Shown piece by piece: positions 1 through 56,857 of a DNA stretch of 56,857 nucleotides. The stretch spans positions 1 to 56,857 of the forward strand of contig JAHJSU010000333.1 of the NCBI GenBank assembly GCA_018829985.1. Direction: 5' to 3'. The stretch comes from Elusimicrobiota bacterium (lineage in GTDB: Bacteria; Elusimicrobiota; Elusimicrobia; Elusimicrobiales; UBA9959). The notes beneath the pieces were generated by a model. That model was not told the origin of the DNA. It made no database searches and saw nothing but the letters and a program-made list of their open reading frames with translations. The position numbers and the translations under genes are program-made. Within the stretch, counting starts at the first letter, position 1; each line of letters opens with the position of its first letter.

Positions 1-157
1 AAAGGCGCAAAGGCGCAAAAAAACAGATGCATGCCCGCTTTTCTTTGCGAGCTTTGCGGCTTTGCGCGAGACAAGACAGGCCTGTAGTTACATTTTGCGG
101 CCAAAGGCTAAAAAAGTCAGCCCGAAGGGCCTAATTTAATTTAAAAGGCAACGATAT

Positions 158-469
158 ATGACCAGACTCAAAAAGAAAGACATGGTGATGGTGATAACGG
201 GCAAAGATAAGGGCAAAAAGGGCGAGATAAAAGAGGTGCTGCCCGAGGACGACAGGGTGATCGTGATGGGGATCAATATAGTCTCCAAGCACAAGCGTCC
301 GTCAAAGGATAAGCCCGGCGGCATCCACAAACTTGAAGCCCCCATGCATGTTTCAAACGTGCAGCTGATCTGCCCCAAGTGCACCAAGCCGGTGAAGGTT
401 AAAGTCGCCAAAATGCAGTCCGGCGACAAGCTGCGCGCCTGCCGCAAATGCGGAGAAGCGATACTGTAA
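158..469 (+). CDS. rplX: 50S ribosomal protein L24 (Zn-ribbon form)
   Basis: 103-aa ORF. KOW-like N-terminus (MVMVITGKDKGKKGEI) and C-terminal CPKC...CRKC pair. Sits upstream of L5. Confidence 0.93.
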   Translation: MTRLKKKDMVMVITGKDKGKKGEIKEVLPEDDRVIVMGINIVSKHKRPSKDKPGGIHKLEAPMHVSNVQLICPKCTKPVKVKVAKMQSGDKLRACRKCGEAIL

Positions 470-472
470 AAC

Positions 473-555
473 GCAGATGATCACAGATGAACAGACGCAG
501 ATTATCGCAGATAACATTTGCGTTCATCTGCCCCTAATCTGCGGTTATCTGTGTG
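473..555. repeat. Word-hairpin (CAGATnn words), rplX-rplE spacer
   Basis: Left arm GCAGATGATCACAGATGAACAGACGCAGATTATCGCAGATAAC vs right arm GTTCATCTG..AATCTGCGGTTATCTGTG. Confidence 0.75.
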
Positions 556-574
556 TTCAAAGAGGTGTTCCAAA

Positions 575-1237
575 ATGATGAAGGATAACAAGGAAATCAG
601 GAAGGGCAAAGAGCCGAGAGACCACAAGGAAGCCAAAGAGGCCAAGGAAACGGTAAAATACGGCAACGTGATGCCCAAGGACTACACGCCGAGGCTTAAG
701 ACGGCGTATCTCCAGAAAATAGTCCCCGCCATTATGAAGGACCTGTCCCTCGGGTCTCCGATGGCCGTGCCCAGGATGACGAAGATAGTCATCAATATCG
801 GAGTAGGCGAGGCCAAGGAGAACATCCAGGCGCTGGACCTTGCCAAGGAAGACCTGACCCAGATAGCCGGCCAGGCGCCGCAGATCAGAAGGGCCAAGAA
901 GTCCATTTCCAATTTCAAATTGAGGCAGGGCATGCCGATAGCCGTAAGGGTCACCCTGCGCGGGGCCATGATGTACGAGTTCTTCGACAGGTTCGTGTCC
1001 CTGTCAGTGCCCAGGATACGCGATTTCCAGGGATTGGACCCGAAGTTATTCGACGGCCGCGGCAATCTGAACATAGGCCTGAAGGAACATCACATTTTCC
1101 CGGAAATTAACGTTGAAAAATCGCCCAAGGCCCGCGGCATGAACATCACCTTTGTCACCACGGCCGGCAGCGACGATAAAGCCAAGGCGCTGCTGGAGTA
1201 CCTGGGCATGCCTTTTAAAAAGGCGGCGAATAAATAG
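575..1237 (+). CDS. rplE: 50S ribosomal protein L5 with a Lys/Glu-rich N-terminal extension
   Basis: Conserved L5 core (RLKTAYLQKIVP...MAVPRMTKIVINIGVGEA...HIFPEI). ATG 575 follows AGAGG at 561-565. ATG 671 would give the canonical length but has no RBS. Confidence 0.9.
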   Translation: MMKDNKEIRKGKEPRDHKEAKEAKETVKYGNVMPKDYTPRLKTAYLQKIVPAIMKDLSLGSPMAVPRMTKIVINIGVGEAKENIQALDLAKEDLTQIAGQAPQIRRAKKSISNFKLRQGMPIAVRVTLRGAMMYEFFDRFVSLSVPRIRDFQGLDPKLFDGRGNLNIGLKEHHIFPEINVEKSPKARGMNITFVTTAGSDDKAKALLEYLGMPFKKAANK

Positions 1238-1456
1238 TCGATAGTGGAGAGTAAATAGAACGGAAGTCTAAAGTAATAACGCAAGTCGAGAGTGGAGAGT
1301 CTAGAGTAACTAGAACATAAGTCTAAAGTCGAGAGTAAGTAAAACAGAAGTCTAAAGTAATAAAATAATGTTTCCGCACTTTAGACTCTAGACTTTCGAC
1401 TTTAGACTATCGACCCTAGACTCTACACTTTAGACTCTAGACTTTAGACTTTACAC
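1238..1456. repeat. Word-hairpin (AGTCTAA/AGTGGAG words), rplE-rpsZ spacer
   Basis: Purine-rich left arm vs ACTTTAGACT-type right arm. Shares a 26-mer AACGCAAGTCGAGAGTGGAGAGTCTA with 22706-22985. Confidence 0.8.
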
Positions 1457-1476
1457 TGGTTTTTTAGGAGAAAAGA

Positions 1477-1662
1477 ATGGCTACATACGCTTGGATGGCG
1501 AAAATGCGCAAACCCCAGAAGTTTTCCACGCGCTTCAGGAACCGCTGCCAGATATGCGGAAGACCCCGGGGATATTACAGGGATTTTGGCCTTTGCAGAA
1601 TATGTCTCAGAAAGATGGCCCATGAAGGACTGATACCGGGCCTCAAGAAATCCAGCTGGTAG
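1477..1662 (+). CDS. rpsZ: 30S ribosomal protein S14, type Z (zinc-binding)
   Basis: 61 aa with CQICGRP...CRIC motif and C-terminal KKSSW. spc-operon position. Confidence 0.95.
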
Positions 1663-1668
1663 GATAAC

Positions 1669-1790
1669 GGCAGCGAATAGCAAATAGCGAATAGGGAATA
1701 ATGAATGGCGGAGTGGCGAATGGAAAACAGAAAAAATCATCAAAATCCGTATTTCCACCCCTATTCGCTATTCGCTAACCTCTATTCGCC
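1669..1790. repeat. Word-hairpin (GCGAATA words), rpsZ-rpsH spacer
   Basis: GCGAATA-GCAAATA-GCGAATA-GGGAATA.. vs CCCTATTCGCTATTCGCTAACCTCTATTCGCC. Confidence 0.75.
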
Positions 1791-1818
1791 AACGATTTAG
1801 CTTTTCAAAGGAGAAAAA

Positions 1819-2226
1819 ATGGACCCTATATCGAACATGCTGACCGCGATAAGGAATGCGGTGGTAAAAAATAAGGAAAGAGTGGATGTGCCGTTTTCAA
1901 ACATCAAAGCGTCGGTGGTAAAATTGCTTAAGGACGAGGGTTTTGTGGCCAATTATAAAGTGATAGACCATAAGACCGATAAGAGCATAGACAGGCGAGG
2001 CCTTATCAGGATCACGCTCAAATATACTCAGGACGAAAGACCCGTTATCACCGGCATCAAAAGAGTCTCCAAGCCCAGCTTGAGGATATACCGCCCGTAT
2101 GACGCCATCCCGAAGGTCCGGGCTGCGTTCGGCGTGAGCATCCTGTCCACTTCCCGGGGCCTTATGACCGATTCGCAGGCCAAAAAACAGAAAATCGGCG
2201 GAGAAGTGCTCTGTCAGGTGTGGTAA
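1819..2226 (+). CDS. rpsH: 30S ribosomal protein S8
   Basis: MDPISNMLTAIRNA start and C-terminal GGEVLCQVW. Synteny. Confidence 0.95.
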   Translation: MDPISNMLTAIRNAVVKNKERVDVPFSNIKASVVKLLKDEGFVANYKVIDHKTDKSIDRRGLIRITLKYTQDERPVITGIKRVSKPSLRIYRPYDAIPKVRAAFGVSILSTSRGLMTDSQAKKQKIGGEVLCQVW

Positions 2227-2355
2227 GGGAGTAATTGAGCGATTAAGTGATCGAGAGAGTAAGTTTGCCGTTTAAGAGAAATTTTTAAAAACTAAATTGC
2301 TTAATCACTGTTTCCTTAATCACCAGAACGAAAAAATTGATAAGAGGTAATGCTT

Positions 2356-2925
2356 ATGAGCAGAATCGGAAGGAAACCGGTGGTAGTGCCTGAAAAAGTA
2401 AAGGCCAGAATAGAAAACAGGACGGTTTTCGTGGAAGGCCCTCTGGGCAAGCTTTCCTACGGCCTTCCTGACGGCATTAATGCCGAGGTGAAAGAAGGCG
2501 GGATAAATCTGAGCGTGGCCGGCGGCGCCGTCGGCAAAGGCGCCCTTTACGGCACCACGAGAGCCAGAATAAACAACATGGTCAGCGGCGTTACCGGCGG
2601 TTTCGCCAAAGCGCTCGAGATCAGCGGCGTCGGCTTTAAAGGCGCCGTGGAAGGCGCCAAGCTTACCATGCAACTCGGCTTCTCGCACCCGGTTATCCTT
2701 GACATCCCGCCGGGCATCACGATGACGTTCGATCCCAAAGCGGTCGTGCTGACCATCAGCGGCATAGACAAGGAAATGGTGGGAAACCTTGCGGCCCAGA
2801 TAAAAAGGATAAGGCCCCCCGAGCCGTACCAGGGCACCGGAATAAAGTACAAGGGGGAGCACATCATCCGCAAAGCCGGCAAGACCGCTGCCGGAGCGGG
2901 CGCAGGCGGCGTTACAGCGAAATAA
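2356..2925 (+). CDS. rplF: 50S ribosomal protein L6
   Basis: MSRIGRKPV start, 8 nt after AAGAGG. ...EPYQGTGIKYKGE motif. The ORF track starts 6 nt earlier, at 2350. Confidence 0.93.
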   Translation: MSRIGRKPVVVPEKVKARIENRTVFVEGPLGKLSYGLPDGINAEVKEGGINLSVAGGAVGKGALYGTTRARINNMVSGVTGGFAKALEISGVGFKGAVEGAKLTMQLGFSHPVILDIPPGITMTFDPKAVVLTISGIDKEMVGNLAAQIKRIRPPEPYQGTGIKYKGEHIIRKAGKTAAGAGAGGVTAK

Positions 2926-2961
2926 AGTTTATTACATATTCACCGAGGAAAACGACCATAT

Positions 2962-3324
2962 ATGATCAGCAAACAGGATAAATACCAATTCAGAAAAGAT
3001 CGCACCAGGAAAAACCTGCTGGCCGGCGGTATGAGCAGGCCGCGGCTTAGTGTTTACAGGAGCGACAAGTACCTCTACGCGCAGGTCGTCGACGACGCCA
3101 AAGGCCTGACCCTTGCCGCGGCGTCCAGTGTGGAGAAGGAACTTAAAGGCAGTATCAAGTCCGGCAAAAATGTGGAAGCCGCCAAAGCAATCGGGGCGCT
3201 TGTGGCCAAACGGGCCATGGAGAAAGGCGTCACGGAAGTCCGCTTCGACAAGGGCGGCCGGATATATCACGGCAGGATCAAGGCTCTTGCCGACGCCGCC
3301 AGGGCGGCAGGGCTTAAGTTTTAA
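2962..3324 (+). CDS. rplR: 50S ribosomal protein L18
   Basis: 120 aa; RLSVYRSDKYLYAQVVDD...FDKGGRIYHGRIKALADAAR. Confidence 0.95.
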   Translation: MISKQDKYQFRKDRTRKNLLAGGMSRPRLSVYRSDKYLYAQVVDDAKGLTLAAASSVEKELKGSIKSGKNVEAAKAIGALVAKRAMEKGVTEVRFDKGGRIYHGRIKALADAARAAGLKF

Positions 3325-3416
3325 GGTGAAGGATTAAGTAGTAAGTGGTAAGGAATAAGTTACAAAGAGATAAGGAGTTTAAAACTTATCACTTAATCCT
3401 TACCGCTTAATCCTTA
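3325..3416. repeat. Word-hairpin (TAAGnnn words), rplR-rpsE spacer
   Basis: GGATTAAGTAGTAAGTGGTAAGGAATAAG vs CTTATCACTTAATCCTTACCGCTTAATCCTTA. Confidence 0.75.
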
Positions 3417-3435
3417 TAATTACGGAGAATCCATA

Positions 3436-3987
3436 ATGCTTAAAAACCAGAAACAACTGAAAACCGCGAAAGAACTCAACGCCGACGGCTCGGTCAAGGT
3501 GGAAGCGGAAATACTTGAGATAGAGGCCGCGCTCCCGGAGGAAAAGACCGTGGTCGTCGCCATCAACAGGGTTACCAAGGTCGTCAAAGGCGGCAAAAGA
3601 TTCTCTTTTAACGCGCTGGTCGTGGTGGGCGACGGCGCCGGTTCGGTCGGCGTCGCGCTGGGCAAGTCCAACGAGGTGCAGGTCGCCATACAGAAGGCCT
3701 CTTCCGCGGCCAGAAAAGAAATGATGAGTTTTCCGCTGTCAGGAACCACGATCCCGCACGAGGTGGAAGGTCATTTCGGCGCCGGACATGTGTGGATGAA
3801 GCCCGCCGTGGGCGGCACCGGCCTGATAGCAGGCGGCGGGGTCAGGGCGGTCCTTGAAGCCGGCGGCGTCAAGAACATCCTGACCAAGAATCTCGGCACG
3901 AGAAATTCGTTCAACACCGTCTACGCCACGCTTGACGCCCTGTGGCGGCTGAGGAGCCGGGAAGAAGTTTTAAAGATGAGAAGATAG
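3436..3987 (+). CDS. rpsE: 30S ribosomal protein S5 (with N-terminal extension)
   Basis: [25 protein letters not shown] core. Synteny. Confidence 0.93.
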
Positions 3988-4112
3988 CGGTCAAAGTATG
4001 CTTGACGGCTGGACAGCTAGACAGCTGGACGGCCATAAGGTCTGTAAACCTTAAAAAGCCGCCAAGCCGCCTAGCTGCCTGGCATACTTTAAGTCGTACT
4101 AGGAGAAACGAT

Positions 4113-4565
4113 ATGATAGGTCTAAACAATCTGCGGCCCAAACCCGGTTCTTTTCATAAGAGAAAAAGACTTGGGCTAGGCCAGGGTTCCGGGCATGGCC
4201 AGACCTCCACAAAGGGCCAGAAGGGCCAGAACGCCACCGCCGGCAGCTCAAAGCGCGACGGTTTTGAAGGCGGCCAGATGCCGCTGCTGCGGCGCATTCC
4301 CAAAAGCGGGTTCAGCAACACCAGGTTCAGGACTGTGTACGAATGGATAAACGTCTCGGTCCTTGAAAAACACTTCGCCGGCGGCGCCGAAGTGACCCCC
4401 GAGATACTGGTCTCTAAAAGGCTGATAAAAAAAGGCGACCTTCTTAAGGTCCTGGGCGACGGAGACTTTACAAAATCTCTGACCGTGCATGCCCACGCTT
4501 TTTCCGCGTCCGCCAGGGAAAAGATAGAAAAAGCCGGCGGGAAAGCCGAATTGATCGTCAAATAG
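4113..4565 (+). CDS. rplO: 50S ribosomal protein L15
   Basis: MIGLNNLRPKPGS...GRGQGSGHGQTSTKGQKGQ. AGGAG at 4101-4105. The longer track ORF from 3942 overlaps rpsE and was rejected. Confidence 0.93.
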   Translation: MIGLNNLRPKPGSFHKRKRLGLGQGSGHGQTSTKGQKGQNATAGSSKRDGFEGGQMPLLRRIPKSGFSNTRFRTVYEWINVSVLEKHFAGGAEVTPEILVSKRLIKKGDLLKVLGDGDFTKSLTVHAHAFSASAREKIEKAGGKAELIVK

Positions 4566-4611
4566 TTAGTCCTGCCCGCCACACATCTTCGGCGGGTCCG
4601 CCAAGGCTGTA

Positions 4612-5985
4612 ATGGCGGAAAAAACTGAGGACCAACTATTAAATAACGGGGAAAAAATGCAATCATTAACGGACTTATTCAAGATTCAGGACCTCAAGAA
4701 AAGAATATTATTCGTTATCGGGGCGCTGGCCGTTTACAGGCTTGGCGCCGTTATCCCGATCCCCGGCATCAACACCGCGGCCCTGCAGGCCATATTTCAG
4801 TCCCAGCAGGGCAGCTTGCTGGGATTCCTGGATATTTTCTCAGGCGGGGCGCTTAGCAGGTTCTCCATCTTCTCATTGGGCGTCATGCCTTACATCAACG
4901 CCTCCATCATAATGAGCCTGGTGCAGGGAGCGCATATCTTCCCGCTCCTCGACCATCTCCAGAAAGAAGGCGAATCCGGCCGTAAGAAGATCACGCAGTT
5001 CACCAGGGTGTTCACGCTTTTTCTGGCCGCTTTCCAATCGCTGGGCCTGACCATAGCCCTGACCAAGATGTCGCCGGCCGGCGGGGCTCCGATAGCGCCC
5101 AATGCCGATTTCATGTTCTACTTCGTTACCGTGCTTACGCTTACCACCGGCACTGTCTTCGTCATGTGGCTCGGCGAGCAGATAACCGAGCGCGGCATAG
5201 GCAATGGTATCTCACTCATTATATTCGCCGGCATTGTGGGCGGACTGCCCAGCGCCATTGCGAGCATGGTGAAACTGGTGCAGATAGAGGAAATAAGCCT
5301 GCTTACCGGGCTGACGATAATTGCCGTAGTGATGCTGGTCGTCGGATTTGTCGTGTGGGTGGAAACCGCGCAGCGCAAGATCCCCATCCAGTACGCGCAG
5401 CGCCAGGTGGGACGCAAAACGTACGGCGGGGTCAGCACTTTCCTGCCGCTTAAAGTGGACCAGTCCGGCGTTATCGCCGTTATTTTCGCGGTCTCGCTCA
5501 TAAGCGTGCCTTATACCATAACCCAGTTCAATCCCAACGCCGTCTGGGCGCAGACGGTTATGTCTTTCATGGACCACGGTAATATGGTTTACCAGCTTAT
5601 GTACGTGGCGCTTATTGTCTTTTTCTGTTACTTTTACAACTCGGTCAGCATCAACCCCAAGGATCTGGCCGAGAACATGAAGAAGTGGGGCGGATTTATC
5701 CCCGGCATCAGGCCGGGCGAGCCCACGGCTCATTACATAGAATGGGTGATGAACAGAATAACGCTGGGCGGCGCTCTTTTTGTGGCCATGATAGCGGTCC
5801 TTCCCGATTATATGCGGGACAAATTCAATGTGCCGTTTTACTTCGGCGGCACGTCGCTGTTGATAGTGGTCGGCGTCGCGCTGGACACGGTTGCCCAGAC
5901 GGAAGCCCACCTTATAATGAGGAATTACGAAGGTTTCTACAAGAACTCCAAGATCAAAGGCCGCTGGTTCAACGTGGGGAGTTAA
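4612..5985 (+). CDS. secY: Preprotein translocase subunit SecY
   Basis: Multi-TM protein with SecY motifs (SIFSLGVMPYINASII, GEQITERGIGNGISLIIF). Alternative start at ATG 4657. Confidence 0.93.
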   Translation: MAEKTEDQLLNNGEKMQSLTDLFKIQDLKKRILFVIGALAVYRLGAVIPIPGINTAALQAIFQSQQGSLLGFLDIFSGGALSRFSIFSLGVMPYINASIIMSLVQGAHIFPLLDHLQKEGESGRKKITQFTRVFTLFLAAFQSLGLTIALTKMSPAGGAPIAPNADFMFYFVTVLTLTTGTVFVMWLGEQITERGIGNGISLIIFAGIVGGLPSAIASMVKLVQIEEISLLTGLTIIAVVMLVVGFVVWVETAQRKIPIQYAQRQVGRKTYGGVSTFLPLKVDQSGVIAVIFAVSLISVPYTITQFNPNAVWAQTVMSFMDHGNMVYQLMYVALIVFFCYFYNSVSINPKDLAENMKKWGGFIPGIRPGEPTAHYIEWVMNRITLGGALFVAMIAVLPDYMRDKFNVPFYFGGTSLLIVVGVALDTVAQTEAHLIMRNYEGFYKNSKIKGRWFNVGS

Positions 5986-6174
5986 TCCGAAAATTGCGGT
6001 TGAAATCGGTTCCCCCAAGCCTGGGGGTAATATCCAAGGCAATTTTCGGAAGGCTAAAGGATAAAGGCTTAAGGATGAAGGCAAGACACGGCGAATACAA
6101 GGGCTTTTTTTCGCCCTTTAGCCTTTATCCCTCATCCTTTATCCTTCCCGAAAAATTCAACTGAATTTTCCGGG
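5986..6174. repeat. Composite three-hairpin element (CCGAAAATTGC / AGGnTnA heptamers / CCCGAAAAATT), copy 1
   Basis: Hairpin 1 is CCGAAAATTGC..GCAATTTTCGG. Hairpin 2 is AGGCTAA-AGGATAA-AGGCTTA-AGGATGA.. vs CCTTTAGCCTTTATCCCTCATCCTTTATCCTT. Hairpin 3 is CCCGAAAAATTCAACTGAATTTTCCGGG. Confidence 0.85.
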
Positions 6175-6192
6175 TTAACGGAGGTGATGGGC

Positions 6193-6840
6193 ATGAATAT
6201 CGTTCTTTTGGGGTATCCCGGCTCGGGCAAAGGCACGCAGGCGAAAGCCTTGAGCGAAAAATTTTCGCTTTTTCATATCTCGACCGGCGATATTTTCAGG
6301 GAAGCTATCGCCGCGAACGCCCCGCTGGGTCTGGAAGTCGCCGACTATCTCGCGGCGGGCCGGCTGGTCCCGGATAAGCTTGTGCTGGAGATAATAAAAG
6401 ACAGAATCTCCACTGAAACCAGGGGGCTTCTGTTCGACGGATTCCCGAGGACTGTGGACCAGGCCCAGGGCCTGGACGATTATTTTACCGCCAGAAATCA
6501 GGCTGTGGACGCGGCGCTGTTTCTTGACGTGGATGAGGAAGAAGTGGTCCAAAGGCTCGGTTCCAGGCGCACGTGTCCCAAATGCCGGAAGATATACAAT
6601 CTGCTTTCTTCTCCGCCGCTCAAAGAAGGGCTCTGCGACGGCTGCGGCGGAAAGCTTGTACTGCGCGAAGACGATAAGCCTGAAGTGATCCACAGGCGGC
6701 TCGGCGTTTACAAGGACCAGACAGAGCCGCTCATCGCTTACTACAAGGGTATCGGGACTTTTCATAGCGTCAAAGGCGGCAGGGCTCCGGAGGAAGTTGC
6801 GGCCGAGATTTCGGCCATTCTGGGGAACAGAATTGCGTGA
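6193..6840 (+). CDS. adk: Adenylate kinase (zinc-lid type)
   Basis: P-loop GYPGSGKGT and lid CPKC...CDGC. GGAGG lies 8-9 nt upstream of ATG 6193. Confidence 0.93.
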   Translation: MNIVLLGYPGSGKGTQAKALSEKFSLFHISTGDIFREAIAANAPLGLEVADYLAAGRLVPDKLVLEIIKDRISTETRGLLFDGFPRTVDQAQGLDDYFTARNQAVDAALFLDVDEEEVVQRLGSRRTCPKCRKIYNLLSSPPLKEGLCDGCGGKLVLREDDKPEVIHRRLGVYKDQTEPLIAYYKGIGTFHSVKGGRAPEEVAAEISAILGNRIA

Positions 6841-7029
6841 ATGGGTAACGGCTCACCACAGAGGCACGGAGAGCACGGAGTTTTCTCCGCCGAAGGCGGA
6901 CCCCCGCCAATACAACTCGGCGGGCGCAGCGCCGGGCTGTTTGGCGGGCACGGAGTTTTTTCCTCGGTGTTTCTCTGTGTTCTCCGTGTCTCCGTGGTTT
7001 TGTACTATCTCTTTTATTGCTGAGTAGTT
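6841..7029. repeat. Diverged MITE-B-like hairpin with nested REP units (adk-map spacer)
   Basis: Left end GGTAACGGCTCACCACAGAGGCACGGAGAGCACGGAG. Right end CTCCGTGTCTCCGTGG...GCTGAGTAGTTA abuts the map ATG. REP units CCGCCGAAGGCGGA etc. sit in the loop. Confidence 0.55.
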
Positions 7030-7791
7030 ATGAACATGGTGGAAATTAAAACCGCCGCCGAGCTTGACAAAATAAGGCAGGCGTCAAAGATAGTGGCCCG
7101 GACGCTGGCGCTTTTAAAGAACAATATCCGGTCCGGCGTTTCCACCGCCTATTTGAACGCTCTGGCGGAGAGCGAGATCAGAAAAAATAACGCAGTCCCG
7201 GCCTTTCTCGGTTACCGTGGTTATCCCGCAACGCTTTGCGTGTCCATAAACGAGGAAGTGGTTCACGGCATGCCAAACGCCCGGCGGTTTTTGAAAAACG
7301 GGGATGTGGTAAGCCTGGACCTCGGAGTTGTTTACGCGGATTTTTACGGCGACGCGGCCGTGACGGTGGCGGTCGGCGAAGTGAAGCCCGAGTGTTCCAG
7401 GCTGATTTCGGTCACGGAACAGTCCCTTGCCAGGGCTGTTTCAACCGTTAAAAACGGCGCGTGCCTGGGGGATGTGTGTTACGCGGTGGAAAGTTTTGTG
7501 GTTCAAAAAGGGATGTCCGTGGTCAGGGAATTCACCGGGCACGGCATAGGACGCCGCCTCCATGAGGAGCCGTCCATCCCTAATTACGGCAAACCCGGCT
7601 CGGGCGTAATGCTTAAAGTCGGGATGACGCTTGCCATCGAGCCGATGGTGTGCCTGGGCCGGCCGGAAGTGAGTATAAAAAACGACGGCTGGACGGCCGT
7701 TTCCGTGGACGGCAGCTGCGCGGCGCATTTCGAGCATACGGTGGCCGTGACGGAAAACGGATGCGAAATACTTACTCTGATTCAAGATTGA
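7030..7791 (+). CDS. map: Methionine aminopeptidase, type I
   Basis: FTGHGIGRRLHEEP and AHFEHTV metal-ligand motifs. Synteny. Confidence 0.93.
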   Translation: MNMVEIKTAAELDKIRQASKIVARTLALLKNNIRSGVSTAYLNALAESEIRKNNAVPAFLGYRGYPATLCVSINEEVVHGMPNARRFLKNGDVVSLDLGVVYADFYGDAAVTVAVGEVKPECSRLISVTEQSLARAVSTVKNGACLGDVCYAVESFVVQKGMSVVREFTGHGIGRRLHEEPSIPNYGKPGSGVMLKVGMTLAIEPMVCLGRPEVSIKNDGWTAVSVDGSCAAHFEHTVAVTENGCEILTLIQD

Positions 7792-7854
7792 AGATTCAAG
7801 ATTTAAGATTGCCGGCATCTCCCAATCTTAAATCCGTAATCTTTAATCTTCAAT
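7779..7854. repeat. Word-hairpin (GATTnAA words) whose left arm starts in the last codons of map
   Basis: GATTCAAGATTGAAGATTCAAGATTTAAGATTG vs CAATCTTAAATCCGTAATCTTTAATCTTCAAT. The same word family occurs at 31476-31565. Confidence 0.75.
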
Positions 7855-7890
7855 TACGGTAATATTATTAATTTGATATAATATACGGAT

Positions 7891-8112
7891 ATGCCCGAAA
7901 ACAGCGAAAAGATCGAAGTGGAAGGGATCGTCAAAGAAGCCCTTCCGAACGCCACTTTCAGGGTTGAGATTTCGGCCGGCAAGATAATACTAGGCCATAT
8001 ATCAGGCAAGATGCGCATCAACCATATAAAGATACTTCCGGGCGACAAGGTGAAAATGGAACTTTCACCCTATGATCTGTCCCGGGGCCGGATAGTTTAC
8101 AGGGAAAAGTAA
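7891..8112 (+). CDS. infA: Translation initiation factor IF-1
   Basis: 73 aa; [18 protein letters not shown]...[16 protein letters not shown]1-like fold signature. Confidence 0.95.
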
Positions 8113-8278
8113 AAACGGCGCGGTAAAGGATAGCGACGGAAAGCAAGGGAAGGCAAAGGAACGCCATAGAAAGTAAGAGGTTGCGTAAGAATTTCTTCCC
8201 CATTCTTACCTTCAGTTGCCTTCCGCGGCTTTCTGTAGCTTTCAATTGCTGACAGTTACTAATGAGGAGCTTGTTAAA

Positions 8279-8392
8279 ATGAAGGTAAGGGCGAGCGTAA
8301 AAAAAATCTGCAATAAGTGCACGATAGTCAAAAGAAAAGGCGTAGTCAGGGTTATCTGCAAAGATCCCCGCCATAAGCAACGGCAGGGCTAA
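8279..8392 (+). CDS. rpmJ: 50S ribosomal protein L36
   Basis: Hand-translated 37-aa [40 protein letters not shown]. It is below the ORF-track cutoff. GAGGAG RBS at 8264-8269. Confidence 0.92.
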
Positions 8393-8396
8393 TAGG

Positions 8397-8485
8397 CAGT
8401 AACCAGTAATCGGTAACCAGTAAAAAGCGGGCAGCAGACAGATTTTGCGGATTTACCGGTAACCGGTTACTGATTACCGATTACT
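8397..8485. repeat. Word-hairpin (CAGTAAC words), rpmJ-rpsM spacer
   Basis: Phased heptamers CAGTAAC-CAGTAAT-CGGTAAC-CAGTAAA vs TTACCGGTAACCGGTTACTGATTACCGATTACTG. The same family occurs at 9372-9451, 25183-25250 and 26134-26161. Confidence 0.8.
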
Positions 8486-8506
8486 GCAGTATTTTAAGGA
8501 GAAAGT

Positions 8507-8905
8507 ATGGCAAGAATAGCGGGTGTGGATTTACCGAGAGAGAAAAGAATAGACGTTGCGCTTGCGTATGTCTACGGCATAGGCCGGCCCCTGGCCGGTA
8601 AGATACTGGAAAGCCTGAAAAGCCAGGTGGATCCTTCCACCAGGGTCAAAAACCTTACCGAAGACCAGGTCGGCATGCTGAACACGCTGATCTCCAAAGA
8701 ATACAAGGTGGAAGGCGAACTCAGGAGAGAGGAGACCGCCCATATCAAAAGGCACGTCGAAACAGTCAGTTACCGCGGCTACCGCCACAGAAGAGCCCTC
8801 CCGGCCAGGGGCCAGCGCACCAGAACCAACGCCCGGACAAGGCGCGGCAGGAGAAAGACCGTCGGCTCGACGGCAAAAGCTCCGGCCAGACCGGCGGTTA
8901 AATAA
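8507..8905 (+). CDS. rpsM: 30S ribosomal protein S13
   Basis: [14 protein letters not shown] start; [24 protein letters not shown]. Confidence 0.95.
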
Positions 8906-8926
8906 TAGAGGCAGGTAAAATTTACC

Positions 8927-9367
8927 ATGACCGAAGAAAAAAAACAACAACAGCAGCCTGGTACCGACAGCTCAAAAAAACAGGAGCATAAGCCCCAGCC
9001 GAAAAGAAGGCATCACGGTTCGGTGACTTTCGCGAAAGTCTACATCAACTGCTCCTTCAACAACACCATTGTCACCATTGCCGATGAAAAAGGAAATGTG
9101 CTGGCCTGGTCCACTTCCGGCGCCAATGGCTTCAGGGGAACCAAAAAAGGAACCCCTTTTGCCGCGCAGATAACCGCCTCCAAGGCGGCCGGCCGGGCGG
9201 TGGAGTACGGAGTAAAACAGGCCATAGTATTCGTCACCGGACCCGGCAACGGCAGAGAAACGGCGATCAGGGCGATAGGCTCTAGCGGCATCCACGTGCT
9301 CTCCATAAAAGACACCACGCCGATACCGCATAACGGCTGCAGGCCGCCCAAGCCGCGCAGAGTGTAA
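8927..9367 (+). CDS. rpsK: 30S ribosomal protein S11 (with N-terminal extension)
   Basis: [28 protein letters not shown]...[13 protein letters not shown]. Confidence 0.95.
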
Positions 9368-9371
9368 ACAG

Positions 9372-9451
9372 CTGTAACCGGTACCCGGTAATCGGTAAAA
9401 GGGAGTTTCAACTATTCGTTACTGGTTACTGGTAACTGATTACCGGTTACC
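9372..9451. repeat. Word-hairpin (GGTAAnC words), rpsK-rpsD spacer
   Basis: CTGTAACCGGTACCCGGTAATCGGTAAAA vs CGTTACTGGTTACTGGTAACTGATTACCGGTTACC. Confidence 0.75.
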
Positions 9452-9469
9452 ATAGCTTTTTGGAGGATT

Positions 9470-10108
9470 ATGTCCAGATACACAGGTCCCAGCTGCAAAA
9501 AATGCGCCAAAATAAGTCAGAAGCTGTTCCTCAAAGGGAACAAATGCTTTACCAACTGCGCGGTGGATAAACAGCAGAAGGCAAGCCGCGACAAGAAATT
9601 CTCCTCAGGCCACGGCCATAGCAAAATATCCGACTACGCCAAGCACCTGCGCGAAAAGCAGAAAGCCCGGTTTATGGCGCAGATCGGAGAGGCTCAGTTC
9701 AAGAGATTCTTCTCGATGGCTTCCAAAGACAAAGGCAAGACCGGCGAGGCGCTGCTGCGCTTTTTGGAGGTGCGTCTCGATAACGTCGTCAGGCGTCTGG
9801 GGTTCGCGGTCTCGCTTAAGGCCGCGCGGCAGCTCGTTAACCATGGGCATATCCGCGTCAACGGCCGCCAGGCGGACATCCCGTCGGCCCTGGTCAAACC
9901 CGGAGACGTAGTGGCCATAAACCCCAAGGCCGCCCAGACGCTTCTCGTCAGGCAGGGGCTTGAACACGCGGAAAAATCCGCCCCCCGGCCGAGTTTTCTT
10001 GCCTACGACCCCGGCGCCATGACGGGTAAGATGGTGCGCTGGCCGGACCGCGGGGAAGTCTCAATAAACGTCGATGAACAGCTGATAGTGGAATTTTATT
10101 CCAAGTAA
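9470..10108 (+). CDS. rpsD: 30S ribosomal protein S4
   Basis: MSRYTGPSCKKC start and S4 RNA-binding domain (RLDNVVRRLGFA...HGHIRVNG). Confidence 0.95.
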   Translation: MSRYTGPSCKKCAKISQKLFLKGNKCFTNCAVDKQQKASRDKKFSSGHGHSKISDYAKHLREKQKARFMAQIGEAQFKRFFSMASKDKGKTGEALLRFLEVRLDNVVRRLGFAVSLKAARQLVNHGHIRVNGRQADIPSALVKPGDVVAINPKAAQTLLVRQGLEHAEKSAPRPSFLAYDPGAMTGKMVRWPDRGEVSINVDEQLIVEFYSK

Positions 10109-10137
10109 ACGCGTATTTAGAGGAGGTCGTTCAATCA

Positions 10138-11115
10138 ATGCCTAGTTTTTCAAAACAACTGATAATCCCCGAAGTTATAAACGCGGAGGAAAAGACCAGG
10201 ACCGAGAATTACTCTAAATTCACCGCCGAGCCCTATGAAAAGGGCTACGGCCATACCATAGGAAATTCCTTGAGGCGCATACTTCTGTCCAGCCTTGACG
10301 GCGCGGCCATAGTGGCCGTCAGGATAAAGGGCGCCAGGCACGAGTACTCCGCCATCAACGGCGTTGAGGAAGACGTCATCAACATGCTCTTAAACCTTAA
10401 AAAACTGAGGGTCCGCCTGACCGGCGAAGGCCCTGAGACCCTTACGTTGTCGGTGCGCGGCAAAAAAGAGGTGAAGGCCGCTGATATCAATGAAAACGCC
10501 AGCGTTACGATCATCAACAAAGACCTGGTCATAGCGCACGTCGAGTCGGGCGCCGTTTTTGAGGCGGAGCTTGAGATCGCCAGAGGCGCCGGTTACCTGA
10601 CTTCGGAAGAGATCAGGGCCCGCATGAACCTCCCGATAGACTTTATCCCCATGGACGCGCTTTTTTCTCCCATACAGAAAGTGCATTATACCGTGGAAAA
10701 CGCCAGAGTCGGCCAGCGCACGGACTATGACAGGCTGGTCCTTGAGGTATGGACCGACGGCAGCATCAGTCCGTCGGAAGCGGTGACAAAGACCGCCTCT
10801 CTTCTGCGCCGTTCCATCATCCCATTCCTGCCCGAAGCCGAAGCGTCGGGAGAGCCGGCCAAGGAAGCGGCTGCCGAGGCCGGGGAGAAGGGGATCAAGC
10901 TCAAAAGCACGCTGGAGCAGGGCGTGGAAATGATAGAACTTTCTTCGCGCGCTTCCAACTGCCTTAAAGTCGCCGGCATACGCACGATAGGCGAGCTGGT
11001 GGGAAAGACCGAAGACGATCTGCTGGCCGTTAAGAATTTCGGTAAGAAATCACTGGACGAGATCAAGGAAAAACTCAAAGAAATGGGACTTGAACTCGGG
11101 ATGAAGCCGGAATAA
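10138..11115 (+). CDS. rpoA: DNA-directed RNA polymerase subunit alpha
   Basis: GYGHTIGNSLRRILLSS N-terminal domain. C-terminal domain LSSRASNCLKVAGIRTIGELV...NFGKKSLDEIK. Confidence 0.95.
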   Translation: MPSFSKQLIIPEVINAEEKTRTENYSKFTAEPYEKGYGHTIGNSLRRILLSSLDGAAIVAVRIKGARHEYSAINGVEEDVINMLLNLKKLRVRLTGEGPETLTLSVRGKKEVKAADINENASVTIINKDLVIAHVESGAVFEAELEIARGAGYLTSEEIRARMNLPIDFIPMDALFSPIQKVHYTVENARVGQRTDYDRLVLEVWTDGSISPSEAVTKTASLLRRSIIPFLPEAEASGEPAKEAAAEAGEKGIKLKSTLEQGVEMIELSSRASNCLKVAGIRTIGELVGKTEDDLLAVKNFGKKSLDEIKEKLKEMGLELGMKPE

Positions 11116-11301
11116 CCCGAAAATTGCGAAGCAATTTTCGGAAGGCTAAAGGATAAAGGCTGAAGGATGAAGGAAAAGATACAGCAGATACGCCCGCTAT
11201 TTCAGCGGGCGCTCGCCGAACTGGCGAGCGATTTTTTCCGCCCCTTAGCCTTTATCCCTAATCCTTTATCCTTCCCGAAAAATTTAACTAAATTTTTCGG
11301 G
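11116..11301. repeat. Composite three-hairpin element, copy 2 (rpoA-rplQ spacer)
   Basis: Same architecture and near-identical arms as 5986-6174. The loop carries a terminator-like stem. Confidence 0.85.
11209..11238 (+). terminator. Intrinsic-terminator-like stem-loop plus T-run inside composite element copy 2
   Basis: GCTCGCC-GAACT-GGCGAGC followed by ATTTTTT. Confidence 0.45.
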
Positions 11302-11316
11302 ATTTAGGATCCATTT

Positions 11317-11661
11317 ATGATAAAAAACCTCGGACACAGAAAGCTTTCAAAGACAGGCTCTCACAGGCGCGCCATGTTCTCGAATATGGCGACCAGCCTT
11401 CTCCTGCATGAGAAGATAAGGACCACCCTGCCCAAGGCTAAGGAACTCAGGCGCGTGGTGGAAGGGATCATTAATGATGCCAAGAAGGGGCGCAAATTCT
11501 CGGTCAGGAAGGCCGTGCATAGCAGGAACGTCTATAATAAGATCTTCGATGTGATAGCCCCCAGGTACAAGGACCGCGCCGGCGGCTGCACCAGGATCCT
11601 CAGGCTTGGCGCCAGGAAAGGCGACGCCGCCGAAACAGCCATGATCAAATTAGTAGACTAA
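11317..11661 (+). CDS. rplQ: 50S ribosomal protein L17
   Basis: [25 protein letters not shown] signature. Confidence 0.95.
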
Positions 11662-11663
11662 AA

Positions 11664-12707
11664 ATGTTCTTCGATTATTTCTTCAGCCTTTTTTCCAACG
11701 ACATAGGCATAGACCTGGGCACGGCCAACACGCTGGTCTATGTCAAGGGCAAGGGCATCGTTCTGCGCGAGCCCTCCGTTGTCGCTATCGACAGGAACCG
11801 GAGAAAAGTGCTGGCCGTCGGCAGCGAGGCCAAGCGGATGCTGGGACGCACGCCTTCCAATATCGTCGCCGTAAGGCCGTTGCGGAACGGCGTTATCGCC
11901 GACTTCGAAGTCACCCAGGAAATGATCAAGCATTTTATCAGGAAAGTGCACAACAGGCGCAGCCTCCTGCACCCCAGGATAGTGATAGGCATCCCCTCGA
12001 GCATAACCGAGGTGGAAAAGCGCGCGGTGCAGGAATCGGCGGAGCAGGCGGGCGCCCGGGAGGTTTATCTTATAGAAGAGCCCATGGCCGCCGCCATAGG
12101 CTCGGAGCTGCCCGTCTCGGAGCCCCATGCCAGCATGATCTGCGATATAGGCGGCGGCACCACCGAGGTGGCCGTCATATCTTTGGGCGGCATGGTGGTG
12201 GCCAAATCGATCGATGTGGCCGGCGACGAGATGGACGACTGCATAGTCCAGTATTTCAGGAGAAAACACAATCTGGTTATAGGTGAAACTACCGCGGAAG
12301 AGGTAAAGATACAGATCGGATCGGTTTTTCCGTTAAAAGAAGAAAAGACCATAGAGGTCAAGGGCCGGGATCAGGCGAAAGGCATGCCCAAAACAATTCT
12401 TGTGACTTCGGAAGAGATAAGACAGGCTCTGATGGAGCCGGTCCAGCTCATAGTTGACGTTATAAAACAGGTTTTGGAAGAAACCCCGCCCGAACTTTCC
12501 TCCGACCTTGTGGACAGGGGCATGGTGCTTGCCGGCGGAGGCTCCTTATTAAGGGGCTTTCCGGAGCTTATAAGGCAGGAAACCGAATTGCCGGTTCACA
12601 GGGCGGCCGATCCGCTTAGCTGTGTCGCCTTGGGATGCGGCAAGTACCTTGAAGAACTCGACAAGATACAGCAGAGACCCGATTTTTTGAAGCCATACCG
12701 CAGTTAA
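11664..12707 (+). CDS. mreB: Rod shape-determining protein MreB
   Basis: [15 protein letters not shown] and actin-fold phosphate motifs ([12 protein letters not shown]). Starts 2 nt after the rplQ stop. Confidence 0.95.
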
Positions 12708-12842
12708 CCGACGGCGCTTGGAGTTTTTCCGCCTAAGGCGGACCCGTAGGTTGTTTGGCGGGCGATCCTAATGCAGCTTAGTACAGGATCGGATTTCCGG
12801 AACTCAGGCGCTTAAAGTTTCCCGCTTAAAATCGAGTCTTTG

Positions 12843-13023
12843 CCCGAAAATTGCAGTTGAAGTCGTCCGCTGAAGGCGGATATCCATTGCAATTTTCGAA
12901 GGATAAAGGATGAAGGCTAAAGGATGAGGGTAAAAACACTGGAAAACAAAAAGATTTTTCCGTCCCTTAGCCTTTATCCTTTAGCCTTAAGCCTTCCCGA
13001 AAAATTCATCTGAATTTTTCGGG
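12843..13023. repeat. Composite three-hairpin element, copy 3 (mreB-mreC spacer)
   Basis: Same architecture. Partial copies lie at 24245-24345 and 36699-36779. Confidence 0.85.
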
Positions 13024-13040
13024 TTATATAAGGAAAGACT

Positions 13041-13901
13041 ATGAACAGGGAAAAAGACATGGCGAATTACGCTTTCGTCTTTTTCGTCTTCCTTTCGGCG
13101 CTTTTGCTGTTGTTCCCTTCCACCAGGGTCGCCCAGACCGCCAGAATAATAGCCAGTTACAGCCTGTATCCTTCGCTTCATTACGGCGCCAAATACGACT
13201 ATTACATCCGCAACGTCCCGGAAAATTTCCTGAATCTCCTGAAGACCGACCAGGAAAACCGGGCCTTGAAAAGCAAGATAAAAGAACTGGAGATCTCCGT
13301 TAAAACCGCCAGGGCGGCCGAGGCCGAAAACCAGCGCCTTACCGGAGAGATGGGGCTTTCAAGGAACCTCGCTTTCAGGGGGGTATGGGCCAGGGTAATC
13401 AACAAGAACCCGCTGGACTGGTACGGGTCTTTCTTTATAAACAAGGGCGCTAAAGCGGGCATTACGCTGAACGCCACCGTGATCGGGTTCGAAACCGCCC
13501 GCCTCGGCCTGATCGGCAGGGTATTCGAAGTCTATCCGGATTTTTCCAAAGTGCTTCTGATAACCAACGGGGCTTCATCGGTCATAGGCTCCGTGCCGGG
13601 CGCCAATTTTGAGGGTCTGGCCGAAGGCAGGGGCACCTGGCTTTTAAAGGTGAATTATATTCCCGAAGGCTCCGATATCGCCGAAGGCATGGAGCTTATA
13701 ACTTCTCCGAGCGGGCTCCTTTTCCCGCCGGGGCTGCCGGTGGGCCGGGTGGCCAGGGTCCACCCGAAAGAATCGTTCATGAATTTCATAACCGCCGATG
13801 TGGCGCCGGCCATAAGCATCAACTCGCTTAAAGAAGTATACGTGATAAAAAGGGACCTGCCCGCGGACCTCTACGGGCTCTCGGAAGGCGTAAAGAAATG
13901 A
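13041..13901 (+). CDS. mreC: Rod shape-determining protein MreC
   Basis: N-terminal TM segment, coiled coil (ENRALKSKIKELE) and C-terminal SPSGLLFPPGLPVGRV motif. Position between mreB and mreD. Confidence 0.85.
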   Translation: MNREKDMANYAFVFFVFLSALLLLFPSTRVAQTARIIASYSLYPSLHYGAKYDYYIRNVPENFLNLLKTDQENRALKSKIKELEISVKTARAAEAENQRLTGEMGLSRNLAFRGVWARVINKNPLDWYGSFFINKGAKAGITLNATVIGFETARLGLIGRVFEVYPDFSKVLLITNGASSVIGSVPGANFEGLAEGRGTWLLKVNYIPEGSDIAEGMELITSPSGLLFPPGLPVGRVARVHPKESFMNFITADVAPAISINSLKEVYVIKRDLPADLYGLSEGVKK

Positions 13902-14377
13902 TATTTATAGGCGATATTCTTTTATACGTTCTGACCGGCCTCGCCTGCTGGTGGTGGACGGCCAACATGTCCGCCTTCGGCGTGGCGCCGAATATAGTGT
14001 TCATGGCCGCGCTCTCTGCCGCCATCCTCGCCCGGCCGGCCAAAGCCATGGCGTACGGCTTTTTCTTCGGCGTTTACCTGGACATTCTGGGCTCTAATAT
14101 CCTCGGCGCTTACGCGCTTACCTACACGCTGATGGCTTATGCCGTTTACGTCCTTAAAAGGCATTTCGACCTGATAGGCGTATTTTCGCAGATAATAGCG
14201 GCGCTTACGCTTTCGGCGCTTACCATGCTGTTCTATCAGGGCCTGTCGCTGATTTTCGCGAAAATAAATCCGCTTGATCTTAAGGCGTTCCTTGTGGAGC
14301 CGTTCTTAAACGCCGCGCTCGCGCCTTTCGTCTTTTATCTGTTCGCGCGGCTCAAAAAAGGATTCAACATCTTATGA
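13898..14377 (+). CDS. mreD: Rod shape-determining protein MreD
   Basis: 159-aa polytopic membrane ORF. Overlaps mreC and mrdA by 4 nt at each end. Confidence 0.75.
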   Translation: MIFIGDILLYVLTGLACWWWTANMSAFGVAPNIVFMAALSAAILARPAKAMAYGFFFGVYLDILGSNILGAYALTYTLMAYAVYVLKRHFDLIGVFSQIIAALTLSALTMLFYQGLSLIFAKINPLDLKAFLVEPFLNAALAPFVFYLFARLKKGFNIL

Positions 14378-16299
14378 TAGAGCGGGGGATATCGCGGGAC
14401 AGGCTGGACATCTTATGGCTGTGCGTGGCGGCGGTCGGCCTGGTATTTTTCCTGCGCCTGGTCAATCTTCAGATACTGATGCACACTTATTACAGGAATA
14501 TAGCGGAGAAAAACAGGACCCAGATCCTGCCGCAGTCCGCGCCCAGAGGCAGGATCTACACCAGGGATTCGGCGGCAGTGGCCGCCAATAAACCCTCTTT
14601 CAGCCTGATCTATTTCCCCGGCCGGCTTCGTTCGGTGGACACCATGGATAAAATAGCCGCAAGCCTGGCCAGACGCCTGAGCGTGCCTTTTGAGGAGCTG
14701 CGCGCCAGCCTTTACAAGGCGGTAAAAAAAGAGGCGCCCATGCGCCTGGCGGAAAATCTTTCCTTAAAAGCCATGTTTTCCCTTTCCGAGCTTAAAACCC
14801 TGTATGAGGGGATAGACATCATCGTGGAGGCCAGGCGTTATTATCCTTTCGGCAACTATCTGAGCCACCTTACCGGCTACATAAGCAAGATGGATGCAAA
14901 AGAGTGGGCGATATACGGAAAAAATAAAAATTACAGCATGGACTCCCGCGTGGGCAAGACCGGCCTGGAAAAAAAGTACGAGAAAAACCTTAAAGGCAAA
15001 GACGGCGGCATTTACCTTGAGGTGGACGCGCGCGGCAAATTAAACAGGATACTTGAAAGCAGAAAATGGGCGCCCGGCGCGGACATATACCTGACCGTAG
15101 ATTCAAAGATACAGGCCGCCGCCGAGGCGGGGCTTAAAAAATCTTCCACCAGCAGAGGCGCCGTGGTGGCCATAGATCCCCGCAGCGGGGCGGTCCTCGC
15201 CATAGCCTCCATGCCCGATTACGACCCGAACAGGTTCGTATCCTATTCGGACGAGAAAACCGAGGACGATTTTAAAGAGCTGCCGGAATTTAATGTCGCC
15301 ATCCAGGGAACCTACCCTCCCGGCTCGATCTTCAAGATCGTGAGCGCGGTCGCCGCCTTTGAATCCGGAAGGCTCGACCCCGCGGAGGCTTTTTTCTGCC
15401 CCGGTTACTACGACGCCGGGAGCCGTGTCTTTAAATGCTGGGAGAAAAAGGGACACGGACGCATGGATTTCATGCAGGGACTGACCCACTCCTGTGATGT
15501 CTATTTTTACAACCTCGGGCTTAAAACCGGCGCGCTGAACATAGAGAAATACTCCAGGGCTTTCCGCCTGGGCATGCCGACCGGCATTCCCCTGCCGGAT
15601 GAAAAAAGCGGCAACGTTTTCGGCCCCAGCAAAAGGGCGGCCAGGAAAAGCTACTGGTTCATAGGCGACACGCTGAATTTGAGCATAGGGCAGGGGGAGT
15701 TGCTTGTGACCCCGATACAGATGGCCCAGATGGCCGCGGCGGTGGCCAACGGCGGAGTTTTCTGGCGGCCGTATTATGTGGAGCGGGTCGTCAACAGCGA
15801 GGGGAAGGATGTTTTTAAGGGCAAACCGGAGCTGCTGTCCAAAGTGGTTTTAAAAGACAGTACCTGGGCGCTCATCAGGGACGGACTGAAACAGGTCGTC
15901 CTTGAAGGCACGGGACGGGCCGCTAAAATAAACGGCGTTGAGGTGTTCGGCAAGACCGGCACGGCCCAGAACCCGCATGGCAAAGACCACGCCTGGTTCG
16001 TGGCTTTCGCCCGGCTTCCAGGTGAGGATTCCGAAATAGCCGTCGCGGTGCTGGTGGAGTACGGCGAGCACGGCGCTTCTTCCGCCGCGCCCATAGCCAG
16101 GGATGTTATAAAGGCCGCTTTGCGCGGCAAATTGCCGGAGCGCCGGGAAAAGTCGCAGGGCACAGGTCAGAGGTCAGAGGTCAGAGGTCAGAGGTCAGAG
16201 GTCACGGCGGAAGATGCGGGAGCCGAGCCGCCGACCGCTCAAAGCGGCCTTGAAGAGCTTTCCGTTTCCACGACCGCTGTACTGGAGGAGGGGCGATGA
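14374..16299 (+). CDS. mrdA: Penicillin-binding protein 2 (elongasome transpeptidase)
   Basis: PBP dimerisation and transpeptidase motifs (SIFK, GKTGTAQ). Synteny with rodA. The C-terminal tail contains a heptamer repeat. Confidence 0.9.
   Translation: MIERGISRDRLDILWLCVAAVGLVFFLRLVNLQILMHTYYRNIAEKNRTQILPQSAPRGRIYTRDSAAVAANKPSFSLIYFPGRLRSVDTMDKIAASLARRLSVPFEELRASLYKAVKKEAPMRLAENLSLKAMFSLSELKTLYEGIDIIVEARRYYPFGNYLSHLTGYISKMDAKEWAIYGKNKNYSMDSRVGKTGLEKKYEKNLKGKDGGIYLEVDARGKLNRILESRKWAPGADIYLTVDSKIQAAAEAGLKKSSTSRGAVVAIDPRSGAVLAIASMPDYDPNRFVSYSDEKTEDDFKELPEFNVAIQGTYPPGSIFKIVSAVAAFESGRLDPAEAFFCPGYYDAGSRVFKCWEKKGHGRMDFMQGLTHSCDVYFYNLGLKTGALNIEKYSRAFRLGMPTGIPLPDEKSGNVFGPSKRAARKSYWFIGDTLNLSIGQGELLVTPIQMAQMAAAVANGGVFWRPYYVERVVNSEGKDVFKGKPELLSKVVLKDSTWALIRDGLKQVVLEGTGRAAKINGVEVFGKTGTAQNPHGKDHAWFVAFARLPGEDSEIAVAVLVEYGEHGASSAAPIARDVIKAALRGKLPERREKSQGTGQRSEVRGQRSEVTAEDAGAEPPTAQSGLEELSVSTTAVLEEGR
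16164..16205 (+). repeat. (AGGTCAG)5 + AGGTCAC tandem heptamer inside the mrdA 3' end
   Basis: Read directly. 42 bp = 14 codons, translated as GQRSEVRGQRSEV. Confidence 0.9.
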
Positions 16300-17636
16300 T
16301 CTTCACTCCTTCCGGCGGGTTTAAGAAAAATCGGGTGGACTGGATACTCTTTTTTACGGTCATAGCCCTTTTAACTTTGGGGTCGCTCGCCATCTTCTCT
16401 TCGGTCGCCGTTTTGCCGCAGCAGGCGCGGATCATAAGGACTCATCTGATAGCGATCCCTTTGGGGTTTGCGGCTTTTGCGGTCATATGGAGCCTCAATT
16501 ACCAGATATTCCAGGACCAGTGGAAATTCGTATACGGGGCGGCGCTCCTTATACTCCTGGGTGTGCTTATATTCGGCGTAGTGGATAAGGGGTCCAGGTC
16601 CTGGTACCACCTGTCTTTATTTTCCGTGCAGCCTTCCGAGTTCGCGCGCATAGCCCTGATACTCGTGATCGCCAATTATCTGGATAAAAGGATAACCAGG
16701 ATCCGGGAATTTCCGGTGGTGCTCGGGGCGATATTTTTAAGCCTGCCGGTGTTCTTACTGCTTATAAAACAGCCGGACTTCTCGGCTGTCCTTATAACGC
16801 TGCCGGTGGTCCTTATAATGCTTTTCGCGGCCGGAGCCAATTTCTTCCACCTGTCCGTCATTCTGGGTTACAGTTTTATCACGGCGCTTTTCCCGGTGCT
16901 CTGGACCGTTATAACGCTTAATCCCGAACTGCTGGAAAGTCCGGTGATAAATTATTTTTTCCATCTTCCGGATTTCGGCTGGAATACGCTGCTCTTTGTG
17001 GCGGGCGTGGGCGCGGCCGCGTATTTATTGTGGGTCCTGTCGGTGAAACTGTACTCCAATATTTCAGGGATGTTTTTTGCCGGAGCGGCGGTCGTTCTGG
17101 TGCTGGGTTTCTTTTCGGGCATTATGGTGAAGAACCAGATGAAGGATTATCAGCAGAAGCGTCTTAAAGTGTTTCTCTCCCCGGAATCCGACCCCCGCGG
17201 CGCCGGGTATAATCTGCTGCAGGCGCGCATAGCCATAGGTTCGGGCGGGTTGTTTGGCAAAGGCATATTTTCCGGCACGCAGTCGAGGCTCGGTTTCGTG
17301 CCCGAGCGGCATACGGATTTTATCCTGGCGGTCATAGGCGAGGAGCTGGGGTTCTGGGGCACCATGCTTGTCATGGGTCTTTATGTGCTTATTCTGGGAA
17401 GGCTGAAGGCCTGCGCTCATCTTGCCCGCGACCGGTTCGGCTACCTGGTGAACTGCGGGATATTCGGCATGTTTATGGTGTATTTCTTTATCAATTTCGG
17501 GATGCTGCTGGGCTTGAGCCCTGTGGCCGGCGTGCCCCTGCCGCTTTTGTCTTACGGCGGGTCGAACCTGGTGGCCACGCTTATGGCACTGGGTCTGGCG
17601 CAGTCGATTTACGCAAGGAGATACGCTTTGGTCTAA
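16296..17636 (+). CDS. rodA: Peptidoglycan glycosyltransferase RodA (SEDS family)
   Basis: Polytopic SEDS protein (...PERHTDFILAVIGEELGF...PLPLLSYGGS). 4-nt overlap with mrdA. Confidence 0.92.
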   Translation: MIFTPSGGFKKNRVDWILFFTVIALLTLGSLAIFSSVAVLPQQARIIRTHLIAIPLGFAAFAVIWSLNYQIFQDQWKFVYGAALLILLGVLIFGVVDKGSRSWYHLSLFSVQPSEFARIALILVIANYLDKRITRIREFPVVLGAIFLSLPVFLLLIKQPDFSAVLITLPVVLIMLFAAGANFFHLSVILGYSFITALFPVLWTVITLNPELLESPVINYFFHLPDFGWNTLLFVAGVGAAAYLLWVLSVKLYSNISGMFFAGAAVVLVLGFFSGIMVKNQMKDYQQKRLKVFLSPESDPRGAGYNLLQARIAIGSGGLFGKGIFSGTQSRLGFVPERHTDFILAVIGEELGFWGTMLVMGLYVLILGRLKACAHLARDRFGYLVNCGIFGMFMVYFFINFGMLLGLSPVAGVPLPLLSYGGSNLVATLMALGLAQSIYARRYALV

Positions 17637-17643
17637 AAAGAAA

Positions 17644-17716
17644 GGGTATAGGGGCTAGGGTAGAGGGTGCGGAAATAAGGAACTCCTTACCCTGAACCCT
17701 ATACCCTCTACCCTAG
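17644..17716. repeat. Word-hairpin (GGGTAnA words), rodA downstream
   Basis: Phased GGGTATA-GGGGCTA-GGGTAGA-GGGTGCG vs CCTTACCCTGAACCCTATACCCTCTACCCTAG. The same family occurs at 25934-25962, 26743-26800, 21785-21865 and 38340-38430. Confidence 0.8.
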
Positions 17717-17735
17717 AAGTAGTATCGTGATTTTT

Positions 17736-18512
17736 ATGAACGACAACGGACCCAGGGTCAGGATACGGCTGAAATTCGCGAGGCTTGCTGCTGCCAGGAA
17801 TCTCTCGCATCTCGAGCAGATAAAGGCCCTGAGGAATCTGGTTATCGCTTCCGGGCTCAGATACAGCCCCGTTAAATGCGGCAGAGGCCGGGCGCCCAGA
17901 ATGGCTTTCGGCCCGGCCATCTCCGTGGGATATGAAAGCCGCTGCGAATACGCGGACCTTTACCTGGCCGAGTTTGCCGGGGACGAAGAAGTGAGGCAAA
18001 AGATAAAGGCAGTAAGCTCCGAATGCTATGAACTGATCGCGGCAAAAAGAGTGCCGATATTCTTTCCGTCCATAGAAGCGAGCGTGAACGCGGCGGAGTA
18101 TATTATAAAGGCCGGTTTTCCGGCCGGTTTTTCGCAAAAAGAGGTGGACAGCTTCCTCGCCCGCCCGGACGCGTTTTATGAAAAAGTGAAGCCTTCCGGC
18201 GCAAGGGAGACGATAGACGTGAAACCGCTGGTGCTTTGCGCGCAGTACGACCCGGCGGCCGCGGCTTTGGCGGCGCCCTTTCCCGGGGATTTGCCACAGG
18301 GGACACCGCATGGCGGTTTCCCCTGCGTCCGTGGGCCAGAGGCCTTTGATACGGCGCCTGCGCACGTATTGAAACTGGTGCTGAAATTCGAGCCCAAAAA
18401 AAACGTTAAACCGGAGATCGTGCTGAATATGATCGCCCGGGCTGATATAAACAGGATAGTGAGAAAAGAATTATACTGGTTTGACTCCAAGGGCAGGCTG
18501 GAGGTTTTTTAA
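17736..18512 (+). CDS. Radical-SAM-linked protein (DUF2344 / TIGR03936-like)
   Basis: RVRIRLKFARLAAARNLSHLEQIKALRNLV...FGPAISVGYES pattern, recalled from the DUF2344 family. That family often sits next to RNase E/G genes. Assignment is from memory. Confidence 0.6.
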   Translation: MNDNGPRVRIRLKFARLAAARNLSHLEQIKALRNLVIASGLRYSPVKCGRGRAPRMAFGPAISVGYESRCEYADLYLAEFAGDEEVRQKIKAVSSECYELIAAKRVPIFFPSIEASVNAAEYIIKAGFPAGFSQKEVDSFLARPDAFYEKVKPSGARETIDVKPLVLCAQYDPAAAALAAPFPGDLPQGTPHGGFPCVRGPEAFDTAPAHVLKLVLKFEPKKNVKPEIVLNMIARADINRIVRKELYWFDSKGRLEVF

Positions 18513-18657
18513 GGACTAAAGTAGGTGTTAAGGGTTTTAGGGGCTTAGGGTACAGAAATAATTAAAAAGGCCGTTCCCTTAAACCCTTAACTCCTTAACC
18601 CCTAATACTTAACTTTAATTCCTATAATTTACAAAGTGCAAGGAGAGTTTTAATATC

Positions 18658-20109
18658 ATGAACAATCAGAAAGCGCCGAAAAAAGAGATCTTTGCCAACA
18701 CATCGTTCGAGGAAACAAGGATAGCGATACTGGAAGACGGCCGGCTGGCCGAGCTTTTCTGGGAGCGCAGGAGCAATACCAATATCGTGGGGAATATTTA
18801 TAAATCCGTGGTGGAAAACGTCCTGCCGGGCATCTCAAGCGCTTTTGTCAATATAGGCCTGGACAAGAACGCCTATATCTATATCTCGGACGTTCTGGGC
18901 AGCCAGCACGACCCCATAGAACGGCTGCTCCGCAAGGATGCTGAGATAATAGTTCAGGTGACAAAGGACGCCATAGGCACAAAAGGCATGAAGGTGACCA
19001 TGGACGTGTCGCTGCCGGGCCGCTACCTGGTGCTGACCCCGTTCCAGGAGTTCGTCGGCGTTTCCAAAAACATTGAGAATCCGGAAGAAAGACAAAGGCT
19101 TTCCGAAATAATAAAAAAGATCACGGCGGCAAACGTTCTGGGCAAAAAAGGCTGTATCGTCAGGACCGAGGCCGAAAGCGCCACCGAGGCGGAACTGGAG
19201 CGCGAGCTTAAATACCTGATGCGGCTCTGGGATTCCATCCAGAAGCGTTTTGAAACCGTACGCCCGCCGTATCTTCTGCATAAGGACATGGACCTGGTCC
19301 TGCAGGTGGCGCGGGACATACTTTCGGACGACGTCTCCATCTATATGCTGGACAACAAGGACGATTTCCAGGAAACCTCGGAATTCGTGGCGAAGATAAC
19401 GCCCGATCTCAAGGAGCGGGTGAAATGCTACGACGGTAAGACCCCCGTTTTCAAGGCTTTCAACATAGACAAAAGCATAGAGGAGCTCAGGAAAATAAAA
19501 GTGGAACTGGCCAACGGCGGCAGCATCATTATCCAGGAAGCCGAATCCCTTTGCGCCATAGACGTCAACACGGGCCGTTTTACGGGCTCGCGCTCGCAGG
19601 AGGAAACGGTCACCCAGACCAATATCGAGGCGGCCCAGGAAGTGGCCAGGCAGCTGCGCCTGCGAAACATCGGCGGCATCATAGTCATAGATTTTATAGA
19701 CATGAGAAAAGCCTCCAACCGCCACAAGGTGGTGGACACTCTTGAACGCGCCGTCAAGCGCGACAGGGCCAAGATCAGGATACTGCCGATAACGCGGCTG
19801 GGCCTGGTGGAGATGACCCGGGAGAGGAAGCGCGAGAGCACGTTCAGTCTGCTTACCGAGGAATGTCCGGAATGCCACGGTTCCGGCCGGGTGCTTTCCA
19901 GCGAAAGCATCAGGATAAAGATACAGCGCGAAATACTGAATTTGACGCTCGGGCGCCCGGGCGGCAGCCTGCGGATAGTGGTTCATCCGCTGCTGGCCGA
20001 CGTTCTCAAGAAAAAACAGGACCTGATAGAAAAGAACGTGCACAGAAGCGTGAAGATATTCTCGGATCCCCAGCTGACCTGGGAGGATTACAGGATAATA
20101 CTGGAGTAG
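18658..20109 (+). CDS. rng: Ribonuclease G / E-family endoribonuclease
   Basis: S1 domain (GNIYKSVVENVLPGISSAFVNIGLDKNAYI), DNase-I-like catalytic region (AIDVNTGRF...) and Zn-link CPECHGSG. Confidence 0.9.
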   Translation: MNNQKAPKKEIFANTSFEETRIAILEDGRLAELFWERRSNTNIVGNIYKSVVENVLPGISSAFVNIGLDKNAYIYISDVLGSQHDPIERLLRKDAEIIVQVTKDAIGTKGMKVTMDVSLPGRYLVLTPFQEFVGVSKNIENPEERQRLSEIIKKITAANVLGKKGCIVRTEAESATEAELERELKYLMRLWDSIQKRFETVRPPYLLHKDMDLVLQVARDILSDDVSIYMLDNKDDFQETSEFVAKITPDLKERVKCYDGKTPVFKAFNIDKSIEELRKIKVELANGGSIIIQEAESLCAIDVNTGRFTGSRSQEETVTQTNIEAAQEVARQLRLRNIGGIIVIDFIDMRKASNRHKVVDTLERAVKRDRAKIRILPITRLGLVEMTRERKRESTFSLLTEECPECHGSGRVLSSESIRIKIQREILNLTLGRPGGSLRIVVHPLLADVLKKKQDLIEKNVHRSVKIFSDPQLTWEDYRIILE

Positions 20110-20164
20110 GGATGAGGGATGAAGGATGAGGGATGAAAAGGGGAAGGATGAAAAAGGAGAAGTT

Positions 20165-21784
20165 ATGCCGAATAAACTTTTAAAAAGTACTTTAAACCTG
20201 GTCTTTCTGTTCGCTTTCGCCGCCGCGGCGCATGCCAAAGTGGATGAAGTGACATACATGAAAAACGGGGCCTATGTCGGAAGGATCGGAACATATAGCC
20301 TGAATGGGAACCTTTACATCGACGCCGCCAGGTCCGTCAGGCTTATGGGGGGGAAGATCTACTGGTATCCGGTGAGCGGAAAGCTTATGCTGCAGAACAA
20401 AGGCAACAAGGCAGTGTTCTTTATGAAATTGGACGAGATCGTGATAAACGATTCCAGGGCGTCCATGCCCAATCCCCTTATAGTGCGCGGCGGGAAAGCG
20501 TTCCTTGTCATGGATTTTTTTATTTCCAAACATTTTACCCGCGCCTTCGGTTTTAAGCTGGATTATAATCCTTCGGTAGGCGTGCTTTCGGCCCAGCAGA
20601 AGATCAATATCCGTTCCGTGAATTATTTTTCGTATAAGGATAAGACCAGGGTCGTGATATATCTCGAAGAAGCGCTGGACTATCAGACCTCCCGGAAGGA
20701 GAACAACATTTTCGCCATAACCATACCTAAAGGCATCGTGGAGGATGAAGATAAAATAACTGTCGCCGACGGCGTTATCAAAAGCGTGGATATCTTCCAG
20801 GAAAACAAGATGGCGCGCATCATACTCGCGCCGGATGATAATTTCGGAAAAGTAGCGTCATTCAGGCTCACAGGACCCGACCGCCTGGTATTCGATATCG
20901 GGAAAGCGGTAAAACCCATATCCCAGAGCATAAACAATATGGGCGCGGACGCGGGCACTCCGAGGTCGGGCGAAGCCGTAAAGGTAATAATCCCCCTGGA
21001 TCCCGGTCCGGGCGCGGCAGAAACGGTGGTTTCCACCGAATCTTCCGCCGAAGGATATGAATCCGTCCTCAATATTCCGGATAAGATGATTCTTGATAAA
21101 TCAGGCCATAAAAGGATAGTGATAGACGCGGGGCACGGCGGAAAGGACGGAGGCGGCAAGAAGATTTTCGGGCTCAAGGAAAAGGAGCTGAACCTCCTTC
21201 TCGCCAAAGCGCTCTACAATCTGCTCAAGGACGAAGACATCTTTGACGTGCTTATGACCCGCACCTCCGATGTTTTTATTCCGCTCGCCGAGCGCTCCAG
21301 GATCGCCAATGATTTTAAAGCGGATATCTTTGTTTCCATACATGCCAACGCCTCCCGCGACCGCAGGAAAAAAGGTTTTGAGGTCTATTTTATGTCGGAA
21401 AACGCCTCGGACCCCTGGGCGGCGGAAGTGGCCGACTATGAAAACTCGGTCATAGGCCTTGAGAAGAATGAGACAGCAAACGATCCCGCCGCGCTGCTGC
21501 TGCATAACCTGGCCAGGAACGAATATCTCAATGAAGGCAGCCAGCTGGCCGGCCTTATCTCGCATGAGATGGAAAAAAGCGTTCCTTTCGTCAACAGGGG
21601 CGTTAAACAGGCGGCTTTTTATGTCTTAAGGGGGACTTACGCCCCCGGCATGCTGGTGGAAATGGGTTTCATGACCAATGCCAAAGACCAGAAAAACCTC
21701 AACGATAAAAAAGTCAGGGCTAAAATCGCCAGCGCCATATATAAAGGCATAATGAAATACACGCAGATGAAAAAATGGAAATGA
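20165..21784 (+). CDS. N-acetylmuramoyl-L-alanine amidase (AmiC-like, with N-terminal targeting domains)
   Basis: Signal peptide from ATG 20165 after AAAGGAG. C-terminal Amidase_3 motifs (IVIDAGHGGKDGG, SIHANA, VEMGFMTN). Confidence 0.88.
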   Translation: MPNKLLKSTLNLVFLFAFAAAAHAKVDEVTYMKNGAYVGRIGTYSLNGNLYIDAARSVRLMGGKIYWYPVSGKLMLQNKGNKAVFFMKLDEIVINDSRASMPNPLIVRGGKAFLVMDFFISKHFTRAFGFKLDYNPSVGVLSAQQKINIRSVNYFSYKDKTRVVIYLEEALDYQTSRKENNIFAITIPKGIVEDEDKITVADGVIKSVDIFQENKMARIILAPDDNFGKVASFRLTGPDRLVFDIGKAVKPISQSINNMGADAGTPRSGEAVKVIIPLDPGPGAAETVVSTESSAEGYESVLNIPDKMILDKSGHKRIVIDAGHGGKDGGGKKIFGLKEKELNLLLAKALYNLLKDEDIFDVLMTRTSDVFIPLAERSRIANDFKADIFVSIHANASRDRRKKGFEVYFMSENASDPWAAEVADYENSVIGLEKNETANDPAALLLHNLARNEYLNEGSQLAGLISHEMEKSVPFVNRGVKQAAFYVLRGTYAPGMLVEMGFMTNAKDQKNLNDKKVRAKIASAIYKGIMKYTQMKKWK

Positions 21785-21873
21785 TAACGGCAGCGACTAG
21801 GGGCTAGGGGCTAGGGGCTAGGGGCAAATATACCCTATACGCTATTCCCTAGACGCTATACGCTTATAAATTT

Positions 21874-22674
21874 ATGTCCAACAAGAGCAGTCCGATCGGT
21901 ATTTTTGATTCCGGCCTCGGCGGACTTACGGTGTTTAAGGCCGTCAGGCGTCTTATGCCAGGTGAGGATATTATTTATTTCGGGGACACGGCCCGCGTGC
22001 CGTACGGCACGAAATCAAAAGAGGCGGTGATATCTTTTTCAAAGGAAATAGCGGAATTTCTTTCCGCCCGCGGAGTCAAGCTTCTTGTTATCGCCTGCAA
22101 TACCGCCAGCTCCCTGGCGCTTGAGGAGGTGAGGGCGATAACGCGCGTGCCGGTCATAGGCGTTATAGAACCCGGCGCGCGCTCGGCGCTCGGCGCCACT
22201 TCAAACGGCCGGATACTGGTGACCGGGACCACGGCTACCGTAACAAGCGGCGCCTACCGGAAAGTCATTAAAAAGCTCGAGCCCGGCGCCTTTGTTTTTG
22301 AAAAAGCCTGTCCGCTTTTTGTGCCTCTGGTGGAGGAGGGGTGGTGCGGCAAAAAGGTCACGAAGCTTGTGGCCTCGGAATATCTGGCGCCCTTGAGAAA
22401 AAGGGGTTTTGACACCGTGATACTCGGCTGTACCCATTATCCGCTGATTAAAAAAATTATAATTAAGGCGCTGGGCGGCCGGATAAAAATAGTGGACTCG
22501 GCCCAGGCCACGGCTTTGGAGGTCAGGGCCGATCTTGGGGCGAGAGACCTTCTGAACCCGGCGCGCCGCGGGCGCGAACGCTATATTGCAAGCGACGCCC
22601 CGGATAAATTTAAGGCGCTTGCTTTCCGGCTTTTAAGCATCAAAGTGAAAAATGTGGAAGTAAAAAGGTTTTAA
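21874..22674 (+). CDS. murI: Glutamate racemase
   Basis: IGIFDSGLGGLTV, IACNTAS and GCTHYP motifs. Confidence 0.93.
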   Translation: MSNKSSPIGIFDSGLGGLTVFKAVRRLMPGEDIIYFGDTARVPYGTKSKEAVISFSKEIAEFLSARGVKLLVIACNTASSLALEEVRAITRVPVIGVIEPGARSALGATSNGRILVTGTTATVTSGAYRKVIKKLEPGAFVFEKACPLFVPLVEEGWCGKKVTKLVASEYLAPLRKRGFDTVILGCTHYPLIKKIIIKALGGRIKIVDSAQATALEVRADLGARDLLNPARRGRERYIASDAPDKFKALAFRLLSIKVKNVEVKRF

Positions 22675-22705
22675 CCAAAAAAGCGCGCGGATTTAATAGA
22701 ATAAG

Positions 22706-22985
22706 CAGAGAGTAAGTGGAACGGAAGTCTAAAGTGGAGAGTAAATAAAACAGAAGTCTAAAGTAAAAACGCAAGTCGAGAGTGGAGAGTCTAAAGTCTA
22801 AAGTAAACAACTTAATATTTCTACGTACTTTAGACTCTACACTTTAGACTCTAGACTTTCGACTTTACTACTCAGCCACAAAGTCACAAAGACACGAAGG
22901 AAATCAGACAACAAACCGTTTGATCCATAAACTTTCTTTGTGCCTTGGTGTCTTAGTGGCTGAGTAGTTACCTTTAGACTTAGAT
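22706..22985. repeat. Second copy of the AGTCTAA-word hairpin (murI downstream), with MITE-B nested in its right arm
   Basis: Same words and the shared 26-mer with 1238-1456. Confidence 0.8.
22865..22971. mobile_element. MITE-B copy (~107 bp), nested in a word-hairpin downstream of murI
   Basis: Termini ..ACTACTCAGCCAC / GTGGCTGAGTAGTTAC. Internal 8-mer-word hairpin CCACAAAG-TCACAAAG-ACACGAAG vs CTTTCTTTGTG-CCTTGGTG-TCTTAGTGG. One mismatch to the copy at 56719-56826. Confidence 0.75.
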
Positions 22986-23003
22986 TACGTGGAGAGGATT
23001 ATT

Positions 23004-23582
23004 ATGAAAATAATGATTGTTTTCCCATTTCTACTGGCGCTGGTCCTGAACCTGGGCGCTCAGCAGCCCAAAAGAGGCGATCTGGTCCCTGTCCAGGCGG
23101 CCGAGCCGTCCTCCTTCGCTCCGGCGCTTTTGCCCGGAGCTTCGAAGGGACGTGGTTCTGCGAAGCTATTGTTAAGCGAAGCAGACCCGTCAACCGCCAA
23201 AAGCCGGGTTAAAAACATTAAACAGACGCTCCTGGCGGCGAATGAGGGGAAAAAAACGCCCCAGCCCCGGAAAAAAGAACCGGCCGAAACCGACGCCGAG
23301 CAGGAAGCAGATGAAGGCAGCGTGATGATAGATTCCAAGGCTGACGAAGATTCCGCGGACCAGCCCGAATACGACAGGCCCCCGGCCGAAACCGAAGATG
23401 CGAACCTCCCGGCCGGCATGCCGGCATCCTACGGCCAGCTTAAAGGCGCGTTCGATGACGGCGGACGGAATATTCTGGTCTTTGAAAACGAAGAGGGCGT
23501 TATGGCCTTTGTGCAGGTTTTTGTGGGTAAAAACGCGATCAGCTGGAAACTTATTTCCAGGACACGCAGGAGCGGGGACTAG
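23004..23582 (+). CDS. Hypothetical secreted acidic protein
   Basis: Signal-peptide-like start MKIMIVFPFLLALVLNLGAQQ after GGAGAGG. Low-complexity acidic middle. No family recognised. Confidence 0.5.
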   Translation: MKIMIVFPFLLALVLNLGAQQPKRGDLVPVQAAEPSSFAPALLPGASKGRGSAKLLLSEADPSTAKSRVKNIKQTLLAANEGKKTPQPRKKEPAETDAEQEADEGSVMIDSKADEDSADQPEYDRPPAETEDANLPAGMPASYGQLKGAFDDGGRNILVFENEEGVMAFVQVFVGKNAISWKLISRTRRSGD

Positions 23583-23671
23583 GGGAAGTAGGCAGGGGAT
23601 AGTAGATGGTAGGTAGTAGGTGGTAGGTGGGGCTACTAGATAAATTGCTAGAATAGATTTAGAGGTGGATT

Positions 23672-23860
23672 ATGAAGAGAAAAGATCTTGTGAGATATCT
23701 TGTGCAGAACGGCTGCGTACTTTCAAGGGAGGGGGGAAAATATTCTGTTTTCAGCAACCCCGCCACTAATAAGGAAATCCCGGTGACCAGGCATAACGAG
23801 ATCGCCGGTTTTACCGTAAAAAAGATATGCAAAGAGCTGGGCTTAGAGCCTCCAAGATAA
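23672..23860 (+). CDS. hicA: HicA-family mRNA interferase toxin
   Basis: 62 aa; MKRKDLVRYLVQNGCVLSREGGKYSVF...VTRHNEIAGFTVKKICKELGL is a typical HicA dsRBD-like sequence. Confidence 0.85.
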   Translation: MKRKDLVRYLVQNGCVLSREGGKYSVFSNPATNKEIPVTRHNEIAGFTVKKICKELGLEPPR

Positions 23861-24240
23861 TCTTGTTTTTGGGAGTTCTTTCGCTCTCCGCCGCCTGTTC
23901 CGCTTCCAGGCCGGACATTATCCAGGTAGGCCCGTGGTTCGCGCCCAAATCGCCGGATGAAGTCGCGCTTTTCTCTTCCAGGGGTGAGACCGCAAAACCC
24001 TGGGGCGCCATAGCGATAATACACAGTTCCAAATTCCCGCCGAACGATAAAAGCGCCATAGCGAACAGCAGGAAGCAGGCCAGGATCATGGCCGCCGAGA
24101 TCGGCGCGGACGGCCTTATTTTGATGGAGGAGACCGTTAAGGGCGAAACTCAATTGGGAGTTTACCAGGAACCGGAAGTGTATATAAGCGCTTTGGCTTT
24201 CAAATATGCCGCCGACATCTCCACCGCCCCACAAAAATAA
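23827..24240 (+). CDS. Putative lipoprotein (unknown function)
   Basis: Basic n-region, then lipobox LSLSAAC-S. Overlaps the hicA 3' end by 34 nt. It is not HicB-like. Confidence 0.55.
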   Translation: MQRAGLRASKIILFLGVLSLSAACSASRPDIIQVGPWFAPKSPDEVALFSSRGETAKPWGAIAIIHSSKFPPNDKSAIANSRKQARIMAAEIGADGLILMEETVKGETQLGVYQEPEVYISALAFKYAADISTAPQK

Positions 24241-24383
24241 CGTCAAGGCTAAAGGACAAAGGATAAAGGCTAAGGGACAGAAAAATCTTTTTGTATCTGC
24301 TGTGTTTTTTCCTTCAGTCTTCATCCCTCATCCTTCGTCCTTCCGAAAATTGCCATGGATATTTTTGTCCGTATGTTTTTGCT

Positions 24384-25175
24384 ATGAATAACGATTTCAA
24401 CTGCCTGCCCGCCTCCGCCAAACAATCCGGCGGATCCGCCTCTGGCGGAAAATTATTAAATAAACTGAAGATATGTAACACTTGGCAGGCGGGCAATTTT
24501 CGGGTTAGGGTCGCCTATGAGCCCGGAGAGGGCCGCTTGTGGAAAGGGCGGGGCATCGTCACGGACCTTTTCAGATTTTCCAATACCGTCTGCGCGCTTT
24601 TAAAAAGCGGCAGAAAAGATATCCGGATCTACTCCGGTCCGGACCACGCCGCCGCGGTCAAAGCTTTGGAAAAAGGCTCGGACCTTTTTTCCGAGATAGA
24701 TTTCCCTCCAGAAGTGGATAAATACGATAACTCTCCGTATACGGCCCTTTACGGCTCCGACGCGTCCCGGCCGGCGCTTATAGTCACCAATTCCGGCTCC
24801 CCGGCCGTAATGGCGCTTGGACGCGCCCCCGAGGTCCTTATAGGGTGCTTCGCGAATATGCCGTATCTCGCCGAATACTGCCGCAAATTCCCCATGGACA
24901 CGCTGATAGTGCCGGCCTGCCTGTATTACGACAGGACGCATGTCGAGGATTTCATCTGCGCCCGCGCTTTGGCCGAGGCCATAGAGGGCCGGGATTCCTT
25001 TGAGGCCGCCGTCGAGGAGATACACAACAGTTCCAGGGTGCTGGATTTTATGGCGTACCGGCCCGAGACCGGCAAAAGGGACATGGAGCTCATCCTGAAA
25101 AAGGGCAACATGCCGGTGGTGCCGAAGGTGAGATTATTGGGCGTGCACGGAAAAATAGCGGATGCGCGCGCGTAA
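24384..25175 (+). CDS. ComB-like 2-phosphosulfolactate phosphatase family protein
   Basis: Blocks IVTDLFRFSNTV, DNSPY, LIVTNSGS and HVEDFICA resemble the ComB family (from memory). Start uncertain. The first ~25 codons are REP-repeat derived. Confidence 0.55.
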   Translation: MNNDFNCLPASAKQSGGSASGGKLLNKLKICNTWQAGNFRVRVAYEPGEGRLWKGRGIVTDLFRFSNTVCALLKSGRKDIRIYSGPDHAAAVKALEKGSDLFSEIDFPPEVDKYDNSPYTALYGSDASRPALIVTNSGSPAVMALGRAPEVLIGCFANMPYLAEYCRKFPMDTLIVPACLYYDRTHVEDFICARALAEAIEGRDSFEAAVEEIHNSSRVLDFMAYRPETGKRDMELILKKGNMPVVPKVRLLGVHGKIADARA

Positions 25176-25256
25176 AACAATAACCAGCGCCCAGTAACCA
25201 GTAACGAAAGGAGTTACTTGTTTTTACCGGTTACTGGTGACCATCAACTGACGCTT

Positions 25257-25949
25257 ATGAAGATTAAAAAAGCGGTGGTCTTATTTTCCGGCGGCCTGGA
25301 TTCTACCACGGCGCTTTGCTGGGCCCTGGAACGGGGGTATGAATGCCGGGCGGTCTCTTTTGATTACGGCCAGCGGCACGCCAGGGAGAACCGGAGCGCG
25401 GCGAAGATCGCGCGCCTGCTGGGGGTGAAGCTTTATGCGATAAAGCTGGAATTCCCCTGGCTGGCCGTAAGCTCGCTGGTAGACGCGCAAAAGCGTCTTC
25501 CGGAATTTAAAACATCCGGGATAGGCGCCGCCGGGGTCCCAGCCACTTATGTGCCGGGCAGGAACCTCGTATTCGCCTCGATAGGAGTGTCGCTGGCCGA
25601 TTCCATAGGCGCGTCGGCCGTCGTCATGGGGCCCAACATTATAGATTATTCCGGCTATCCGGACTGCAGCCCCGCTTTTTACAGGGCGCTTGAAAAAGCG
25701 GTTTGGGCCGGCACAAAGCTTGGCGTACAGGGCAAAAAAACAAAGCTTTTAACGCCGCTTATCCGCATGAGCAAGAAAGGCATCATAAAGCTGGCGGTAA
25801 AACTTAAAGCCCCGCTCAAATATACCTGGTCGTGTTACGCCGGGGGCGCGCGGCCCTGCGGGGTATGCGATTCCTGCAGGCTGCGCGCAAAGGGCTTTAA
25901 AGAAGCGGGAATGAATGACCCGGCGATAACGGCGGGGTATAGGGGTTAG
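25257..25949 (+). CDS. queC: 7-cyano-7-deazaguanine synthase
   Basis: PP-loop VVLFSGGLDS and C-terminal Zn cluster CYAGGARPCGVCDSC. Confidence 0.92.
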   Translation: MKIKKAVVLFSGGLDSTTALCWALERGYECRAVSFDYGQRHARENRSAAKIARLLGVKLYAIKLEFPWLAVSSLVDAQKRLPEFKTSGIGAAGVPATYVPGRNLVFASIGVSLADSIGASAVVMGPNIIDYSGYPDCSPAFYRALEKAVWAGTKLGVQGKKTKLLTPLIRMSKKGIIKLAVKLKAPLKYTWSCYAGGARPCGVCDSCRLRAKGFKEAGMNDPAITAGYRG

Positions 25950-25962
25950 GGTAGAGGGTAGA

Positions 25963-26742
25963 GTGAAAACATTAAAAGCCAAGATAACGGAAATTTTTAC
26001 TTCCATACAGGGCGAGGGGCTTTACGCGGGCCAGAAGCAGGTCTTCGTGCGCTTCGCGGGCTGCGAGCTGGGCTGTTCTTACTGCGACGAACCGGCCGCT
26101 TTGGTAAAAAGGAGCACAGCCCCTTTTTACCGTCACCAGTCACCAGTTACCAGTCACCAGCAATACAAAGAGTCAGGAGATAACGGTTCTGATTATAGGG
26201 AGATGTCCGCCGCGGCCGCGACAGAGGAAGTGATCAAACTTGCCCGGAAAAACCGGGCCAAAGCGGTTTCCCTTACGGGGGGGGAGCCGCTTCTGAACTG
26301 GGAATTTATAAAAGTGATGGCTCCGGCCCTCAAGGATGCCGGGCTGGCCGTACATTTTGAAACCAACGGCATACTTTACCGGGAATTGGACAAAGTGAAA
26401 GATCTGGCGGATGTTATCGCCATGGATATAAAACCGCCGTCTTCCACGGGGGGAAAGGCTTTCTGGCGCGAGCACTCCATGTTTATTAAAGCCGCGCCGA
26501 AAAAAACTTTTGTGAAAGTTGTGGTCACCTCCGGAACGTCCGTCGTCGACTTCGGAAAAGCGGTGAACGTGGCAGCCAGGGCCTGTAAGGCCGTGCCTTT
26601 TTTTATTCAGCCGGCGGCCCCGAAAGGCGGAGTACGCCCCCCTTCGCGGGAGAAACTGGACGTTTTCTACAAGCTGGCGGCGGCGCGGCTTGAAGACGTC
26701 AGGATCCTGCCGCAGCTGCATAAGCTGTGGGGAGTAAAATAA
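25963..26742 (+). CDS. queE: 7-carboxy-7-deazaguanine synthase (radical SAM)
   Basis: EIFTSIQGEGLYAG, CELGCSYCDEP cluster and LTGGEPLL. GTG start. Contains a heptamer-word insertion at 26134-26161. Confidence 0.88.
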   Translation: MKTLKAKITEIFTSIQGEGLYAGQKQVFVRFAGCELGCSYCDEPAALVKRSTAPFYRHQSPVTSHQQYKESGDNGSDYREMSAAAATEEVIKLARKNRAKAVSLTGGEPLLNWEFIKVMAPALKDAGLAVHFETNGILYRELDKVKDLADVIAMDIKPPSSTGGKAFWREHSMFIKAAPKKTFVKVVVTSGTSVVDFGKAVNVAARACKAVPFFIQPAAPKGGVRPPSREKLDVFYKLAAARLEDVRILPQLHKLWGVK

Positions 26743-26811
26743 GGGTAGAGGGTAAAGTTTTTACCCTAAACCCTATCCCCTACACCCTATACCCTAACTT
26801 ATGGAGAACTT

Positions 26812-27117
26812 ATGAACGAGGAATCTTATCTGATCGACTGCCCGATGTGCAAGGCGCGCATTGAGGTGGAGAAGAAGACCGGCAAGGTGCTGCGGCACTG
26901 GGAGAAGCCGCGGGTTAAAGAGGGCGCCGACCCGATGCAGGAAGCGCTCAGGAAGATAAAGAATGATAAATCAAGGCTGGACGATTATTTTTCGAAGGCC
27001 CAGGGCTCCATGGAAGAGAAAAAGAAGGAGCTGCTGGACAAGTTCGAAAAGGAAAAAAAGCGCATCAAAGATTCCGGTGACACCTCCAGACCCCTGAACC
27101 CGATGGATTTGGACTAA
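26812..27117 (+). CDS. Hypothetical small protein (CPMC motif plus charged coiled-coil tail)
   Basis: 101-aa ORF with a GGAGA RBS. No family recognised. Confidence 0.5.
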   Translation: MNEESYLIDCPMCKARIEVEKKTGKVLRHWEKPRVKEGADPMQEALRKIKNDKSRLDDYFSKAQGSMEEKKKELLDKFEKEKKRIKDSGDTSRPLNPMDLD

Positions 27118-27149
27118 CCGCGCCTGTTAAATTGGAAAAGGCAGCACCT

Positions 27150-27530
27150 TTATTTTTGCAGGGAGGCGCGTAATTCCGTAAACAGGCGGAGATAGTCTTT
27201 CAGCCGGCCGTAAATATCTTCCGCCAATTTTTCATTGTAGGTATGGACGGAAAGATTTCTGTCTTCCAGCATTTTCAGCCACAGGGGATCGTCACCGATG
27301 AGACCGAGACTGAAGCCCTGCTCGAAACAATCCCTCGGGGAACGGCAGACCAGGCCCTTGCCGCCCAAAAATACTTTCAGGCATTTCCAGGCAAGTTCAA
27401 AGGTAAGCTCAAAACGTTTGATGGCCGAGTCGCGGTTGGCCACGGTGGCGGGGGCGGTTAATATCTCGGACAGGCGCTCCACCGACTGGTTGAAGGAATT
27501 GAGTTTTTCCCCGTTATAAAAGCTTTGCAT
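27150..27530 (-). CDS. HEPN-domain protein (HI0074-family nucleotidyltransferase substrate-binding protein), toxin of an MNT/HEPN pair
   Basis: R-x4-H-x-Y motif (RNLSVHTY). 17-nt overlap with the upstream MNT gene. Confidence 0.82.
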   Translation of the reverse strand: MQSFYNGEKLNSFNQSVERLSEILTAPATVANRDSAIKRFELTFELAWKCLKVFLGGKGLVCRSPRDCFEQGFSLGLIGDDPLWLKMLEDRNLSVHTYNEKLAEDIYGRLKDYLRLFTELRASLQK

Positions 27531-27804
27531 GGCTTAAAACCTCCCGGCGGAACCCGTCGTCGGTTTTGTTTAAATCCACTATTTCTATTTTCCTCAGCGT
27601 CGGAATAGCTTTAACCTCGTTCCGTAAGCGGAGCAGCGTTAAGTCTTCCAGCGGCTCGGCTCCCAACAGCCCGATGTCTATGTCCGAGGCCGGATCCGCC
27701 GCGTCTTTGGCCTGTGACCCAAAAAGATAAATTTTAAAATTTCCCGCCGGCAGACGCCGGCGGAGAATGGAAACTGTTTCCACGATTATTTCCTGGACGG
27801 TCAT
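27514..27804 (-). CDS. Minimal nucleotidyltransferase (MNT), antitoxin of an MNT/HEPN pair
   Basis: 96 aa; LFGSQAKD...SDIDIG nucleotidyltransferase signature. Confidence 0.82.
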   Translation of the reverse strand: MTVQEIIVETVSILRRRLPAGNFKIYLFGSQAKDAADPASDIDIGLLGAEPLEDLTLLRLRNEVKAIPTLRKIEIVDLNKTDDGFRREVLSHAKLL

Positions 27805-27988
27805 TTCATTTAATTATAACAAAAATCCCCAACAATACGGTGACATAAAATGAAGGGGTCAGGCCGCTTTTTGAAATGAAAAATAGCCGGCAAATTATAT
27901 GATCGGCGTTAGTAAATCCAACCAGCCTGCGGCTCCGCGGCTTTTTTTTCATTGGAAAAGTCTTCCAAAAAACCTAGAATATATCAGT

Positions 27989-28519
27989 ATGCACGAAGAT
28001 GTGGAAGAAGTGCTCATTTCCGAGAAGGAACTTCAGGAACGCATCAAAAAGCTGAGCCGCGGGATCTCCGAAGAATATAAGGGCCGGTGCGTGACGCTCG
28101 TCGGCGTCCTGAAAGGGTGCGTGCTTTTCCTTTCCGACCTTTTGAAGCAGCTGAAGATCGAAACCAACGTGGATTTTATGATGCTTTCTTCCTACGCCGG
28201 GGCGCAGTCCACCGGCGTGGTCAGGACCATCCTTGACCTCAAGCAGAACATAGAAGGCCGGGACGTCCTGATCATAGAGGATATAGTGGACTCCGGCCTG
28301 ACCATGAACTATATGCTCAAGAACCTGAAGACCCGCGGGCCCAAATCGCTGGAAATATGCACCCTGCTGGACAAGCCCTCTTGCAGAAAAGCCAGGGTGC
28401 CCATAAAATATGCGGGCTTTGTCATCCCCGATAAATTCGTGGTCGGCTACGGTCTGGATTACAACGAGCTTTACAGGAATCTGCCTTATATAGGCGTGCT
28501 TAAAAGATCAGCGCTGTGA
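27989..28519 (+). CDS. hpt: Hypoxanthine phosphoribosyltransferase
   Basis: PRPP motif VLIIEDIVDSGLTM and GYGLDYNELYRNLPYIG. The conserved core starts at ATG 27989; the track ORF begins at 27899. Confidence 0.9.
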   Translation: MHEDVEEVLISEKELQERIKKLSRGISEEYKGRCVTLVGVLKGCVLFLSDLLKQLKIETNVDFMMLSSYAGAQSTGVVRTILDLKQNIEGRDVLIIEDIVDSGLTMNYMLKNLKTRGPKSLEICTLLDKPSCRKARVPIKYAGFVIPDKFVVGYGLDYNELYRNLPYIGVLKRSAL

Positions 28520-28541
28520 GAGATAATACCAAGGGAAAAAC

Positions 28542-30356
28542 ATGCCACTGAAAAAAAATTTGAAACAAATGCTGTTCTGGGCGCTGACTTTCATGATGAT
28601 TCTCGCCATATACCAGAACGTGAAAAGCGTGGAACGGGAAAAAGAGCTCCCCTATTCCGAATTTAAAGCCAAAGTAAAAGCCGGCCAGGTCGTCAAAGTG
28701 ACGATACGCCCCGACCTTATAAAGGGCGAGCTCAAGAGCGGGGATAAAAATACGGCCTTCAGGACCATCCCCCTGATCGACGACAAACTTATAGGGGAGA
28801 TGGAGGCCGGCGGCGTGGAAAGTTTCTCCGGCGAGGCCGACAAGAGCTGGATCACCAGCCTCGTGCTGAATGTGGGCTGGATAATCCTGTTCGTGTTCTT
28901 ATGGTGGTTCCTTTTCATCCGGCAGGCGCAGATGGGCGGCAAGCAGGCTATGTCTTTCGGCAAGTCCCGCGCCAAACAGCAGGACCTTAAAAAACAAAAA
29001 GTTACCTTCAAGGACGTTGCCGGCTGCGACGAAACCAAGGAAGAGCTGACGGATATCGTGGATTACCTTAAAAATCCGAAAAAATACAAGCTGCTGGGCG
29101 GCGAGCTGCCCAAAGGCGTTCTCTTATACGGCCCGCCCGGAACCGGCAAAACCCTGCTCGCCCGCGCCATAGCCGGCGAAGCCGGCGTTTCTTTTTTCAC
29201 TTCCTCCGGTTCTGAATTCGTGGAGATGTTCGTGGGCGTCGGCGCCTCGCGGGTCAGGGACCTTTTTGAAAGAGCCAAAAAAAGCCCGCCCGCCATCGTC
29301 TTTGTGGACGAACTGGACGCGGTGGCCCGCGCCCGCTTTGCCGGCATCGGCGGCGGCCATGACGAAAGAGAGCAGACCTTGAACCAGTTGCTGGTGGAAC
29401 TGGACGGTTTCGAGGCCAATGACGGGATCATCCTGATAGGCGCCACCAACCGGCCCGATGTGCTTGACCCTGCGCTGCTCCGGCCCGGCCGCTTTGACCG
29501 CCGCATCAATGTGCCTGTTCCCGACATCAAGGGCCGTCACGAGATCCTCCAGGTGCACGCCCTTAAGGTCAAGATGGGGCCGGACACGGATCTGAACGTT
29601 ATAGCCAGGCACACGCCCGGTTTTGTGGGGTCGGATCTGGCCAATATAATAAACGAAGCCGCGATACTCGCCGCGAAGAAAGAGAGAAAAGCCGTAGAGC
29701 AGAGAGACATTGAGGAAGCCATAGAGAAAATGATAGCCGGTCCGCAAAGAAAATCCCGCATCATCTCCGACAGGGAAAAACATATCGTGGCATATCACGA
29801 GGCCGGCCACGCCCTGGTGGCGCAGCTGCTCCCGGGCTCCGACCCCGTCCATAAGGTCTCCATCATCCCCAGGGGTCCGGCGCTCGGCTACACCCTGCAG
29901 CTGCCGCTTGAGGATAAATATCTTACCTCAAAGACCGAGATAACCAATAAACTTTCGGTCCTTCTGGCGGGCCGGGCGGCCGAAGAAATGATCTTTAACG
30001 AGAGCACCACCGGGGCCACCGACGACCTTTCCAAAGTGACCGGTTACGCGCAAAAAATGGTGACGGAATTCGGCATGAGCGAGAAAATAGGCCCGCTTTC
30101 GCTCAAAAAGGACGAATCCGAAGTCTTCCTGGGCCGCGACCTCATGCGCCAGCCCGGCTATTCCAACGAGACCGCCAAGAACGTGGATGACGAGGTCAAG
30201 AAAATAGTGCTTGAGTGCTATGCGAAGACCAAGGATATCTTGACGCTCCACAGAAAAGCGTTGGATGCCATAGCCGCCAAACTGATAGAGAAAGAAGTGA
30301 TAGACGCCGCCGAAATGGTCGGCATCCTTAAAGGCCTGGAAGGCGCGGCGGCGTAA
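28542..30356 (+). CDS. ftsH: ATP-dependent zinc metalloprotease FtsH
   Basis: Two N-terminal TM segments, Walker [12 protein letters not shown] region and HEAGHA zinc site. Confidence 0.95.
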
Positions 30357-30395
30357 ATCCGGAGGAAGGGGTATAGGGGAAATCAAATATCAAAG

Positions 30396-30508
30396 GTAAC
30401 TACTCAGGTCTGTCGTCGTAGTGGCAGAGTTTACTCTGCCCAAAAAGGCAAAGCAAGCTTTGCCACTACAAAAAATACGTGAAAAATACGGAGAACCTGA
30501 GTAGTTAC
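30396..30508. mobile_element. MITE-A copy (113 bp) in the ftsH-cdaA spacer
   Basis: Same TIRs. 8-bp TSD TATCAAAG at 30388-30395 and 30509-30516. Internal sub-hairpins GGCAGAG..CTCTGCC and GGCAAAGC..GCTTTGCC. Confidence 0.9.
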
Positions 30509-30662
30509 TATCAAAGATTAAAAATCAAAAAGACAGTTTAAGAAGAGGAAAAAGCAAATGTCAAAGATTAAAAATCAATATGAATGACGCGGAAATTTAT
30601 GGTTTTTGGGTTTTTAGCGGGTATTTTTAAGATTTGATATTTAATTTTTTGATTTAACCAGT

Positions 30663-31475
30663 ATGTATCTCACTTATTTAAAGAACATTTTCGACATATT
30701 CGTCGTTTACTACATCATCTACCGGCTTATCCTGCTGATACAGGGCACCCGGGCGATGCATGTGGTCTGGGGCGTTTTTGTTTTAGCCATTATAACGGCG
30801 CTGGCGAAATTTTTAAGCCTGGGCGCCACGGCGTGGCTGTTGCAGCAGTTCTGGCTTGCCGGTATTTTCCTGCTGATCGTGGTTTTTCAGCCGGAGATCA
30901 GGGTGGCACTGGCGAACATCGGCTCAAACCCGCTTGGCAGGATCCTGATGCCGCAGGAATATAAATTCATAGCCGAGCTCATGGAGGCCGTGAAATTCGC
31001 TACGGAGAAGAAGACAGGTATGCTGATCGTGCTTGAACAGGACATGGGGCTGAGGGATATAGTGGAAACGGGCGTGCGGATCAACGGCGAAGTTTCCAAG
31101 GAACTCCTGCTTACCATATTCCAGCCCCATACGCAGCTGCACGACGGCGCCGTGGTCATCGCCAACAACAGGGTGGTGTCCGCCGGCTGCATCCTGCCGC
31201 TTACCGAGCAGCAGGAGCTCTCGAAAATATTGGGCATGCGCCACCGCGCCGCCCTTGGTTTAAGCGAGATAGCCGACGCCATTATAATCACCGTCTCGGA
31301 AGAGACGGGGCTTATCTCCATAGCCAGAAACGGCAAACTCCAGCAGGCCGTCGACCCGCTCGACCTTGAGACCATGCTTTACCAGCTTTACCGTTCAAGG
31401 ACCGAAAAAACGCTTTTAAGGAAAGGCGTAAGGCCGCAGCGGCAGCCCCCGCAGCAGCCGCCCCCGCAGCCTTGA
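30663..31475 (+). CDS. cdaA: Diadenylate cyclase CdaA
   Basis: Three N-terminal TM helices plus a DAC domain (LHDGAVVI...GMRHRAALGLSE...VSEETGLISIA). Confidence 0.9.
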   Translation: MYLTYLKNIFDIFVVYYIIYRLILLIQGTRAMHVVWGVFVLAIITALAKFLSLGATAWLLQQFWLAGIFLLIVVFQPEIRVALANIGSNPLGRILMPQEYKFIAELMEAVKFATEKKTGMLIVLEQDMGLRDIVETGVRINGEVSKELLLTIFQPHTQLHDGAVVIANNRVVSAGCILPLTEQQELSKILGMRHRAALGLSEIADAIIITVSEETGLISIARNGKLQQAVDPLDLETMLYQLYRSRTEKTLLRKGVRPQRQPPQQPPPQP

Positions 31476-31587
31476 ATCTGCGGGGATTGAAGATTGAAGA
31501 TTAAAGATTTAAGATTTAAGATTTTAAAGATTACTGCCGATTCAGGCAATCTTAAATCTTCAAGCTATAATCTTATAATTCGATTTT

Positions 31588-31686
31588 ATGAATATTCCCG
31601 AACTTATAATCAGAAATTGGAAAATAAAGGTCATAGCTTTTGTCATAGCGCTTCTCATCTGGTACTTCATCGTGGGAAAGATATAA
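31588..31686 (+). CDS. 32-aa TM mini-ORF resembling the N-terminal anchor of CdaR/YbbR (possible remnant)
   Basis: Hand-translated MNIPELIIRNWKIKVIAFVIALLIWYFIVGKI. Position is where cdaR normally follows cdaA. No YbbR domains follow. Confidence 0.3.
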   Translation: MNIPELIIRNWKIKVIAFVIALLIWYFIVGKI

Positions 31687-31818
31687 CGGAGGCATGGAGG
31701 AGTAGAAGCGTGGATGCGTAGAAGAAAAAGTTCAACGGAATCAAGCTGCTGCGCTTCTACACCGCTACGCATCCAGATTGCTGCACCTCCAAATTGCTGT
31801 GCCTCCACGCATTTAAGC

Positions 31819-32577
31819 ATGAACACTAAGCCGAGAATCCTGGCGCACAGGGGGGGGCTGTTGAACGCTCCTGAAAACACTATCGCCGCTTTTGAGCTCG
31901 CGTTTTCAAACGGCGCGGCCGGTGTTGAATGCGATATAAGAAAGACCAGAGACGGCCAGTTTATAGCCTTCCACGACAGGACCGCCAAAAGACTTACCGG
32001 CCATAACTGGCCGATAGCCGAAACCGGTTACGGCCAGCTGAAACATATTAAAGTTCTGGGCAAAGCCCCCATAGCGCATTTGGACGATATTTTAAACCTT
32101 TTGATATTGAATCCCGTCAGGACCTGCTACTTTGAACCGGCTTTGGAAAGCCCGCGGGACGCTGCCGGGCTTGCTTTAGAGATAAAGAAGGCCGGAGTTC
32201 AGCGCCGGGCCTATATTCTGACTTTCGCGCACAAAACGGAATATCTGCGCGCGGCCAAAAACGCCGTGCCGGATATCGGCGCGGCCGTCATGCCGCTGTT
32301 GCCTTCGAATATCCTTAAAACCGCTTTGGCCTCAGGCGCCGGCGCGGTCTGCGCGGGCTGGGTGCCTGGCTGGGCCGGGACCAGGGAACTGTTTAAGCTC
32401 GGCGCCAAAGTGTTCGATTTCAAAAAGCAGATACGGGCCGCCGGGGCGGCGGGGATAGAGGTGTCGGCCGGGGTGGCTAACGATTACTATGACGTCCGCT
32501 GGCTGGACTCCGAGGGAGTTTCCGGCATATGGACGGACGACGTGCCCATGGCGGCAAGGGCGATATACGGCGGTTAA
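31819..32577 (+). CDS. Glycerophosphodiester phosphodiesterase family protein
   Basis: ILAHRGG...APENTIAAF...GVECDIRKTRDG motifs. The track ORF's upstream part is hairpin-repeat sequence. Confidence 0.85.
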   Translation: MNTKPRILAHRGGLLNAPENTIAAFELAFSNGAAGVECDIRKTRDGQFIAFHDRTAKRLTGHNWPIAETGYGQLKHIKVLGKAPIAHLDDILNLLILNPVRTCYFEPALESPRDAAGLALEIKKAGVQRRAYILTFAHKTEYLRAAKNAVPDIGAAVMPLLPSNILKTALASGAGAVCAGWVPGWAGTRELFKLGAKVFDFKKQIRAAGAAGIEVSAGVANDYYDVRWLDSEGVSGIWTDDVPMAARAIYGG

Positions 32578-32604
32578 TAGCGAACGCTAAAAAACGGAGG
32601 TCTT

Positions 32605-33303
32605 ATGTTCAAAATTTTCGCCTATCTCGTGCTGATACTGTCCGCGGCCTACGGAGCCATAACGGTTTATCCCGGCATGTTCTTTTCCAGCAGCCACGAC
32701 TATAAAAATATTGCGGTCTACAGCCATGAACCGCTGAAAGAAGGCGCGAACGGGCTTCTTGGACAGGTCAGCGAAAAAATTTCGGCCGGCGAGTTTTTTG
32801 ACGCCGGCCAGAAGTTCGAGGTTTACCTGGCAGGGGGTTACGGCGAATACGCGCTTTTCACGCTTTTCTGCCGCAAGGACTATGCCTGCCTGCATCCCCT
32901 CACCGGCAAGCTCTTTCTGGCTTCCGCCGACTTTGAAAAGAAACGCTCCTACATTTCCGGCGATGAGTCAAAAGGCCGGCCGCTTGACGCCGTCCTCACG
33001 CGCGGGCTGGCCAAGGCCCAGGTCAGGGAAAAGATGGGCGGTCTGACTTATTTTTTCCTGGGCGAATGGAAAACGGAGGGTTATGCCGAGCATGTAGCCG
33101 GAGAGACCGAAGGCTGGGACCCCGCCGAAATATGCCGGGAAAAAGCCGCGAACGATCCCGTGCTGCGGCACCTGAAATACAGGCTTATCGTGGAACTGGT
33201 GAGCAACGAGGATAGGATGGGCTATCCCGTGCTGATGAAAGAGAATTACAGCTATGAGGGAGTGGAAAAACGCGTAAAAAAAAGATATTGCGGCAATAAC
33301 TAG
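32605..33303 (+). CDS. Hypothetical membrane-anchored protein
   Basis: N-terminal TM segment and GGAGG RBS. No family recognised. Confidence 0.5.
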   Translation: MFKIFAYLVLILSAAYGAITVYPGMFFSSSHDYKNIAVYSHEPLKEGANGLLGQVSEKISAGEFFDAGQKFEVYLAGGYGEYALFTLFCRKDYACLHPLTGKLFLASADFEKKRSYISGDESKGRPLDAVLTRGLAKAQVREKMGGLTYFFLGEWKTEGYAEHVAGETEGWDPAEICREKAANDPVLRHLKYRLIVELVSNEDRMGYPVLMKENYSYEGVEKRVKKRYCGNN

Positions 33304-33453
33304 CCCGTCCGCCTTAGGCGGACGGGAGTTATGAGTTTTTCCGCCCCCGCCAAACAACCGGCGGGTCCGCCGAAGCTGTGTGGCGGAAAACGGCCGGCGG
33401 GCAAGCGGGTCCCCGCCAATACTACCCGGCGGGCGCAGCGCCTCTGGCGGAAA
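33304..33453. repeat. REP-like GC-rich unit cluster
   Basis: TCCGCCTTAGGCGGA, CCGCCAAACAACCGGCGGGTCCGCC and GTGGCGGAAAACGGCCGGCGGGCAAGCGGGTCC units. Single units also lie at 4575-4600, 12724-12765, 24408-24452 and 54075-54092. Confidence 0.85.
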
Positions 33454-33605
33454 GTGTTGAGTTTCGAGTAGGAATTCGGGTTAGCTAAGTCCTCACTATA
33501 TTTATCCGGGTGCGCTGGTTCCGCAGCGCGCCCGGTTTTTCATAAAAAAATATTTGTTCCCTCTGTAATACTTTCCCGGCCGCCGCGTATTTATTAGTAT
33601 AGAGT

Positions 33606-34118
33606 ATGCGCAAAGCTATGGATTTTGCCGGTATTTATGACCGCTATTTTGCGAAGGTCTACAACTACGTGCGCTACCACGTTAGATTGCCGGCGGAGGC
33701 GGACGATATTACGGGCAGGATATTCGAGGCCGCGCTTGACGGGCTGGGAAGCTATGACGCGGCGCGCGCTCCGGTGCAAGTCTGGCTTTTCGGTATAGCG
33801 CGCAACGCCGTTATAGACTGGGCCAGGGCGCGAAATCGGCGGGGCGAGGTCTTTTTGGATAACATGGAAGAGCAGGCCGGGACGGAACCGCGCGTCGAAG
33901 ACGCTTTTGAGAGAAAAGAAGAGGCCGACCGGCTCCTTGACGCCGTATCGGCGCTGGACGACCGCTCACGGGACATAATAGCGCTGAAATTCAGTTCCGG
34001 GATGACGAACCGCGAGATAGCTCTGATGACGGGGCTTGGCGAGAGCAACGCGGGCATTATAATTTACCGCGCGGTGAAAAAATTGCAGGCGACTTTGGCG
34101 GCGGAGGGGAAAGTATGA
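33606..34118 (+). CDS. ECF-type RNA polymerase sigma factor
   Basis: Region 2 (YDRYFAKVYNYVRYHV...DITGRIF) and region 4 HTH (GMTNREIALMTGLGESNAGIIIYRAVKKL). Confidence 0.88.
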   Translation: MRKAMDFAGIYDRYFAKVYNYVRYHVRLPAEADDITGRIFEAALDGLGSYDAARAPVQVWLFGIARNAVIDWARARNRRGEVFLDNMEEQAGTEPRVEDAFERKEEADRLLDAVSALDDRSRDIIALKFSSGMTNREIALMTGLGESNAGIIIYRAVKKLQATLAAEGKV

Positions 34119-34843
34119 ACGAAAACGAGCTGGCCGAACGGTTCAACCGTGAGCTTGACGAAGTTCTTTCAGGGCGCGCAAGGCGGTCCCCTTTCAGCCC
34201 GGACCCCGGCGCCATGGAAATAGCGGACAAACTCGCCCGCGCTGATTTCAGCGGGGACTCCGGGATAAGAGAATCGCTCAGGGCCCGGCTGGTCGGAGCG
34301 GACCGCGGCGCCGGCGTTTTTGGGAGAATAATGCGGCTGCTGATGCGCAACGTCTACGCGCAGAGCGCGCTGGCGGCGGCTTGCCTGCTGCTGATTCTTC
34401 TGCCCGTGATGCGCACAGGCCCGGGAAAGACCGGTCACAACGGCGCGAAGCCGTCAGTCCACACGTCCGCGCGCCCCGGCGCCGCCGCGCAGCTCCGGAT
34501 AAGTTCCGCCGCCGTTCCGGGGGGGGGGAGAGCCGCGCCGGTCCCGGCGGGCGTTAAGACCGTTCCGCGGCGGACCGCGGCCGCCGCCCCGGCCCCTGCG
34601 GGGGGCGCCTTGCCCGGTTCAGGAGTTTTCCGCTCCATCCCGATGGCCGCTCTGGCCGCGGGGCGGCCGGGCGGGTTTCCTATAGAAAGTAAAAAAGGCG
34701 CGTATCCGATAGGACGGCTGAAAGGCCGGAAACTGGCGTTCCCGAAAGGTTCGGGCGTGGTCTGGGAAACCGAACACGCCGTGTTCACGCTTGAAAGACG
34801 GGAAATCTCGCCTGACGAGCTGTTTCAGCGGAAAGCGATATAA
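34115..34843 (+). CDS. Putative anti-sigma factor (single TM)
   Basis: 4-nt overlap with the sigma gene. One TM segment (ALAAACLLLILLPV). Pro/Ala/Gly-rich linker containing a G10 run. Confidence 0.5.
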   Translation: MNENELAERFNRELDEVLSGRARRSPFSPDPGAMEIADKLARADFSGDSGIRESLRARLVGADRGAGVFGRIMRLLMRNVYAQSALAAACLLLILLPVMRTGPGKTGHNGAKPSVHTSARPGAAAQLRISSAAVPGGGRAAPVPAGVKTVPRRTAAAAPAPAGGALPGSGVFRSIPMAALAAGRPGGFPIESKKGAYPIGRLKGRKLAFPKGSGVVWETEHAVFTLERREISPDELFQRKAI

Positions 34844-34853
34844 GGAGGACTGT

Positions 34854-35654
34854 ATGAAAACAGCAATAGCAGGGCTTGTTTGCGTGGTGTTTCTGTCGGT
34901 TTCGCCGGCTAAGTCCGCGGTGGAAACCGTCGCGGGGGCGGTTAAATCGCAGGTTACCGATTCGGACCGAGCTGCGTCGCAGGACCATTACTTAAAGGGT
35001 TTGAATTATTTTCAGGCCGGCGTATACAAGCAGGCCGGTGTGGAATGGGAAACGGCGCTTCGGCTCGACCCGGAAAATTCCGACGCCAAAGCGGGCCTGG
35101 AGCGACTAAAAAAACTGCTCCCCGAACTTGAGGATAACGGCCTAAGCGCCCCAAAGAAAAAGACCCGGGCAGCCTCCGGCGCGGGAGCCGCCGCGGAAAG
35201 CGCGGCCGCGCCCGTCAAAAGCGCCCCGGGCGGGGAATTCCTTGATGAAAAAGTTGAGTACGGCGGCTTCCAGGCTTCGACCGAAACGGCGGAGTCGCCG
35301 TATGTCGGCCTTGTTCCCGGCTACCGCGGAACGGCTATCCCCGTGTCGGGCGACCAGCTCTTATATGTCAAAAAAGGCGACCGCGTGGACGTGCTTGTCA
35401 CTTTTGACGCCGCCGCGAAAGACGTGAAAGAGAAGGTTACCGCCACCATCCTTCAAAATGTCATCGTGATAAACGTGCGAAAGCCGGACCATCCCGATGA
35501 AACGGGCGTTATAGAACTGCTGTGCAATCCCAATGAGGCGCAGTACCTGGCTTTAAGCGCGGCCCAGGGGGATACAAGCATCGCCGTGCGCGCGCCCGGC
35601 GACTTCAGCATGCGCCCGATGGAAATGGCCAGCTTCCGCAAGCTGATAAAGTAG
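34854..35654 (+). CDS. Secreted TPR + RcpC/CpaB-C-terminal-like domain protein
   Basis: Signal peptide after AAGGAGG. TPR-like YLKGLNYFQAGVYKQAGVEWETALRLDPEN. C-terminal block VTATILQNVIVINV...LLCNPNEAQYLAL resembles the CpaB/RcpC beta-clip domain. Confidence 0.6.
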   Translation: MKTAIAGLVCVVFLSVSPAKSAVETVAGAVKSQVTDSDRAASQDHYLKGLNYFQAGVYKQAGVEWETALRLDPENSDAKAGLERLKKLLPELEDNGLSAPKKKTRAASGAGAAAESAAAPVKSAPGGEFLDEKVEYGGFQASTETAESPYVGLVPGYRGTAIPVSGDQLLYVKKGDRVDVLVTFDAAAKDVKEKVTATILQNVIVINVRKPDHPDETGVIELLCNPNEAQYLALSAAQGDTSIAVRAPGDFSMRPMEMASFRKLIK

Positions 35655-35663
35655 GGGGAAAAT

Positions 35664-36698
35664 ATGAAAGTCTTCAAAAAACTGTTGTGCATGCTGCCTC
35701 TTGCCGCGGCGCTGCCGGTCTGCGCGGCCCCGCCCGAAGAACTGATCCGGATATCGTTATGCCCGGCGGCCGAGAATATGCAGTTGTTCTACTATTATCT
35801 AAAGCCCGGCATAGAAGCTTCCCTTAAAGATCATAAGACGCATTGTCCCGGCTCGGAAGAGTCCGTTAAAATGCCCGGCTGGCTCCAAAAAGCGGCGCCG
35901 GCCATGGCGGAGCGTATGGTCTGGAAAGATCCGGAGGAGGGAAACTTGAGCGAGGCCGCGCTTTGGCAGACGCCGGTGTCGGTGCTCTACGAGTTTACCG
36001 AGACCACCCGCAAGACGCTCCCCGGACCGGCGGGCGAGACCCCGGTTTCGCCGTTCATTCTTGAGAAGGAGTATAACGACATGCGCACACGCCTGATACT
36101 CAGCGTTGAGCGTTTGGCCAGGGCCAGGCTGAATGACTCTTTCGAAGGCCGGGGAAAAGGGCTGTTTTCCACGCTGAACAGGATCATGGAACGTATGGAC
36201 GCTCTGACCGGGGCGATCTCGGCGCGGGACAAAGCCGGGTTTTACAAAGGCGCGGGTGAGGCGGCGGGGCTAAGTAAAGACCTGTTCGCCCAATTGTTCT
36301 CGGCGCCGCGCCTGGAGCCTGGTTACAGATACCGGCCCCAACCCAGGATACTGGACGGCTACAGGGGCGTCAGCCTGCCCGTGCCGGGATACCAGACGCT
36401 CTTCCTTAACAGCGGCGAGCGCGTTGACCTGCTTGTCACGTTCGAGGCCATCATGGGGAAAGGCGCCAAAGAGATGGTGACGGCCACGATACTGCAGAAC
36501 GTCGTAGTCCTTAAAGTTTCAAGACCGGACGCGATAGGCGGGACCGGGGTCGTTCAACTGCTGTGCAACCCGAACGAGGCGCAGTACGCGACCTTGAGCC
36601 TGGCACAGTGCAAGAGCGTCAATATCGCGCGCCGCGCCGCCGGAGACGTGGAGCTGCATCCGATGGAAATAGCGAGCTTCGTGAAGCTGTTCAAATAG
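35664..36698 (+). CDS. Secreted RcpC/CpaB-C-terminal-like domain protein (paralog of 34854-35654)
   Basis: Signal peptide. The C-terminal ~110 aa are clearly paralogous (VTATILQNVVVLKV...LLCNPNEAQYATL...PMEIASFVKLFK). Confidence 0.6.
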   Translation: MKVFKKLLCMLPLAAALPVCAAPPEELIRISLCPAAENMQLFYYYLKPGIEASLKDHKTHCPGSEESVKMPGWLQKAAPAMAERMVWKDPEEGNLSEAALWQTPVSVLYEFTETTRKTLPGPAGETPVSPFILEKEYNDMRTRLILSVERLARARLNDSFEGRGKGLFSTLNRIMERMDALTGAISARDKAGFYKGAGEAAGLSKDLFAQLFSAPRLEPGYRYRPQPRILDGYRGVSLPVPGYQTLFLNSGERVDLLVTFEAIMGKGAKEMVTATILQNVVVLKVSRPDAIGGTGVVQLLCNPNEAQYATLSLAQCKSVNIARRAAGDVELHPMEIASFVKLFK

Positions 36699-36785
36699 CC
36701 CGAAAATTGCAGTTAGAGCCGGTTATTATAGAGAAAGCAACGGATTAAATATCCATTGCAATTTTTGGAAGGCTAAAGGTATGTT

Positions 36786-37568
36786 ATGACTATTGCGGCC
36801 CGGGTTTTGCTGTCGGCGCTTCTGGTCTTTCCCGTTCCCCTGGCTCTAGCCGAGGAGTGTCTGCCGGTTTTTAAGCTGGATTCAATGCAGGTTTCCGATA
36901 TAACGGAGTTGCAGGGCGTTGCCGTTCCCGCTGTTCCCGCGCCGAAGAACACCGGCTATGATTTTGGAACCGGACGCGGTCACCGGCAAAGAGAGGAAGC
37001 CGCGCGGCCGGAGAATGCCGGCAGCGATCTCAACGGCGTCCTTCCGGAGAGATACCCGCTGTACAGTCCTTTCAAGGCCGGCCGCATACGGCTGACCAGC
37101 TTGATAAGATTAACGATCGACGCGGAAAAAGGGAAAGCGGAGATAGAGTTCCCGAGGGTTGAATTTGAGGACGCGCGGGCCGGCGACAGGGCCTCCACTT
37201 TCATCAGGGCCGCCCCGGAAATTTCCTCCCCGCTGCTGTCATGGGCCGCCGTAATATGTTCCGGCCGCCGCTACCTCGGTTATAAAGGCTCCGGCCTGAA
37301 ACTGCCGGAGAAATCCGGCGCCTATTCCATAAATGAAACCCTGGCCCTGGGTTCTCTGAAGGCCCTTGTGGGTAAAACCCATCCCTGGCTCGCCACGGCC
37401 CCGGCCGGGAAAGCCTCCCCGGAGCTGGACCATCTGTGCGCGGCGGATTTTCCTGAAAGAATGAAAGATTACAAAATTGAAACCCTGCCGGCCGGACTGG
37501 ACGGCTTCAATTTTAAATATGATCCGGAAAAAAACGCTCTTAAAATAACCTGGAAAGCCGCGCGGTAG
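36786..37568 (+). CDS. Hypothetical secreted protein
   Basis: Signal peptide MTIAARVLLSALLVFPVPLALA. No family recognised. Confidence 0.45.
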   Translation: MTIAARVLLSALLVFPVPLALAEECLPVFKLDSMQVSDITELQGVAVPAVPAPKNTGYDFGTGRGHRQREEAARPENAGSDLNGVLPERYPLYSPFKAGRIRLTSLIRLTIDAEKGKAEIEFPRVEFEDARAGDRASTFIRAAPEISSPLLSWAAVICSGRRYLGYKGSGLKLPEKSGAYSINETLALGSLKALVGKTHPWLATAPAGKASPELDHLCAADFPERMKDYKIETLPAGLDGFNFKYDPEKNALKITWKAAR

Positions 37569-37645
37569 TTCGAAAGGCTATAAGGATACGGGATAATGCA
37601 AAGAGGCTGATAAATATAGTATCATAGGAAAAATACCGCTAAAAT

Positions 37646-38335
37646 ATGCCCGTAAAAATTCTGCTGGTGGATGACGACAAGCTGGTGCTCAACTCGACCA
37701 GGAGGTATCTCCAGGACCACGGCTTTCAGGTCGTGCATACGGACAACGGCGCCGAAGCGGTCATACTTGCGGGAGAATCCAGGCCTGACCTCATCATCAC
37801 CGATGCGGAAATGAAAGGGCTGGACGGCTTTGCGCTGTGCAAGGTCATAAAAGAGACCCCTGAGTTCGCAAAAACGCCCGTCATAATAATCTCGGGGCGG
37901 AAAATAACCGAAGAAGACATGCTGACCGGCTACACTAAGGGGGCCGATGATTACATCTTAAAGCCGTTTTCATTCCCGGTCCTGCTCGCCAAGCTCAAGG
38001 CTGTCATGAAAAGATACGAGGCTTTTGAGGAGCAGACCGGCAAGATCTCAAAGCTCGGGATGGTGATAGACCCGTCAGGACGCACTGTCACGATAAACAA
38101 CGATGTTATTAAGCTCACCAGGAAGGAATTTGACCTGCTGACCGTGCTGATAACCGAAGAAGGCAGGCTTTTGAGTATACCGTATCTGCTGGAAACCGTC
38201 TGGGGGTATGACCCCGCCAGCTACAACGACCCGCATACCGTGGGGGTCCACATATCTTCCCTGCGGAAGAAACTCGGGGCCCCCCTAGCCGACCACATAG
38301 TCAGCGTGACGGGACACGGATATAAATTCGAATAA
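37646..38335 (+). CDS. OmpR/PhoB-family response regulator
   Basis: REC domain (ILLVDDD...DLIITDAEM) plus winged-helix (LTRKEFDLLTVL...GHGYKF). Confidence 0.9.
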   Translation: MPVKILLVDDDKLVLNSTRRYLQDHGFQVVHTDNGAEAVILAGESRPDLIITDAEMKGLDGFALCKVIKETPEFAKTPVIIISGRKITEEDMLTGYTKGADDYILKPFSFPVLLAKLKAVMKRYEAFEEQTGKISKLGMVIDPSGRTVTINNDVIKLTRKEFDLLTVLITEEGRLLSIPYLLETVWGYDPASYNDPHTVGVHISSLRKKLGAPLADHIVSVTGHGYKFE

Positions 38336-38515
38336 CTACAGAGAATAGAGGTTAGAGAATAGGGGTTAGGGAAGGAGTTCCTGCTGGAATCACTATCCTC
38401 TCGCCTCTAGCCCCTAGCCTCTGATCCCTTATCCATAATTTGATTAAAATTTGATGATTTTCTGGCTTTTCCTTTATCTCCCTCTGCTAGAATATAAACA
38501 GGAAAAGGAGGGGTT

Positions 38516-39427
38516 ATGACCAGAAAAGAATCAGCGGCGATAAAAATCTTTTTAACCGCCTCCTGCGCGTTCTTCTCGACCATCCAGCCATCCCCCGCGG
38601 CCGACATTTACAAAAAAATGGCGAACGATATCGCCAGGTATTCCGCCGCGAACAAAGTAAAGAACATCGCCGTGATAGCGTTTACGCGCAAAGCCATGAC
38701 CTCCCGCGAGGAGTGCGAGTATATCGCGGAGAAGCTGCTGATCTGCCTTGTGAAATCCGGTAAAGTGAACATGATGGAAAGGAGCCAGCTTTACAAGGTC
38801 ATGGAGGAACAGAAGCTGGCTTTATCGGGTGTGTCCGATACGGCGGCCGGCCCGAAGGCCGGGCAGCTCCACTCCACGGACGCGATCATAACCGGGACGG
38901 TCTTCGGCACGAAGGACCACCTGAAGATAATAGCCAAAATAATAGACTCGCAGACCGGGGCGGTCATGCATACAATAGAGGCCGAAACGGACAGGCAATG
39001 GGACATGCTCCCCGAAAGGCCGGAATTTGAGTTTAAGGTCCCGGATCCGGCGGCCCTGGCAGGAATGTTCGTCGACGAGGCGCAGGTTCCGTCTTTCAAC
39101 GATTTCAGGGACGCCCCGGCAAGCTTCGATAAGGTGGACTGCACCGTAAAGTGGTTCAGGGTCGCGGTCCTTCAGAACGGAGCGGTAGAGGCCAAGGCGA
39201 AATACTGGGCGCGGCAGCTGCGGGACCCGGACTTCTCCGGCAAAGCTCTCACGAGGAATCCGGGCGGGGAGATAAAGGATCCCCAGGTGAAGAAAAGGTT
39301 TTATAAACTGCTTGATAAATTCTACAAATCCAGCGAACTTCCAAAAATGTCCCTGGAAGAAATGAACAGCGTGAAAACCGTAATAAGCGAAGAGAAAAAA
39401 ATATCGGATGAATGCGGAATGATTTGA
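38516..39427 (+). CDS. Secreted protein with FlgO/CsgG-like N-terminal domain
   Basis: Signal peptide. NIAVIAFTR...ERSQLYKVMEEQKLALSG...TDAIITGTVF...IIAKIIDSQTG pattern is typical of the FlgO / LpoB-like fold (from memory). Confidence 0.5.
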   Translation: MTRKESAAIKIFLTASCAFFSTIQPSPAADIYKKMANDIARYSAANKVKNIAVIAFTRKAMTSREECEYIAEKLLICLVKSGKVNMMERSQLYKVMEEQKLALSGVSDTAAGPKAGQLHSTDAIITGTVFGTKDHLKIIAKIIDSQTGAVMHTIEAETDRQWDMLPERPEFEFKVPDPAALAGMFVDEAQVPSFNDFRDAPASFDKVDCTVKWFRVAVLQNGAVEAKAKYWARQLRDPDFSGKALTRNPGGEIKDPQVKKRFYKLLDKFYKSSELPKMSLEEMNSVKTVISEEKKISDECGMI

Positions 39428-39430
39428 AGG

Positions 39431-39525
39431 AGTAGGTAGTAGGTAGAATGTAGTAGGTAGGAAGGGAAAGAGCACAGATTCTTTTTTAATGAAACCCTGT
39501 CTGCTGCCTACTATCTACTGTCTAC
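39431..39525. repeat. Word-hairpin (GTAGGTA words)
   Basis: Phased GTAGGTA-GTAGGTA-GAATGTA-GTAGGTA vs CTGCCTACTATCTACTGTCTAC. The right arm reaches the stop codon of the response-regulator gene. Confidence 0.8.
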
Positions 39526-39887
39526 TTCGCCTTTAAAATCTTTTCCACCATCTCCCTGACCTCGTTTATCCCGAAGGGCTTTATAAGAAAGCCATCCACG
39601 GAGAGCATCGGAAGAATGGGGTTTGAAATATCGGATACGGAGCCGGTTATCACTATGACGCTGGTCAGAGGCCGGCGGACCTTGAGTCGCCTTATTACTT
39701 CTTCGCCCCGCAGGTCCGGCATTTTCAGGTCGCAGATCGCCAGGTCAAAATCTTCTTTCTCGATGATCGCCACGGCGGAAGCGCCGTCCACGGCCGTTAT
39801 AACGTCGTAGCCGCGGCTGAGCAGCGCCCGCGTGACGTAATTTCTGACAAGTTCTTCGTCGTCCACCACAAGTATTCTTTTGGACAT
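39522..39887 (-). CDS. Single-domain (CheY-like) response regulator
   Basis: 121 aa; ILVVDDE...DLAICDLKMPD...ITG...KPF. Confidence 0.88.
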   Translation of the reverse strand: MSKRILVVDDEELVRNYVTRALLSRGYDVITAVDGASAVAIIEKEDFDLAICDLKMPDLRGEEVIRRLKVRRPLTSVIVITGSVSDISNPILPMLSVDGFLIKPFGINEVREMVEKILKAK

Positions 39888-39902
39888 AAGGGCTAACCCG
39901 AA

Positions 39903-39993
39903 AGTAGGTAGTAGATGGTAGGTAGTAGGTAGGAAAAGCGTATTTCGTAAAAACCCTATCTACCACCTACTACATACTACCTACTACCCTACC
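39903..39993. repeat. Word-hairpin (GTAGGTA words), between the RR and HK genes
   Basis: AGTAGGTAGTAGATGGTAGGTAGTAGGTAGG vs CCCTATCTACCACCTACTACATACTACCTACTACCCTACC. The right arm overlaps the last codons of the kinase gene. A half copy lies at 23583-23640. Confidence 0.8.
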
Positions 39994-41543
39994 GGCAGAT
40001 ACAGCGTGAAAACGGACCCTTTCCCGGGCTCGCTATGGGCCAGGATCGCTCCGTTATGCCTGTTTATGATGCCGAGGCAGACCGATAAACCGAGGCCTGT
40101 GCCCTTACCGGCCGGCTTGGTGGTAAAAAACGGGTCGAATACCCGGTCCAGTATTTCCTGCGGGATCCCCGAACCCGTATCCGCCAGGGAGACAGCCAGC
40201 AGTTCCTTCTTGTCCGGGGCCGGAGAGGCCAAGTGCGTTCTTATCGTGATCGTCCCGCCGTCGGGCATGGCGTCGCGCGCGTTGGTGAATAGGTTTAAGA
40301 ACACCTGCATCAGCTGCTGGAAATCGGCGTTGACCGGCGGGAGTTCCGCGCCGAACTCCCTTACGATGGTTATATGTTTCAACTCCATCTGCCTGGCGCA
40401 CAGGACAAGGGTCTCCTCTATCGCTTCATTGATGTTTATAGGCTCCAGCCTGGTCTTTTCCTGCCTGGCGAACGATAAAAGGGACGCAATTATCTTTTTG
40501 CAGCGGAAGACCGCCTTTTCAATGTCTTTAAGGTCCTGATAGCTCTGGGTGTCCGCGTTCATTTTTTCCAACACCAGCTGGGTCAGGCCGAGAATGCCCG
40601 AAAGCGGGTTGTTTATCTCGTGCGCCAGCCCTCCTGCCAGCTGGCCCAGGGCGGACATCTTCTCCGCCTGGATCAACTGCGACTGGGTTTCCTGAAGCTG
40701 TTTGTATAAATTCGCGTTCCGTAAAGCCAGGTTGACGAGGGAGGCGAAGATCTTCGCCCTCTGCATGTCGTTTTCGTTAAAGTATTCGTCCAACTGCATG
40801 CGGTTGATGTTTATCAGCCCCAGCAGCTTATTACCCTCTATCAGCGGAAGCAGCATCGCGAATTTCACTTCGCCGATATGCTCGATATCCGCGAACAGCG
40901 CGTCTTTCAGAGGGTCTTCTATCAGCACGACGGAAGTGCCTTTGTCATCGGCGAGCCGGGCGAGTATCCGGCTCGAGGCCTGGAGCCGCGATATCTTCCG
41001 CGGCTCGCCGTTCAGCCCTTCCGAGACGGCGATGTAAGGCCGCCCGGCCGCATCCAGCAATACCAGCAGGGCCTCGTCGGCCTTCAGGATCCGCACGGCG
41101 GAATCGATGATTATCCGGAGCAATTCCTCCGATTTTATCGTTGAAAAAATGGCTTTTGTTATATCGTTGAATTTGCGCTTTTCCAGTGCCCTTTCAACCA
41201 CCGCGAACAGCTCGGTTATCTCAAAAGGCTTATGCAGGTAATCGAACGCGCCCCTTCTCATGCTCTGGATGGCCGTGCCCATTGTCCCGTGGCCCGTCAC
41301 CATTATCACTTCCACTTCAGGGTCGAGCTTCTTTATTTCGCCCAGGGCCGCGATCCCGTCCATGCCGGGCATCATTATGTCCAGTATCACAAGATCGAAC
41401 TTGTCGCCGCTCATTTTCCGCACGCCTTCCTCGCCGGTAAACGCGGCGGATACTTTGTACCCCTGATCCGAAAGCCCCGCCGAAATCATCTCGGATATCG
41501 GCTCTTCGTCGTCCACGACCAGTATGTTCGCTTTATGGTTCAT
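39984..41543 (-). CDS. Hybrid sensor histidine kinase (REC-GAF-like-HisKA-HATPase_c)
   Basis: N-terminal REC (ILVVDDEE...LVILDIMMPGMDG), H-box LAGGLAHEINNPL, and G-boxes DTGSGI / GTGLGLSV. Confidence 0.9.
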   Translation of the reverse strand: MNHKANILVVDDEEPISEMISAGLSDQGYKVSAAFTGEEGVRKMSGDKFDLVILDIMMPGMDGIAALGEIKKLDPEVEVIMVTGHGTMGTAIQSMRRGAFDYLHKPFEITELFAVVERALEKRKFNDITKAIFSTIKSEELLRIIIDSAVRILKADEALLVLLDAAGRPYIAVSEGLNGEPRKISRLQASSRILARLADDKGTSVVLIEDPLKDALFADIEHIGEVKFAMLLPLIEGNKLLGLININRMQLDEYFNENDMQRAKIFASLVNLALRNANLYKQLQETQSQLIQAEKMSALGQLAGGLAHEINNPLSGILGLTQLVLEKMNADTQSYQDLKDIEKAVFRCKKIIASLLSFARQEKTRLEPININEAIEETLVLCARQMELKHITIVREFGAELPPVNADFQQLMQVFLNLFTNARDAMPDGGTITIRTHLASPAPDKKELLAVSLADTGSGIPQEILDRVFDPFFTTKPAGKGTGLGLSVCLGIINRHNGAILAHSEPGKGSVFTLYLPVG

Positions 41544-41597
41544 AATGTGCCTTATTAAGTCTTACATGCCGCCGCAAGCGTCAATTAAAAAGCGCTT

Positions 41598-41686
41598 CGG
41601 AAGGGGTGGGATTCGAACCCACGGTACGGCGATAACCGTACACCGGTTTTCAAGACCGGCGCCTTAAACCACTCGGCCACCCTTCC
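41598..41686 (-). tRNA. tRNA-Ser (anticodon UGA), CCA not encoded
   Basis: The reverse complement folds as a cloverleaf: acceptor GGAAGGG/CCCTTCC, anticodon loop CT-TGA-AA, long variable arm GTACGG..CCGTAC, and T-arm GTGGG-TTCGAAT-CCCAC. Confidence 0.93.
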
Positions 41687-41693
41687 TCGTTTT

Positions 41694-41960
41694 TTACTTC
41701 TTACAATTCGCTAATATTTTAAAAACTTGTTTTCGTCCATCGCCGGATTTTAGAAAATTCTCGCGCTTCCTGGCCTCGGTGTAATCCGGCACTCTCTCGG
41801 CATAAACCATCTCCCACGGGCGGCCTGATTTTGTTGACCTTGTCCTCCCGGAGTTGTGGGCCGCCAAGCGTGTTTCAGCATTGTCGGCCCTGCTGGACCC
41901 GGTGTAAAATCTGGCGGCTTTCTTACTGTAAAGAATATAAACGCAGGGCATATTTGTCAC
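41694..41960 (-). CDS. GIY-YIG nuclease-domain protein (small, stand-alone)
   Basis: VYILYS...FYTGSS...RLAAHNSG...E..RKRENFLK pattern of the GIY-YIG/URI fold. Ends 7 nt upstream of tRNA-Ser on the same strand. Confidence 0.8.
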   Translation of the reverse strand: MTNMPCVYILYSKKAARFYTGSSRADNAETRLAAHNSGRTRSTKSGRPWEMVYAERVPDYTEARKRENFLKSGDGRKQVFKILANCKK

Positions 41961-42204
41961 CGGTTTTTCCGCCTAAGGCGGACCCGCTTGCCCGCCGGCC
42001 GTTTTCCGCCACACAGCTTCGGCGGACCCGCCGGTTGTTTTCCGCCACACTACTCGGCGGACCCGCCGGACTGTTTGGCGGGGGCGGGGGAGGGCCGGGC
42101 TGTTTGGCGGGCAAGACCGGCGCCTTTCCGCCGGAGGCGGATCCGCCATGTTGTTTTCCGCCACACTGCTCGGCGGACCCGCCGGACTGTTTGGCGGGGG
42201 CGGA
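41961..42204. repeat. Cluster of GC-rich REP-like palindromic units
   Basis: Iterated units of the form GTGGCGGAAAAC..CCGGCGGGTCCGCC and TCCGCC-TAA-GGCGGA. Its reverse complement is near-identical to 53371-53490 and to part of 33345-33450. Confidence 0.85.
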
Positions 42205-42225
42205 AAACCACTCGGCCACCCTTCC
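42205..42225. repeat. 21-bp exact duplicate of the tRNA-Ser 5' end
   Basis: AAACCACTCGGCCACCCTTCC is identical to 41666-41686. Confidence 0.9.
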
Positions 42226-42449
42226 ATTAAAAAGCTGCAAGTGCAGCTTGCAACCCCGTTAGAGAACAAACTCGGCAGCGGACAGCGCCATATGCCCGCG
42301 TCCGCCTTAGGCGGACGGTTTTCTCTAACGGGGTAACTGCTAAATTATATCAAATAAGAATTTAAAACCGGTCGCGCGGCCGGTCGGCCTAAACAATCCT
42401 TCCCCGTCCGCTCCCGGCTGACTGTGACATGCCGCCGCCCTGTTTTTGT

Positions 42450-42478
42450 TTGCCTTACAACACCGAAACCACTACAAT
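42450..42478 (+). promoter_or_regulatory. Candidate sigma-70 promoter for hsdR
   Basis: TTGCCT-N17-TACAAT, 30 nt upstream of the hsdR ATG. Confidence 0.4.
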
Positions 42479-42508
42479 ATTATTAGATTTGTCAGGGGAT
42501 TTTCTTAA

Positions 42509-44878
42509 ATGTCAAACGAAGCCGATACTTGCCGCAAATTTGTCCTTCCCAAGCTATACGCCGCCGGCTGGACCGACGACCACATAAGCGAGCAGAAATA
42601 TTTCACGGACGGCAGGGTTATAACCGTCGGCAACGCCTGTGTGACCAAAAAACAGAAACGCGCGGACTATCTTTTGCGCTATCGCCGCGACTTTCCCGTT
42701 GCCATTGTCGAAGCCAAGGCCGGCTATAAAACCGCCGGCGACGGGATGCAGCAGGCCAGGGAATACGCTGAAATTCTCGGGCTGATGTTTGCCTACGCCA
42801 CCAACGGCGCTGAAATACTGGAACACGACTACACTACCGGCGCAGAAACCCGGCTTGAGACCTTTCCGGCTCCGGAAGAACTCTGGCAAAGGTACAGAAA
42901 GGCCAAAGGCCTGTCCGCTGACAGTATGGCGGAAAAAGTCCTTGCGCCTTATTATTTCAATCCGGACAAGGAGCCGCGTTATTACCAGCGTATTGCCATA
43001 AACTCCGTTGTTCAGGCGATACTCAAAGGCCGGAGGCGCGTGCTTATTACCCTTGCCACCGGCACCGGCAAAACAGAAGTGGCTTTCCAGATCGCCTGGA
43101 AGCTTTGGACCTCCAAGTGGAATAAATCGGGGGAGGCGCGCAAACCCCGGATACTTTTCCTCTCTGACCGTAGCATATTGGTGGACGACCCCAAAGACAA
43201 GACATTCGCGCCTTTCGGCGAGGCCCGGCATAAAATTGACGGCGAGGCTGTTAAAAGCCGGGAAATGTACTTCGCCCTCTATCAATCACTGGCGCAGGAT
43301 GAACGCCGCCCCGGCCTTTACAAAGAATATGCCAAGGATTTTTTCGACCTCATAATTGTAGACGAATGTCACCGCGGCAGCGCCTCGGACGAGAGCAACT
43401 GGCGCGAAATCCTTGAATACTTTGAGCCCGCCTATCAATTGGGCATGACGGCCACCCCGCTGCGCGAGGACAACAAAGATACTTATAAGTATTTCGGCAA
43501 TCCCCTTTATACCTACAGTTTAAAGCAGGGTATAGAAGACGGCTTTCTTGCCCCGTATAAAGTTCACCGCATTGTGCCCGAGGTTGATGCCTCCGGCTGG
43601 CGGCCCGCCGTGGGCCAGGTTGACCGTTATAAACGCGAAATCCCGGATGGGGAATACGGTACCCCGGATTTCGGCAGGCTTCTGGCCTTGCGCCCCCGCA
43701 CTGAGGCCGTGGCCCGGCATCTTACGGATTTTCTAAAGCGCACAGACCGCTTCGGCAAAACCATAGTCTTTTGTGAAGACCAGGAAGAAGCCGAAGAAAT
43801 GCGCCTCCTCCTCAACAACCTGAATGCCGACCTTGTAAAGCAATATCCTGATTATGTTTGCCGCATTGTCTCGGATGAGGGAGCTTTGGGGCGCGGGCAC
43901 CTTGGCCGCTTTCAGGAGCTGGAAACCACCACCCCCGTTATTGTCACCACCAGCAAGCTGTTGACCACCGGCGTGGACGTGCAGATGTGCCGCAACATCG
44001 TCATATATAAAGTGGTTAATTCTATGACGGAATTTAAGCAGATAATAGGGCGCGGCACCCGCATTAAAAGGGATTATAAAAAGTTTTTCTTTAATATCCT
44101 GGATTATACCGGCAGCGCCGCCCGGCGTTTCGCCGACCCGGATTTTGACGGAGAGCCCGCCTTGCTTACGCTGGAGGAGATTGACGCAGCGGGGAAAGCA
44201 AAACCCGGCGCCGAAAAAATCTTAACTCCGGAACAAGAGGCCGACTATACTCAAACCCGCAATGAGTTTGAGCCTCCTGTTGAAGATTTGGGGCATGACG
44301 GCGCCCCCAGGAAGTATTATGTGGATGACGGCGACAAAATCCGCATAGTGGCGGATTATGAGCAAAGCCTGGATGAGTCCGGCAATAAGCTTAAGACCGT
44401 GCGTTATACGGATTACACCTCTGAAAAAGTCCGCTCCATGTTTACCTCTTCAGCCGAGCTCCTGTCAAAGTGGAAAGTTCCGGAGGAAAGGGAGGCCATA
44501 ATAACCGCCCTTGCCGAACGGGGAATAACTTTTGAGGATTTGGTTAAAGCCACCGGCCAGGATGACGCGGACCATTTTGATCTCTTGTGCCATGTGGCCT
44601 ACAACGCCCCTTTGCGCTCACGGCGCGAGCGGGCTGAGCGGGTAAGACTTGGTAAAAGCGACTTTTTTGAAAATTTTTCTCCGGATGCCAGGCAGATACT
44701 AAATGAAATTTTAGAGAAGTATGTTGAGTACGGTACCGAGCAGTTTAAAGTGCCGGATATCCTCAAGGTTGATCCTATTTCAAAACACGGCAATACCCTT
44801 GAAATTGCCGCCGTCTTTAATGGTCCGGAGAACCTCAAAGACGCATTAACCAAGCTGCAAACCTTCCTATATCCCTAA
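42509..44878 (+). CDS. hsdR: Type I restriction enzyme R subunit (short, COG4096-like form)
   Basis: N-terminal nuclease-like region (EADTCRKFVLPKL...VAIVEAK). SF2 motifs LATGTGKT, IVDECHRG and MTATP. Confidence 0.88.
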   Translation: MSNEADTCRKFVLPKLYAAGWTDDHISEQKYFTDGRVITVGNACVTKKQKRADYLLRYRRDFPVAIVEAKAGYKTAGDGMQQAREYAEILGLMFAYATNGAEILEHDYTTGAETRLETFPAPEELWQRYRKAKGLSADSMAEKVLAPYYFNPDKEPRYYQRIAINSVVQAILKGRRRVLITLATGTGKTEVAFQIAWKLWTSKWNKSGEARKPRILFLSDRSILVDDPKDKTFAPFGEARHKIDGEAVKSREMYFALYQSLAQDERRPGLYKEYAKDFFDLIIVDECHRGSASDESNWREILEYFEPAYQLGMTATPLREDNKDTYKYFGNPLYTYSLKQGIEDGFLAPYKVHRIVPEVDASGWRPAVGQVDRYKREIPDGEYGTPDFGRLLALRPRTEAVARHLTDFLKRTDRFGKTIVFCEDQEEAEEMRLLLNNLNADLVKQYPDYVCRIVSDEGALGRGHLGRFQELETTTPVIVTTSKLLTTGVDVQMCRNIVIYKVVNSMTEFKQIIGRGTRIKRDYKKFFFNILDYTGSAARRFADPDFDGEPALLTLEEIDAAGKAKPGAEKILTPEQEADYTQTRNEFEPPVEDLGHDGAPRKYYVDDGDKIRIVADYEQSLDESGNKLKTVRYTDYTSEKVRSMFTSSAELLSKWKVPEEREAIITALAERGITFEDLVKATGQDDADHFDLLCHVAYNAPLRSRRERAERVRLGKSDFFENFSPDARQILNEILEKYVEYGTEQFKVPDILKVDPISKHGNTLEIAAVFNGPENLKDALTKLQTFLYP

Positions 44879-44879
44879 A

Positions 44880-44904
44880 CAGCACAATTATTACAATTGT
44901 GCTG
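44880..44904. other. Perfect 10-bp stem hairpin between hsdR and the abiE promoter (terminator or operator)
   Basis: CAGCACAATT-ATTAC-AATTGTGCTG. No T-run follows it. It abuts the -35 box. Confidence 0.5.
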
Positions 44905-44909
44905 TGGGC

Positions 44910-44938
44910 TTGACAAATAGGCCGCCACAGCGTATAAT
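44910..44938 (+). promoter_or_regulatory. Consensus sigma-70 promoter for abiEi/abiEii
   Basis: TTGACA-N17-TATAAT, an exact consensus. It is followed by the inverted repeat TTACAtggagTGTAA (44941-44955) and ATG 44961. Confidence 0.65.
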
Positions 44939-44960
44939 AGTTACATGGAGTGTAACTATT

Positions 44961-45617
44961 ATGCGGGCAAACCCGGCTGAAAACGAACAAAAACTGTTCC
45001 TGATAGCCGATGGCCAGGGCGGCTATTTTACCGCTAAACAGGCCCGTTCGGCCGGCTACTACAACAGACTTCGGTATTATCATGCTGAAAAAGGCCATTG
45101 GCTTGCCGTAGACCGCGGGGTTTACCGGCTTAGAAACTACCCGGCCTCAGAAAGGGAAGACCTGATCCGCTGGTCGCTTTGGAGCTGCGACCGGAAAGGA
45201 AATCCCCAGGCTGTATTCTCTCATCATACCGCCCTTGCTTTTCATCAGCTTGGCGATATTATGCCCGCTAAAATTCATTTTACCGTCCCGCCTAAGTTCC
45301 GGAAAAAAATTTCAGGCGGCTGCGTTGTGCACCGCGCAGCCCTGCCGCCGGAAGATATTGAACGGCACGAAGGTTTTTTTGTGACAACCCCTTTCCGCAC
45401 GCTGTTTGACGCCCATATACACGGGTTTGAACCGGACCAGCTGCAAAAAGCCGTTGTTGACGCTTATAAAAAAGGGTTTATCCCGGATTTTAAGATAAAC
45501 AATCCAAAGACAGCCGAAGACCCGGGGGGTGTTGCCGGCGGCATGGGCGATTTTATGGCTTATGTTGCACAAATTATTTCCGGTTACAGGAACAGTCTTG
45601 CGCATGGAAGACCATAA
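44961..45617 (+). CDS. abiEi: AbiEi-family type IV TA antitoxin / transcriptional regulator
   Basis: N-terminal wHTH-like LIADGQGGYFTAKQARSAGY...LAVDRGVYRL. 14-nt overlap with the abiEii start. The start was chosen downstream of the consensus promoter. Confidence 0.7.
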   Translation: MRANPAENEQKLFLIADGQGGYFTAKQARSAGYYNRLRYYHAEKGHWLAVDRGVYRLRNYPASEREDLIRWSLWSCDRKGNPQAVFSHHTALAFHQLGDIMPAKIHFTVPPKFRKKISGGCVVHRAALPPEDIERHEGFFVTTPFRTLFDAHIHGFEPDQLQKAVVDAYKKGFIPDFKINNPKTAEDPGGVAGGMGDFMAYVAQIISGYRNSLAHGRP

Positions 45618-46600
45618 ACTTTATAAATCAGCTACGGCTTTCAGGAGAGCGCTTGAGGATCGTCTTAAAGCCATTGCCGGCGGCAGCATGGACCTGCCCC
45701 GGCTTAGAAAATCCGTGGCTTTTGAAAGACTGCTGGCCCGGTTTTTTGCCGATACCGGCTCAGCCTGGCTGCTGAAAGGCGGTTATGCCCTGGAAATCCG
45801 TTACAGGGGAAGCTCGCGTTCCACAAAAGATATGGATTTCACGCTGCCGAGCGCTTTAATGCTCCCCGGAACCAATAACGCGGACCCCGCCGCTATACAT
45901 GTTGTTATTGGGCGTATTGCGGCCAGGGAGCTTAATGACTGGTTTGAATTCCGCGTAGGCCCTGAAGCGCAGGAAATTGACGGCGCGCCATACGGCGGGT
46001 ACAGGTTCCCCATGGAAGCGGTTGTGGACAAGCGGCAGTTCTCAACTTTTCATTTTGATGTGGCCGTGGGCGACGCTGTAATGGGTGAGCCCGAGTGGCT
46101 TTTGGGCCACGATATGCTGTCCTTTGCCGGAATCCCGCCGGCAAAGATAGCCCTGCTTCCAAAAGAGCGGCATTTTGCGGAAAAAATTCATGCTTACACT
46201 TTCCCGCGCGGTAATGTCCCCAATTCAAGAACAAGGGACCTGGTGGACATGGTGATTCTAATACAAAAAGGGCTGTCAAAACAAAAAACATCGGAAGCAA
46301 TTAAGGCCACGTTTAGTAACTACTCAGGTTCTCCGTATTTTTCACGTATTTTTTGTAGTGGCAAAGCTTGCTTTGCCTTTTTGGGCAGAGTAAACTCTGC
46401 CACTACGACGACAGACCTGAGTAGTTACCACGTTTAACAGAAGGGGGACTCACGCTGTTCCTAAGGCGCTGGAGTATCCGCCGGATAACTGGAAACTGCC
46501 GTTTAAGAATCTTGCCGAAGAAATAGGGCTTGAGCCCAAAGCAATGGACGCTGCTTTTGCCGTTGTGACGGATTTCTGGAACGAACTTTTTAAGGAGTAA
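45604..46600 (+). pseudogene. abiEii: AbiEii-family nucleotidyltransferase toxin gene, interrupted by a MITE
   Basis: KGGYALEIRY...RSTKDMDF NTase motif. The ORF now ends at 46437 in MITE-derived sequence. Removing 121 bp restores a 291-aa ORF ending at 46600. Confidence 0.8.
46316..46428. mobile_element. MITE-A copy (113 bp) inserted in abiEii
   Basis: 13-bp TIRs GTAACTACTCAGG/CCTGAGTAGTTAC. 8-bp TSD CACGTTTA at 46308-46315 and 46429-46436. 113/113 identical (reverse orientation) to 30396-30508. Confidence 0.9.
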
Positions 46601-46602
46601 CT

Positions 46603-48171
46603 ATGGCACGCTCAAAAACACCCGCTCAGCCGCAGACCACCGCCGGGCAGCTCAGTTCTATTATAAAATCCTGCCGCGACATAATGCGCAAGGACAAAGG
46701 CCTTAACGGCGACTCCGACCGCCTGCCCATGCTCACCTGGATAATGTTCCTTAAATTCCTGGACGATATGGAAAAAATGCGCGAGAACGAAAGCAAAATG
46801 GACGGCAAAAGATATGCCTCTGCCATACAGCCGCCCTACAGATGGCGCGACTGGGCCGCAAAAGAGGAAGGTGTTACCGGCGAGGATTTGATTTCTTTCA
46901 TCAATAACGACGAATGCGTAAGGCCGGACGGCAGCCGGGGCGCCGGGCTTTTCGCCTATCTTAAAAGGCTTGAGGGCTCCAGGAAAGGCGACAGGCGCAC
47001 GGTTATTTCCACCGTGTTCCACGGCGCCATAAACCGCATGCAGAGCGGCTACCTTCTGCGGGATGTTATAAACAAAATAAACGGCATACATTTCACCTCC
47101 ACCGAGGAGATTTACACCCTTTCCCATCTTTACGAAAGCCTGCTTAAGGAAATGCGGGATTCCGCCGGCGACGCCGGGGAATTTTACACGCCGCGCGCCG
47201 TGGTAAAGTTTATGGTTACCGCCATAAATCCCAGACTGGGGGAGACAGTGCTGGACCCTTCCTGCGGCACCGGCGGTTTTCTGGTTGCGGTCTTTGAGCA
47301 TATCAGGAACCAGTGCAAAAACGTAGAAGATAATAAAATTCTCCAAAACGACACTCTTTACGGCGGCGAGGCGAAATCCCTGCCGTACCTGCTTTGCCAG
47401 ATGAATTTGCTCCTTCACGGTCTGGATTCGCCGTCAATTGACTCCGGCAATTCCCTGCGCTTTCCGCTTAACGAGATAGGCGACAAGGACCGCGTGGATG
47501 TTATAGTCACAAACCCGCCCTTCGGCGGCGAGGAGGAAAAAGGCATACAGGGCAATTTCCCGCAGGACAAGCAGACCGCTGAAACCGCGCTGTTGTTTTT
47601 GCAGCTTATTATGCGAAAACTCAGGCGCAAAGGCCCGGAGTCAAAGAAAGGCGGCCGCGCGGCGGTAATCGTGCCCAACGGCACGCTTTTCGGCGACGGC
47701 GTTTCGGCAAGAATAAAGGAAGAGCTGCTTAAAGAATTCAACCTGCACACAATTGTGCGCCTGCCCAACGGCGTGTTCGCGCCTTACGCCGGTATTCCCA
47801 CCAACATACTTTTCTTTGACCGCGGCGGCCCCACCAAAGAAATCTGGTACTATGAGCAGCCGCTCCCCGAAGGCCGCAAGAATTACACAAAAACCCAGCC
47901 CATCCAGTTTGACGAGTTTAAGCCCTGTCTTAACTGGTGGAAAAAGCGCGAGGAAAACGACCAGGCCTGGAGGGTAAAGGCTGAAGATATCCTGAAATAT
48001 GACGAGAACAAAGTCCTCGTTTCCGCCAACCTGGACATAAAAAATCCCAAGTCCCTGGAAGAGTTTGAACACCTAGCGCCGGAACAGCTTGTAGAGGATA
48101 TCCTGCAGAAAGAACATAAAGTAATAGAAATAATGGCCGAGCTAAAAGAGCTTTTAAAGAAGGTCATGTAA
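46603..48171 (+). CDS. hsdM: Type I R-M system DNA methyltransferase subunit M (N6-adenine)
   Basis: Motif I DPSCGTGGFL, motif IV NPPFGG, and an HsdM N-terminal domain. Confidence 0.92.
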   Translation: MARSKTPAQPQTTAGQLSSIIKSCRDIMRKDKGLNGDSDRLPMLTWIMFLKFLDDMEKMRENESKMDGKRYASAIQPPYRWRDWAAKEEGVTGEDLISFINNDECVRPDGSRGAGLFAYLKRLEGSRKGDRRTVISTVFHGAINRMQSGYLLRDVINKINGIHFTSTEEIYTLSHLYESLLKEMRDSAGDAGEFYTPRAVVKFMVTAINPRLGETVLDPSCGTGGFLVAVFEHIRNQCKNVEDNKILQNDTLYGGEAKSLPYLLCQMNLLLHGLDSPSIDSGNSLRFPLNEIGDKDRVDVIVTNPPFGGEEEKGIQGNFPQDKQTAETALLFLQLIMRKLRRKGPESKKGGRAAVIVPNGTLFGDGVSARIKEELLKEFNLHTIVRLPNGVFAPYAGIPTNILFFDRGGPTKEIWYYEQPLPEGRKNYTKTQPIQFDEFKPCLNWWKKREENDQAWRVKAEDILKYDENKVLVSANLDIKNPKSLEEFEHLAPEQLVEDILQKEHKVIEIMAELKELLKKVM

Positions 48172-49355
48172 TGAAAAAAAACTGGGCCTCAGCCCCCTTG
48201 GGGGAAATATTGATTGAGCGCCGGGAAGTCCCTGATGCCGAAGCTCTTGTTTCAGGAGAAATCCCTATTATCTCAAAAATTTCTTTTAAAGACGGAGAAA
48301 TAGTGCTACGTTCGGGTGGGGAAACAAGAACCGGGATGATTCTTGCGCGCAATGGCGACTTGCTTGTGTCGGGTATAAACGCAGCTAAAGGCGCAATTGC
48401 GATTTATGAAGGAGAAAAGCCAATAGCCGCAACCATCCATTATGGCGCGTATATCCCCAACGAAGGCAGGATAGATGTTAACTATCTCTGGTGGCTATTG
48501 CGTAGTCAGGCTTTTAAAGATTTGCTGGAAAAATATGTGCCTGGCGGAATTAAAACAGAACTTAAATCCAAACGTTTTCTCCCTATACCAGTTCCGCTTC
48601 CGCCCTTGCCTGAACAGCGAAAAATTGTTGCACGGATTGAGGATGTTAATGATAAAAATCAACGCATAAAAATGCTTAATACAGAGATTAAGAAGGAAAC
48701 CGAGTTAATTCTTTCTACTGTCCTGTCGGATATTTTTAGCAAGGCAGTAAAAAAGGGTTGGCAACAAGGTCGTTTGGGTAATTATGTTGTTAAAGACTGC
48801 TATGGGACATCAGAAAAGACTACCGATGATATTTCTGGTACACCAATTTTAAGAATGGGGAATATTCAAAAAGGAAAAATCCTTCTAAACGGATTAAAAT
48901 ATTTGTCCTTAACAGATAAAGAGAAAAATAAACTGTTGCTGCAAAAAGGAGATATATTGGTTAATCGAACAAATAGCGCTGAGCTTGTCGGAAAGTGTGC
49001 TGTTTTTGACTATGATGGTGATTTCGGATTTGCCTCTTACTTGATTATGCTTCGGGTAAATAAGGAGACTGCTGACCCATATTTGGTTTCCTATTATGTA
49101 AATTCATCTCTTGGCAGAAAATACATGCTTTCAGAAAAAAAACAAATGACTGGGCAAGCCAATGTCAACGCCACTAAACTAAAAGCTTTACCAATAGCAT
49201 TGCCGACACTAAAAGAACAGAAAAAGATTGCCGGCTTTTTAAAAAAGATTGACGGGATGGTTATGGACACCGAAAAACTGATTCATCGATCAGAGACTAA
49301 AATAGACGGCTTATTATCTTCGGTTTTAAATAAGGCGTTTAAGGGTGATTCGTAA
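48171..49355 (+). CDS. hsdS: Type I R-M system specificity subunit S
   Basis: Two TRDs separated by conserved helices (LPPLPEQRKIVARIE / LPTLKEQKKIAGFLKKID). AT-richer than its neighbours. Start overlaps the hsdM stop. Confidence 0.9.
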   Translation: MKKNWASAPLGEILIERREVPDAEALVSGEIPIISKISFKDGEIVLRSGGETRTGMILARNGDLLVSGINAAKGAIAIYEGEKPIAATIHYGAYIPNEGRIDVNYLWWLLRSQAFKDLLEKYVPGGIKTELKSKRFLPIPVPLPPLPEQRKIVARIEDVNDKNQRIKMLNTEIKKETELILSTVLSDIFSKAVKKGWQQGRLGNYVVKDCYGTSEKTTDDISGTPILRMGNIQKGKILLNGLKYLSLTDKEKNKLLLQKGDILVNRTNSAELVGKCAVFDYDGDFGFASYLIMLRVNKETADPYLVSYYVNSSLGRKYMLSEKKQMTGQANVNATKLKALPIALPTLKEQKKIAGFLKKIDGMVMDTEKLIHRSETKIDGLLSSVLNKAFKGDS

Positions 49356-49369
49356 TTCAGGAGACAGCC

Positions 49370-50809
49370 ATGAACACGCGGAAATTGCTGGATAAGTTCC
49401 GGGGCTGGGCGCATTACGACCCTGTTATGAAGCAGGAGATGCTTGACGCGGCGGGGGAGTTTTTCGCTTTTTACGAGGAGCCGGAAGCGATTGAGAGGGA
49501 TGTGACTTTAAAAGGTCTTTTTCACGAATGGTTCCTTTTTGACAGGAAGACCACGCGGTATCTTAAAACACCGGCCGAAATCTTTCTGCGTTACGGCGGC
49601 CGCGCTGTCGCAAAAAAAGAAAAAGAATTTTTCAAAGCCCTTACCGAAACCGTTTTCGGCGTGTTTGAGGTTTTGTCTTCAGACGCCCAAGCCGGGCTTA
49701 TCCATATTAAAAGGGTGGACGGCGCCGGGGAATGGACTGTAAAAGACATACGCGGCAGCCAAAGTATGCAGGCAGGGAACGTGCTTTTTGCCAGGGTGAT
49801 CCCCCTGGCGGAAGAACCGATTTTCACCGGCTGGGTATCCGGCTATCCCGCCGGCGGCGGAGAGCTGAAGGATATCTTTAAAAAATTTTCAGACTCGTCT
49901 AAAAACTTATCCGGCTTAAAGCCGCGGTATCTGCTGAAGCTCTGGAGCAGACCCATTAACTGGCTGGAGAAGGGGGAATTCTTCTGCAAGACCCGCCTGG
50001 CCGGCATCTGGCAGAGATGGTGCGGCAAAGACAGGCCTTTCTCAGAATTGGAAGCCGCCGTGGACACGGGCGACCACGACAAATACCTGCTGGCCCAAAA
50101 AACCCTTCTCGAGAGCGTACCGGATCATGACGAGCTTCACGATTTAATGGACCTGCTGGAAGCCTACTGGAATCTGTCTTCCGGCAAGAAAGCGGGTTTA
50201 AAAACGCCGGTTGAGCGGGTAGGCCCGGCGGGCCCCGGACCCGTGGAAAGGAAGTATCTGAATATGCTCGGCGACGCCAATTTTAAGCGCTATCAAAAAA
50301 ACGGCGGAGAACTGTCAAAAGAGGAAAACGATTCCTGGCTGAAAAATCCGGCCAACGGGGAAAACGGCCTTAGCCCGTTTGAGCTGATTTCCAAAGAAAG
50401 AAAAAGCAATAATCACCCTTTTCCGGAGCAGATAAGCTATTCCATAAAAATACAGGGGCTTGAGAATAAGGCGGCGGGGCCCGCCTCGGAAAAGACGCAG
50501 GCCGCGCTGGGCTTTATGATGCACAAAAATTTTAAAAAAGCCGCGCAGCTCTATGAAGAAGCCCTTACAGTGTTAAAGCATGACAAATCAGTCTCGTTCA
50601 AGATTTTCGGCAATTTGGGCATTTGCTACGCGCTTATGGGTGAAAGGGAAAAGGCCGCCGAAGCGCTGCGCGAAGCCCTGCGCCACAACCCGGATTATGA
50701 CCGCGCCAGGGAGCATTTAAGCGACATTGAATCCATGACCGATAAGCAATACAAGAAATTCCTCAAGGAGGGTCCGGACCATCTCACCCACAGCGAATGG
50801 CGGGGATAA
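49370..50809 (+). CDS. Hypothetical protein with C-terminal TPR repeats
   Basis: 479 aa. The N-terminal module (LFHEWFLFDR...VFGVFEVL...GLIHIKRV) is vaguely like the N-termini of SEC-C-motif/YecA-like proteins (from memory, weak). C-terminal TPR (AAQLYEEAL...ALRHNPDYDRA). Confidence 0.55.
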   Translation: MNTRKLLDKFRGWAHYDPVMKQEMLDAAGEFFAFYEEPEAIERDVTLKGLFHEWFLFDRKTTRYLKTPAEIFLRYGGRAVAKKEKEFFKALTETVFGVFEVLSSDAQAGLIHIKRVDGAGEWTVKDIRGSQSMQAGNVLFARVIPLAEEPIFTGWVSGYPAGGGELKDIFKKFSDSSKNLSGLKPRYLLKLWSRPINWLEKGEFFCKTRLAGIWQRWCGKDRPFSELEAAVDTGDHDKYLLAQKTLLESVPDHDELHDLMDLLEAYWNLSSGKKAGLKTPVERVGPAGPGPVERKYLNMLGDANFKRYQKNGGELSKEENDSWLKNPANGENGLSPFELISKERKSNNHPFPEQISYSIKIQGLENKAAGPASEKTQAALGFMMHKNFKKAAQLYEEALTVLKHDKSVSFKIFGNLGICYALMGEREKAAEALREALRHNPDYDRAREHLSDIESMTDKQYKKFLKEGPDHLTHSEWRG

Positions 50810-50818
50810 AAGAATATA

Positions 50819-52909
50819 ATGCCGGAAGAAAAAAACAAGCCCTATCAGGGCATAAAGACCGGAGAGCCCTCCCCGGCGGCATTTTTCTTTGCGCCGGACG
50901 GGCCCCTTTCCGGGGCGCTGAAAAATTTTGAGCCCAGAAAGCAGCAGGAAGCGATGGCCGGCGCCGTTTACAGCGCTGTCGGCGAAAAAAAGCATCTGAT
51001 AGTGGAGGCAGGCACGGGGGTGGGAAAGTCGCTTGCCTATCTTCTGCCGGCGGCCTTATGGGCGGTCCGTAATAAAAAGAAGGCGGTGGTCGCCACCTAT
51101 ACCAAGGCTCTTCAGGAGCAGCTCACCAAAAAAGATCTGCCTGTCGTCAAGGCCATGCTGCAAAATGCCGGGCTTGAGCTAAAGTATTTTCTCTTGATGG
51201 GCTCCTCCAATTATCTGTGCCTGGCCAGGCTGTGCAGATGCGCCGAACGGGGCGCCGGGCTTTTTGACGATGAAGAAGCGCGGAAAACAGCGGAGGACCT
51301 GCTTGAATGGTCCAAAACCTGCGTTTCCGGCTGCCGGACCGAAGTGCCGTTCAGGGTTTGCGCGCGCGTTTGGGAAGAGGCTTGCCGCGACCCGGATATC
51401 TGCCTTGGCAGGCGCTGCTCCTTTAAAGAGGACTGCCTGTACCGCAAAGACGTGGCCAAGGCAAAGCAGGCCGACCTTATTGTGGTAAACCAGCATCTTT
51501 ATTTCGCCGGTATTCCCATCCCCGCTTTTGACGCGGTTATCTTCGACGAGGCGCATAACCTTGAGGACGTGGCGTCCAATTTTTTCGGTTTCTCGCTTAC
51601 GGACCGGCAAATAAAGCGCCTGCTGGATGATGTCTTCAACGCCAGGTCCGGCAAAGGCCTGGCAAAAAGGCTCCGGCGCCCGCCCGCTAAATGGCTGGAT
51701 GAGGTTAAGGACGCGGTGCGCGACGCGCATTTTGCCTCAAAGCTGTTTTTTCAGGATATAGCCGAAAAAACCGGGCTTGTCCGCCGTAGCCTTAGCGAAG
51801 GCGGGCTCAACGGCGCCGGCGGCGGATTTCAGGCCAAAGCCAGGCGGGTGCGCGAGCCCGGCATAGTTGAAAATCCCCTTTCCGGGCCGCTGACGGAGCT
51901 TGGCGGGCTTCTCTCCGGCGCCGTCGGGCACAGCCAGACGGATTTGGAGGAGCTGGAAATTAAAGCGCACCACAACAGGTGTCAGCAAATTACCGGCCAG
52001 CTTAATTCCTTCCTTAAATGCGAAAGCAAAGAGCACGCGTATTGGGTTGAGGTTAAGTCCGCCAGGCGCAATCCGGTTATTTCATTGAATAAAGCCCCGG
52101 TGGAGGTGGCGGACAGTCTGCGAAAAGAGCTTTTTGAAGCGCATTGCCCCGTAATTTTAACTTCGGCCACGCTGGCGGCTGGCGGCTCGTTTAAGATGCT
52201 TCGGTCCAGGCTGGGCGTGGACAACGCTTCCGAACTTCTTCTGGACTCGCCTTTCGAGTATGAAAAACAGGCCGTAATTTATATGCCGGCGGATATCCCG
52301 GACCCTAAAGACGCCGCTGAATATGAGCGCGCCGTTATCGGAAGCTGCCCTGAAATAGCCGCGGCGGTGGAAGGCGGCATTTTTATCCTCTACACCAACT
52401 GGCAGTTGCTTGAAAAATCTTTCAGGAACCTGGCGGGCGCAATAACGGGCAGGCCTCTGTTCCGGCAGGGGGAAAAACCGCCGCAGCAGTTATTGGCGGA
52501 TTTTAAAAAAGCCGGCAACGGGATTCTGCTGGCCACGGACACCTTCTGGCAGGGGATAGACGTGCCGGGCTCCGCGTTGTCCTGCGTGGTAATAACCAGG
52601 CTGCCGTTCCTTTCCCCGGATACCCCGCTTGAAGAGGCCCGCCAGGAATGGATGGCCGCAAAAGGCATTGACGTTTTCAGCGAATATTCGCTGCCGAAGG
52701 CGATAGTTAAATTCAGGCAGGGCTTCGGCCGGCTGATAAGAAGCGGCAGCGATTTCGGCGCGGTCATTGTGCTGGATCCCAGAATAAAAACCAGGCGTTA
52801 CGGCGCCATGTTCCTGCGGTCAGTGCCCAAATGCCGGCGGCTGGAAAGTTTGAAGGAAATCAAAGAATTCTTCTCATCCCGGAAACCCGGCGCGCAATTG
52901 TCTAAATGA
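50819..52909 (+). CDS. DinG/XPD-family (Rad3-like) ATP-dependent DNA helicase with Fe-S cluster cysteines
   Basis: Walker A EAGTGVGKS, DEAH box FDEAHN, a Cys-rich segment (C...CRDPDICLGRRCSFKEDC), and C-terminal helicase_C_2 motifs (FWQGIDVPG, QGFGRLIR). Confidence 0.85.
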   Translation: MPEEKNKPYQGIKTGEPSPAAFFFAPDGPLSGALKNFEPRKQQEAMAGAVYSAVGEKKHLIVEAGTGVGKSLAYLLPAALWAVRNKKKAVVATYTKALQEQLTKKDLPVVKAMLQNAGLELKYFLLMGSSNYLCLARLCRCAERGAGLFDDEEARKTAEDLLEWSKTCVSGCRTEVPFRVCARVWEEACRDPDICLGRRCSFKEDCLYRKDVAKAKQADLIVVNQHLYFAGIPIPAFDAVIFDEAHNLEDVASNFFGFSLTDRQIKRLLDDVFNARSGKGLAKRLRRPPAKWLDEVKDAVRDAHFASKLFFQDIAEKTGLVRRSLSEGGLNGAGGGFQAKARRVREPGIVENPLSGPLTELGGLLSGAVGHSQTDLEELEIKAHHNRCQQITGQLNSFLKCESKEHAYWVEVKSARRNPVISLNKAPVEVADSLRKELFEAHCPVILTSATLAAGGSFKMLRSRLGVDNASELLLDSPFEYEKQAVIYMPADIPDPKDAAEYERAVIGSCPEIAAAVEGGIFILYTNWQLLEKSFRNLAGAITGRPLFRQGEKPPQQLLADFKKAGNGILLATDTFWQGIDVPGSALSCVVITRLPFLSPDTPLEEARQEWMAAKGIDVFSEYSLPKAIVKFRQGFGRLIRSGSDFGAVIVLDPRIKTRRYGAMFLRSVPKCRRLESLKEIKEFFSSRKPGAQLSK

Positions 52910-53859
52910 AAATACTTTTTGTCACCGACCTGCACGGAAACGAGGCCAAATTCCGCCGTGGTTTTGATATTGCCAGGGAGACCGGCGCAAAAGCCGTTAT
53001 AAACGGCGGCGATATGCTCTGCCACGGGGCGGACATTCACAAAGAGCAGCGGGAGTTTATAGAAGGCTTTCTTGACGGGCACTTCGCCGAATATGAACAA
53101 AGCGGCATTTACCATCTTGGCTATCTCGGAAACGACGATTTGCGGATATATGACCCGCTGTTTGATTCGGTTTGCTCGAAATACAAATACGCAGTGAATC
53201 TGGCGCAGTCCCGGTTCGAGCTCTATGGTTTTGAATTTATAGGCATGAACTGGGTTACGGATTACCCGTTCAGGCTGAAGGACAGGTGCCGCCGCGACGG
53301 CCCCGGCTATGTTTTCCAGGAACAGTTCGGCTCCGGGCTGCTGTCCACTCCCGAAGGCTTCAAAGAGCTGCCCGCCCCCGCCAAACAACCGGCGGGTCCG
53401 CCGAGTAGTGTGGCGGAAAACAACCGGCGGGTCCGCCGAAGCTGTGTGGCGGAAAACGGCCGGCGGGCAAGCGGGTCCGCCTCTGGCGGAGAGGACTGGC
53501 CGGCTTATGCCGCCACGCTGCCTACCATTGAGAATGAACTTGCCGCCCTTCCCAAGCCGAAGACAGTCGCTAAAACGGTTTATGTAATCCACATGCCGCC
53601 TTCCGGGCTTGGCCTGGATGTAACCGACTCCGGGGAGGAGGTAGGCTCAAAAGCCGTCAGCCGGTTCATCAAGAAAACAGGCCCGCTATTGACCTTGCAC
53701 GGCCACATCCACGAATCGCCGTCAATGAGCGGCGTATGGAAAGCCAAAATCGGGAAAACGGTGTGTATTCAGCCCGGCCAGATGAAAGGAAAAGCCTTAA
53801 GTTATGTTCTGATAAACCTGAAAAGCATGGAACTGGAAAGATTTGAAGAGCCGCTGTAG
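52906..53859 (+). CDS. Calcineurin-like metallophosphoesterase carrying an in-frame REP-array insertion
   Basis: ILFVTDLHGN, GGDM, GNDD, HMPP and LHGHIHES motifs. 4-nt overlap with the helicase gene. Confidence 0.8.
   Translation: MKILFVTDLHGNEAKFRRGFDIARETGAKAVINGGDMLCHGADIHKEQREFIEGFLDGHFAEYEQSGIYHLGYLGNDDLRIYDPLFDSVCSKYKYAVNLAQSRFELYGFEFIGMNWVTDYPFRLKDRCRRDGPGYVFQEQFGSGLLSTPEGFKELPAPAKQPAGPPSSVAENNRRVRRSCVAENGRRASGSASGGEDWPAYAATLPTIENELAALPKPKTVAKTVYVIHMPPSGLGLDVTDSGEEVGSKAVSRFIKKTGPLLTLHGHIHESPSMSGVWKAKIGKTVCIQPGQMKGKALSYVLINLKSMELERFEEPL
53371..53490. repeat. REP-like unit array (~120 bp) inside the metallophosphoesterase CDS
   Basis: Near-identical to the reverse complement of ~41965-42090 and to 33345-33420. 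Translated in-frame as PAPAKQPAGPPSSVAENNRRVRRSCVAENGRRASGSASGG. Confidence 0.85.
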
Positions 53860-54370
53860 ATCCCCGGTTACGCCCCCGGAAACTTTATAGAGACCTTTTG
53901 AAGTCGTTTTCCCCGGAATCCCCCGCTCCGCCTGATTGCCTGAATTGTGTATTTTGCGTTCCGCAAAACACACCGCGGCAAAGTCCACCGCTTCCAGCAG
54001 AAACGGCGTTGTTTATCATGGCCTCACCCCTTCCCGTCCGCCACCAAGCTTGGGGGGGCCGGGTTTCGTCCGTCTAAGGCGGACGTACAAGGCTATGTCA
54101 GTGCCGTATCAGGGTCCTTCGATTACACTCAGGACAGTGAGGCTTCGACGGTGAGCTCAGCCGAACCGCGCAGTCGAACTGCCTATGGCCTTCAGACGGC
54201 CATAGCTAAAAGTGCATATTTACCCCTTTCAGAAGGCGGAAATCTAATGGCAATTCGCCATATAAAAAAATATAATTGATTACCGGGGGTTGTAAAAATT
54301 GCGACTCAGTTTTGTTTTGATTTTTCACATTAACAATATGCCTTAACGCAGACCACCCGCAAAAACATGT

Positions 54371-56710
54371 ATGCATGACGAACTTGAGCAAGCACGACTT
54401 AAAATAGAACAGCTTCAGCGGGAAAATACTGAACTTCGCAAGCGATTGGGGGCGACTGTCGCTGAGCAGGCGCCGGTTTATACCACAACGGCTCCGGAAC
54501 TTCCTTTATTGGCGGAAACTTTGCCGACCGTCGCAAACAATGCTTCTATTGAAGAAAAAATAAAGCTTTTTCGTTCCTTGTTCAGAGGCCGGGAAGATGT
54601 ATATGCCGCCTATTGGCAGAACGACCGGACGGGCAAGAAAGGGTACTCCCCCGCATGTGAAGACCCGTGGAGCCTCCAAAAAGGCCAGCCTCGCAAATAT
54701 TTGCCGCTGACGGATCAGGTCATCAATGATCATCTGTCCGGCAATAAGATAGTCGGCGTATTTCCTCTGCTTAAAGACAATACCTGCTGGTTTCTGGCCT
54801 GCGATTTTGACAAAGACGGCTGGAAACTGGACGCCGTGGCATATCTGGAGGTCTGTAAGCGGTACGGGGTTCCCGCCTGTCTGGAACGTTCCCGTTCAGG
54901 CAACGGCGGCCATGTCTGGATATTTTTCTCTTCGCCGGTGTCGGCTGTTTATGCCCGGCAGCTTGGGATGCGCGTTTTAAGGGAAACCATGGATCTTCGC
55001 GGCGATCTGGACCTGGGGAGCTATGACCGATTCTTCCCGAATCAGGATTTCGTTCCCAAAGGCGGATTTGGCAACCTCATAGCCATGCCTCTCCAGAAAA
55101 AATGCCGCGCCATCGGTAATACGGAATTTCTGGACGGTTCCTCTACAGAATTACGCGCCTATCCTGACCAGTGGGCTTTTTTAAGCAGCGTCCAGAGACT
55201 CACACCGCAACAACTGAATGCTAGCCTTGAAGTTATACCGTTTGTCACTATTGGCCCCGGCAAAATCGAGTCCACACCTGAAGCCATAAGAGCCGGATAT
55301 CCGGCCCCTAAACAAATCCGCTGTGAGTTCTTCTCATCTTTCAGCCTGGAAAAATCGGGTATTCCGCCCTGGATGCTTTCCAAGTTAAAACATCTTGCAT
55401 CCCTGCATAATCCGGAGTTTTACAAAATGCAAAAACTCCGAAGATCCACCCACATGCTCACCCGATTTATCAAATGTTATAGGGAAGATTTTAGTCACTT
55501 TCACTTACCGCGTGGAACACGGGAAGATGTTAATGAAATAGCCCGGCAAGCCGGAAGCGAGCTTATATGTATTGATCGGCGTAAAGTGCCGGAGCCGCTC
55601 TCATTGCAATTCCATGGTTCTTTAAGCCCGGAACAGGAAAAGGCGGTTCAAACCGTCCTTCGCGAGGACATGGGCCTTCTTGTCGCGCCGCCCGGCGCCG
55701 GTAAGACGGTAATGGGCTGCTTTGCCATAGCCAAGCGCAACCTGCCGACACTGATTCTGGCCCACCGCAAACCTATCCTGGAACAGTGGCGAAAACAGCT
55801 CACAACGCTTTTAGACCTCGAGCCTTCTCAAATCGGCCGGATCGGAGGCGGCAAAAAGGAGCAAAACGGGATTATTGATCTGGCTATGCTCCAGACTTTA
55901 GCGCGTCTTGAAGATTTAAGCGCGCTTTTCTCAAAATACGGTTTCATCATAGTGGATGAGTGCCACCATCTGCCTGCGGCGACTTTTGAGGCCTGTATAA
56001 GAGAAGCCCCGACCAGGTATATTCTGGGCCTCACGGCCACGCCTTACCGCCGGGACGGATTGCAGGATATACTTATCATGCAGTGCGGCCCGGTTCGCCA
56101 TAAAATGTCGGAACAAATGAGCAATCTCCCGCTGCAATTGAATGTCCGCGAAACCGAATTTGTATGCCCGACAGAGGAGGATACGCCGATTCAGGAAATT
56201 TTCCGCGGCATTGTTCATGACGATACGCGGAGTACGTTAATCGAGCAGGATATATCAGCTGCCCTGAAACAAGGGAGACGCTGCCTGGTTTTAAGCCAAT
56301 GGAACGAGCACTGCCGGGCTTTGGCTGACAAGCTGGCCCGAAAGGGAACGACTCCTTTTGTTTTAAGCGGAACCCAGGGCAAGAAAGAACGCGCCGCCAT
56401 CTTAAAATCAATCCAGGACACGCCTCCGGACAAGGATTTAATAGTCGTCGCAACCGGACAGTATCTGGGCGAGGGTTTTGACTGTCCGCAGCTTGATACT
56501 CTTTTCCTTGCTTTTCCTGTATCTTTCAAAGGCAAACTTATACAGTATGTCGGACGCATCATGCGGGAGCATCCGTCAAAAAAGCGCGTGCTTGTTTATG
56601 ATTACCGGGATTCACAGGTGCCCGTCTTGAACAAAATGCACGCAAGGCGCCTTAAAACGTACAAGGCTTTGGGATTTAATCGTGATAACCGGAAGGAGAT
56701 GTTTTTATGA
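54371..56710 (+). CDS. Primase-polymerase (AEP)-like N-terminal domain fused to an SF2 DEAD/DEAH-box helicase
   Basis: Coiled-coil start. FRGREDVYAAYW...GYSPAC...LACDFDKDGW...ERSRSGNGGHVWIFF...FPNQDFVPKGGFGNLIAMPLQ. Helicase motifs APPGAGKT, VDECHH and LTATPYRRDG. Confidence 0.8.
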   Translation: MHDELEQARLKIEQLQRENTELRKRLGATVAEQAPVYTTTAPELPLLAETLPTVANNASIEEKIKLFRSLFRGREDVYAAYWQNDRTGKKGYSPACEDPWSLQKGQPRKYLPLTDQVINDHLSGNKIVGVFPLLKDNTCWFLACDFDKDGWKLDAVAYLEVCKRYGVPACLERSRSGNGGHVWIFFSSPVSAVYARQLGMRVLRETMDLRGDLDLGSYDRFFPNQDFVPKGGFGNLIAMPLQKKCRAIGNTEFLDGSSTELRAYPDQWAFLSSVQRLTPQQLNASLEVIPFVTIGPGKIESTPEAIRAGYPAPKQIRCEFFSSFSLEKSGIPPWMLSKLKHLASLHNPEFYKMQKLRRSTHMLTRFIKCYREDFSHFHLPRGTREDVNEIARQAGSELICIDRRKVPEPLSLQFHGSLSPEQEKAVQTVLREDMGLLVAPPGAGKTVMGCFAIAKRNLPTLILAHRKPILEQWRKQLTTLLDLEPSQIGRIGGGKKEQNGIIDLAMLQTLARLEDLSALFSKYGFIIVDECHHLPAATFEACIREAPTRYILGLTATPYRRDGLQDILIMQCGPVRHKMSEQMSNLPLQLNVRETEFVCPTEEDTPIQEIFRGIVHDDTRSTLIEQDISAALKQGRRCLVLSQWNEHCRALADKLARKGTTPFVLSGTQGKKERAAILKSIQDTPPDKDLIVVATGQYLGEGFDCPQLDTLFLAFPVSFKGKLIQYVGRIMREHPSKKRVLVYDYRDSQVPVLNKMHARRLKTYKALGFNRDNRKEMFL

Positions 56711-56718
56711 CCCGAATT

Positions 56719-56826
56719 GTTACTACTCAGCCACAAAGTCACAAAGACACGAAAGAAATCAGACAACAAACCGTTTGATCCATAAACTTTCTTTGTGCCT
56801 TGGTGTCTTAGTGGCTGAGTAATTAC
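56719..56826. mobile_element. MITE-B copy (~108 bp) just after the AEP-helicase stop
   Basis: ~99% identical to 22865-22971 over ~98 bp. Confidence 0.75.
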
Positions 56827-56857
56827 TAAAAATCAGCGTTATCAGCGTTCTATATTC

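Follow-up and report, generated by a model that had tools for sequence, protein, structure and literature searches.

The 56,857-nt stretch of DNA analyzed here (the window) carries a ribosomal protein operon with the gene order rplX-rplE-rpsZ-rpsH-rplF-rplR-rpsE-rplO-secY-adk-map-infA-rpmJ-rpsM-rpsK-rpsD-rpoA-rplQ-mreB. The spacers between these genes measure, in order, 105, 239, 156, 129, 36, 111, 125 and 91 nt from rplX to secY, and 207, 189, 99, 166, 114, 21, 102, 29, 201 and 2 nt from secY to mreB. Our recount agrees with the first-pass annotation, which had placed 13 of 18 junctions at 99-239 nt; 13 of the 18 are at least 99 nt. The elements found in these and other spacers of the window are listed in Table 1.

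Table 1. Repeat elements of the window. z, fold z-score against dinucleotide shuffles; lag-n, match frequency at that lag.
Position	Strand	Element and location	Evidence and details
471..554		CAGATNA-type-word hairpin, rplX-rplE	z = -5.0; 30 pairs; period ~10-12/24 rather than 7; TRF period 24
1242..1458		AGTCTAA/AGTCGAG-family hairpin, rplE-rpsZ	z = -4.7; lag-7 0.54; 74 pairs; purine arm up to ~1360, pyrimidine arm 1378-1457; homologous to 22700-22870 and two L002 junctions
1668..1794		GCGAATA-family hairpin, rpsZ-rpsH	z = -4.5; lag-7 0.48; TRF; arms 1672-1700 and 1761-1789
2226..2313		Weaker GATTAAGTGAT hairpin, ~8-nt period, rpsH-rplF	z = -0.3; lag-8 0.41
3329..3415		TAAGGAT/TAAGTAG hairpin, rplR-rpsE	z = -4.7; lag-7 0.51; inverted repeat I6, 38 nt at 76%
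3991..4104		GCTGGACA 8-nt hairpin, rpsE-rplO	z = -4.1; lag-8 0.49
5986..6173	+	Composite P-B-P copy 1, secY-adk	Alignment A1; z = -5.3; 188 nt; TA...TA flanks; CCGAAAATTGC...GCAATTTTCGG hairpin, then AAGGMTA heptamer hairpin (6050-6146), then CCCGAAAAATT...AATTTTCCGGG hairpin
6855..6998		GCACGGAG hairpin, 8-9-nt, adk-map	z = -7.5; 55 pairs; three nested CCGCC-type hairpins in loop (~6886-6950)
7773..7861		GATTCAA-family hairpin	I2, 40 nt at 80%; TRF 7779-7810, 7824-7854; purine arm begins within final map codons
8114..8257		AAAGGAAAGC 10-nt hairpin, infA-rpmJ	z = -2.7; lag-10 0.50
8396..8487		CAGTAAC-family hairpin, rpmJ-rpsM	z = -5.1; lag-7 0.50
9370..9457		GTAACCG-family hairpin, rpsK-rpsD	z = -4.0; lag-7 0.54
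11117..11303	+	Composite P-B-P copy 2, rpoA-rplQ	A1; z = -10.4; two nested GC-rich hairpins in loop (11196-11230)
12835..13027	+	Composite P-B-P copy 3, mreB-mreC	A1; whole-spacer z = -7.4; CCGCC-type hairpins ahead of it (12713-12812)
17643..17714		GGGTAKA / TACCCTM hairpin, rodA-DUF2344	z = -4.4; lag-7 0.48; TRF 17688-17715
18512..18623		GTTAAGGG / CCCTTAAC 8-nt hairpin, upstream of RNase E/G gene	TRF 18576-18603, period 8; 37 pairs; whole-spacer z only -1.0
21792..21864		(CTAGGGG)x4 / TATACCCTAGACGC hairpin	TRF 100% array; z = -3.4; lag-7 0.61
22725..22981		Second AGTCTAA-family element (~22700-22870) and adjoining GTTACTACTCAG-ended hairpin with CACAAAG 8-mers (22867-22968)	I1, I5, A2; z = -7.6
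24241..24345		Diverged AAGGMTA-family hairpin, CCGAAAAT end	TRF 24251-24269, 24310-24343; fold
26742..26797		GGGTAGAGGGTAAAG / (ACCCTAA)x5 array pair	TRF 26763-26797; lag-7 0.55; pyrimidine arm longer than purine arm
30376..30659		Palindrome nest	z = -11.1; includes 115-nt GTAACTACTCAGG...CCTGAGTAGTTAC element (~30396-30510) and ATCAAAGATTAAAAAT hairpin (30549-30649)
31481..31574		GATTKAA-family hairpin	TRF 31485-31524; I17, 27 nt at 89%
36700..36780	+	P hairpin and two AAGGCTA units, truncated composite-family copy	Sequence, fold
38340..38429		AGAGAATAGAGGTT / GGGGTTAGGG hairpin, downstream of response-regulator gene	34 pairs; TRF period 14 at 38340-38373
39429..39528		AGTAGGT-family hairpin, between convergent genes	z = -5.4; lag-7 0.51; overlaps 3' end of minus-strand response regulator (gene by Pfam)
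39903..39985		AGTAGGT-family hairpin, between minus-strand histidine kinase and response regulator (Pfam)	I11; z = -7.1; lag-7 0.52
56719..56826		GTTACTACTCAG-ended CACAAAG hairpin, family of 22867-22968	I9; z = -6.2

Compared with dinucleotide shuffles, 12 of the 13 long spacers folded well (z of -2.2 to -10.4), with stems of 25-74 pairs; only 2227-2355 did not (z = -0.3). If transcribed, these hairpins would place stems of 25-70 bp in the operon mRNA, in line with the dsRNA stems proposed previously. Among spacers out to 41.5 kb, matches at lag 7 had a frequency of 0.378 versus 0.263 in shuffles (z = 16.4), with further enrichment at lag 14 (z = 13.7), lag 21 (z = 9.2) and lag 8 (z = 4.6). 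Lags 5, 6 and 9 were not significantly enriched over shuffles in the same spacers, and coding DNA displayed period 3 only, with no 7-nt periodicity. Of the 13 long spacers, just eight have a period of 7; the others have a period of 8 (at 2227 and 3988), ~8-9 (at 6841), 10 (at 8113) or ~10-12/24 (at 470). The phased arrays quoted previously were recovered by TRF at 6050-6081, 8397-8423, 1672-1700 and 39431-39460, whereas only the 3' arm (17688-17715) of the array quoted at 17.6 kb was recovered. The first-pass annotation had extended this architecture to nearly all spacers as far as 41.5 kb; it was present in roughly 21 of 30 spacers of at least 60 nt, and the remainder contain other palindromes. 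Unpaired arrays also occur in the window, for example GGATGAR at 20108-20136 and (AGGTCAG)x6 in a coding tail at 16164-16204.

A purine-rich array preceded the pyrimidine array in 79 of 80 paired arrays, confirming the reported polarity. Its persistence between minus-strand genes is uninformative as to strand because an inverted repeat that reads purine then pyrimidine does so on both strands. As previously described, arms extend into the 3' ends of genes, namely map (7772-7791), the response regulator (39522-39528) and the histidine kinase (39984-39988). In both the window and locus L019 the array has overwritten the final map codons, and the Map C-terminus is changed to ...LIQD.

The words had been considered locus-specific. 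We reject this view, as the words define multi-copy families. Within the window AAGGMTA occurs at 6050, 11142, 12899, 24251 and 36770, AGTCTAA at 1284-1457 and 22708-22868, AGTAGGT at 23602, 39431 and 39903, GATTYAA at 7779 and 31485, and CAGTAAC at 8397, 9374 and 25191. Copies of AAGGMTA, AGTCTAA, GGGTAKA, AGTAGGT, GCGAATA, CAGTAAC and the GTAACTACTCAG-ended element are dispersed over other contigs as well; GATTYAA did not recur on those contigs. A 24-nt pattern diagnostic of the composite P-B-P element, which has three full and two partial copies in the window, was found at 42 loci; 41 of these lie on separate contigs of a single metagenome, Ga0180009.

Complete copies of the composite element (n = 25) are 151-277 nt long with termini CCCGAAAA...TTTTCGGG. 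The left flank is TAA, TAG or TGA and the right flank is TTA, CTA or TCA in 19 of 25 copies, with TA...TA-compatible flanks in about 15 of 25 (~60%). The flanking TAR/YTA could be a target-site duplication or instead a piece of the inverted termini. Terminal inverted repeats are present in the best-sampled family, but such ends were seen in two families only, P-B-P and GTAACTACTCAG-ended, and most heptamer hairpins lack recognizable termini. The 5' arm contains five units in 39 of 54 copies, indicating that the array is inherited together with the element. Nesting was also observed: a 47-nt mini-element lies at one fixed point in seven copies, a CCGCC-type element lies within three, and the 115-nt element of the palindrome nest is inserted within a B array in locus L111.

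Short-read assemblies do break at these repeats, and an independent Logan contig ends within the B array of P-B-P copy 2, as might be expected if the repeats had arisen artefactually when the metagenome-assembled genome was sequenced or assembled. However, the same contig is 100% identical over 8138-11159, through three hairpin spacers including the hairpins at 8396..8487 and 9370..9457. The families and their architecture also recur in independent assemblies that come from different studies (L001, L002, L005, L019 and Ga0180009 contigs), and the hairpins are placed precisely between intact genes. An artefact is therefore extremely improbable.

Comparison with related loci revealed presence/absence polymorphism at shared junctions. 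At rplX-rplE, adk-map, infA-rpmJ and rpoA-rplQ, relatives whose SecY is 87-93% identical have 0-15 nt, with the Shine-Dalgarno segment conserved, and L002 carries a different family at other junctions. Eight relatives have 12-14 nt at rplX-rplE, where the window has 105 nt; for secY-adk the figures are 5-8 nt versus 207 nt here, and for rpoA-rplQ 4-67 nt versus 201 nt. The adk and map genes, separated by 189 nt in the window, overlap or abut (0 nt) in most relatives, and infA-rpmJ is 15 nt in L002. At rpsE-rplO, L002 carries an AGTCTAA hairpin and L005, L010 and L018 have 1 nt. A GGGTAGA hairpin replaces CAGTAAC at rpmJ-rpsM in L002, and at rplR-rpsE the word is related in L005 and different in L002. 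Other junctions share elements: L001 and L002 carry the GTAACCG-family word at rpsK-rpsD, and L019 has a better-preserved homologue of the GATTAAGTGAT hairpin at rpsH-rplF. Unit number varies, as the homologous L002 element at rpsZ-rpsH contains an extra 21-nt (3-unit) block and larger blocks distinguish L002 from the window at rplE-rpsZ. Period-7 arrays were absent from about 20 other Elusimicrobia loci. The spacers are not conserved. The first-pass annotation had reasoned that short spacers in close relatives would count against its reading, and they are short at rplX-rplE, adk-map, secY-adk and rpoA-rplQ.

Homologous hairpins of the window and L002 differ in unit number by multiples of 7 nt, which could also arise if each spacer had grown its own inverted heptamer arrays by slippage, as in neutral microsatellite-type expansion with no copying between loci. 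The unpaired GGATGAR and (AGGTCAG)x6 arrays point the same way, as do the chains of gradually shifting words in the Omnitrophota locus L046, which resemble in-place duplication. However, many unlinked loci hold elements that are almost identical even in their end hairpins and in the parts without periodicity, most composite copies share the five-unit arm, and sites are empty or filled in an all-or-none manner rather than graded in length. Local expansion is very unlikely, and dispersal over 41 contigs largely refutes it as the sole explanation.

The hairpins might instead be selected RNA structures that punctuate the polycistronic transcript and persist while their sequence drifts, serving as processing sites for RNase III or RNase E/G, as barriers to exonucleases or as insulators of translation between cistrons. 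The stems of 25-74 pairs lie exactly between the stop codon and the next Shine-Dalgarno sequence, the latter always being left intact, and the word at a given junction (rpsE-rplO, rpmJ-rpsM and rplR-rpsE) differs from genome to genome. The analogous REP/BIME and Correia elements influence how stable an mRNA is or are RNase III substrates. Across copies the arms are far more conserved than the loops, which vary; therefore the arms are under constraint, which could reflect a requirement for mobility or a function. Against selection on RNA, these junctions are empty in close relatives or the genes there overlap, and the related Elusimicrobia loci mentioned above lack the arrays. Compensatory changes were found in 0 of 26 pairs (22 copies), and stem mismatches comprised 17 of G:T type and 15 of A:C type, i.e. 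without a G:U-type bias. Orientation was random with respect to transcription (9 elements co-oriented and 11 anti-oriented with flanking genes), and elements also occur in 13 convergent and 6 divergent gene contexts. The hairpins are not terminator-like, and no spacer matched an Rfam family. No signature of RNA-level selection was detected, and we consider this explanation unlikely.

The repeats are not CRISPR, nor by sequence REP/BIME or ERIC. The earlier view that the class is undescribed goes too far. Inverted repeats formed by two convergent heptamer arrays have been described in Xanthomonas (PMC4692102), and heptamer arrays are known from cyanobacteria and Beggiatoaceae (PMC4679880). Among described repeats, the nearest counterparts are the GGGAATC heptamer arrays of Xanthomonas, which are convergent, and the heptamer repeats of cyanobacteria.

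The most likely explanation for the long spacers, judged from sequence, is that they contain copies of several families of small, noncoding, palindromic dispersed repeats, MITE- or REPIN-like selfish DNA that probably multiplied within a single sub-lineage of groundwater-type Elusimicrobia. The elements are imperfect inverted repeats, and their arms typically contain 4-6 units of a family-specific word, usually of 7 nt. A plain MITE model predicts neither the strict purine-first order nor a 7-nt unit across unrelated words. Such elements would insert into intergenic DNA between the stop codon and the next Shine-Dalgarno sequence, nest within one another's loops and arms, and at times alter the final codons of the preceding gene. 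Mobilization may occur in trans by a transposase or RAYT-like enzyme; a transposase was found in 0 of 10 repeat-bracketed ORFs and nowhere in the window (about 360 kb covered). Arms would lengthen and shorten by slipped-strand replication. Effects on mRNA are probably incidental; stem-loops that stall exonucleases or draw RNase III would be by-products, as with REP/BIME and Correia elements, and none of our sequence-level results requires the proposed roles in RNase III/E processing, insulation or protein binding. If the copies are selfish repeats, the long gaps in the ribosomal operon are element insertions and not conserved regulatory RNA. The defence-island portion of the window has just one element of this kind, the hairpin at 56719..56826.

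The spc and alpha operons, with the ribosomal-protein genes from rplX to rplQ, occupy the first 12 kb of the window together with mreBCD-pbp2-rodA, which comes after them. The first-pass annotation had described 13 of 18 junctions here as 99-239 nt long and each long spacer as a hairpin with arms built of 7-nt words. The lengths were correct. When the 13 long spacers were folded, 12 were far more stable than dinucleotide-preserving shuffles (z −2.2 to −10.4), with stems of 25-74 base pairs. The frequency with which bases 7 nt apart match (lag 7) was 0.378 in spacers vs 0.263 after shuffling (z = 16.4), with harmonics at lags 14 and 21 and a weaker signal at lag 8. Autocorrelation of coding DNA revealed period 3 only, without a lag-7 signal. 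A tandem-repeat search (TRF) returned 38 period-7 rows in the window, confined to non-coding DNA with two exceptions inside ORFs. The search recovered the heptamer arrays that had been quoted from the sequence (of the 17.6 kb example, the 3' arm only), and the units within arrays matched one another at 72-100%. The 7-nt unit itself held for eight of the 13 long spacers, the words in the remainder being 8, 9, 10 or about 12 nt. The words did not prove to be locus-specific, as TRF consensus units recur at several sites in the window.

About 45 orthologous loci were retrieved from the Elusimicrobia phylum for comparison, and the window SecY is about 88-93% identical to that of several groundwater Elusimicrobia MAGs. 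Conservation of the long spacers was not borne out: close relatives have short spacers, an outcome that the first-pass annotation had itself named as refuting a conserved role. The rplX-rplE spacer is 105 nt in the window vs 12-14 nt, the Shine-Dalgarno segment alone, in eight relatives. The adk and map genes, 189 nt apart in the window, overlap or abut in most relatives; infA-rpmJ measures 166 nt vs 15 nt in the closest relative (L002), and rpoA-rplQ 201 nt vs 4-67 nt in relatives. Homologues of the window's rplE-rpsZ and rpsZ-rpsH hairpins are present in L002 and differ by blocks of units, including one of 21 nt; the rpsE-rplO, rpmJ-rpsM and rplR-rpsE junctions of L002 carry hairpins of families other than the window's. 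In about 20 other Elusimicrobia loci the spacers are compact and free of period-7 arrays. A GATTCAA array overwrites the last map codons both in the window and in one relative (L019).

Two further observations concern these junctions. The rpsE-rplO interval contains a hairpin in the place of rpmD (L30), which is absent; rpsE and rplO lie 1 nt apart in three relatives (L005, L010 and L018). In addition, a conserved TTTT(A/G)GTATAATATA motif precedes infA in all relatives examined and ends about 7 nt from the ATG. This motif is a −10-like box, placed as for a leaderless or near-leaderless transcript from a putative promoter of infA's own inside the operon.

The hairpins were also present in an independent assembly. 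Logan contig SRR6514730_110882 (L123) is 100% identical to window positions 8138-11159 and covers all or part of three hairpin spacers. It terminates inside the multi-copy AAGGCTAAAGGATAAAGG array, as expected because repeats break assembly graphs. The same hairpin architecture was found in MAGs from other studies.

The spacers of secY-adk, rpoA-rplQ and mreB-mreC each hold a copy of one composite element, about 190 nt long, and the three copies can be aligned through their non-periodic parts. The element consists, in order, of a CCCGAAAATTGC...GCAATTTTCGG end hairpin (P), a hairpin of AAGGMTA heptamers (B) and a CCCGAAAAATT...AATTTTTCGGG end hairpin (P). The window holds 3-5 copies. An exact search of a metagenome collection with a 24-nt pattern from the element matched 42 loci, 41 of them on different contigs of a single metagenome (Ga0180009); these contigs share no overlap of at least 400 bp with the window. 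The 25 complete P-B-P copies measure 151-277 nt, below a size limit of about 300-500 bp, have no ORF, and all end in the terminal inverted repeats CCCGAAAATT...AATTTTTCGGG. They are flanked by TAA, TAG or TGA on one side and TTA or CTA on the other. About 15 of the 25 could be read as having TA...TA flanks, although TAR at left and YTA at right could merely extend the inverted termini. The 5' arm comprises five units in 39 of 54 copies, and the array therefore travels with the element. In 22 copies of the AAGGMTA hairpin, the arms were at least 90% conserved and the loop was hypervariable. Transposase domains were absent from the window ORFs (about 360 kb examined overall), and the 10 repeat-bracketed ORFs of the metagenome contigs were all housekeeping genes, with no transposase among them.

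Other families are dispersed as well. A near-identical relative of the rplE-rpsZ element lies at 22.7 kb, and L002 has two more, at two of its junctions. Most other word families of the window also occur on metagenome contigs that carry composite copies, GATTYAA being absent there. Hairpins other than P-B-P are 70-220 nt long. Terminal inverted repeats were seen in a second family (GTAACTACTCAG...CTGAGTAGTTAC) and are shown for a minority of families. Mini-elements are nested at fixed points in composite copies: one of 47 nt seven times, a CCGCC type three times and one of 115 nt once, the last also present in the window at 30.4 kb.

Several repeats were noted alongside these families (see the table). 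The 47-nt mini-element CCGTCTGATGAGCATAGCTCCTGATACGGCACCTACGCAGGTATTGG, absent from the window, has an identical insertion point after AAGGATGAAGG in all seven composite copies. A family ending in GT(A/T)ACTACTCAG...CTGAGTAGT(A/T)AC has variable interiors, either CACAAAG 8-mer arrays or a GC-rich stem, and in L111 a heptamer array harbours one inserted copy. CCGCC...GGCGG mini-hairpins (e.g. CCCGCCGGCTGTTTTCCGCCACACAACTTCGGCGGA) make up a second, GC-rich repeat family, found in tandem units of 36 nt or singly, nested within heptamer-hairpin loops; this is the type also inserted in three metagenome copies of the composite element.

The purine-rich array lies 5' in 79 of 80 paired arrays from the window, relatives and metagenome contigs, the one exception being a junction between two adjacent elements. 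The polarity noted by the first-pass annotation is therefore real. Its persistence between minus-strand genes, to which the annotation drew attention, is uninformative, because an inverted repeat that reads purine then pyrimidine reverse-complements to purine then pyrimidine. Polarity is consequently a property of the element and silent on DNA strand and transcription direction; we rejected it as a clue to strand, since the inverted repeat reads the same way on both. One conjecture would be that a pyrimidine-rich arm emerging first on nascent RNA might serve as a Rho loading site and bring about transcriptional polarity, and that emerging second it might be paired at once.

Signs of function at the RNA level were also sought. 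Among 22 copies of the AAGGMTA hairpin, compensatory changes were observed at 0 of 26 predicted pairs, the arms being simply conserved. Plus-strand RNA selection acting through wobble pairs was also considered. When G-U pairing was disallowed in folding the spacers, the 1x1 stem mismatches numbered 17 of the G:T type vs 15 of the A:C type. As there was no bias, this possibility was rejected. The composite element is slightly asymmetric, so that its orientation can be scored: in tandem-gene contexts 9 copies were co-oriented and 11 anti-oriented. Another 13 copies sit between convergent genes and six between divergent ones. The Rfam 15 covariance models, applied to the window at the gathering score, matched the tRNA-Ser gene alone and nothing in the spacers. 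Intrinsic terminators, with a short GC-rich stem and a U-tract, do not fit the heptamer stems; a terminator consensus scan matched nested GC-rich mini-hairpins only (e.g. 11210-11230). CRISPR arrays, which have 24-48-nt direct repeats and unique spacers of about the same length, were likewise discarded, as the 7-nt tandem units of the window are arranged in inverted pairs, without alternation of repeat and spacer.

Known repeat systems resemble the window elements in part. Among the descriptions consulted, the nearest match is that of Xanthomonas, where 70-75 cases per genome of GGGAATC heptamer arrays form convergent pairs on opposite strands; their length varies between species and their function is unknown (Rehm et al. 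2015, PMC4692102). Both systems have intergenic heptamer arrays, often with opposite-strand convergent neighbours that make an inverted repeat with the G- or purine-rich array first. In both, related genomes differ in repeat length but retain the pair type, the arrays are part of mRNAs (here if the spacers are transcribed), and function is unexplained. However, Xanthomonas relies on what is essentially a single G-rich word, capable of forming G-quadruplexes, whereas the window has at least 10 words, most without G-runs: G3 or longer occurs in some (GGGTAKA, CTAGGGG) and not in AGTCTAA, GATTCAA, GCGAATA, CAGTAAC or AAGGMTA. Unlike Xanthomonas, the window also has 8- and 10-nt variants, nested mini-elements, a host of a different phylum, and at least one family within a larger element, which ends in hairpins of its own and is dispersed in many near-identical copies.

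Heptamer repeats called STRR reportedly occur in cyanobacteria (Calothrix, Anabaena and Nostoc), and very small dispersed repeats of Nostoc are said to insert into heptamer arrays. The cyanobacterial repeats would thus share with the window mini-elements inserted inside arrays, besides having many heptamer words in short, lineage-specific intergenic arrays of unexplained function. Arrays have been found in Nostoc regulatory regions (bioRxiv 10.1101/2022.06.06.494920). Those passages of the Xanthomonas study that deal with cyanobacteria mention Calothrix heptanucleotides and report few pairs in Nostoc (PMC4692102). Judged from these passages, cyanobacterial arrays are mostly unpaired and direct, whereas purine-first hairpin pairing is the rule in the window and the words are different. 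Direct TAACTGA heptamer repeats are found in Beggiatoaceae, cyanobacteria and some Bacteroidetes (MacGregor 2015, PMC4679880). They share with the window intergenic arrays of 2-6 units, stops in all three frames and a patchy distribution across phyla. TAACTGA is nevertheless a single word, direct but for one inverted case and placed mostly just upstream of start codons in fixed orientation, whereas the window arrays are paired, have many words and show no fixed orientation relative to genes.

REPINs are hairpin-forming doublets of inverted units with a variable spacer (Bertels & Rainey 2011, PMC3116915), and the REP unit, as defined in PMC3733652, is a single palindrome of 20-40 nt, often GTAG- or CGTC-tagged. 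Like REP, BIME and REPIN sequences, the window elements are high-copy extragenic palindromes of two inverted units and a less-conserved spacer, enriched at gene 3' ends, non-autonomous, and targets for insertion of other elements. REP and REPIN sequences have an associated, repeat-flanked RAYT gene (IS200-like tyrosine transposase), whereas none was found in the roughly 360 kb examined here. In contrast to REP and REPIN, the arms are arrays of 7-nt words, there are many families per genome, and the main family lacks a GTAG or CGTC tag. Correia elements of Neisseria, RUP and ERIC are bacterial MITEs that fold into mRNA hairpins. Shared with these are a length of 100-280 nt, terminal inverted repeats, possible TA flanks, dozens of copies between genes, co-transcription (here if the spacers are transcribed) and presence/absence polymorphism; internal heptamer periodicity and purine-first polarity set the window elements apart. 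A literature search on repeats in Elusimicrobia found nothing relevant. The novelty lies in the co-occurrence of many word families, in pairing being the rule, in embedding within larger elements that have ends of their own, and in the invasion of nearly every ribosomal-protein operon junction.

The simplest account is that several families of small palindromic repeats, akin to MITEs and REPINs, colonised this sub-lineage. Such repeats would persist at tolerated insertion sites, past a stop codon and before the next ribosome-binding site; they would nest within each other, and their arms would change length through slippage. Long stem-loops in the operon mRNAs would then be a by-product, provided that the spacers are transcribed. 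The stem-loops may influence mRNA decay or processing, as REP/BIME and Correia elements do, and nothing found requires such a role.

The 7-nt register and purine-first polarity are common to more than 10 families with unrelated words, and similar features are seen in Omnitrophota, Xanthomonas and cyanobacteria. According to one study, heptamers are over-represented among the simple repeats of bacteria and have no detailed explanation in the literature (PMC4692102). Register and polarity could be the footprint of an undescribed, dedicated and sequence-independent process, in which case the hairpins would stem from a new system that generates or reads repeats and would not be ordinary MITEs; we consider this improbable. 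One conceivable form is an enzyme able to copy, or to add, units of 7 nt at 3' ends facing the hairpin centre, a layout resembling a head-to-head fusion of two telomere-like arrays. Another conceivable form is a nucleic-acid-binding protein that would read single strands in steps of 7 nt and be required for mobility or for a role at the RNA level.

Colonisation by small repeats remains our preferred reading. The lineage offers a dense natural data set, with many word families, all paired and of one polarity. As the elements lie in the most conserved operons of the genome, with filled and empty sites comparable across dozens of relatives, it becomes directly testable how heptamer arrays originate, how fast they turn over and what they cost essential operons. 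The elements also fragment short-read assemblies of this organism, as in L123, and affect annotation of Elusimicrobia MAGs by inflating intergenic length and, in some cases, changing gene 3' ends.

The hairpin architecture seemingly ends at 41.5 kb because a defence island (42509-56710), which combines a type I restriction-modification system with AbiEii and a TOTE primase-helicase, begins beyond the tRNA-Ser gene. Heptamer hairpins are nearly absent from the island, a scarcity that would be consistent with its recent acquisition. The 20 bases at the 5' end of the tRNA-Ser gene (AACCACTCGGCCACCCTTCC) occur a second time between the gene and the island.

Coordinates of genes, repeats and motifs (window positions unless a locus is named)
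Feature	Position or locus	Strand	Remark
rpsE-rplO interval	3988-4112		
Motif before infA	7865-7893		
(AGGTCAG)x6	16164-16204		42 nt
GGATGAR x4	20108-20164		
Amidase gene, probable start	20165		ATG
(GTCACCA)x4	26132-26160		
Radical-SAM QueE-like ORF	25963-26742		
tRNA-Ser(tga)	41598-41686	-	end of hairpin-rich region
Second copy of tRNA-Ser 5' end	42206-42225		
HsdR	42509-44878		defence island
AbiEii	45529-46437		defence island
HsdM	46603-48171		defence island
HsdS	48171-49355		defence island
TOTE AEP primase-helicase	54371-56710		defence island
GT(A/T)ACTACTCAG-ended family	22867-22968, 30396-30510, 56719-56826; L111		
CCGCC...GGCGG mini-hairpins	41960-42200, 53383-53467, 33304-33470, 12713-12812, 6886-6950, 4569-4633		
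Composite copies with 47-nt mini-element	L087, L089, L090, L095, L108, L110, L113		
Heptamer-array chain	L046, 2296-2667 and 13266-13470		Candidatus Omnitrophota MAG

Some arrays depart from the paired intergenic layout. A perfect (AGGTCAG)x6 array, without a partner arm, lies in frame in the C-terminal tail of PBP2, past the transpeptidase domain, and encodes a repeated GQRSEVR peptide. A (GTCACCA)x4 array is located within an ORF called as a radical-SAM QueE-like gene. An unpaired, purine-rich GGATGAR array separates the RNase E/G stop from the start of an amidase gene and also supplies the AAGGAG Shine-Dalgarno sequence of the latter; the true start of this gene is probably the ATG listed in the table, which is followed by signal-peptide-like sequence. 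Finally, the Omnitrophota MAG locus L046 carries two copies of a purine-rich chain of heptamer arrays, each longer than 200 nt, in which the word shifts stepwise (AACAGAA, CAAGATA, ACAAATN, GAATGAC, GCAAGCT, GTAACAA, GACATAG). Array density in L046 is 8 per 10 kb, equal to that of the window, and this locus shows the heptamer phenomenon in another phylum, laid out differently.

Follow-up and report, generated by a model that had tools for sequence, protein, structure and literature searches.

A dispersed family of composite three-hairpin repeats, probably mobile, that often adjoins stop codons in groundwater Elusimicrobia

Background

Small jumping repeats are known in other bacteria, and the element described here, a non-coding unit of ~190 bp (up to ~330 bp with nested inserts) built of three hairpins, M1-M2-M3, is a new and very modular example of them. 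Its nearest architectural analogue appears to be the BOX repeat of pneumococci and S. suis, which has the layout boxA-boxB(n)-boxC (Croucher et al. 2011, PMC3049150), and the BIMEs of E. coli also come close (PMC2817692). Like BOX, the element is a small intergenic composite with two distinct end modules and a middle of variable length; both are strongly folded, both are regarded as non-autonomous and dependent on mobilisation in trans, and both insert into one another and into operons. High copy number is a further likeness (more than 100 copies, to be read beside the 65 module junctions counted here). In S. suis alternative ends occur around the same middles, while here it is the middle hairpins that alternate, and a REP hairpin can replace modules. 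The likeness is of architecture only (no BOX sequence was compared), since the two occur in different phyla with no sequence relation. The BOX middle, moreover, consists of tandem 45-nt boxB units, whereas here it is one long foldback of 7-nt words, and the end modules here are full palindromes with compensatory covariation. Finally, insertion flanks gave no clear evidence for BOX (PMC3049150), whereas here a 4-bp duplication is statistically supported.

Other families share different parts of this behavior. MITEs are likewise short and non-coding, with terminal inverted repeats, many dispersed copies and variable presence at orthologous sites, but the ends of the present element are hairpins and not simple repeats. 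Insertion of IS5 produces a 4-bp duplication of the target 5'-YTAR-3' (Lee et al. 2016, PMC5009759), and TTAA, TTAG, CTAA and similar 4-mers are duplicated here too; however, the duplications CTGA, TTGA and GTAA are one base off YTAR, and the genome yielded no member of the IS5 family with matching ends. REP, BIME and REPIN-RAYT systems (Nunvar et al. 2010, PMC2817692; Bertels and Rainey 2011, PMC3116915) also consist of extragenic palindromes in mosaic units placed directly after stop codons, with compensation keeping the hairpins, and REP-like units and RAYT-like genes are present in this genome as well. The element differs from them in its target duplication and in its stems, which are AT-rich instead of GC-rich; it also lacks a GTAG head, and neither M1 nor M3 flanks a RAYT gene. 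The GGGAATC heptameric arrays of Xanthomonas are intergenic, lie in convergent pairs near the end of a neighbouring gene and can form a stem-loop (Rehm et al. 2015, PMC4692102). Convergent intergenic 7-nt arrays foldable as a stem-loop are found here as well, but the Xanthomonas arrays are G-rich, proposed to form quadruplexes, devoid of constant ends and not shown to be mobile (PMC4692102), while here AAGGNTN words are bracketed by M1 and M3. No link of Elusimicrobia with MITEs or REPs was found in the literature searched. Eukaryotic foldback transposons have long inverted terminal repeats made of short tandem repeats, are kilobase-sized, and some of them carry genes; they resemble the present element in their tandem-unit foldback arms and their mobility, and no relation is implied.

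Results and discussion

Copies in the analysed window

The window, that is the whole stretch of DNA that was analysed (56,857 nt, contig JAHJSU010000333.1), belongs to a 3.53-Mb MAG in 362 contigs from an uncultured groundwater Elusimicrobia, whose nearest relative is a groundwater MAG with a 92% identical RpoA. The following features were mapped in it:

5982-5985, forward strand: left target duplicate TTAA of copy 1, including the secY stop TAA at 5983-5985
5986-6174, forward strand: copy 1 (M1 5987-6049, M2 6050-6146, M3 6147-6174)
5987-6049, forward strand: M1 of copy 1, hairpin CCGAAAATTGC / GCAATTTTCGG with a 41-nt loop containing a small CCCCCA..TGGGGG hairpin
6050-6146, forward strand: M2 of copy 1, imperfect long hairpin of 97 nt
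6147-6174, forward strand: M3 of copy 1, 28-nt palindrome CCCGAAAAATTCAACTGAATTTTCCGGG
6175-6178, forward strand: right target duplicate TTAA of copy 1; the ribosome-binding site (GGAGG) and start codon of adk come next
11116-11301, forward strand: copy 2 (M1 11117-11141 with a 3-nt loop, M2 11142-11273, M3 11274-11301)
11192-11237, forward strand: nested GC-rich hairpin doublet, another dispersed repeat, inside the M2 loop of copy 2
12843-13023, forward strand: copy 3, in the mreB-mreC spacer (M1 12844-12899, M2 12900-12995, M3 12996-13023)
24245-24504, reverse strand: inverted M2+M1 copy without M3 (M2 24245-24342, M1 24343-24503)
36699-36779, forward strand: truncated copy, M1 36700-36768 (47-nt loop) and the first 11 nt of M2

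The three full copies, which measure 181-189 bp, had been proposed from the sequence with this tripartite layout, and all three were recovered at the same coordinates. Two partial copies had been proposed as well: the one at 36699-36779 corresponds to M1 with the beginning of M2, and the one placed at 24245-24345 is a genuine copy whose extent has to be corrected, because it is inverted, lacks M3 and runs to ~24504. The genes around the full copies encode SecY/Adk, RpoA/L17 (rpoA/rplQ) and MreB/MreC. Copy 2 adjoins the rpoA stop (11113-11115) and the rplQ start lies 15 nt downstream; directly upstream of the truncated copy there is again a stop codon, and the next start is found 6 nt beyond its end.

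In M2 of copy 1 the 5' arm is made of AAGGNTN heptamers and the 3' arm of NANCCTT heptamers, with a centre that passes from A-rich to T-rich. The predicted fold of this copy consists of three separate hairpins on both strands (z = -6.7 and -7.5). The M1|M2 junction GCAATTTTCGGAAGGNTNAAGG is present 4 times in the window (at most 2 mismatches) and the M2|M3 junction with its palindrome 3 times, against 0.00 in 100 shuffles for each.

Other small repeats later insert into the loops of the hairpins and lie nested there. In copy 2, the T-run and terminator-like stem that had been noticed are real: the second stem of the nested doublet (11210-11230) is followed by ATTTTTT and resembles an intrinsic terminator, and the doublet is a copy of a dispersed repeat, GCCCGCTATTTCAGCGGGC, with 19 copies in the genome. 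The REP unit reported in loop 1 of copy 3 (GTCCGCTGAAGGCGGA) is equally real, its core GTCCGCCT.AGGCGGA occurring 274 times in the genome, and the 139-nt M1 loop of the inverted copy is packed with nested repeats. The longest ORF after this inverted copy begins within the element (TTG at 24291). The sister protein matches only from residue 72 onwards, which puts the real start of the gene near 24504; automatic annotation would over-extend it.

Genome-wide census and modular variation

Between 84 and 86 M1 hairpins were counted genome-wide, and a hairpin of AAGG words directly adjoins 67 of them (34 on one strand, 33 on the other). The 22-nt M1|M2 junction, with at most one mismatch, was found 65 times (34 plus, 31 minus), while a reversed control gave 0. 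M1 has the structure CCGAAAATTGC-loop-GCAATTTTCGG and M3 is a 28-nt palindrome, CCCGAAAAATTC-N4-GAATTTTTCGGG; the two are related palindromic end modules of 26-28 nt. The outer arm of M1, (Y)CCGAAAATTGC, and that of M3, GAATTTTTCGGG, are inverted copies with identical outer 8 nt, and together they make up the inverted repeat at the termini, (Y)CCGAAAA...TTTTCGGG. M2, in the middle, is a long imperfect hairpin with AAGGNTN heptamers in the 5' arm and complementary NANCCTT heptamers in the 3' arm.

The order of the modules is fixed. Among purine-word hairpins, 34 have M1 at one end and M3 at the other, none has two M1 and one has two M3, so that the further copies with a conserved hairpin order on which the original prediction depended do exist. 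The unit is not always complete: 20 of these hairpins have M1 only and 14 have M3 only, a GC-rich REP hairpin replaces M3 in 5 that carry M1, and many word hairpins lack both end modules. At least three M2 subfamilies can be distinguished, and a few composites have the same M1/M3 ends with hairpins of other words between them. M1 loops fall into discrete classes, of 5 nt or less (25 copies), of 31-38 nt, centred near 34 nt, with a REP insert (21 copies), of 39-52 nt, centred near 48 nt (26 copies) and, the longest, of more than 52 nt with nested repeats (11 copies).

If these similarities were only low-complexity word sharing, produced by local heptamer slippage without common descent, no fixed order of modules would be expected. 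Heptamer hairpins of other words do fill spacers genome-wide, and the number of heptamers per arm varies among copies with the two arms out of step, so that slippage does act within M2. However, the non-periodic M1 and M3 recur with identical junctions at 65 loci, the order is fixed, subfamilies exist, and one and the same M2 mismatch pattern is found with the same ends at unrelated loci numbering more than 60. Census and junction counts together refute pure slippage as the origin of the family, in agreement with the prediction, and we assign it a negligible probability.

As an observation in its own right, heptamer-word hairpins in spacers are a habit of the whole genome. Other intergenic hairpins are made of different 7-nt words (AGTCTAA, GAATAGC, GATTCAA, CAGTAAC, AGTAGGT and others) and have no M1/M3 ends; in the window they lie at 1219-1474, 1663-1790, 7772-7862, 8394-8489, 9372-9452, 22709-22870, 23587-23633 and 39431-39463. 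The window also holds a 107-nt direct repeat, 98% identical (22865-22971 / 56720-56826), which is itself a word hairpin of the CACAAAG/CTTTGTG type, and a 116-nt inverted repeat, 100% identical (30395-30510 / 46314-46429, 15.8 kb apart), another small element in two copies.

Outside the host genome the M1|M2 junction was found in four relatives: two belong to the host's genus and have 9 copies and 1 copy, and two represent other genera of the family, with 4 and 2. It was absent from 36 further relatives; copy number thus differs 7- to 60-fold between relatives. Exact junction matches were confined to two Elusimicrobia MAGs when 185,579 species genomes were scanned, and a plasmid collection gave no match to the element. 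From these sequence comparisons the repeat family appears restricted to a single family-level lineage of groundwater Elusimicrobia. Its enrichment at contig ends is slight (4.1% vs 2.5%), and it is therefore not the main cause of assembly breaks.

Conservation and covariation of the stems

Compensatory changes were found in M1 and M3 and are absent from M2. For M3, 38 distinct sequences were compared, with arms picked by their likeness to the consensus and not by pairing: 98.2% of cells were paired, two-sided changes affected 8 of 12 pairs, and 40 doubly changed cells were counted against 9.2 +/- 2.3 in shuffles (0/500), a signal that is lost when the partner is slid. M1 showed 8 compensated doubles vs 0.66 expected, from at least 5 different events, together with 27 uncompensated singles; compensation was seen mostly in short-loop forms. 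Orthologous copies in two genera show compensated differences in both M1 and M3, and at a site common to two genera the element is better conserved than the coding flanks. The description of the family as conserved stems with exchangeable loops holds, as the M1 and M3 stems covary and the M1 loops come in the classes given above.

The long heptamer hairpin is present as predicted, but its stem is just ~78% paired. No variation was seen in the AAGG:CCTT and T:A pairs, and the variable word positions are systematically mismatched, with C opposite T and A opposite G. No compensation was detected in M2, where 474 cells were paired vs 486.6 +/- 3.5 in shuffles. As a speculation, a 35-bp palindrome with perfect pairing would suffer instability or cleavage.

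Compensated pairing of M1 and M3, kept even in orthologous copies of two genera, conservation exceeding that of coding flanks, and a strong fold on either strand are what a structural module selected by the host could show, either in the polycistronic transcript or on DNA, with mobility being only its delivery. Candidates for such a function are an RNase III or other processing site, an mRNA stabiliser, a cistron insulator, a weak bidirectional attenuator or a protein-binding palindrome, and BIME, ERIC, Correia and BOX repeats are known to influence the transcripts containing them (PMC3049150). We nevertheless consider this reading unlikely, and part of the reason lies in the stems themselves. 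The long M2 stem has no compensation. Single mismatches on the sense strand (G.U 7, A.C 6) show no RNA-strand bias in a small, low-power sample. None of the three modules is followed by a T-run; a stem with a U-run is seen only in the nested foreign repeat of copy 2. Searches with Rfam gave no relevant family: in the window only tRNA reached the gathering threshold, with nothing relevant at E up to 1 either, and the copies produced only miRNA-precursor matches of 20-28 bits vs thresholds of 73-100. A strand-specific RNA role is not indicated. Two specific assignments were rejected as well, an Rfam RNA family, with no relevant score at the gathering threshold, and an intrinsic terminator, with no U-run after the stems of the element and an orientation that is random relative to genes.

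Target duplication and choice of site

We compared the 4 nt before (Y)CCGAAAATTGC with the 4 nt after ...TTTTCGGG in 32 full copies. They are identical in 8, while 2.2 are expected (permutation p = 1.5e-4), in a single register, and the total of matching flank positions is 81 vs 64.9 (permutation p = 5e-5); the target-site duplication that a mobile module should leave therefore brackets the whole unit more often than by chance. The duplicated 4-mers are CTGA, TTAG, CTAA, GTAA, TTAA, TTAG, TTGA and TTAA, and the rare pairs among them, such as CTGA/CTGA and GTAA/GTAA, argue that this is a true duplication and not an effect of common composition. Only a quarter of full copies have kept it exactly. 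Solo modules add little: solo M3 palindromes are rare and a duplication was seen in 1 of 25 candidates (p = 0.15), most of which were really M1 beside M2, while 2 of ~10 solo M1 copies, few for testing, have an exact duplication. When copy 1 is removed with one TTAA, the sequence reads secY-TAA-CGGAGGTGATGGGC-ATG, an ordinary tight operon junction.

The choice of target is marked. Of 57 copies, 19 have YTAR as their left-flank 4-mer vs 1.4% of intergenic 4-mers, and in 33 this 4-mer is a stop codon preceded by any base vs 4.5%; the stop codon of a gene adjoins one end of the element in 32 of 57. A TAAC-type flank is present also where no gene ends, so that the target itself accounts for it, and not annotation alone. 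Towards the other gene, the end of M3 lies 10-19 nt from the downstream start codon in 12 of 26 cases, and in the essential operons secY-adk, rpoA-rplQ and mreB-mreC the ribosome-binding site is not displaced, both of which would suit a host-selected module. Orientation relative to the flanking genes is, however, random (19 co-oriented, 17 anti-oriented, 9 convergent, 7 divergent), which speaks against such a module. The position at stop codons reflects a YTAR-like or stop-containing target, with no link to transcription. The 4-bp duplication of YTAR is a likeness to IS5 in behavior, and not evidence of membership in that family.

Empty sites and age of the insertions

The site-by-site comparison with sister genomes covered one syntenic 34-kb block. 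The rpoA-rplQ spacer measures 201 nt here vs 19 nt in the sister genome G002, where the site is empty, and the mreB-mreC site is empty in G002 too. In a second sister, G001, the orthologous spacer of window 24241-24503 holds no element and measures ~20 nt or less (the figure of <20 nt being the distance from the g25 stop to the first aligned residue of g26). The same junctions being empty or occupied by unrelated hairpins in sisters, no site requires the element, and this again speaks against a host-selected module.

Other copies are shared. Two of the copies in G001 fall at positions where the present genome has the element too (C121 with M1, C24 with M2); its other four copies have flanks that could not be joined on one contig of this assembly. 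Moreover, one insertion occupies precisely the same position in another genus, where the coding flanks are ~65-68% identical. Many insertions are therefore old, and the repeat family may now be dormant. For such old copies some function in the host keeps a small probability, even though no site needs the element.

Several further differences between spacers were recorded along the way. Spacers of the spc/alpha/mre block (window 470-27117 vs G001 C105 and G002 C13) differ greatly between the sister genomes. The adk-map spacer has 189 nt here vs -1 and 2 nt in the sisters; the secY-adk spacer has 198, 112 and 114 nt in the three genomes with unrelated fillers, independent elements having struck the same junctions. 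In the mreB-mreC spacer of G001 (locus L076, orthologous to window 12708-13040) a short-loop M1 with the compensated stem CCGAAAATTGT ATA ACAATTTTCGG stands at the same position as copy 3 and is followed by a different long non-heptamer hairpin and then by a REP hairpin, so that the end module is retained and the middle and far modules are swapped. Downstream of a composite shared between genera (G000 C62:12313-14211 vs G010 L064) there is a conserved non-coding stretch of ~45 nt, GTAATATTTGCGTAACAATCC..TTAAATATAG, and beyond it each genus has, at the same place, a different word hairpin, of GGTTCAN words in one and of GGATTCN words in the other.

A dispersed family with a fixed order of modules, a duplication signal, empty sites, lineage restriction and covarying stems has been found. 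Its copies are short, non-coding and dispersed, with terminal inverted repeats, target duplication and presence or absence at orthologous sites, as in MITEs. We therefore conclude that the element is probably a composite, non-autonomous, MITE-like mobile element that moves as one unit, makes a 4-bp duplication of YTAR-like sequence and settles on stop codons. The module had been described as mobile or templated: the duplication, the empty sites and the differences in copy number bear out the first term, while no link to a reverse transcriptase or a template was seen for the second.

Search for a mobilising enzyme

Transposases were searched for with the domains DDE_Tnp_1, DDE_Tnp_1_2, DDE_Tnp_4, Y1_Tnp and TnpB. 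No insertion sequence with CCCGAAAA ends was found, an absence that is weak evidence in an assembly fragmented into 362 contigs. Two DDE_Tnp_1 genes are IS1182-like with unrelated inverted repeats, and neither the IS5-type domains DDE_Tnp_1_2 and DDE_Tnp_4 nor TnpB were found in the genome searched. Distant pairs of end motifs with matching 4-mers, as an autonomous or cargo-bearing element would have, gave 135 matches that were noise-like and without pattern.

Eight Y1_Tnp genes are present, two of them RAYT-like, and this raises the question of whether a Y1 (HUH) transposase could carry the element in single-stranded form, in the style of REP/REPIN-RAYT or of an IS200/IS605 derivative, with M1 and M3 as the recognised hairpins. 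A hairpin at each end, the keeping of structure and not of sequence, and a conserved tetranucleotide (TAAC or TAGY) before M1 would all fit. Unlike in Y1 transposition, however, the two flanks of a locus change together from copy to copy as a direct repeat of 4 bp (CTGA/CTGA, GTAA/GTAA, TTGA/TTGA). The ends share their outer 8 nt in inverted orientation and so are symmetric, whereas IS200/IS605 derivatives have asymmetric ends with subterminal hairpins and insert 3' of a fixed tetranucleotide without duplicating it. Other repeats, in no case M1 or M3, lie beside the eight genes, the RAYT-like ones being bordered by REPs that start with GTAG, and no TnpB was found. We consider a Y1 route very unlikely. 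By the same observations three narrower candidates were rejected: RAYT/IS200-type mobilisation, in view of the other repeats at all eight Y1_Tnp genes; membership of REP/REPIN-RAYT, there being no Y1 gene flanked by M1 or M3 and no GTAG at the foot of M1 or M3, and a target duplication being present; and an IS200/IS605-derived palindrome-associated element, in view of symmetric inverted ends, the duplication and the failure to find TnpB.

The Y1 genes are of some interest by themselves. The RAYT-like ones (G000 C55:3354-3843, and a 179-aa ORF on the minus strand of C348) lie amid repeats GTAGCCGCAGGC..GCCTGCGGCTAC, and one is broken by a TAA stop; with their GTAG repeats they look like a classical REP/RAYT system for another repeat family. 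Two proteins of ~320 aa with an N-terminal Y1_Tnp (G000 C135:15951-16914, and C194 on the minus strand) are bracketed by the inverted repeat GGGGACGTTGC / GCAACGTCCCC.

Proposed mechanism

For a MITE-like mobile element, the data indicate that the three modules travel as a single unit and that insertion duplicates 4 bp (TTAA, TTAG, CTAA, CTGA and similar). The target is most often the stop codon of a gene, the left duplicate preserving the stop and the ribosome-binding site downstream staying intact, as is seen at copy 1. With stop and ribosome-binding site both preserved, the element can occupy very short spacers of essential operons, in either orientation. It would settle on stop codons because the target lies there and because insertion there is harmless, and once settled it would become a landing pad for other small repeats. 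The enzyme may be a DDE-type transposase acting in trans with an IS5-like target behavior, although none was found.

This DDE model leaves the full end hairpins and their compensated pairing unexplained, since the outer repeats are all that a DDE transposase needs. M1 and M3 could owe their lasting complementarity to a requirement that single-stranded or cruciform DNA form a hairpin or palindrome there, or alternatively to palindrome repair through template switching. In a stronger form of this idea the end modules would be something other than the usual binding repeats of a transposase, namely hairpins that must form in single-stranded or cruciform DNA to serve an undescribed mobilisation route or self-repair by template switching; the element would be specialised for stop codons, its insertion rebuilding the stop and leaving the next ribosome-binding site intact, and old copies in core operons would have been adopted by the host as spacers that process or insulate polycistronic transcripts. 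We regard this combination as rather unlikely.

Conclusions

Reading the element as a MITE-like mobile unit, an uncultured phylum has abundant small mobile DNA of its own. This partly accounts for the coding density of the genome, which is only ~78% with the simple codon-usage caller from which our gene calls come, and spacers of core operons measure 100-300 nt here vs 0-25 nt in sister genomes. What is unusual is the combination of three ordered hairpins, a mismatched stem of 7-nt words, terminal palindromes that compensate and a target at the stop codon. In practice the repeat family is a marker for this lineage of Elusimicrobia, and a source of assembly breaks (though not the main one) and of miscalled start codons. 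It also offers a compact model of how selfish repeats enter essential operons harmlessly, and for asking whether the mobilising machinery or the host reads the structure of a hairpin rather than its sequence.

Follow-up and report, generated by a model that had tools for sequence, protein, structure and literature searches.

We describe a small cassette apparently inserted at the tRNA-Ser(UGA) gene of an Elusimicrobiota genome and made up of GC-rich hairpin modules and a gene for a GIY-YIG nuclease, which comparison with other genomes indicates to be a member of a family that spreads horizontally. We lean slightly towards seeing in it a widespread, minimal selfish cassette family residing in tRNA genes, in which a hairpin module and an 85-aa GIY-YIG protein travel together and movement would be driven by the nuclease. 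Our literature search found no description of such a nuclease-hairpin-tRNA layout, nor, in the literature searched, any UPF0213 protein located in a mobile element or tied to tRNA genes or hairpin repeats.

The cassette at tRNA-Ser(UGA) and its nuclease

The features of the locus are collected in Table 1, with positions given for the window (the whole 56,857-nt stretch of DNA that was analysed, from the genome referred to below as G000). A sequence-only reading had noted that the first 21 nt of the tRNA gene, at 41666-41686, recur exactly at 42205-42225. They do, and a chance repeat was rejected, as shuffled sequences predict no 21-mer match. The duplicate is longer than was supposed: tRNA nt 22-36 and 37-46 recur as well, so that the upstream copy comprises tRNA nt 1-46, split twice by hairpin inserts. 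The interval between the 21-mers holds not only the gene, the 7-nt gap and the hairpins listed by that reading but also the copies of these two further tRNA segments. The hairpins had been taken for a REP cluster filling the interval; instead, they are copies of the cassette's own module, which interrupt the displaced tRNA copy in its D loop and its anticodon loop.

Table 1. Features of the tRNA-Ser(UGA) locus (window positions)
Feature	Position	Strand	Evidence or remark
Intact tRNA-Ser(UGA)	41598..41686	-	ARAGORN call; Rfam tRNA 64.6 bits
7-nt spacer, sense AAAACGA, from the GIY stop codon to tRNA nt 1	41687..41693	-	Sequence
GIY-YIG nuclease gene, Slx1/UPF0213 type, 85 aa plus stop	41694..41951	-	Pfam, alignment, PDB profile search, AF2
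6-nt leader ACAAAT ahead of the ATG	41952..41957	-	Sequence
Copy of tRNA nt 37-46 (AAAACCGGTG)	41958..41967	-	Exact 10-mer match
144-nt composite hairpin-module cluster at 36|37, anticodon loop of displaced tRNA copy	41968..42111	-	
Copy of tRNA nt 22-36	42112..42126	-	Exact 15-mer, repeat family D5
78-nt hairpin-module insert at 21|22, D loop of displaced tRNA copy	42127..42204	-	
Copy of tRNA nt 1-21	42205..42225	-	Exact match; ancestral position of tRNA 5' end
Native tRNA leader, sense AAGCTGCACTTGCAGCTTTTTAAT	42226..42249	-	92% identity to leader directly before G001 tRNA
Unrelated MITE, TIR CCCCGTTAGAGAA, between promoter and leader	42254..42333	.	Outside cassette
Extended -10 box of native tRNA-Ser promoter, sense TGATATAAT	42344..42352	-	Putative promoter function

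ARAGORN and Rfam agree on the intact tRNA, which is 98% identical to its counterpart in G001 (G001 and G002 being genomes of the same genus) and runs straight into its native downstream flank with the His-kinase gene, a flank that is syntenic and 88% identical. At the other end, the copy of tRNA nt 1-21 adjoins the native leader without a gap, as in G001. The promoter block is identical in G001 over 31 nt (100%), and its TTATTTGATATAATTTA core is also found upstream of the G002 tRNA-Ser(UGA). The conserved extended -10 box went unmarked in the consensus promoter scan, which returned no clear promoter just upstream of the intact tRNA. The inverted repeat that had been pointed out just beyond the 21-mer is real (13/14-bp) and is a copy of a MITE family represented in the genome by 17 intact TIR-bounded copies and 74 TIR-core matches, with TAAA/TTTA flanks; this copy is missing at the same site in G001.

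In the displaced tRNA copy, the 144-nt cluster starts with CCCGCC, ends with TCCGCCTTAGGCGGA and is 97% identical over 121 nt to positions 53371-53490 of the window, an example of a module lying in frame inside a protein gene. Fourteen BLAST matches in the genome each cover at least 80% of its length, and 18 matches each reach the same coverage for the 78-nt insert, whose insertion point in the D loop recurs in relatives (L066, L072, L096, L110, L113, L126 and L130). Past the cluster the tRNA sequence resumes with the copy of nt 37-46, and relatives resume likewise for 5-15 nt.

As the sequence-only reading had it, the 5' part of the tRNA is duplicated rather than the 3' part, and no integrase is present. 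An integrase-type att site or tRNA island was rejected, there being no integrase between the repeats and the repeat being the 5' part (nt 1-46). The same goes for a group I intron in the anticodon loop: there is no ribozyme fold between the halves (Rfam, run over 40500-43500 at E<=1, matched only tRNA) and an intact tRNA follows. The proposed link to an accessory island was not borne out, the upstream R-M/Abi island not being bounded by these repeats.

In G001 and G002 the promoter, leader, tRNA-Ser(UGA) and His-kinase gene are present without the insert, so that the empty sites which had been suggested as a check do exist. The comparison indicates that, relative to these two genomes, the sequence enclosed by the repeats has been inserted, as first proposed, although the gene-bearing insert proper measures about 271 bp and not some 540 bp. 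Seemingly empty sites would also be left by an exact deletion between the direct repeats, which counts against this reading. Ten relatives that lack the GIY-YIG gene have no module within 1.5 kb of tRNA-Ser(UGA), and within family f1 the clade of the window's nuclease occurs only in G000 and G021, in differing gene contexts.

The GIY-YIG protein is the only protein encoded by the cassette. Its open reading frame, originally given as 41694-41960, is real (Pfam PF01541, 51.9 bits against a cut-off of 22.6, residues 4-72), but the homologues begin at the ATG at 41951, so that the protein is 85 aa long and not 88. The catalytic residues are kept: in an alignment of 27 sequences, Y16, G18, R28, H32 and E64 are invariant and Y5 nearly so. 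The best matches in a PDB profile search were the UPF0213 entries 1YWL (E=2e-7) and 1ZG2, with SLX1 also matched, and the top fold match of the AF2 model (pLDDT 90.8) is the Slx1 nuclease domain (TM 0.62-0.64, 31-36% identity), ahead of I-TevI and UvrC. To judge by sequence and modelled fold, the protein is a member of the Slx1/UPF0213 branch (COG2827, YhbQ-like). It differs from Slx1 in consisting of the 85-aa core only, a single domain with no C-terminal RING/zinc domain and no Slx4 partner, and no sequence-specific DNA-binding domain is joined to it. In relatives the C-terminal tails of the protein are encoded by the tRNA itself.

Relatives of the cassette in other genomes

The search for other GIY-YIG copies beside partly duplicated tRNA genes, also proposed by the sequence-only reading, found such duplications to be constantly accompanied by the GIY-YIG gene in many genomes. 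Among relatives of the same family, 11 of the 23 GIY paralogues are followed within 0-190 nt by a co-oriented tRNA and have a 5' copy of that tRNA upstream. The 80 closest homologues come from at least nine phyla and nearly always adjoin a tRNA gene, mostly tRNA-Ser; a co-oriented tRNA lies directly downstream of the gene in 57/80 and directly upstream in 14/80. On the gene's other side there is a hairpin-disrupted partial copy of the same tRNA. The loci without a tRNA call that were inspected (L061, L063, L082, L083 and L084) are masked, lie at a contig end, or hold tandem arrays or a truncated tRNA, and Rfam detected no family except tRNA at eight relatives' loci (seven in which the GIY gene has no tRNA next to it and one truncated at a contig end).

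In 17 loci the upstream copy begins at about nt 1 and breaks off at 36|37, at 100% identity in 16/17; others break at 21|22, and many carry short or decayed tRNA fragments. Cassettes are also found at Tyr, Lys, Val, Arg, Ala, Gln, Leu and Pro tRNAs, with fragments that match the local tRNA. The window's nuclease itself falls in a clade of 44 sequences from many phyla, mostly at tRNA-Ser. Between unrelated genomes, the unit in common extends from the fragment through the end of the tRNA; L081 and L097, for instance, have only a 413-bp unit in common and their flanks are unrelated. This pattern points to horizontal spread of the family. Tandem arrays (L061, L084 and L012) speak for repeated insertion. 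In L069, L080 and L085 the resident tRNA is split at 36|37 with a module on each half, and a different complete tRNA-Ser stands beside the GIY gene, and a module-capped 3' half is found downstream in L090, L096 and L113. At the tRNA-Ala loci of G000 there are relics in which, besides the fragment and a single hairpin, only the final ~22 nt of a GIY open reading frame survive.

Two results sit less easily with a selfish cassette. Where loci have been inherited vertically, the 36-nt copy and its own tRNA have remained identical while the adjacent leader has diverged, which suggests gene conversion or a function of the copy and is not predicted by a purely selfish model. Across 1128 locus pairs, compared to see whether the tRNA 5' half moves together with the gene, GIY identity is uncorrelated with that of the tRNA 5' part or the T arm (rho about 0), which may count against the cassette reading. 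The GIY tree (83 columns, poorly resolved) implies 12 switches from one tRNA amino acid to another over its 78 labelled rows, no fewer than expected of scattered singletons.

The hairpin module inside and outside the cassette

The module is a double hairpin of about 30 nt, CCCGCC-N3-GGCGGG-TCCGCC-N3-GGCGGA, which can be expanded. In its strict form it precedes the ATG by no more than 160 nt in 50/80 loci, and its sequence next to the GIY gene is conserved across phyla. Compensatory changes affect 6 of its 12 base pairs, a value reached by 0/500 shuffles.

Hairpins of this kind total about 750 in G000, in two types (462 and 292), and the flanks of 145 doublets follow the consensus [T/C][G/T]|module|AA. 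Two other repeat families have copies in G001 that are uninterrupted exactly where those of G000 bear a module, with no target duplication; clean junctions come from such paralogous repeat copies only, the intergenic DNA of G000 and G001 being too diverged for orthologous sites. This comparison shows the module to move on its own, by clean insertion at T[G/T]|AA without target duplication. Several of the insertion sites are hairpin loops resembling the UGA anticodon loop. Apart from the module, the genome is rich in several repeat families.

A count of a junction 12-mer in 301 genomes of the phylum found it clearly amplified only in G000 (130 copies, against 8 in the control), G021 (48 against 7), G066 (27 against 0) and G058 (12 against 0). 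These are exactly the genomes that possess an A1-clade GIY gene (E<1e-35): amplification is seen in 4/4 genomes with such a gene and in 0/297 without, and includes two within-genus contrasts.

Possible mechanisms of movement

According to the explanation towards which we lean, the cassette would be a double GC hairpin module with the GIY-YIG gene directly behind it. Nucleotides 1-46 of the original tRNA-Ser(UGA) would have stayed behind the promoter, disabled by the modules in the D and anticodon loops, and the intact tRNA copy right after the nuclease gene would keep the cell viable. Transcription of the GIY gene probably starts at the tRNA promoter. The cleavage of branched and stem-loop DNA by Slx1 is directed by structure, and breakpoints that lie in tRNA loops and at hairpin ends are in keeping with such an activity. 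A nuclease of like specificity would nick hairpin- or cloverleaf-folded DNA in its loops and at the bases of its stems; such nicking of tRNA-gene loops and module ends would set in motion both the module and the unit that carries the gene. The second copy of the tRNA 5' part could have arisen when a unit reaching from the module to the next anticodon loop was excised and inserted into the corresponding loop of a like tRNA, or else by duplication of the target in place. Free-moving modules would then have multiplied into the REP-like family of this genome. That the 85-aa domain comes without a DNA-binding module makes the choice of site by the protein alone less certain. Only tentatively would we go further and propose a new class of DNA transposon or REP, with the Slx1-like protein as the only enzyme moving both itself and the module by cutting folded single-stranded loops, tRNA genes as its home and the REP-like hairpins as its non-autonomous offspring.

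Another enzyme could move the hairpins, and this counts against a GIY-driven process: RAYT-like Y1_Tnp genes are present in G000 (8 copies), in most of its relatives and in 16/18 cassette-bearing CPR genomes, so nearly everywhere that their absence is unusable as a test. The modules would then be ordinary REPs moved by a host RAYT-type Y1 transposase, landing in the dead tRNA copy on account of loops that match their target, with the GIY gene as a passenger or a domesticated rider of the tRNA promoter. The modules do act like REP or IS200-type DNA, being hairpins amplified outside genes throughout the genome, as in REP/RAYT systems, and inserted at a short motif without target duplication, as in IS200/IS605 elements. 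Yet no RAYT gene flanked by its own REPs was found, no HUH Y1 transposase is encoded inside the cassette, and a module occurs within 1.5 kb, on one side only, at just 1/8 Y1_Tnp loci of G000 (an adjacency count that is not final, the assembly being fragmented). Moreover, G001 and G002 have 2 and 6 Y1_Tnp genes without module amplification, the module is conserved across phyla beside the GIY gene whereas REPs are lineage-specific, and amplification follows the GIY clade exactly, all of which makes this explanation unlikely in our view. Classical homing, in which the nuclease would recognise the anticodon-loop sequence of tRNA-Ser and cut cassette-free alleles, to be repaired from a cassette donor, would account for the very constant site 36|37, the strong preference for tRNA-Ser across phyla and the unit from fragment to tRNA end common to unrelated genomes, these tRNA parts serving as portable homology arms and the hairpins only disabling the displaced copy or stabilising the mRNA. 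Presence and absence at a conserved site do vary among close relatives, as for free-standing homing genes, and GIY-YIG enzymes of this type, for example SegB of the phage T4 Seg family, work in tRNA gene clusters (PMC2330249). We nonetheless think homing improbable, for the protein has no DNA-binding domain and an Slx1-like rather than I-TevI-like fold, the intact tRNA beside the gene has the same site and would be cut too, and neither the independent spread of the module nor the jumps to other tRNAs would be explained.

A decayed tandem tRNA duplicate in which REPs gathered in dead DNA, with the GIY gene as an old syntenic neighbour and no mobile cassette, had been foreseen by the sequence-only reading, and 42205-42225 is indeed part of a longer partial tRNA (nt 1-46) instead of a bare 21-mer, in a genome filled by several repeat families. 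The same layout, however, recurs at many tRNAs in many phyla with unrelated flanks, and sites in the same genus are empty; with tandem arrays and the recurrence of the exact 21|22 and 36|37 breakpoints as well, a simple tandem remnant is already hard to hold and can be given very little credence. It is similarly far-fetched that the displaced tRNA fragment and hairpins work with the nuclease as a functional RNA or DNA (guide, scaffold or immunity element) whose identity is kept by selection. The identity of the 36-nt copy to its own tRNA in syntenic loci would agree with this, as would the covariation of hairpin stems and of copy with tRNA (L122 and L125 differ from each other at 3 sites, at which the copy agrees with the tRNA of the same locus), but gene conversion from the adjacent gene accounts for the identity, a partial conversion tract being visible in L085, and the fragments are short or decayed at many loci. 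We know of no GIY-YIG enzyme that uses a guide.

Seg and I-TevI enzymes have a DNA-binding domain and long recognition sequences. The cassette resembles Seg homing genes as a small selfish GIY-YIG gene beside tRNA genes with variable presence and horizontal spread; unlike it, Seg genes have no hairpin modules and no target duplication, and the protein here has no DNA-binding domain. Fungal mitochondrial mORFs ("gene hybrids") likewise place an endonuclease gene in an essential gene, with a duplicated part that restores function and a displaced pseudo-fragment, but they are joined in frame to protein genes and supply a 3' part of foreign origin, whereas here the target is a tRNA, the 5' copy matches locally and hairpins mark the breakpoints. 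With REP/REPIN-RAYT and IS200/IS605 systems the cassette has in common short GC hairpins in hundreds of copies, insertion at a short motif without target duplication, a single orientation and single-stranded hairpin DNA as the likely substrate; it differs by a GIY-YIG nuclease in place of HUH Y1, by modules that do not flank Y1 genes and by a sequence found across phyla. Integrase islands also occupy tRNA genes and leave a direct repeat of part of the tRNA, but here there is no integrase, the 5' and not the 3' part is repeated, and the element is about 0.3-0.5 kb long. The Rickettsia palindromic elements are similar as small hairpin repeats in frame inside protein genes; they are not known to be accompanied by a nuclease gene or connected with tRNA loops.

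For genome annotation, partial hairpin-split tRNA copies and minigenes for a "GIY-YIG family protein" are to be expected at tRNA loci, where they break up assemblies and give rise to false tRNA calls. A minimal nuclease that acts on structure and has defined DNA hairpins as partners would be a possible tool and merits biochemistry. Should the nuclease move the module, the system would be the first REP family linked to a non-HUH nuclease and would rank among the smallest self-contained mobile elements, and the escape of modules that go on to fill a genome with hundreds of REP-like repeats would offer a testable origin for one class of bacterial repeats. If the explanation towards which we lean is true, a very small selfish element, about 0.3 kb long and with a single 85-aa enzyme, is present in bacteria of many phyla and would colonise essential tRNA genes without killing its host, by a route unlike those of integrases, introns and known transposons.

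The tRNA-Ser(UGA) locus and its empty counterparts

ARAGORN and Rfam both confirm the minus-strand tRNA-Ser(UGA) called in the sequence-only reading, and the repeat of its first 21 nt described there is exact and beyond chance (0 such matches expected in shuffles). The duplication is larger than had been claimed, however: a repeat search found an exact copy of nt 22-36, and nt 37-46 are also repeated, so that the upstream copy comprises nt 1-46, split exactly at the D loop (21/22) and at the anticodon loop (36/37, within the UGA anticodon). The 21-mer therefore does belong to a partial tRNA copy, but one that is split by hairpins at its loops, in a layout recurring across a family of loci, rather than to a simply decayed gene.

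Features of the tRNA-Ser(UGA) locus of the window, in the order of transcription of the tRNA
Feature	Position	Length or sequence	Orientation or placement
Promoter box	42352-42344	TGATATAAT	tRNA sense
MITE	42254-42333	80 bp	between promoter box and native leader
Native leader		24 nt	followed by tRNA nt 1-21
tRNA nt 1-21 copy	42225-42205		tRNA sense
Hairpin insert		78 nt	between copies of nt 1-21 and nt 22-36
tRNA nt 22-36 copy	42126-42112		tRNA sense
Hairpin cluster		144 nt	between copies of nt 22-36 and nt 37-46
tRNA nt 37-46 copy	41967-41958	AAAACCGGTG	tRNA sense
Leader before ATG		ACAAAT	between copy of nt 37-46 and GIY-YIG ORF
GIY-YIG ORF	41951-41694		tRNA sense
Spacer		AAAACGA	between GIY-YIG ORF and intact tRNA
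Intact tRNA-Ser(UGA)	41686-41598		tRNA sense

In G001, a genome of the same genus, the His-kinase gene (88% identity) and the tRNA (98%) adjoin the leader and promoter whose counterparts in the window lie beyond the upstream tRNA copy; this locus lacks the cassette (hairpin module plus GIY-YIG gene), the two hairpin clusters and the MITE. G002, of the same genus, shares the promoter, tRNA and kinase and is likewise without the cassette. As leader and promoter directly abut the tRNA in both genomes, it is the upstream partial copy that occupies the ancestral position. These two empty sites bear out the proposed insertion between the repeats. An exact excision of the DNA between the repeats would yield them too, but gain of the cassette seems the more economical reading, as within the family only the window's own genome (G000) and G021 carry this GIY-YIG gene, in different gene contexts. 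Ten relatives that lack the gene are all free of modules within 1.5 kb of tRNA-Ser(UGA).

The 13-bp-stem inverted repeat noticed beyond the 21-mer is real, and is a MITE copy (13-nt terminal inverted repeats, CCCCGTTAGAGAA) separating the tRNA promoter from the leader, where G001 has none. Its family (59-113 bp) is represented in G000 by 17 intact TIR-bounded copies and 74 TIR-core matches, flanked by TAAA/TTTA. Upstream of the tRNA promoter, a defence cluster (42509-48171) encodes a type I restriction HsdR, an AbiEi/AbiEii toxin-antitoxin pair and, by eye, a putative HsdM; the G001 flank is unlike that of the window beyond this promoter.

The nuclease and the hairpin module

The ORF encodes a full GIY-YIG domain and no other (Pfam, 51.9 bits), with Y16, G18, R28, H32 and E64 invariant among 27 aligned homologues and Y5 nearly so. 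A profile of the homologues matches the UPF0213 proteins 1YWL and 1ZG2 as well as SLX1, and the nearest fold of the confident AF2 model (pLDDT 90.8) is the Slx1 nuclease domain (TM 0.62-0.64, 31-36% identity), I-TevI and UvrC scoring lower. The protein is thus a member of the Slx1/UPF0213 branch of the GIY-YIG superfamily. Slx1 is a structure-specific nuclease acting on branched DNA, and by analogy the protein of the window may act structure-specifically. A second paralogue (contig C192:511-741, 41-45% identity) has no adjoining tRNA. The motif ACCCCCACACCAA precedes this paralogue and occurs again downstream within a CACCCCCACACCAA hairpin, followed by a (CAGG)n microsatellite.

The insert found at 36/37 or 21/22 across phyla is a double hairpin of ~30 nt (consensus CCCGCC-AGA-GGCGGG-TCCGCC-TYC-GGCGGA), lying 5-38 nt ahead of the ATG in most loci. 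Its first stem covaries (CCAGCC/GGCTGG, TCAGCC/GGCTGA, TGAGCC/GGCTCA and others). Of the 12 pairs of the module, 6 have double changes (29 cells), matched by 0 of 500 shuffles; as windows had been chosen for pairing beforehand, the percentage paired is inflated, but the compensating changes are not. Such comparisons indicate that the hairpins belong to the cassette. The units of what had been termed a REP cluster are the cassette's module in short and composite forms.

This module has multiplied in G000, which contains 462 TCCGCC..GGCGGA and 292 CCCGCC..GGCGGG hairpins. Its marker word, the junction 12-mer, was counted in a sample of 301 genomes from across the phylum and is clearly above control in only four of them: G000 (130 against 8 for the reversed control), G021 (48 against 7), G066 (27 against 0) and G058 (12 against 0), G016 having a slight excess (8 against 0). 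Module-amplified genomes were predicted to hold the GIY-YIG clade of the window, and exactly those four match it at E<1e-35. G095, which follows at 1e-27, lacks modules. Within-genus contrasts agree (n=2: G000 versus G001 and G002; G021 versus G012). The association between module and clade appears strong, although not proof of cause, as only about three independent lineages are involved.

The flanks of 145 doublets have the consensus [T/C][G/T] before the module and AA after it (A at +1 in 131, at +2 in 124), in agreement with the anticodon-loop CTTG/AAAAC and the D-loop GTTT/AAGG (slashes marking the break). Some targets are the loops of other hairpins: the module at 4575-4619 of the window, between TAGTCCTG and AAAAACTGAGGAC, sits in the loop of a terminator-like hairpin; a paralogue of this site on contig C135 is unoccupied and has the sequence TAGTCCTGAAAAACTAAGGAC. 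Two repeat families common to G000 and G001 are uninterrupted in G001 exactly where G000 bears a module (GCTTT/AAGCC, GGCTG/AAGGA), and these insertions have no target duplication and borders of exactly CCCGCC...GGCGGA. Comparison shows that the module inserts independently, without target duplication. The landing-site repeats are two palindromic families (AAGGATAAAGG... word arms; GCCATAAGC... arms) found on contigs C72, C302 and many others. The 144-nt cluster is a dispersed composite and shares 97% identity over 121 nt with a 120-nt composite at window positions 53371-53490. Further copies of the module in the window lie at 6886-6924, 24414-24449 and 33340-33412.

The cassette family and its relics

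A search for other tRNA-adjacent GIY-YIG copies with partial duplications, suggested by the sequence-only reading, was fruitful. The gene is sporadic (9 of 41 related genomes, none of the same genus), and 11 of 23 paralogous loci have a co-oriented tRNA (Ser, Gln, Leu, Pro or Ala) 0-190 nt downstream, the 5' part of which is in all 11 repeated upstream of the GIY-YIG gene. Homologues at 50-70% identity occur in Thermodesulfobacteriota, Planctomycetota, Omnitrophota, many Patescibacteria, Pseudomonadota, Nitrospirota, Bacteroidota, Ignavibacteriota and Elusimicrobiota. Among the 80 best loci, a tRNA lies directly downstream in 57 (overwhelmingly tRNA-Ser(UGA/CGA)) and directly upstream in 14; seeming exceptions that were inspected (L061, L063, L082-L084) proved to be masked, cut by a contig end, tandem arrays or next to a truncated tRNA.

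In 17 loci (16 at 100% identity) the upstream copy starts near nt 1 and breaks off at 36/37; others break at 21/22 or have both insertions like the window. Past the hairpins, 5-15 nt of local tRNA sequence reappear ahead of a short leader and the ATG. Besides the layout of the window (fragment, module, GIY-YIG gene, tRNA), two others occur: module-capped 5' and 3' halves of a resident tRNA flank the gene and a different, complete tRNA-Ser (clear in L069, L080 and L085; a module-capped 3' half is also found downstream in L090, L096 and L113), or, in Ignavibacteriota, Bacteroidota and Chlorobiota, the tRNA and gene precede a tRNA 3' end with a T-loop module. The unit forms tandem arrays in L061, L084 and L012. 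Loci L081 and L097 have only 413 bp in common, from fragment start to tRNA end, amid unrelated flanks, showing that the unit has spread between genomes.

G000 also carries relics. A GIY-YIG ORF is represented by its C-terminal half (C28:3449-3620), ending ~10 nt upstream of tRNA-Ser(CGA), an insert that the orthologous tRNA of G002 lacks. A 73-nt relic precedes both tRNA-Ala(CGC) and tRNA-Ala(GGC) (C304:5309-5456, C316:9791-9938), made of nt 1-26, one hairpin in place of the anticodon arm, nt 44-52 and ~22 nt of GIY-YIG ORF end, the latter homologous to the full ORF kept by G021 at tRNA-Ala(CGC). A CGC-type base within the nt 44-52 piece at the GGC gene hints that one Ala gene served as the source of the unit at the other; gene conversion could also account for it. 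At C13:2919-3040, nt 1-14 of tRNA-Thr(CGU) are repeated 116 bp upstream, with three modules and no GIY-YIG gene between. Elsewhere, a promoter-proximal tRNA-Ser(GCU) 5' half ends in the anticodon arm, followed by unrelated DNA (C196:2185-2245); the assembly, 96% complete, yielded neither an intact tRNA-Ser(GCU) nor an intact tRNA-Ser(GGA). The 3' half of tRNA-Gly(GCC) (nt 40-74) is repeated 2.7 kb downstream (C131:12015-14779), such repeats being the classical signature of integrase-type insertion.

Possible mechanism and relation to known systems

Polymorphic insertion, exact recurring loop breakpoints, a conserved and covarying hairpin and module-GIY-YIG co-occurrence all emerge from sequence comparison. 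The nuclease may read structure rather than sequence and nick folded DNA, single-stranded or cruciform, in its loops and at the base of its stems. Such activity would account for breakpoints that are all confined to the D, anticodon and T loops and the base of the acceptor stem (nt 1 ±7). The gene would be expressed from the tRNA promoter and released by tRNA processing.

The extra 5' copy could have arisen by cut-and-paste: a unit extending from the module as far as the following anticodon loop would move into the corresponding loop of a similar tRNA. This suits the tandem arrays, the Ala relics and the split resident tRNAs, but not the moves to tRNAs such as Tyr and Lys, in which fragment and resumed nucleotides match the local tRNA and which require duplication in place. 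Where loci have been inherited vertically, the 36-nt copy is identical to its own tRNA while the adjacent leader has diverged; it co-varies with the tRNA in L122 and L125, and L085 has a partial conversion tract, so that gene conversion, or selection on the copy, keeps the two alike.

Integrase island, tRNA intron, TIR/TSD MITE and IS200/IS605 element do not apply to the cassette. It differs from Seg and I-TevI-type homing enzymes in that its protein lacks a DNA-binding domain, their defining feature. It partly resembles a free-standing homing nuclease gene, the "gene hybrid" mORF, which preserves its target by duplication, and the REP/RAYT system; no one of these covers it. A full-text literature search found no published description of the tRNA-resident GIY-YIG plus hairpin layout.

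The repeat is confirmed and extended, and the cassette insertion first proposed for this tRNA 5' region is right in outline. Catalysis by the nuclease is putative, as are the routes by which the tRNA copy may have arisen. The locus is a real copy of a cassette family, tRNA-resident and combining nuclease and hairpins, for which we found no description, and to this family the window contributes same-genus empty sites, a 46-nt split copy and a genome-wide module bloom tied to a GIY-YIG clade.

What the first reader, a model, noticed from the sequence alone, without database searches (positions are those of the whole stretch)
46308..46436. A 113-bp MITE with 8-bp target duplication has split the AbiEii toxin gene
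**Two identical copies.** 46316-46428 is 113/113 identical, in inverted orientation, to 30396-30508.

**Transposition hallmarks.** Both copies end in perfect 13-bp terminal inverted repeats (GTAACTACTCAGG / CCTGAGTAGTTAC). Each is flanked by its own perfect 8-bp direct repeat:
- CACGTTTA at 46308-46315 and 46429-46436
- TATCAAAG at 30388-30395 and 30509-30516

The element has no ORF and has internal sub-hairpins. Perfect identity implies recent activity, and therefore an autonomous partner transposase somewhere outside this window.

**Restoring the gene.** Deleting the element plus one TSD (121 bp) joins codon ...ATF (46309-46314) in-frame to NRRGTHAVPKALEYPPDNWKLPFKNLAEEIGLEPKAMDAAFAVVTDFWNELFKE. 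The stop is at 46598-46600, 2 nt before the hsdM ATG. This gives a 291-aa protein of typical AbiEii length.

**Current state.** The toxin ORF now ends in a 39-aa MITE-encoded tail.
Basis: seen in the sequence. Interest (0 to 1): 0.8.

Follow-up and report, generated by a model that had tools for sequence, protein, structure and literature searches.

The report
IS66-type MITE splits AbiEii toxin gene
A 113-bp non-coding mobile element (a MITE using IS66-family transposon ends) has jumped into and truncated an AbiEii toxin gene inside a restriction-modification locus of an uncultured Elusimicrobia bacterium: a clean, well-supported but ordinary kind of event.

Summary
Window 46316-46428 is the exact reverse complement of 30396-30508. 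Each copy is flanked by its own perfect 8-bp duplication, and the perfect TIR is 14 bp. Two uninterrupted orthologous loci (87-89% identical, exactly 291 aa, one with the same hsdR-abiEi-abiEii-hsdM order) carry one CAC(G/A)TTTA where the window has 121 extra bases. An independently assembled contig, 99.7% identical, has the same insertion, so this is not an assembly chimera. One JGI metagenome holds at least 55 insertion sites of this MITE. Of the 56 copies, 40 are identical and 47 have perfect, all-different, AT-rich 8-bp duplications. The termini (GTAACTACTCAGGT) match complete 1.5-2.4 kb elements that encode IS66-family DDE transposases. They also match the published, experimentally active ISDge4 (ISBst12 group, 8-bp repeats). 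No partner transposase was found in this organism, and no full-length element shares more than 14-20 terminal bases with the MITE. The insertion removes the conserved C-terminal 54 residues of AbiEii and uncouples it from hsdM. This is a new MITE family of a known kind, of modest interest.

The parts
46316..46428 (+). 113-bp MITE, copy A, inserted in abiEii. The '+' orientation is the one in which the terminator-like hairpin reads left to right.
   Evidence: Exact reverse complement of 30396-30508. Absent from orthologous loci L001 and L002. Same insertion in independent contig L115.
46308..46315 (.). Left copy of the 8-bp target-site duplication CACGTTTA
   Evidence: Present once in empty sites: L002 CACGTTTA, L001 CACATTTA.
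46429..46436 (.). Right copy of the 8-bp target-site duplication CACGTTTA
46316..46329 (+). Left terminal inverted repeat GTAACTACTCAGGT (14 bp perfect)
   Evidence: Same 14-15 nt at both ends of full-length IS66-family elements.
46415..46428 (-). Right terminal inverted repeat (ACCTGAGTAGTTAC on the + strand)
46360..46382 (+). Terminator-like hairpin GGCAAAGCTTGCTTTGCC followed by TTTTT, inside the MITE and co-directional with abiEii and hsdM
   Evidence: Consensus scan. There is no orientation bias across copies, so function is unproven.
45604..46437 (+). Truncated abiEii ORF (277 aa): 237 native residues plus a 40-residue non-native tail ending at a TAA formed across the right duplication
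   Evidence: Pfam PF08843, 92 bits. Equals database protein P0003.
46437..46600 (+). Orphaned 3' part of abiEii (last 54 codons and stop 46598-46600), now untranslated
   Evidence: Reconstruction. Alignment to full-length homologs and to MenT3.
44961..45617 (+). abiEi-like antitoxin gene (218 aa from ATG 44961), overlapping the abiEii start by 14 nt
   Evidence: ORF list. Pfam AbiEi_4 at 23.8 bits, just below the 25-bit cutoff. A 218-aa ORF occupies the same position in L001.
42509..44878 (+). hsdR (789 aa), type I restriction subunit upstream of the abiE pair
   Evidence: A 789-aa ortholog with HSDR_N/ResIII/EcoEI_R_C domains is in L001.
46603..49355 (+). hsdM (46603-48171) and hsdS (48171-49355). 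The original abiEii stop lies 2 nt before the hsdM ATG.
Evidence: They were not tested against a family library here.
30396..30508 (-). 113-bp MITE, copy B, intergenic between an FtsH-like ORF (ends 30356) and the next ORF (starts 30663). Its duplications TATCAAAG lie at 30388-30395 and 30509-30516.
22864..22971 (+). 108-bp MITE of a second family with related termini (GTTACTACTCAGCC / GTAACTACTCAGCC). Flanks CTTTCGAC and CTTTAGAC match 7 of 8.
56719..56826 (+). Second copy of the 108-bp MITE, 31 bp from the contig end, with no duplication
   Evidence: Its right flank is identical to that of copies in L050 and L074.

Best explanation
A 113-bp non-autonomous transposable element (MITE) inserted by transposase-mediated cut/copy-and-paste into an AT-rich 8-mer (CACGTTTA) at codon 238 of a 291-codon abiEii toxin gene, duplicating the 8-mer.

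Its 14-bp termini (GTAACTACTCAGGT) are those of a sub-lineage of the IS66 family (ISBst12-like ends). An IS66-type DDE transposase supplied in trans from elsewhere in the genome or community is therefore the inferred mobilising enzyme.

Shown:
- the insertion itself
- the duplication
- the empty-site alleles
- at least 55 insertion sites in the source community, mostly of identical sequence
- the same termini on transposase-encoding elements

Inferred:
- The truncated AbiEii is non-functional. It keeps the nucleotidyltransferase core but has lost the conserved C-terminal 54 residues and gained 40 unrelated ones.
- Early translation stop 165 nt upstream of hsdM, plus a terminator-like hairpin in the element, may lower hsdM/hsdS expression.
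For: Sequence facts:
- Exact inverted identity, 14-bp TIR and two different perfect 8-bp duplications.

Filled versus empty site:
- Window 42502-46315 matches L001 997-4823, and window 46428-47203 matches L001 4815-5590. The overlap is the single-copy target.
- The alignment shows exactly +121 bp.
- L115 is an independent contig with the same insertion.

Population:
- 56 copies at 55 sites. Identity to the window copy is 113/113 in 40, 112/113 in 12, 111/113 in 3 and 110/113 in 1.
- 47 have perfect duplications and 8 have one mismatch.
- Duplication GC is 27% against 55% for the contigs.

Related elements:
- A second, 108-bp family in the window also has 8-bp duplications elsewhere.
- A 187-193-bp family in a Nitrospiria MAG and others share the terminus. 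15 of 24 have perfect 8-bp duplications.

Autonomous elements with the same termini:
- They encode DDE_Tnp_IS66 (E = 2.7e-49 and 5.8e-42), zf-IS66 and DUF6444.

Literature:
- ISDge4 (IS66 family, ISBst12 group) has TIRs GTGACTACTCAGCA / GTAACTGCTCAGCA and an 8-bp repeat, and transposes experimentally (PMC12898284).
- IS66 repeats are 8 bp and its ends start GTAA (PMC11946415).

Gene restoration.
Against: - No transposase gene lies in the window or in any fetched contig of the same metagenome.
- No full-length element shares more than 14-20 terminal nucleotides with the MITE. The direct parent and the actual mobilising enzyme in this host are unidentified.
- None of the full-length elements recovered shows an 8-bp duplication in its assembled context. 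L072 shows only 6 bp.
- Loss of toxin function and polarity on hsdM are untested.
- Copies show no orientation bias relative to upstream genes (11 vs 14, p = 0.69).
Confidence: 0.92

Rival explanations
1. The interruption is an assembly artefact: a repeat-induced chimeric join in a metagenome-assembled contig, with no real insertion in abiEii.
For: The window is a MAG contig. Repeats of this kind do disturb the assembly elsewhere. The 108-bp element 31 bp from the contig end lacks a duplication and shares its right flank with other contigs. Many contigs in another MAG break inside an IS.
Against: - Sequence on both sides of the element is collinear with one orthologous locus.
- The 8-bp target is precisely duplicated.
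- A separately assembled contig with 8 mismatches carries the identical junctions.
Confidence: 0.01
2. The element is a MITE mobilised by a transposase of another family that also makes 8-bp duplications (for example IS1595, ISL3, IS256 or ISAs1). The resemblance to IS66-type ends is coincidental.
For: Only 14-20 terminal nucleotides are shared with IS66-family elements. No such transposase was found in the host. The full-length elements recovered lack 8-bp duplications.
Against: - Six different full-length elements with a perfect 12-15-nt match to the MITE terminus all encode DDE_Tnp_IS66.
- No other transposase type was found inside such termini.
- Published ISDge4 links nearly the same terminus to an 8-bp repeat.
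- The typical termini of the other families differ, from my own knowledge of ISfinder descriptions.
Confidence: 0.05
3. The element is a domesticated regulatory module (mobile terminator or small RNA), kept in abiEii because it tunes hsdMS or silences the toxin, rather than a neutral or deleterious insertion.
For: - A stable hairpin.
- A terminator-like stem plus T-run co-directional with abiEii and hsdM.
- The insertion is shared by two strain-level variants.
- MITE-borne terminators are discussed in the literature (PMC10969869).
Against: - No orientation bias at 25 tandem-gene sites.
- AT-rich target choice and near-identical copies look like a recent, unselected burst.
- No Rfam family matches.
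- Relatives keep the gene intact.
Confidence: 0.07

Closest known systems
ISDge4 of Deinococcus geothermalis (IS66 family, ISBst12 group)
   Same: Nearly the same terminal sequence (GTGACTACTCAGCA / GTAACTGCTCAGCA against GTAACTACTCAGGT here and GTAACTACTCAGCC in the 108-bp family). It makes an 8-bp direct repeat on insertion and has been shown to transpose into a gene (PMC12898284).
   Different: ISDge4 is autonomous, with a 449-aa transposase. The window element is 113 bp with no ORF and lives in a different phylum.
Prokaryotic MITEs in general (for example Correia/NEMIS, RUP, ERIC, Nezha, and MITEs that inactivate the mcy microcystin genes)
   Same: Small, non-coding, with TIRs and a target duplication. 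High copy number, hairpin-forming, mostly intergenic with occasional gene disruption (review PMC10969869).
   Different: The parent family here is IS66. That review never mentions IS66, and no IS66-derived MITE turned up in my literature searches. The host phylum, Elusimicrobia, has no described MITEs in the library searched.
AbiE (AbiEi/AbiEii) type IV toxin-antitoxin/abortive infection systems and MenT3 (Rv1045, PDB 6Y5U/7C48)
   Same: The disrupted gene matches Pfam AbiEii (98 bits when restored). It follows an AbiEi-like gene with a 14-nt overlap. It is collinear with MenT3 over residues 6-279.
   Different: The window allele lacks the last 54 residues. It sits between hsdR and hsdM of a type I restriction-modification locus.
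Canonical three-ORF IS66 elements (tnpA-tnpB-tnpC)
   Same: The DDE_Tnp_IS66 catalytic domain, zf-IS66, GTAA-initiated ends and 8-bp repeats.
   Different: The full-length relatives found here have either one ORF (L072) or a DruA/DUF4338-domain ORF1 in place of tnpA/tnpB.

Membership tests
MITE (miniature inverted-repeat transposable element) | Small size and no coding capacity | tested here: met
   113 bp. No ORF can be contained.
MITE (miniature inverted-repeat transposable element) | Terminal inverted repeats | tested here: met
   14-bp perfect TIR GTAACTACTCAGGT.
MITE (miniature inverted-repeat transposable element) | Target-site duplication of fixed length, differing in sequence between copies | tested here: met
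   8 bp. 47 of 56 copies are perfect and 8 have one mismatch. 46 distinct sequences.
MITE (miniature inverted-repeat transposable element) | Multiple dispersed copies | tested here: met
   2 copies in the window.
MITE (miniature inverted-repeat transposable element) | Empty-site alleles showing precise insertion | tested here: met
   L001 and L002 carry the single target with no element. The difference is exactly 121 bp.
MITE (miniature inverted-repeat transposable element) | Termini shared with an autonomous, transposase-encoding element | tested here: met
   The same 14-15 nt ends bound 1519-2391-bp elements.
MITE (miniature inverted-repeat transposable element) | Mobilisation in trans by that transposase | not testable with these tools
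   Needs a transposition assay.
IS66 family (ISBst12-like ends) as parent | Ends beginning GTAA | tested here: met
   GTAACTACTCAGGT. The family description is in PMC11946415.
IS66 family (ISBst12-like ends) as parent | 8-bp direct repeats on insertion | tested here: met
   Met for the MITE copies. Not seen for the full-length elements recovered. Reported for ISDge4 and Frankia IS66.
IS66 family (ISBst12-like ends) as parent | Autonomous elements with these ends encode a DDE_Tnp_IS66 transposase | tested here: met
   PF03050 E = 2.7e-49 and 5.8e-42, plus zf-IS66 and DUF6444. Precomputed Pfam hits for P0121 and P0129 agree.
IS66 family (ISBst12-like ends) as parent | A parent element sharing subterminal sequence beyond the TIR, in the same genome | tested here: not met
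   Only 14-20 nt are shared with any full-length element. No transposase is in the window or the fetched contigs of Ga0180009.
AbiEii / DUF1814 nucleotidyltransferase toxin | Match to PF08843 above the curated cutoff | tested here: met
   98.2 bits restored and 92 bits truncated, against a cutoff of 22.5.
AbiEii / DUF1814 nucleotidyltransferase toxin | Full-length collinearity with characterised members | tested here: met
   Restored protein residues 6-279 align to MenT3 3-277 of 292. The truncated allele stops at residue 237.
AbiEii / DUF1814 nucleotidyltransferase toxin | Upstream AbiEi antitoxin gene | tested here: inconclusive
   AbiEi_4 scores 23.8 bits against a cutoff of 25. Position, overlap and synteny with L001 fit.
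AbiEii / DUF1814 nucleotidyltransferase toxin | Toxicity and neutralisation by AbiEi | not testable with these tools
   Needs expression experiments.
REP/BIME elements mobilised by RAYT (considered and rejected) | Short (about 20-40 bp) palindromes without TIR or target duplication | tested here: not met
   The element is 113 bp with TIRs and 8-bp duplications.

The most novel reading that the evidence does not exclude
The GTAACTACTCAGGTC-ended elements may be an undescribed sub-lineage of the IS66 family. In it, the usual TnpA/TnpB accessory genes are replaced by an HTH plus DruA/DUF4338 (GNAT-like) protein. The short, highly conserved ends of this lineage have independently spawned several unrelated MITE families across phyla: 113 bp and 108 bp in Elusimicrobia, about 189 bp in Nitrospirota, 162 bp in Cloacimonadota. 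The abiEii insertion would then be one visible product of an ongoing burst that erodes defence loci in groundwater bacteria.
Probability: 0.4. Interest if true: 0.5.

Novelty: new member of a known kind. Interest (0 to 1): 0.33.

Why it matters
- It is a textbook-quality natural example of a MITE inactivating a defence or toxin gene. It comes with filled and empty alleles and a large set of near-identical copies, in a phylum (Elusimicrobia) with almost no mobile-element biology.
- It ties a MITE family to IS66/ISBst12-type ends, a parentage absent from a recent review of prokaryotic MITEs.
- For annotation, it explains a 'short' AbiEii call and shows the locus should be marked as a disrupted gene.
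- These repeats also explain contig breaks and a probably mis-joined contig end in this MAG.
- It does not reveal a new mechanism.

Tried and rejected
1. Rfam scan of the whole window: only a tRNA, nothing at the element.
2. Looking for a transposase just inward of single-end matches in GTDB genomes: none. Many singletons are probably chance, since I estimate about 17 chance hits for the 20-mer in 596 Gb.
3. Looking for the direct parent: the MITE shares only 14-20 nt with any full-length element. L158, from the same metagenome, looks like yet another palindromic small element rather than an IS.
4. tblastn of the IS66 transposase and ORF1 against the window and all fetched Ga0180009 contigs: no hit.
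5. Target duplications of full-length elements: none of 8 bp.
6. Terminator-orientation test: no bias.
7. Sigma-70-like promoter reading out towards hsdM: none. The only match is on the minus strand inside the element.
8. Literature searches for IS66-derived MITEs, Elusimicrobia MITEs and IS66 with DUF4338: nothing specific.
9. Crude stop-free-frame test for genic insertions: it overcalls (12 of 56). Inspection and Pfam leave about 4 convincing cases including this one, for example a CN_hydrolase gene in L108.

Full report
**Observation**

The sequence facts hold.
- Window 46316-46428 is the exact reverse complement of 30396-30508, 113 of 113 bases.
- CACGTTTA flanks the first copy at 46308-46315 and 46429-46436. 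TATCAAAG flanks the second at 30388-30395 and 30509-30516.
- The terminal motif with up to two mismatches occurs 8 times in the window against 0.52 expected. None of 100 shuffles reached 8.
- The element forms a long hairpin: DNA -27.3 kcal/mol with z = -7.0, and RNA z = -10.1. It matches no Rfam family.
- The second copy is intergenic, between an FtsH-like ORF ending at 30356 and an ORF starting at 30663.

**Gene restoration**

Deleting the element plus one 8-mer gives an ORF of 291 codons from ATG 45604 to the stop at 46598-46600, 2 nt before the hsdM ATG at 46603. The present ORF has 277 codons: 237 native plus 40 non-native, not 39.

Pfam AbiEii (PF08843) matches both forms:

| Form | Score | Profile positions matched (of 238) |
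|---|---|---|
| Restored, 291 aa | 98.2 bits | 1-209 |
| Truncated, 277 aa | 92 bits | 1-191 |

The stronger test is homology.
- A search of 5.8 billion proteins found P0001 and P0002. Both are exactly 291 aa, and they are 89% and 87% identical over 100% of the reconstruction.
- The same search returned the window's own truncated product as P0003. It is labelled as from an Elusimicrobia MAG on a 56,857-bp contig, so the window is that whole contig.
- In the alignment, the 54 restored residues line up with all homologs. Invariant or nearly invariant columns include T242, H243, P246, P252, P253, W256, P259 and V281. The MITE-encoded tail of P0003 aligns with nothing.
- The restored protein is also collinear with the solved DUF1814 toxin MenT3/Rv1045, residues 6-279 against 3-277 of 292. 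The alignment runs straight through the junction.

**Empty sites and the assembly question**

L001 encodes P0002 and has the same order: hsdR (789 aa), abiEi (218 aa), abiEii (291 aa), hsdM.
- Window 42502-46315 aligns to L001 997-4823, and window 46428-47203 aligns to L001 4815-5590.
- The 9 bases of L001 used twice contain the single-copy target.
- The three-way alignment shows one CACGTTTA in L002 and one CACATTTA in L001, where the window has 121 extra bases.

L115 is a separately assembled metagenome contig. It is 99.72% identical to window 44893-47778, with 8 mismatches in 2886 bp, and carries the identical insertion. A chimeric join is therefore excluded.

**Population of copies**

A 20-mer covering the terminus and both subterminal variants was scanned against public collections.

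Together with the window there are 56 copies at 55 sites:

| Measure | Result |
|---|---|
| Identical to the window copy (113/113) | 40 copies |
| 112/113 | 12 copies |
| 111/113 | 3 copies |
| 110/113 | 1 copy |
| Perfect 8-bp duplications | 47 copies (46 distinct sequences) |
| Duplications with one mismatch | 8 copies |
| GC of the duplicated 8-mers | 27% |
| GC of the contigs | 55% |

- The central positions of the duplicated 8-mer are almost always A or T.
- Most copies are intergenic. About four, including this one and one in a carbon-nitrogen hydrolase gene (L108), convincingly interrupt genes.
- A decayed copy with duplication AAAAATAA lies in a different Elusimicrobia MAG, L011.

**Which transposon family**

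The same terminus bounds several other small-element families.
- A 108-bp family has two copies in the window (22864-22971 and 56719-56826). Elsewhere it has perfect 8-bp duplications.
- A 187-193-bp family has 20 or more copies in a Nitrospiria MAG.
- Further families of 82, 106, 123, 142 and 162 bp occur in other genomes. Of 24 complete small elements, 15 have perfect 8-bp duplications.

The same terminus also bounds complete elements:
- L157 and L132, 2391 bp
- L173 and L174, 2359 bp
- L168, L169 and L170, 2377 bp
- L072, 1519 bp

All have perfect 12-15-bp GTAACTACTCAGGTC ends. Their large ORF is an IS66-family DDE transposase: PF03050 at E = 2.7e-49 and 5.8e-42, with zf-IS66 and DUF6444.

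Six contigs of Elusimicrobia MAG NC_groundwater_827 break exactly 138 bp inside such an element. This shows a multi-copy IS of this type in the phylum.

The literature agrees.
- ISDge4 (IS66 family, ISBst12 group) has ends GTGACTACTCAGCA / GTAACTGCTCAGCA, makes an 8-bp repeat and transposes experimentally (PMC12898284).
- IS66 ends start GTAA and give 8-bp repeats (PMC11946415).

**Limits**

- The MITE shares only 14-20 terminal bases with every full-length element found.
- No transposase lies in the window or in the fetched contigs of the same metagenome.
- None of the full-length elements shows an 8-bp duplication in its assembled context. L132 and L157 share one flank but not the other, which suggests assembler path-switching or recombination between copies.
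- The family-level assignment is therefore well supported. The actual partner in this host is unknown.

**Consequences for the locus (inferred)**

- The conserved nucleotidyltransferase columns lie before residue 237 (G59, G60, D76, D78, K194, R211, D212, D215). The conserved C-terminal segment is replaced by an unrelated, partly hydrophobic tail. Loss of function is likely but untested.
- Translation now stops 165 nt before hsdM instead of 2 nt.
- The element carries a terminator-like hairpin plus T-run in the same direction, at 46360-46382. Reduced hsdM/hsdS expression is plausible.
- Across 25 tandem-gene sites the element shows no preferred orientation: 11 co-oriented against 14, p = 0.69. 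There is no sign that the hairpin is selected for.

**Comparison and novelty**

This is a standard MITE in every testable respect, and gene disruption by MITEs is well known (PMC10969869).

New points:
- This particular element family.
- Its IS66/ISBst12-type parentage, which that review does not mention.
- The host phylum.

The finding is correct and clean, but of modest interest.

Noticed in passing
window 22864-22971 and 56719-56826; also L130, L145, L050: A second MITE family of 108 bp with related ends (GTTACTACTCAGCC... / GTAACTACTCAGCC...) is 98% identical between the two window copies. Copies elsewhere have perfect 8-bp duplications (CTTAAATT, ATCTCCTT, TAAAAATC). The window copy at 22864 has a 7/8 duplication and a G-to-T change at its first base.
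   Followed up: partly
window 56827-56857: The last 31 bp of the contig follow a 108-bp MITE that has no duplication. They are identical to the right flank of the same element in L050 and L074. The contig end is probably an assembler run-through into another locus.
   Followed up: partly
L157:349-2739, L173:68-2426, L168:2041-4417: Full-length IS66-family elements with these ends carry, in place of tnpA/tnpB, a roughly 295-aa ORF1 with an N-terminal HTH-like region and a Pfam DruA (DUF4338) domain (E about 1e-32). ORF1 overlaps the transposase ORF by 14 nt. DUF4338 is interpreted elsewhere as GNAT-like (PMC10853773). I found no paper linking it to IS66.
   Followed up: partly
window 1219-1463, 6029-6177, 11121-11304, 12879-13038, 22709-22877, 24234-24363, 39431-39989: Many intergenic regions contain arrays of imperfect 7-nt tandem repeats (for example TAGACTC/TAGACTT, AAGGATA/AAGGCTA, GTAGGTA). 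They often form inverted blocks around a short spacer. Their origin and function are unknown.
   Followed up: no
window 33337-33442, 41968-42208, 53371-53490: A GC-rich repeat family of about 60-100 bp (…GTTTTCCGCCACAC…CGGCGGACCCGCCGG…) occurs in both orientations. One cluster lies between a tRNA gene (41598-41686, minus strand) and hsdR.
   Followed up: no
window 42502 / L001:997: Homology between the window and L001 begins only 7 nt before the hsdR start. Upstream sequence is unrelated, so the hsdR-abiE-hsdMS block sits in different contexts in the two organisms, next to a tRNA gene in the window. This is consistent with a mobile defence island.
   Followed up: no
L108 (Ga0180009_10006222) about 8424-8536: Another copy of the 113-bp MITE interrupts a carbon-nitrogen hydrolase gene (Pfam E = 1.6e-61 after excision) about 16 codons into the ORF.
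   Followed up: partly
L004-L047 (Nitrospiria bin Hainich-H41-bin024-1): A 187-193-bp MITE family with the same 20-nt terminus (GTAACTACTCAGGTCTGCCG) has at least 20 copies in one Nitrospiria MAG, nearly all with perfect 8-bp duplications. The same IS ends have therefore spawned unrelated MITEs in a different phylum.
   Followed up: partly
window 7019-7031: A solitary near-match to the right terminus (GCTGAGTAGTTAT) lies immediately before an ATG. There is no mate or element-like sequence nearby. It is probably chance or a relic.
   Followed up: partly
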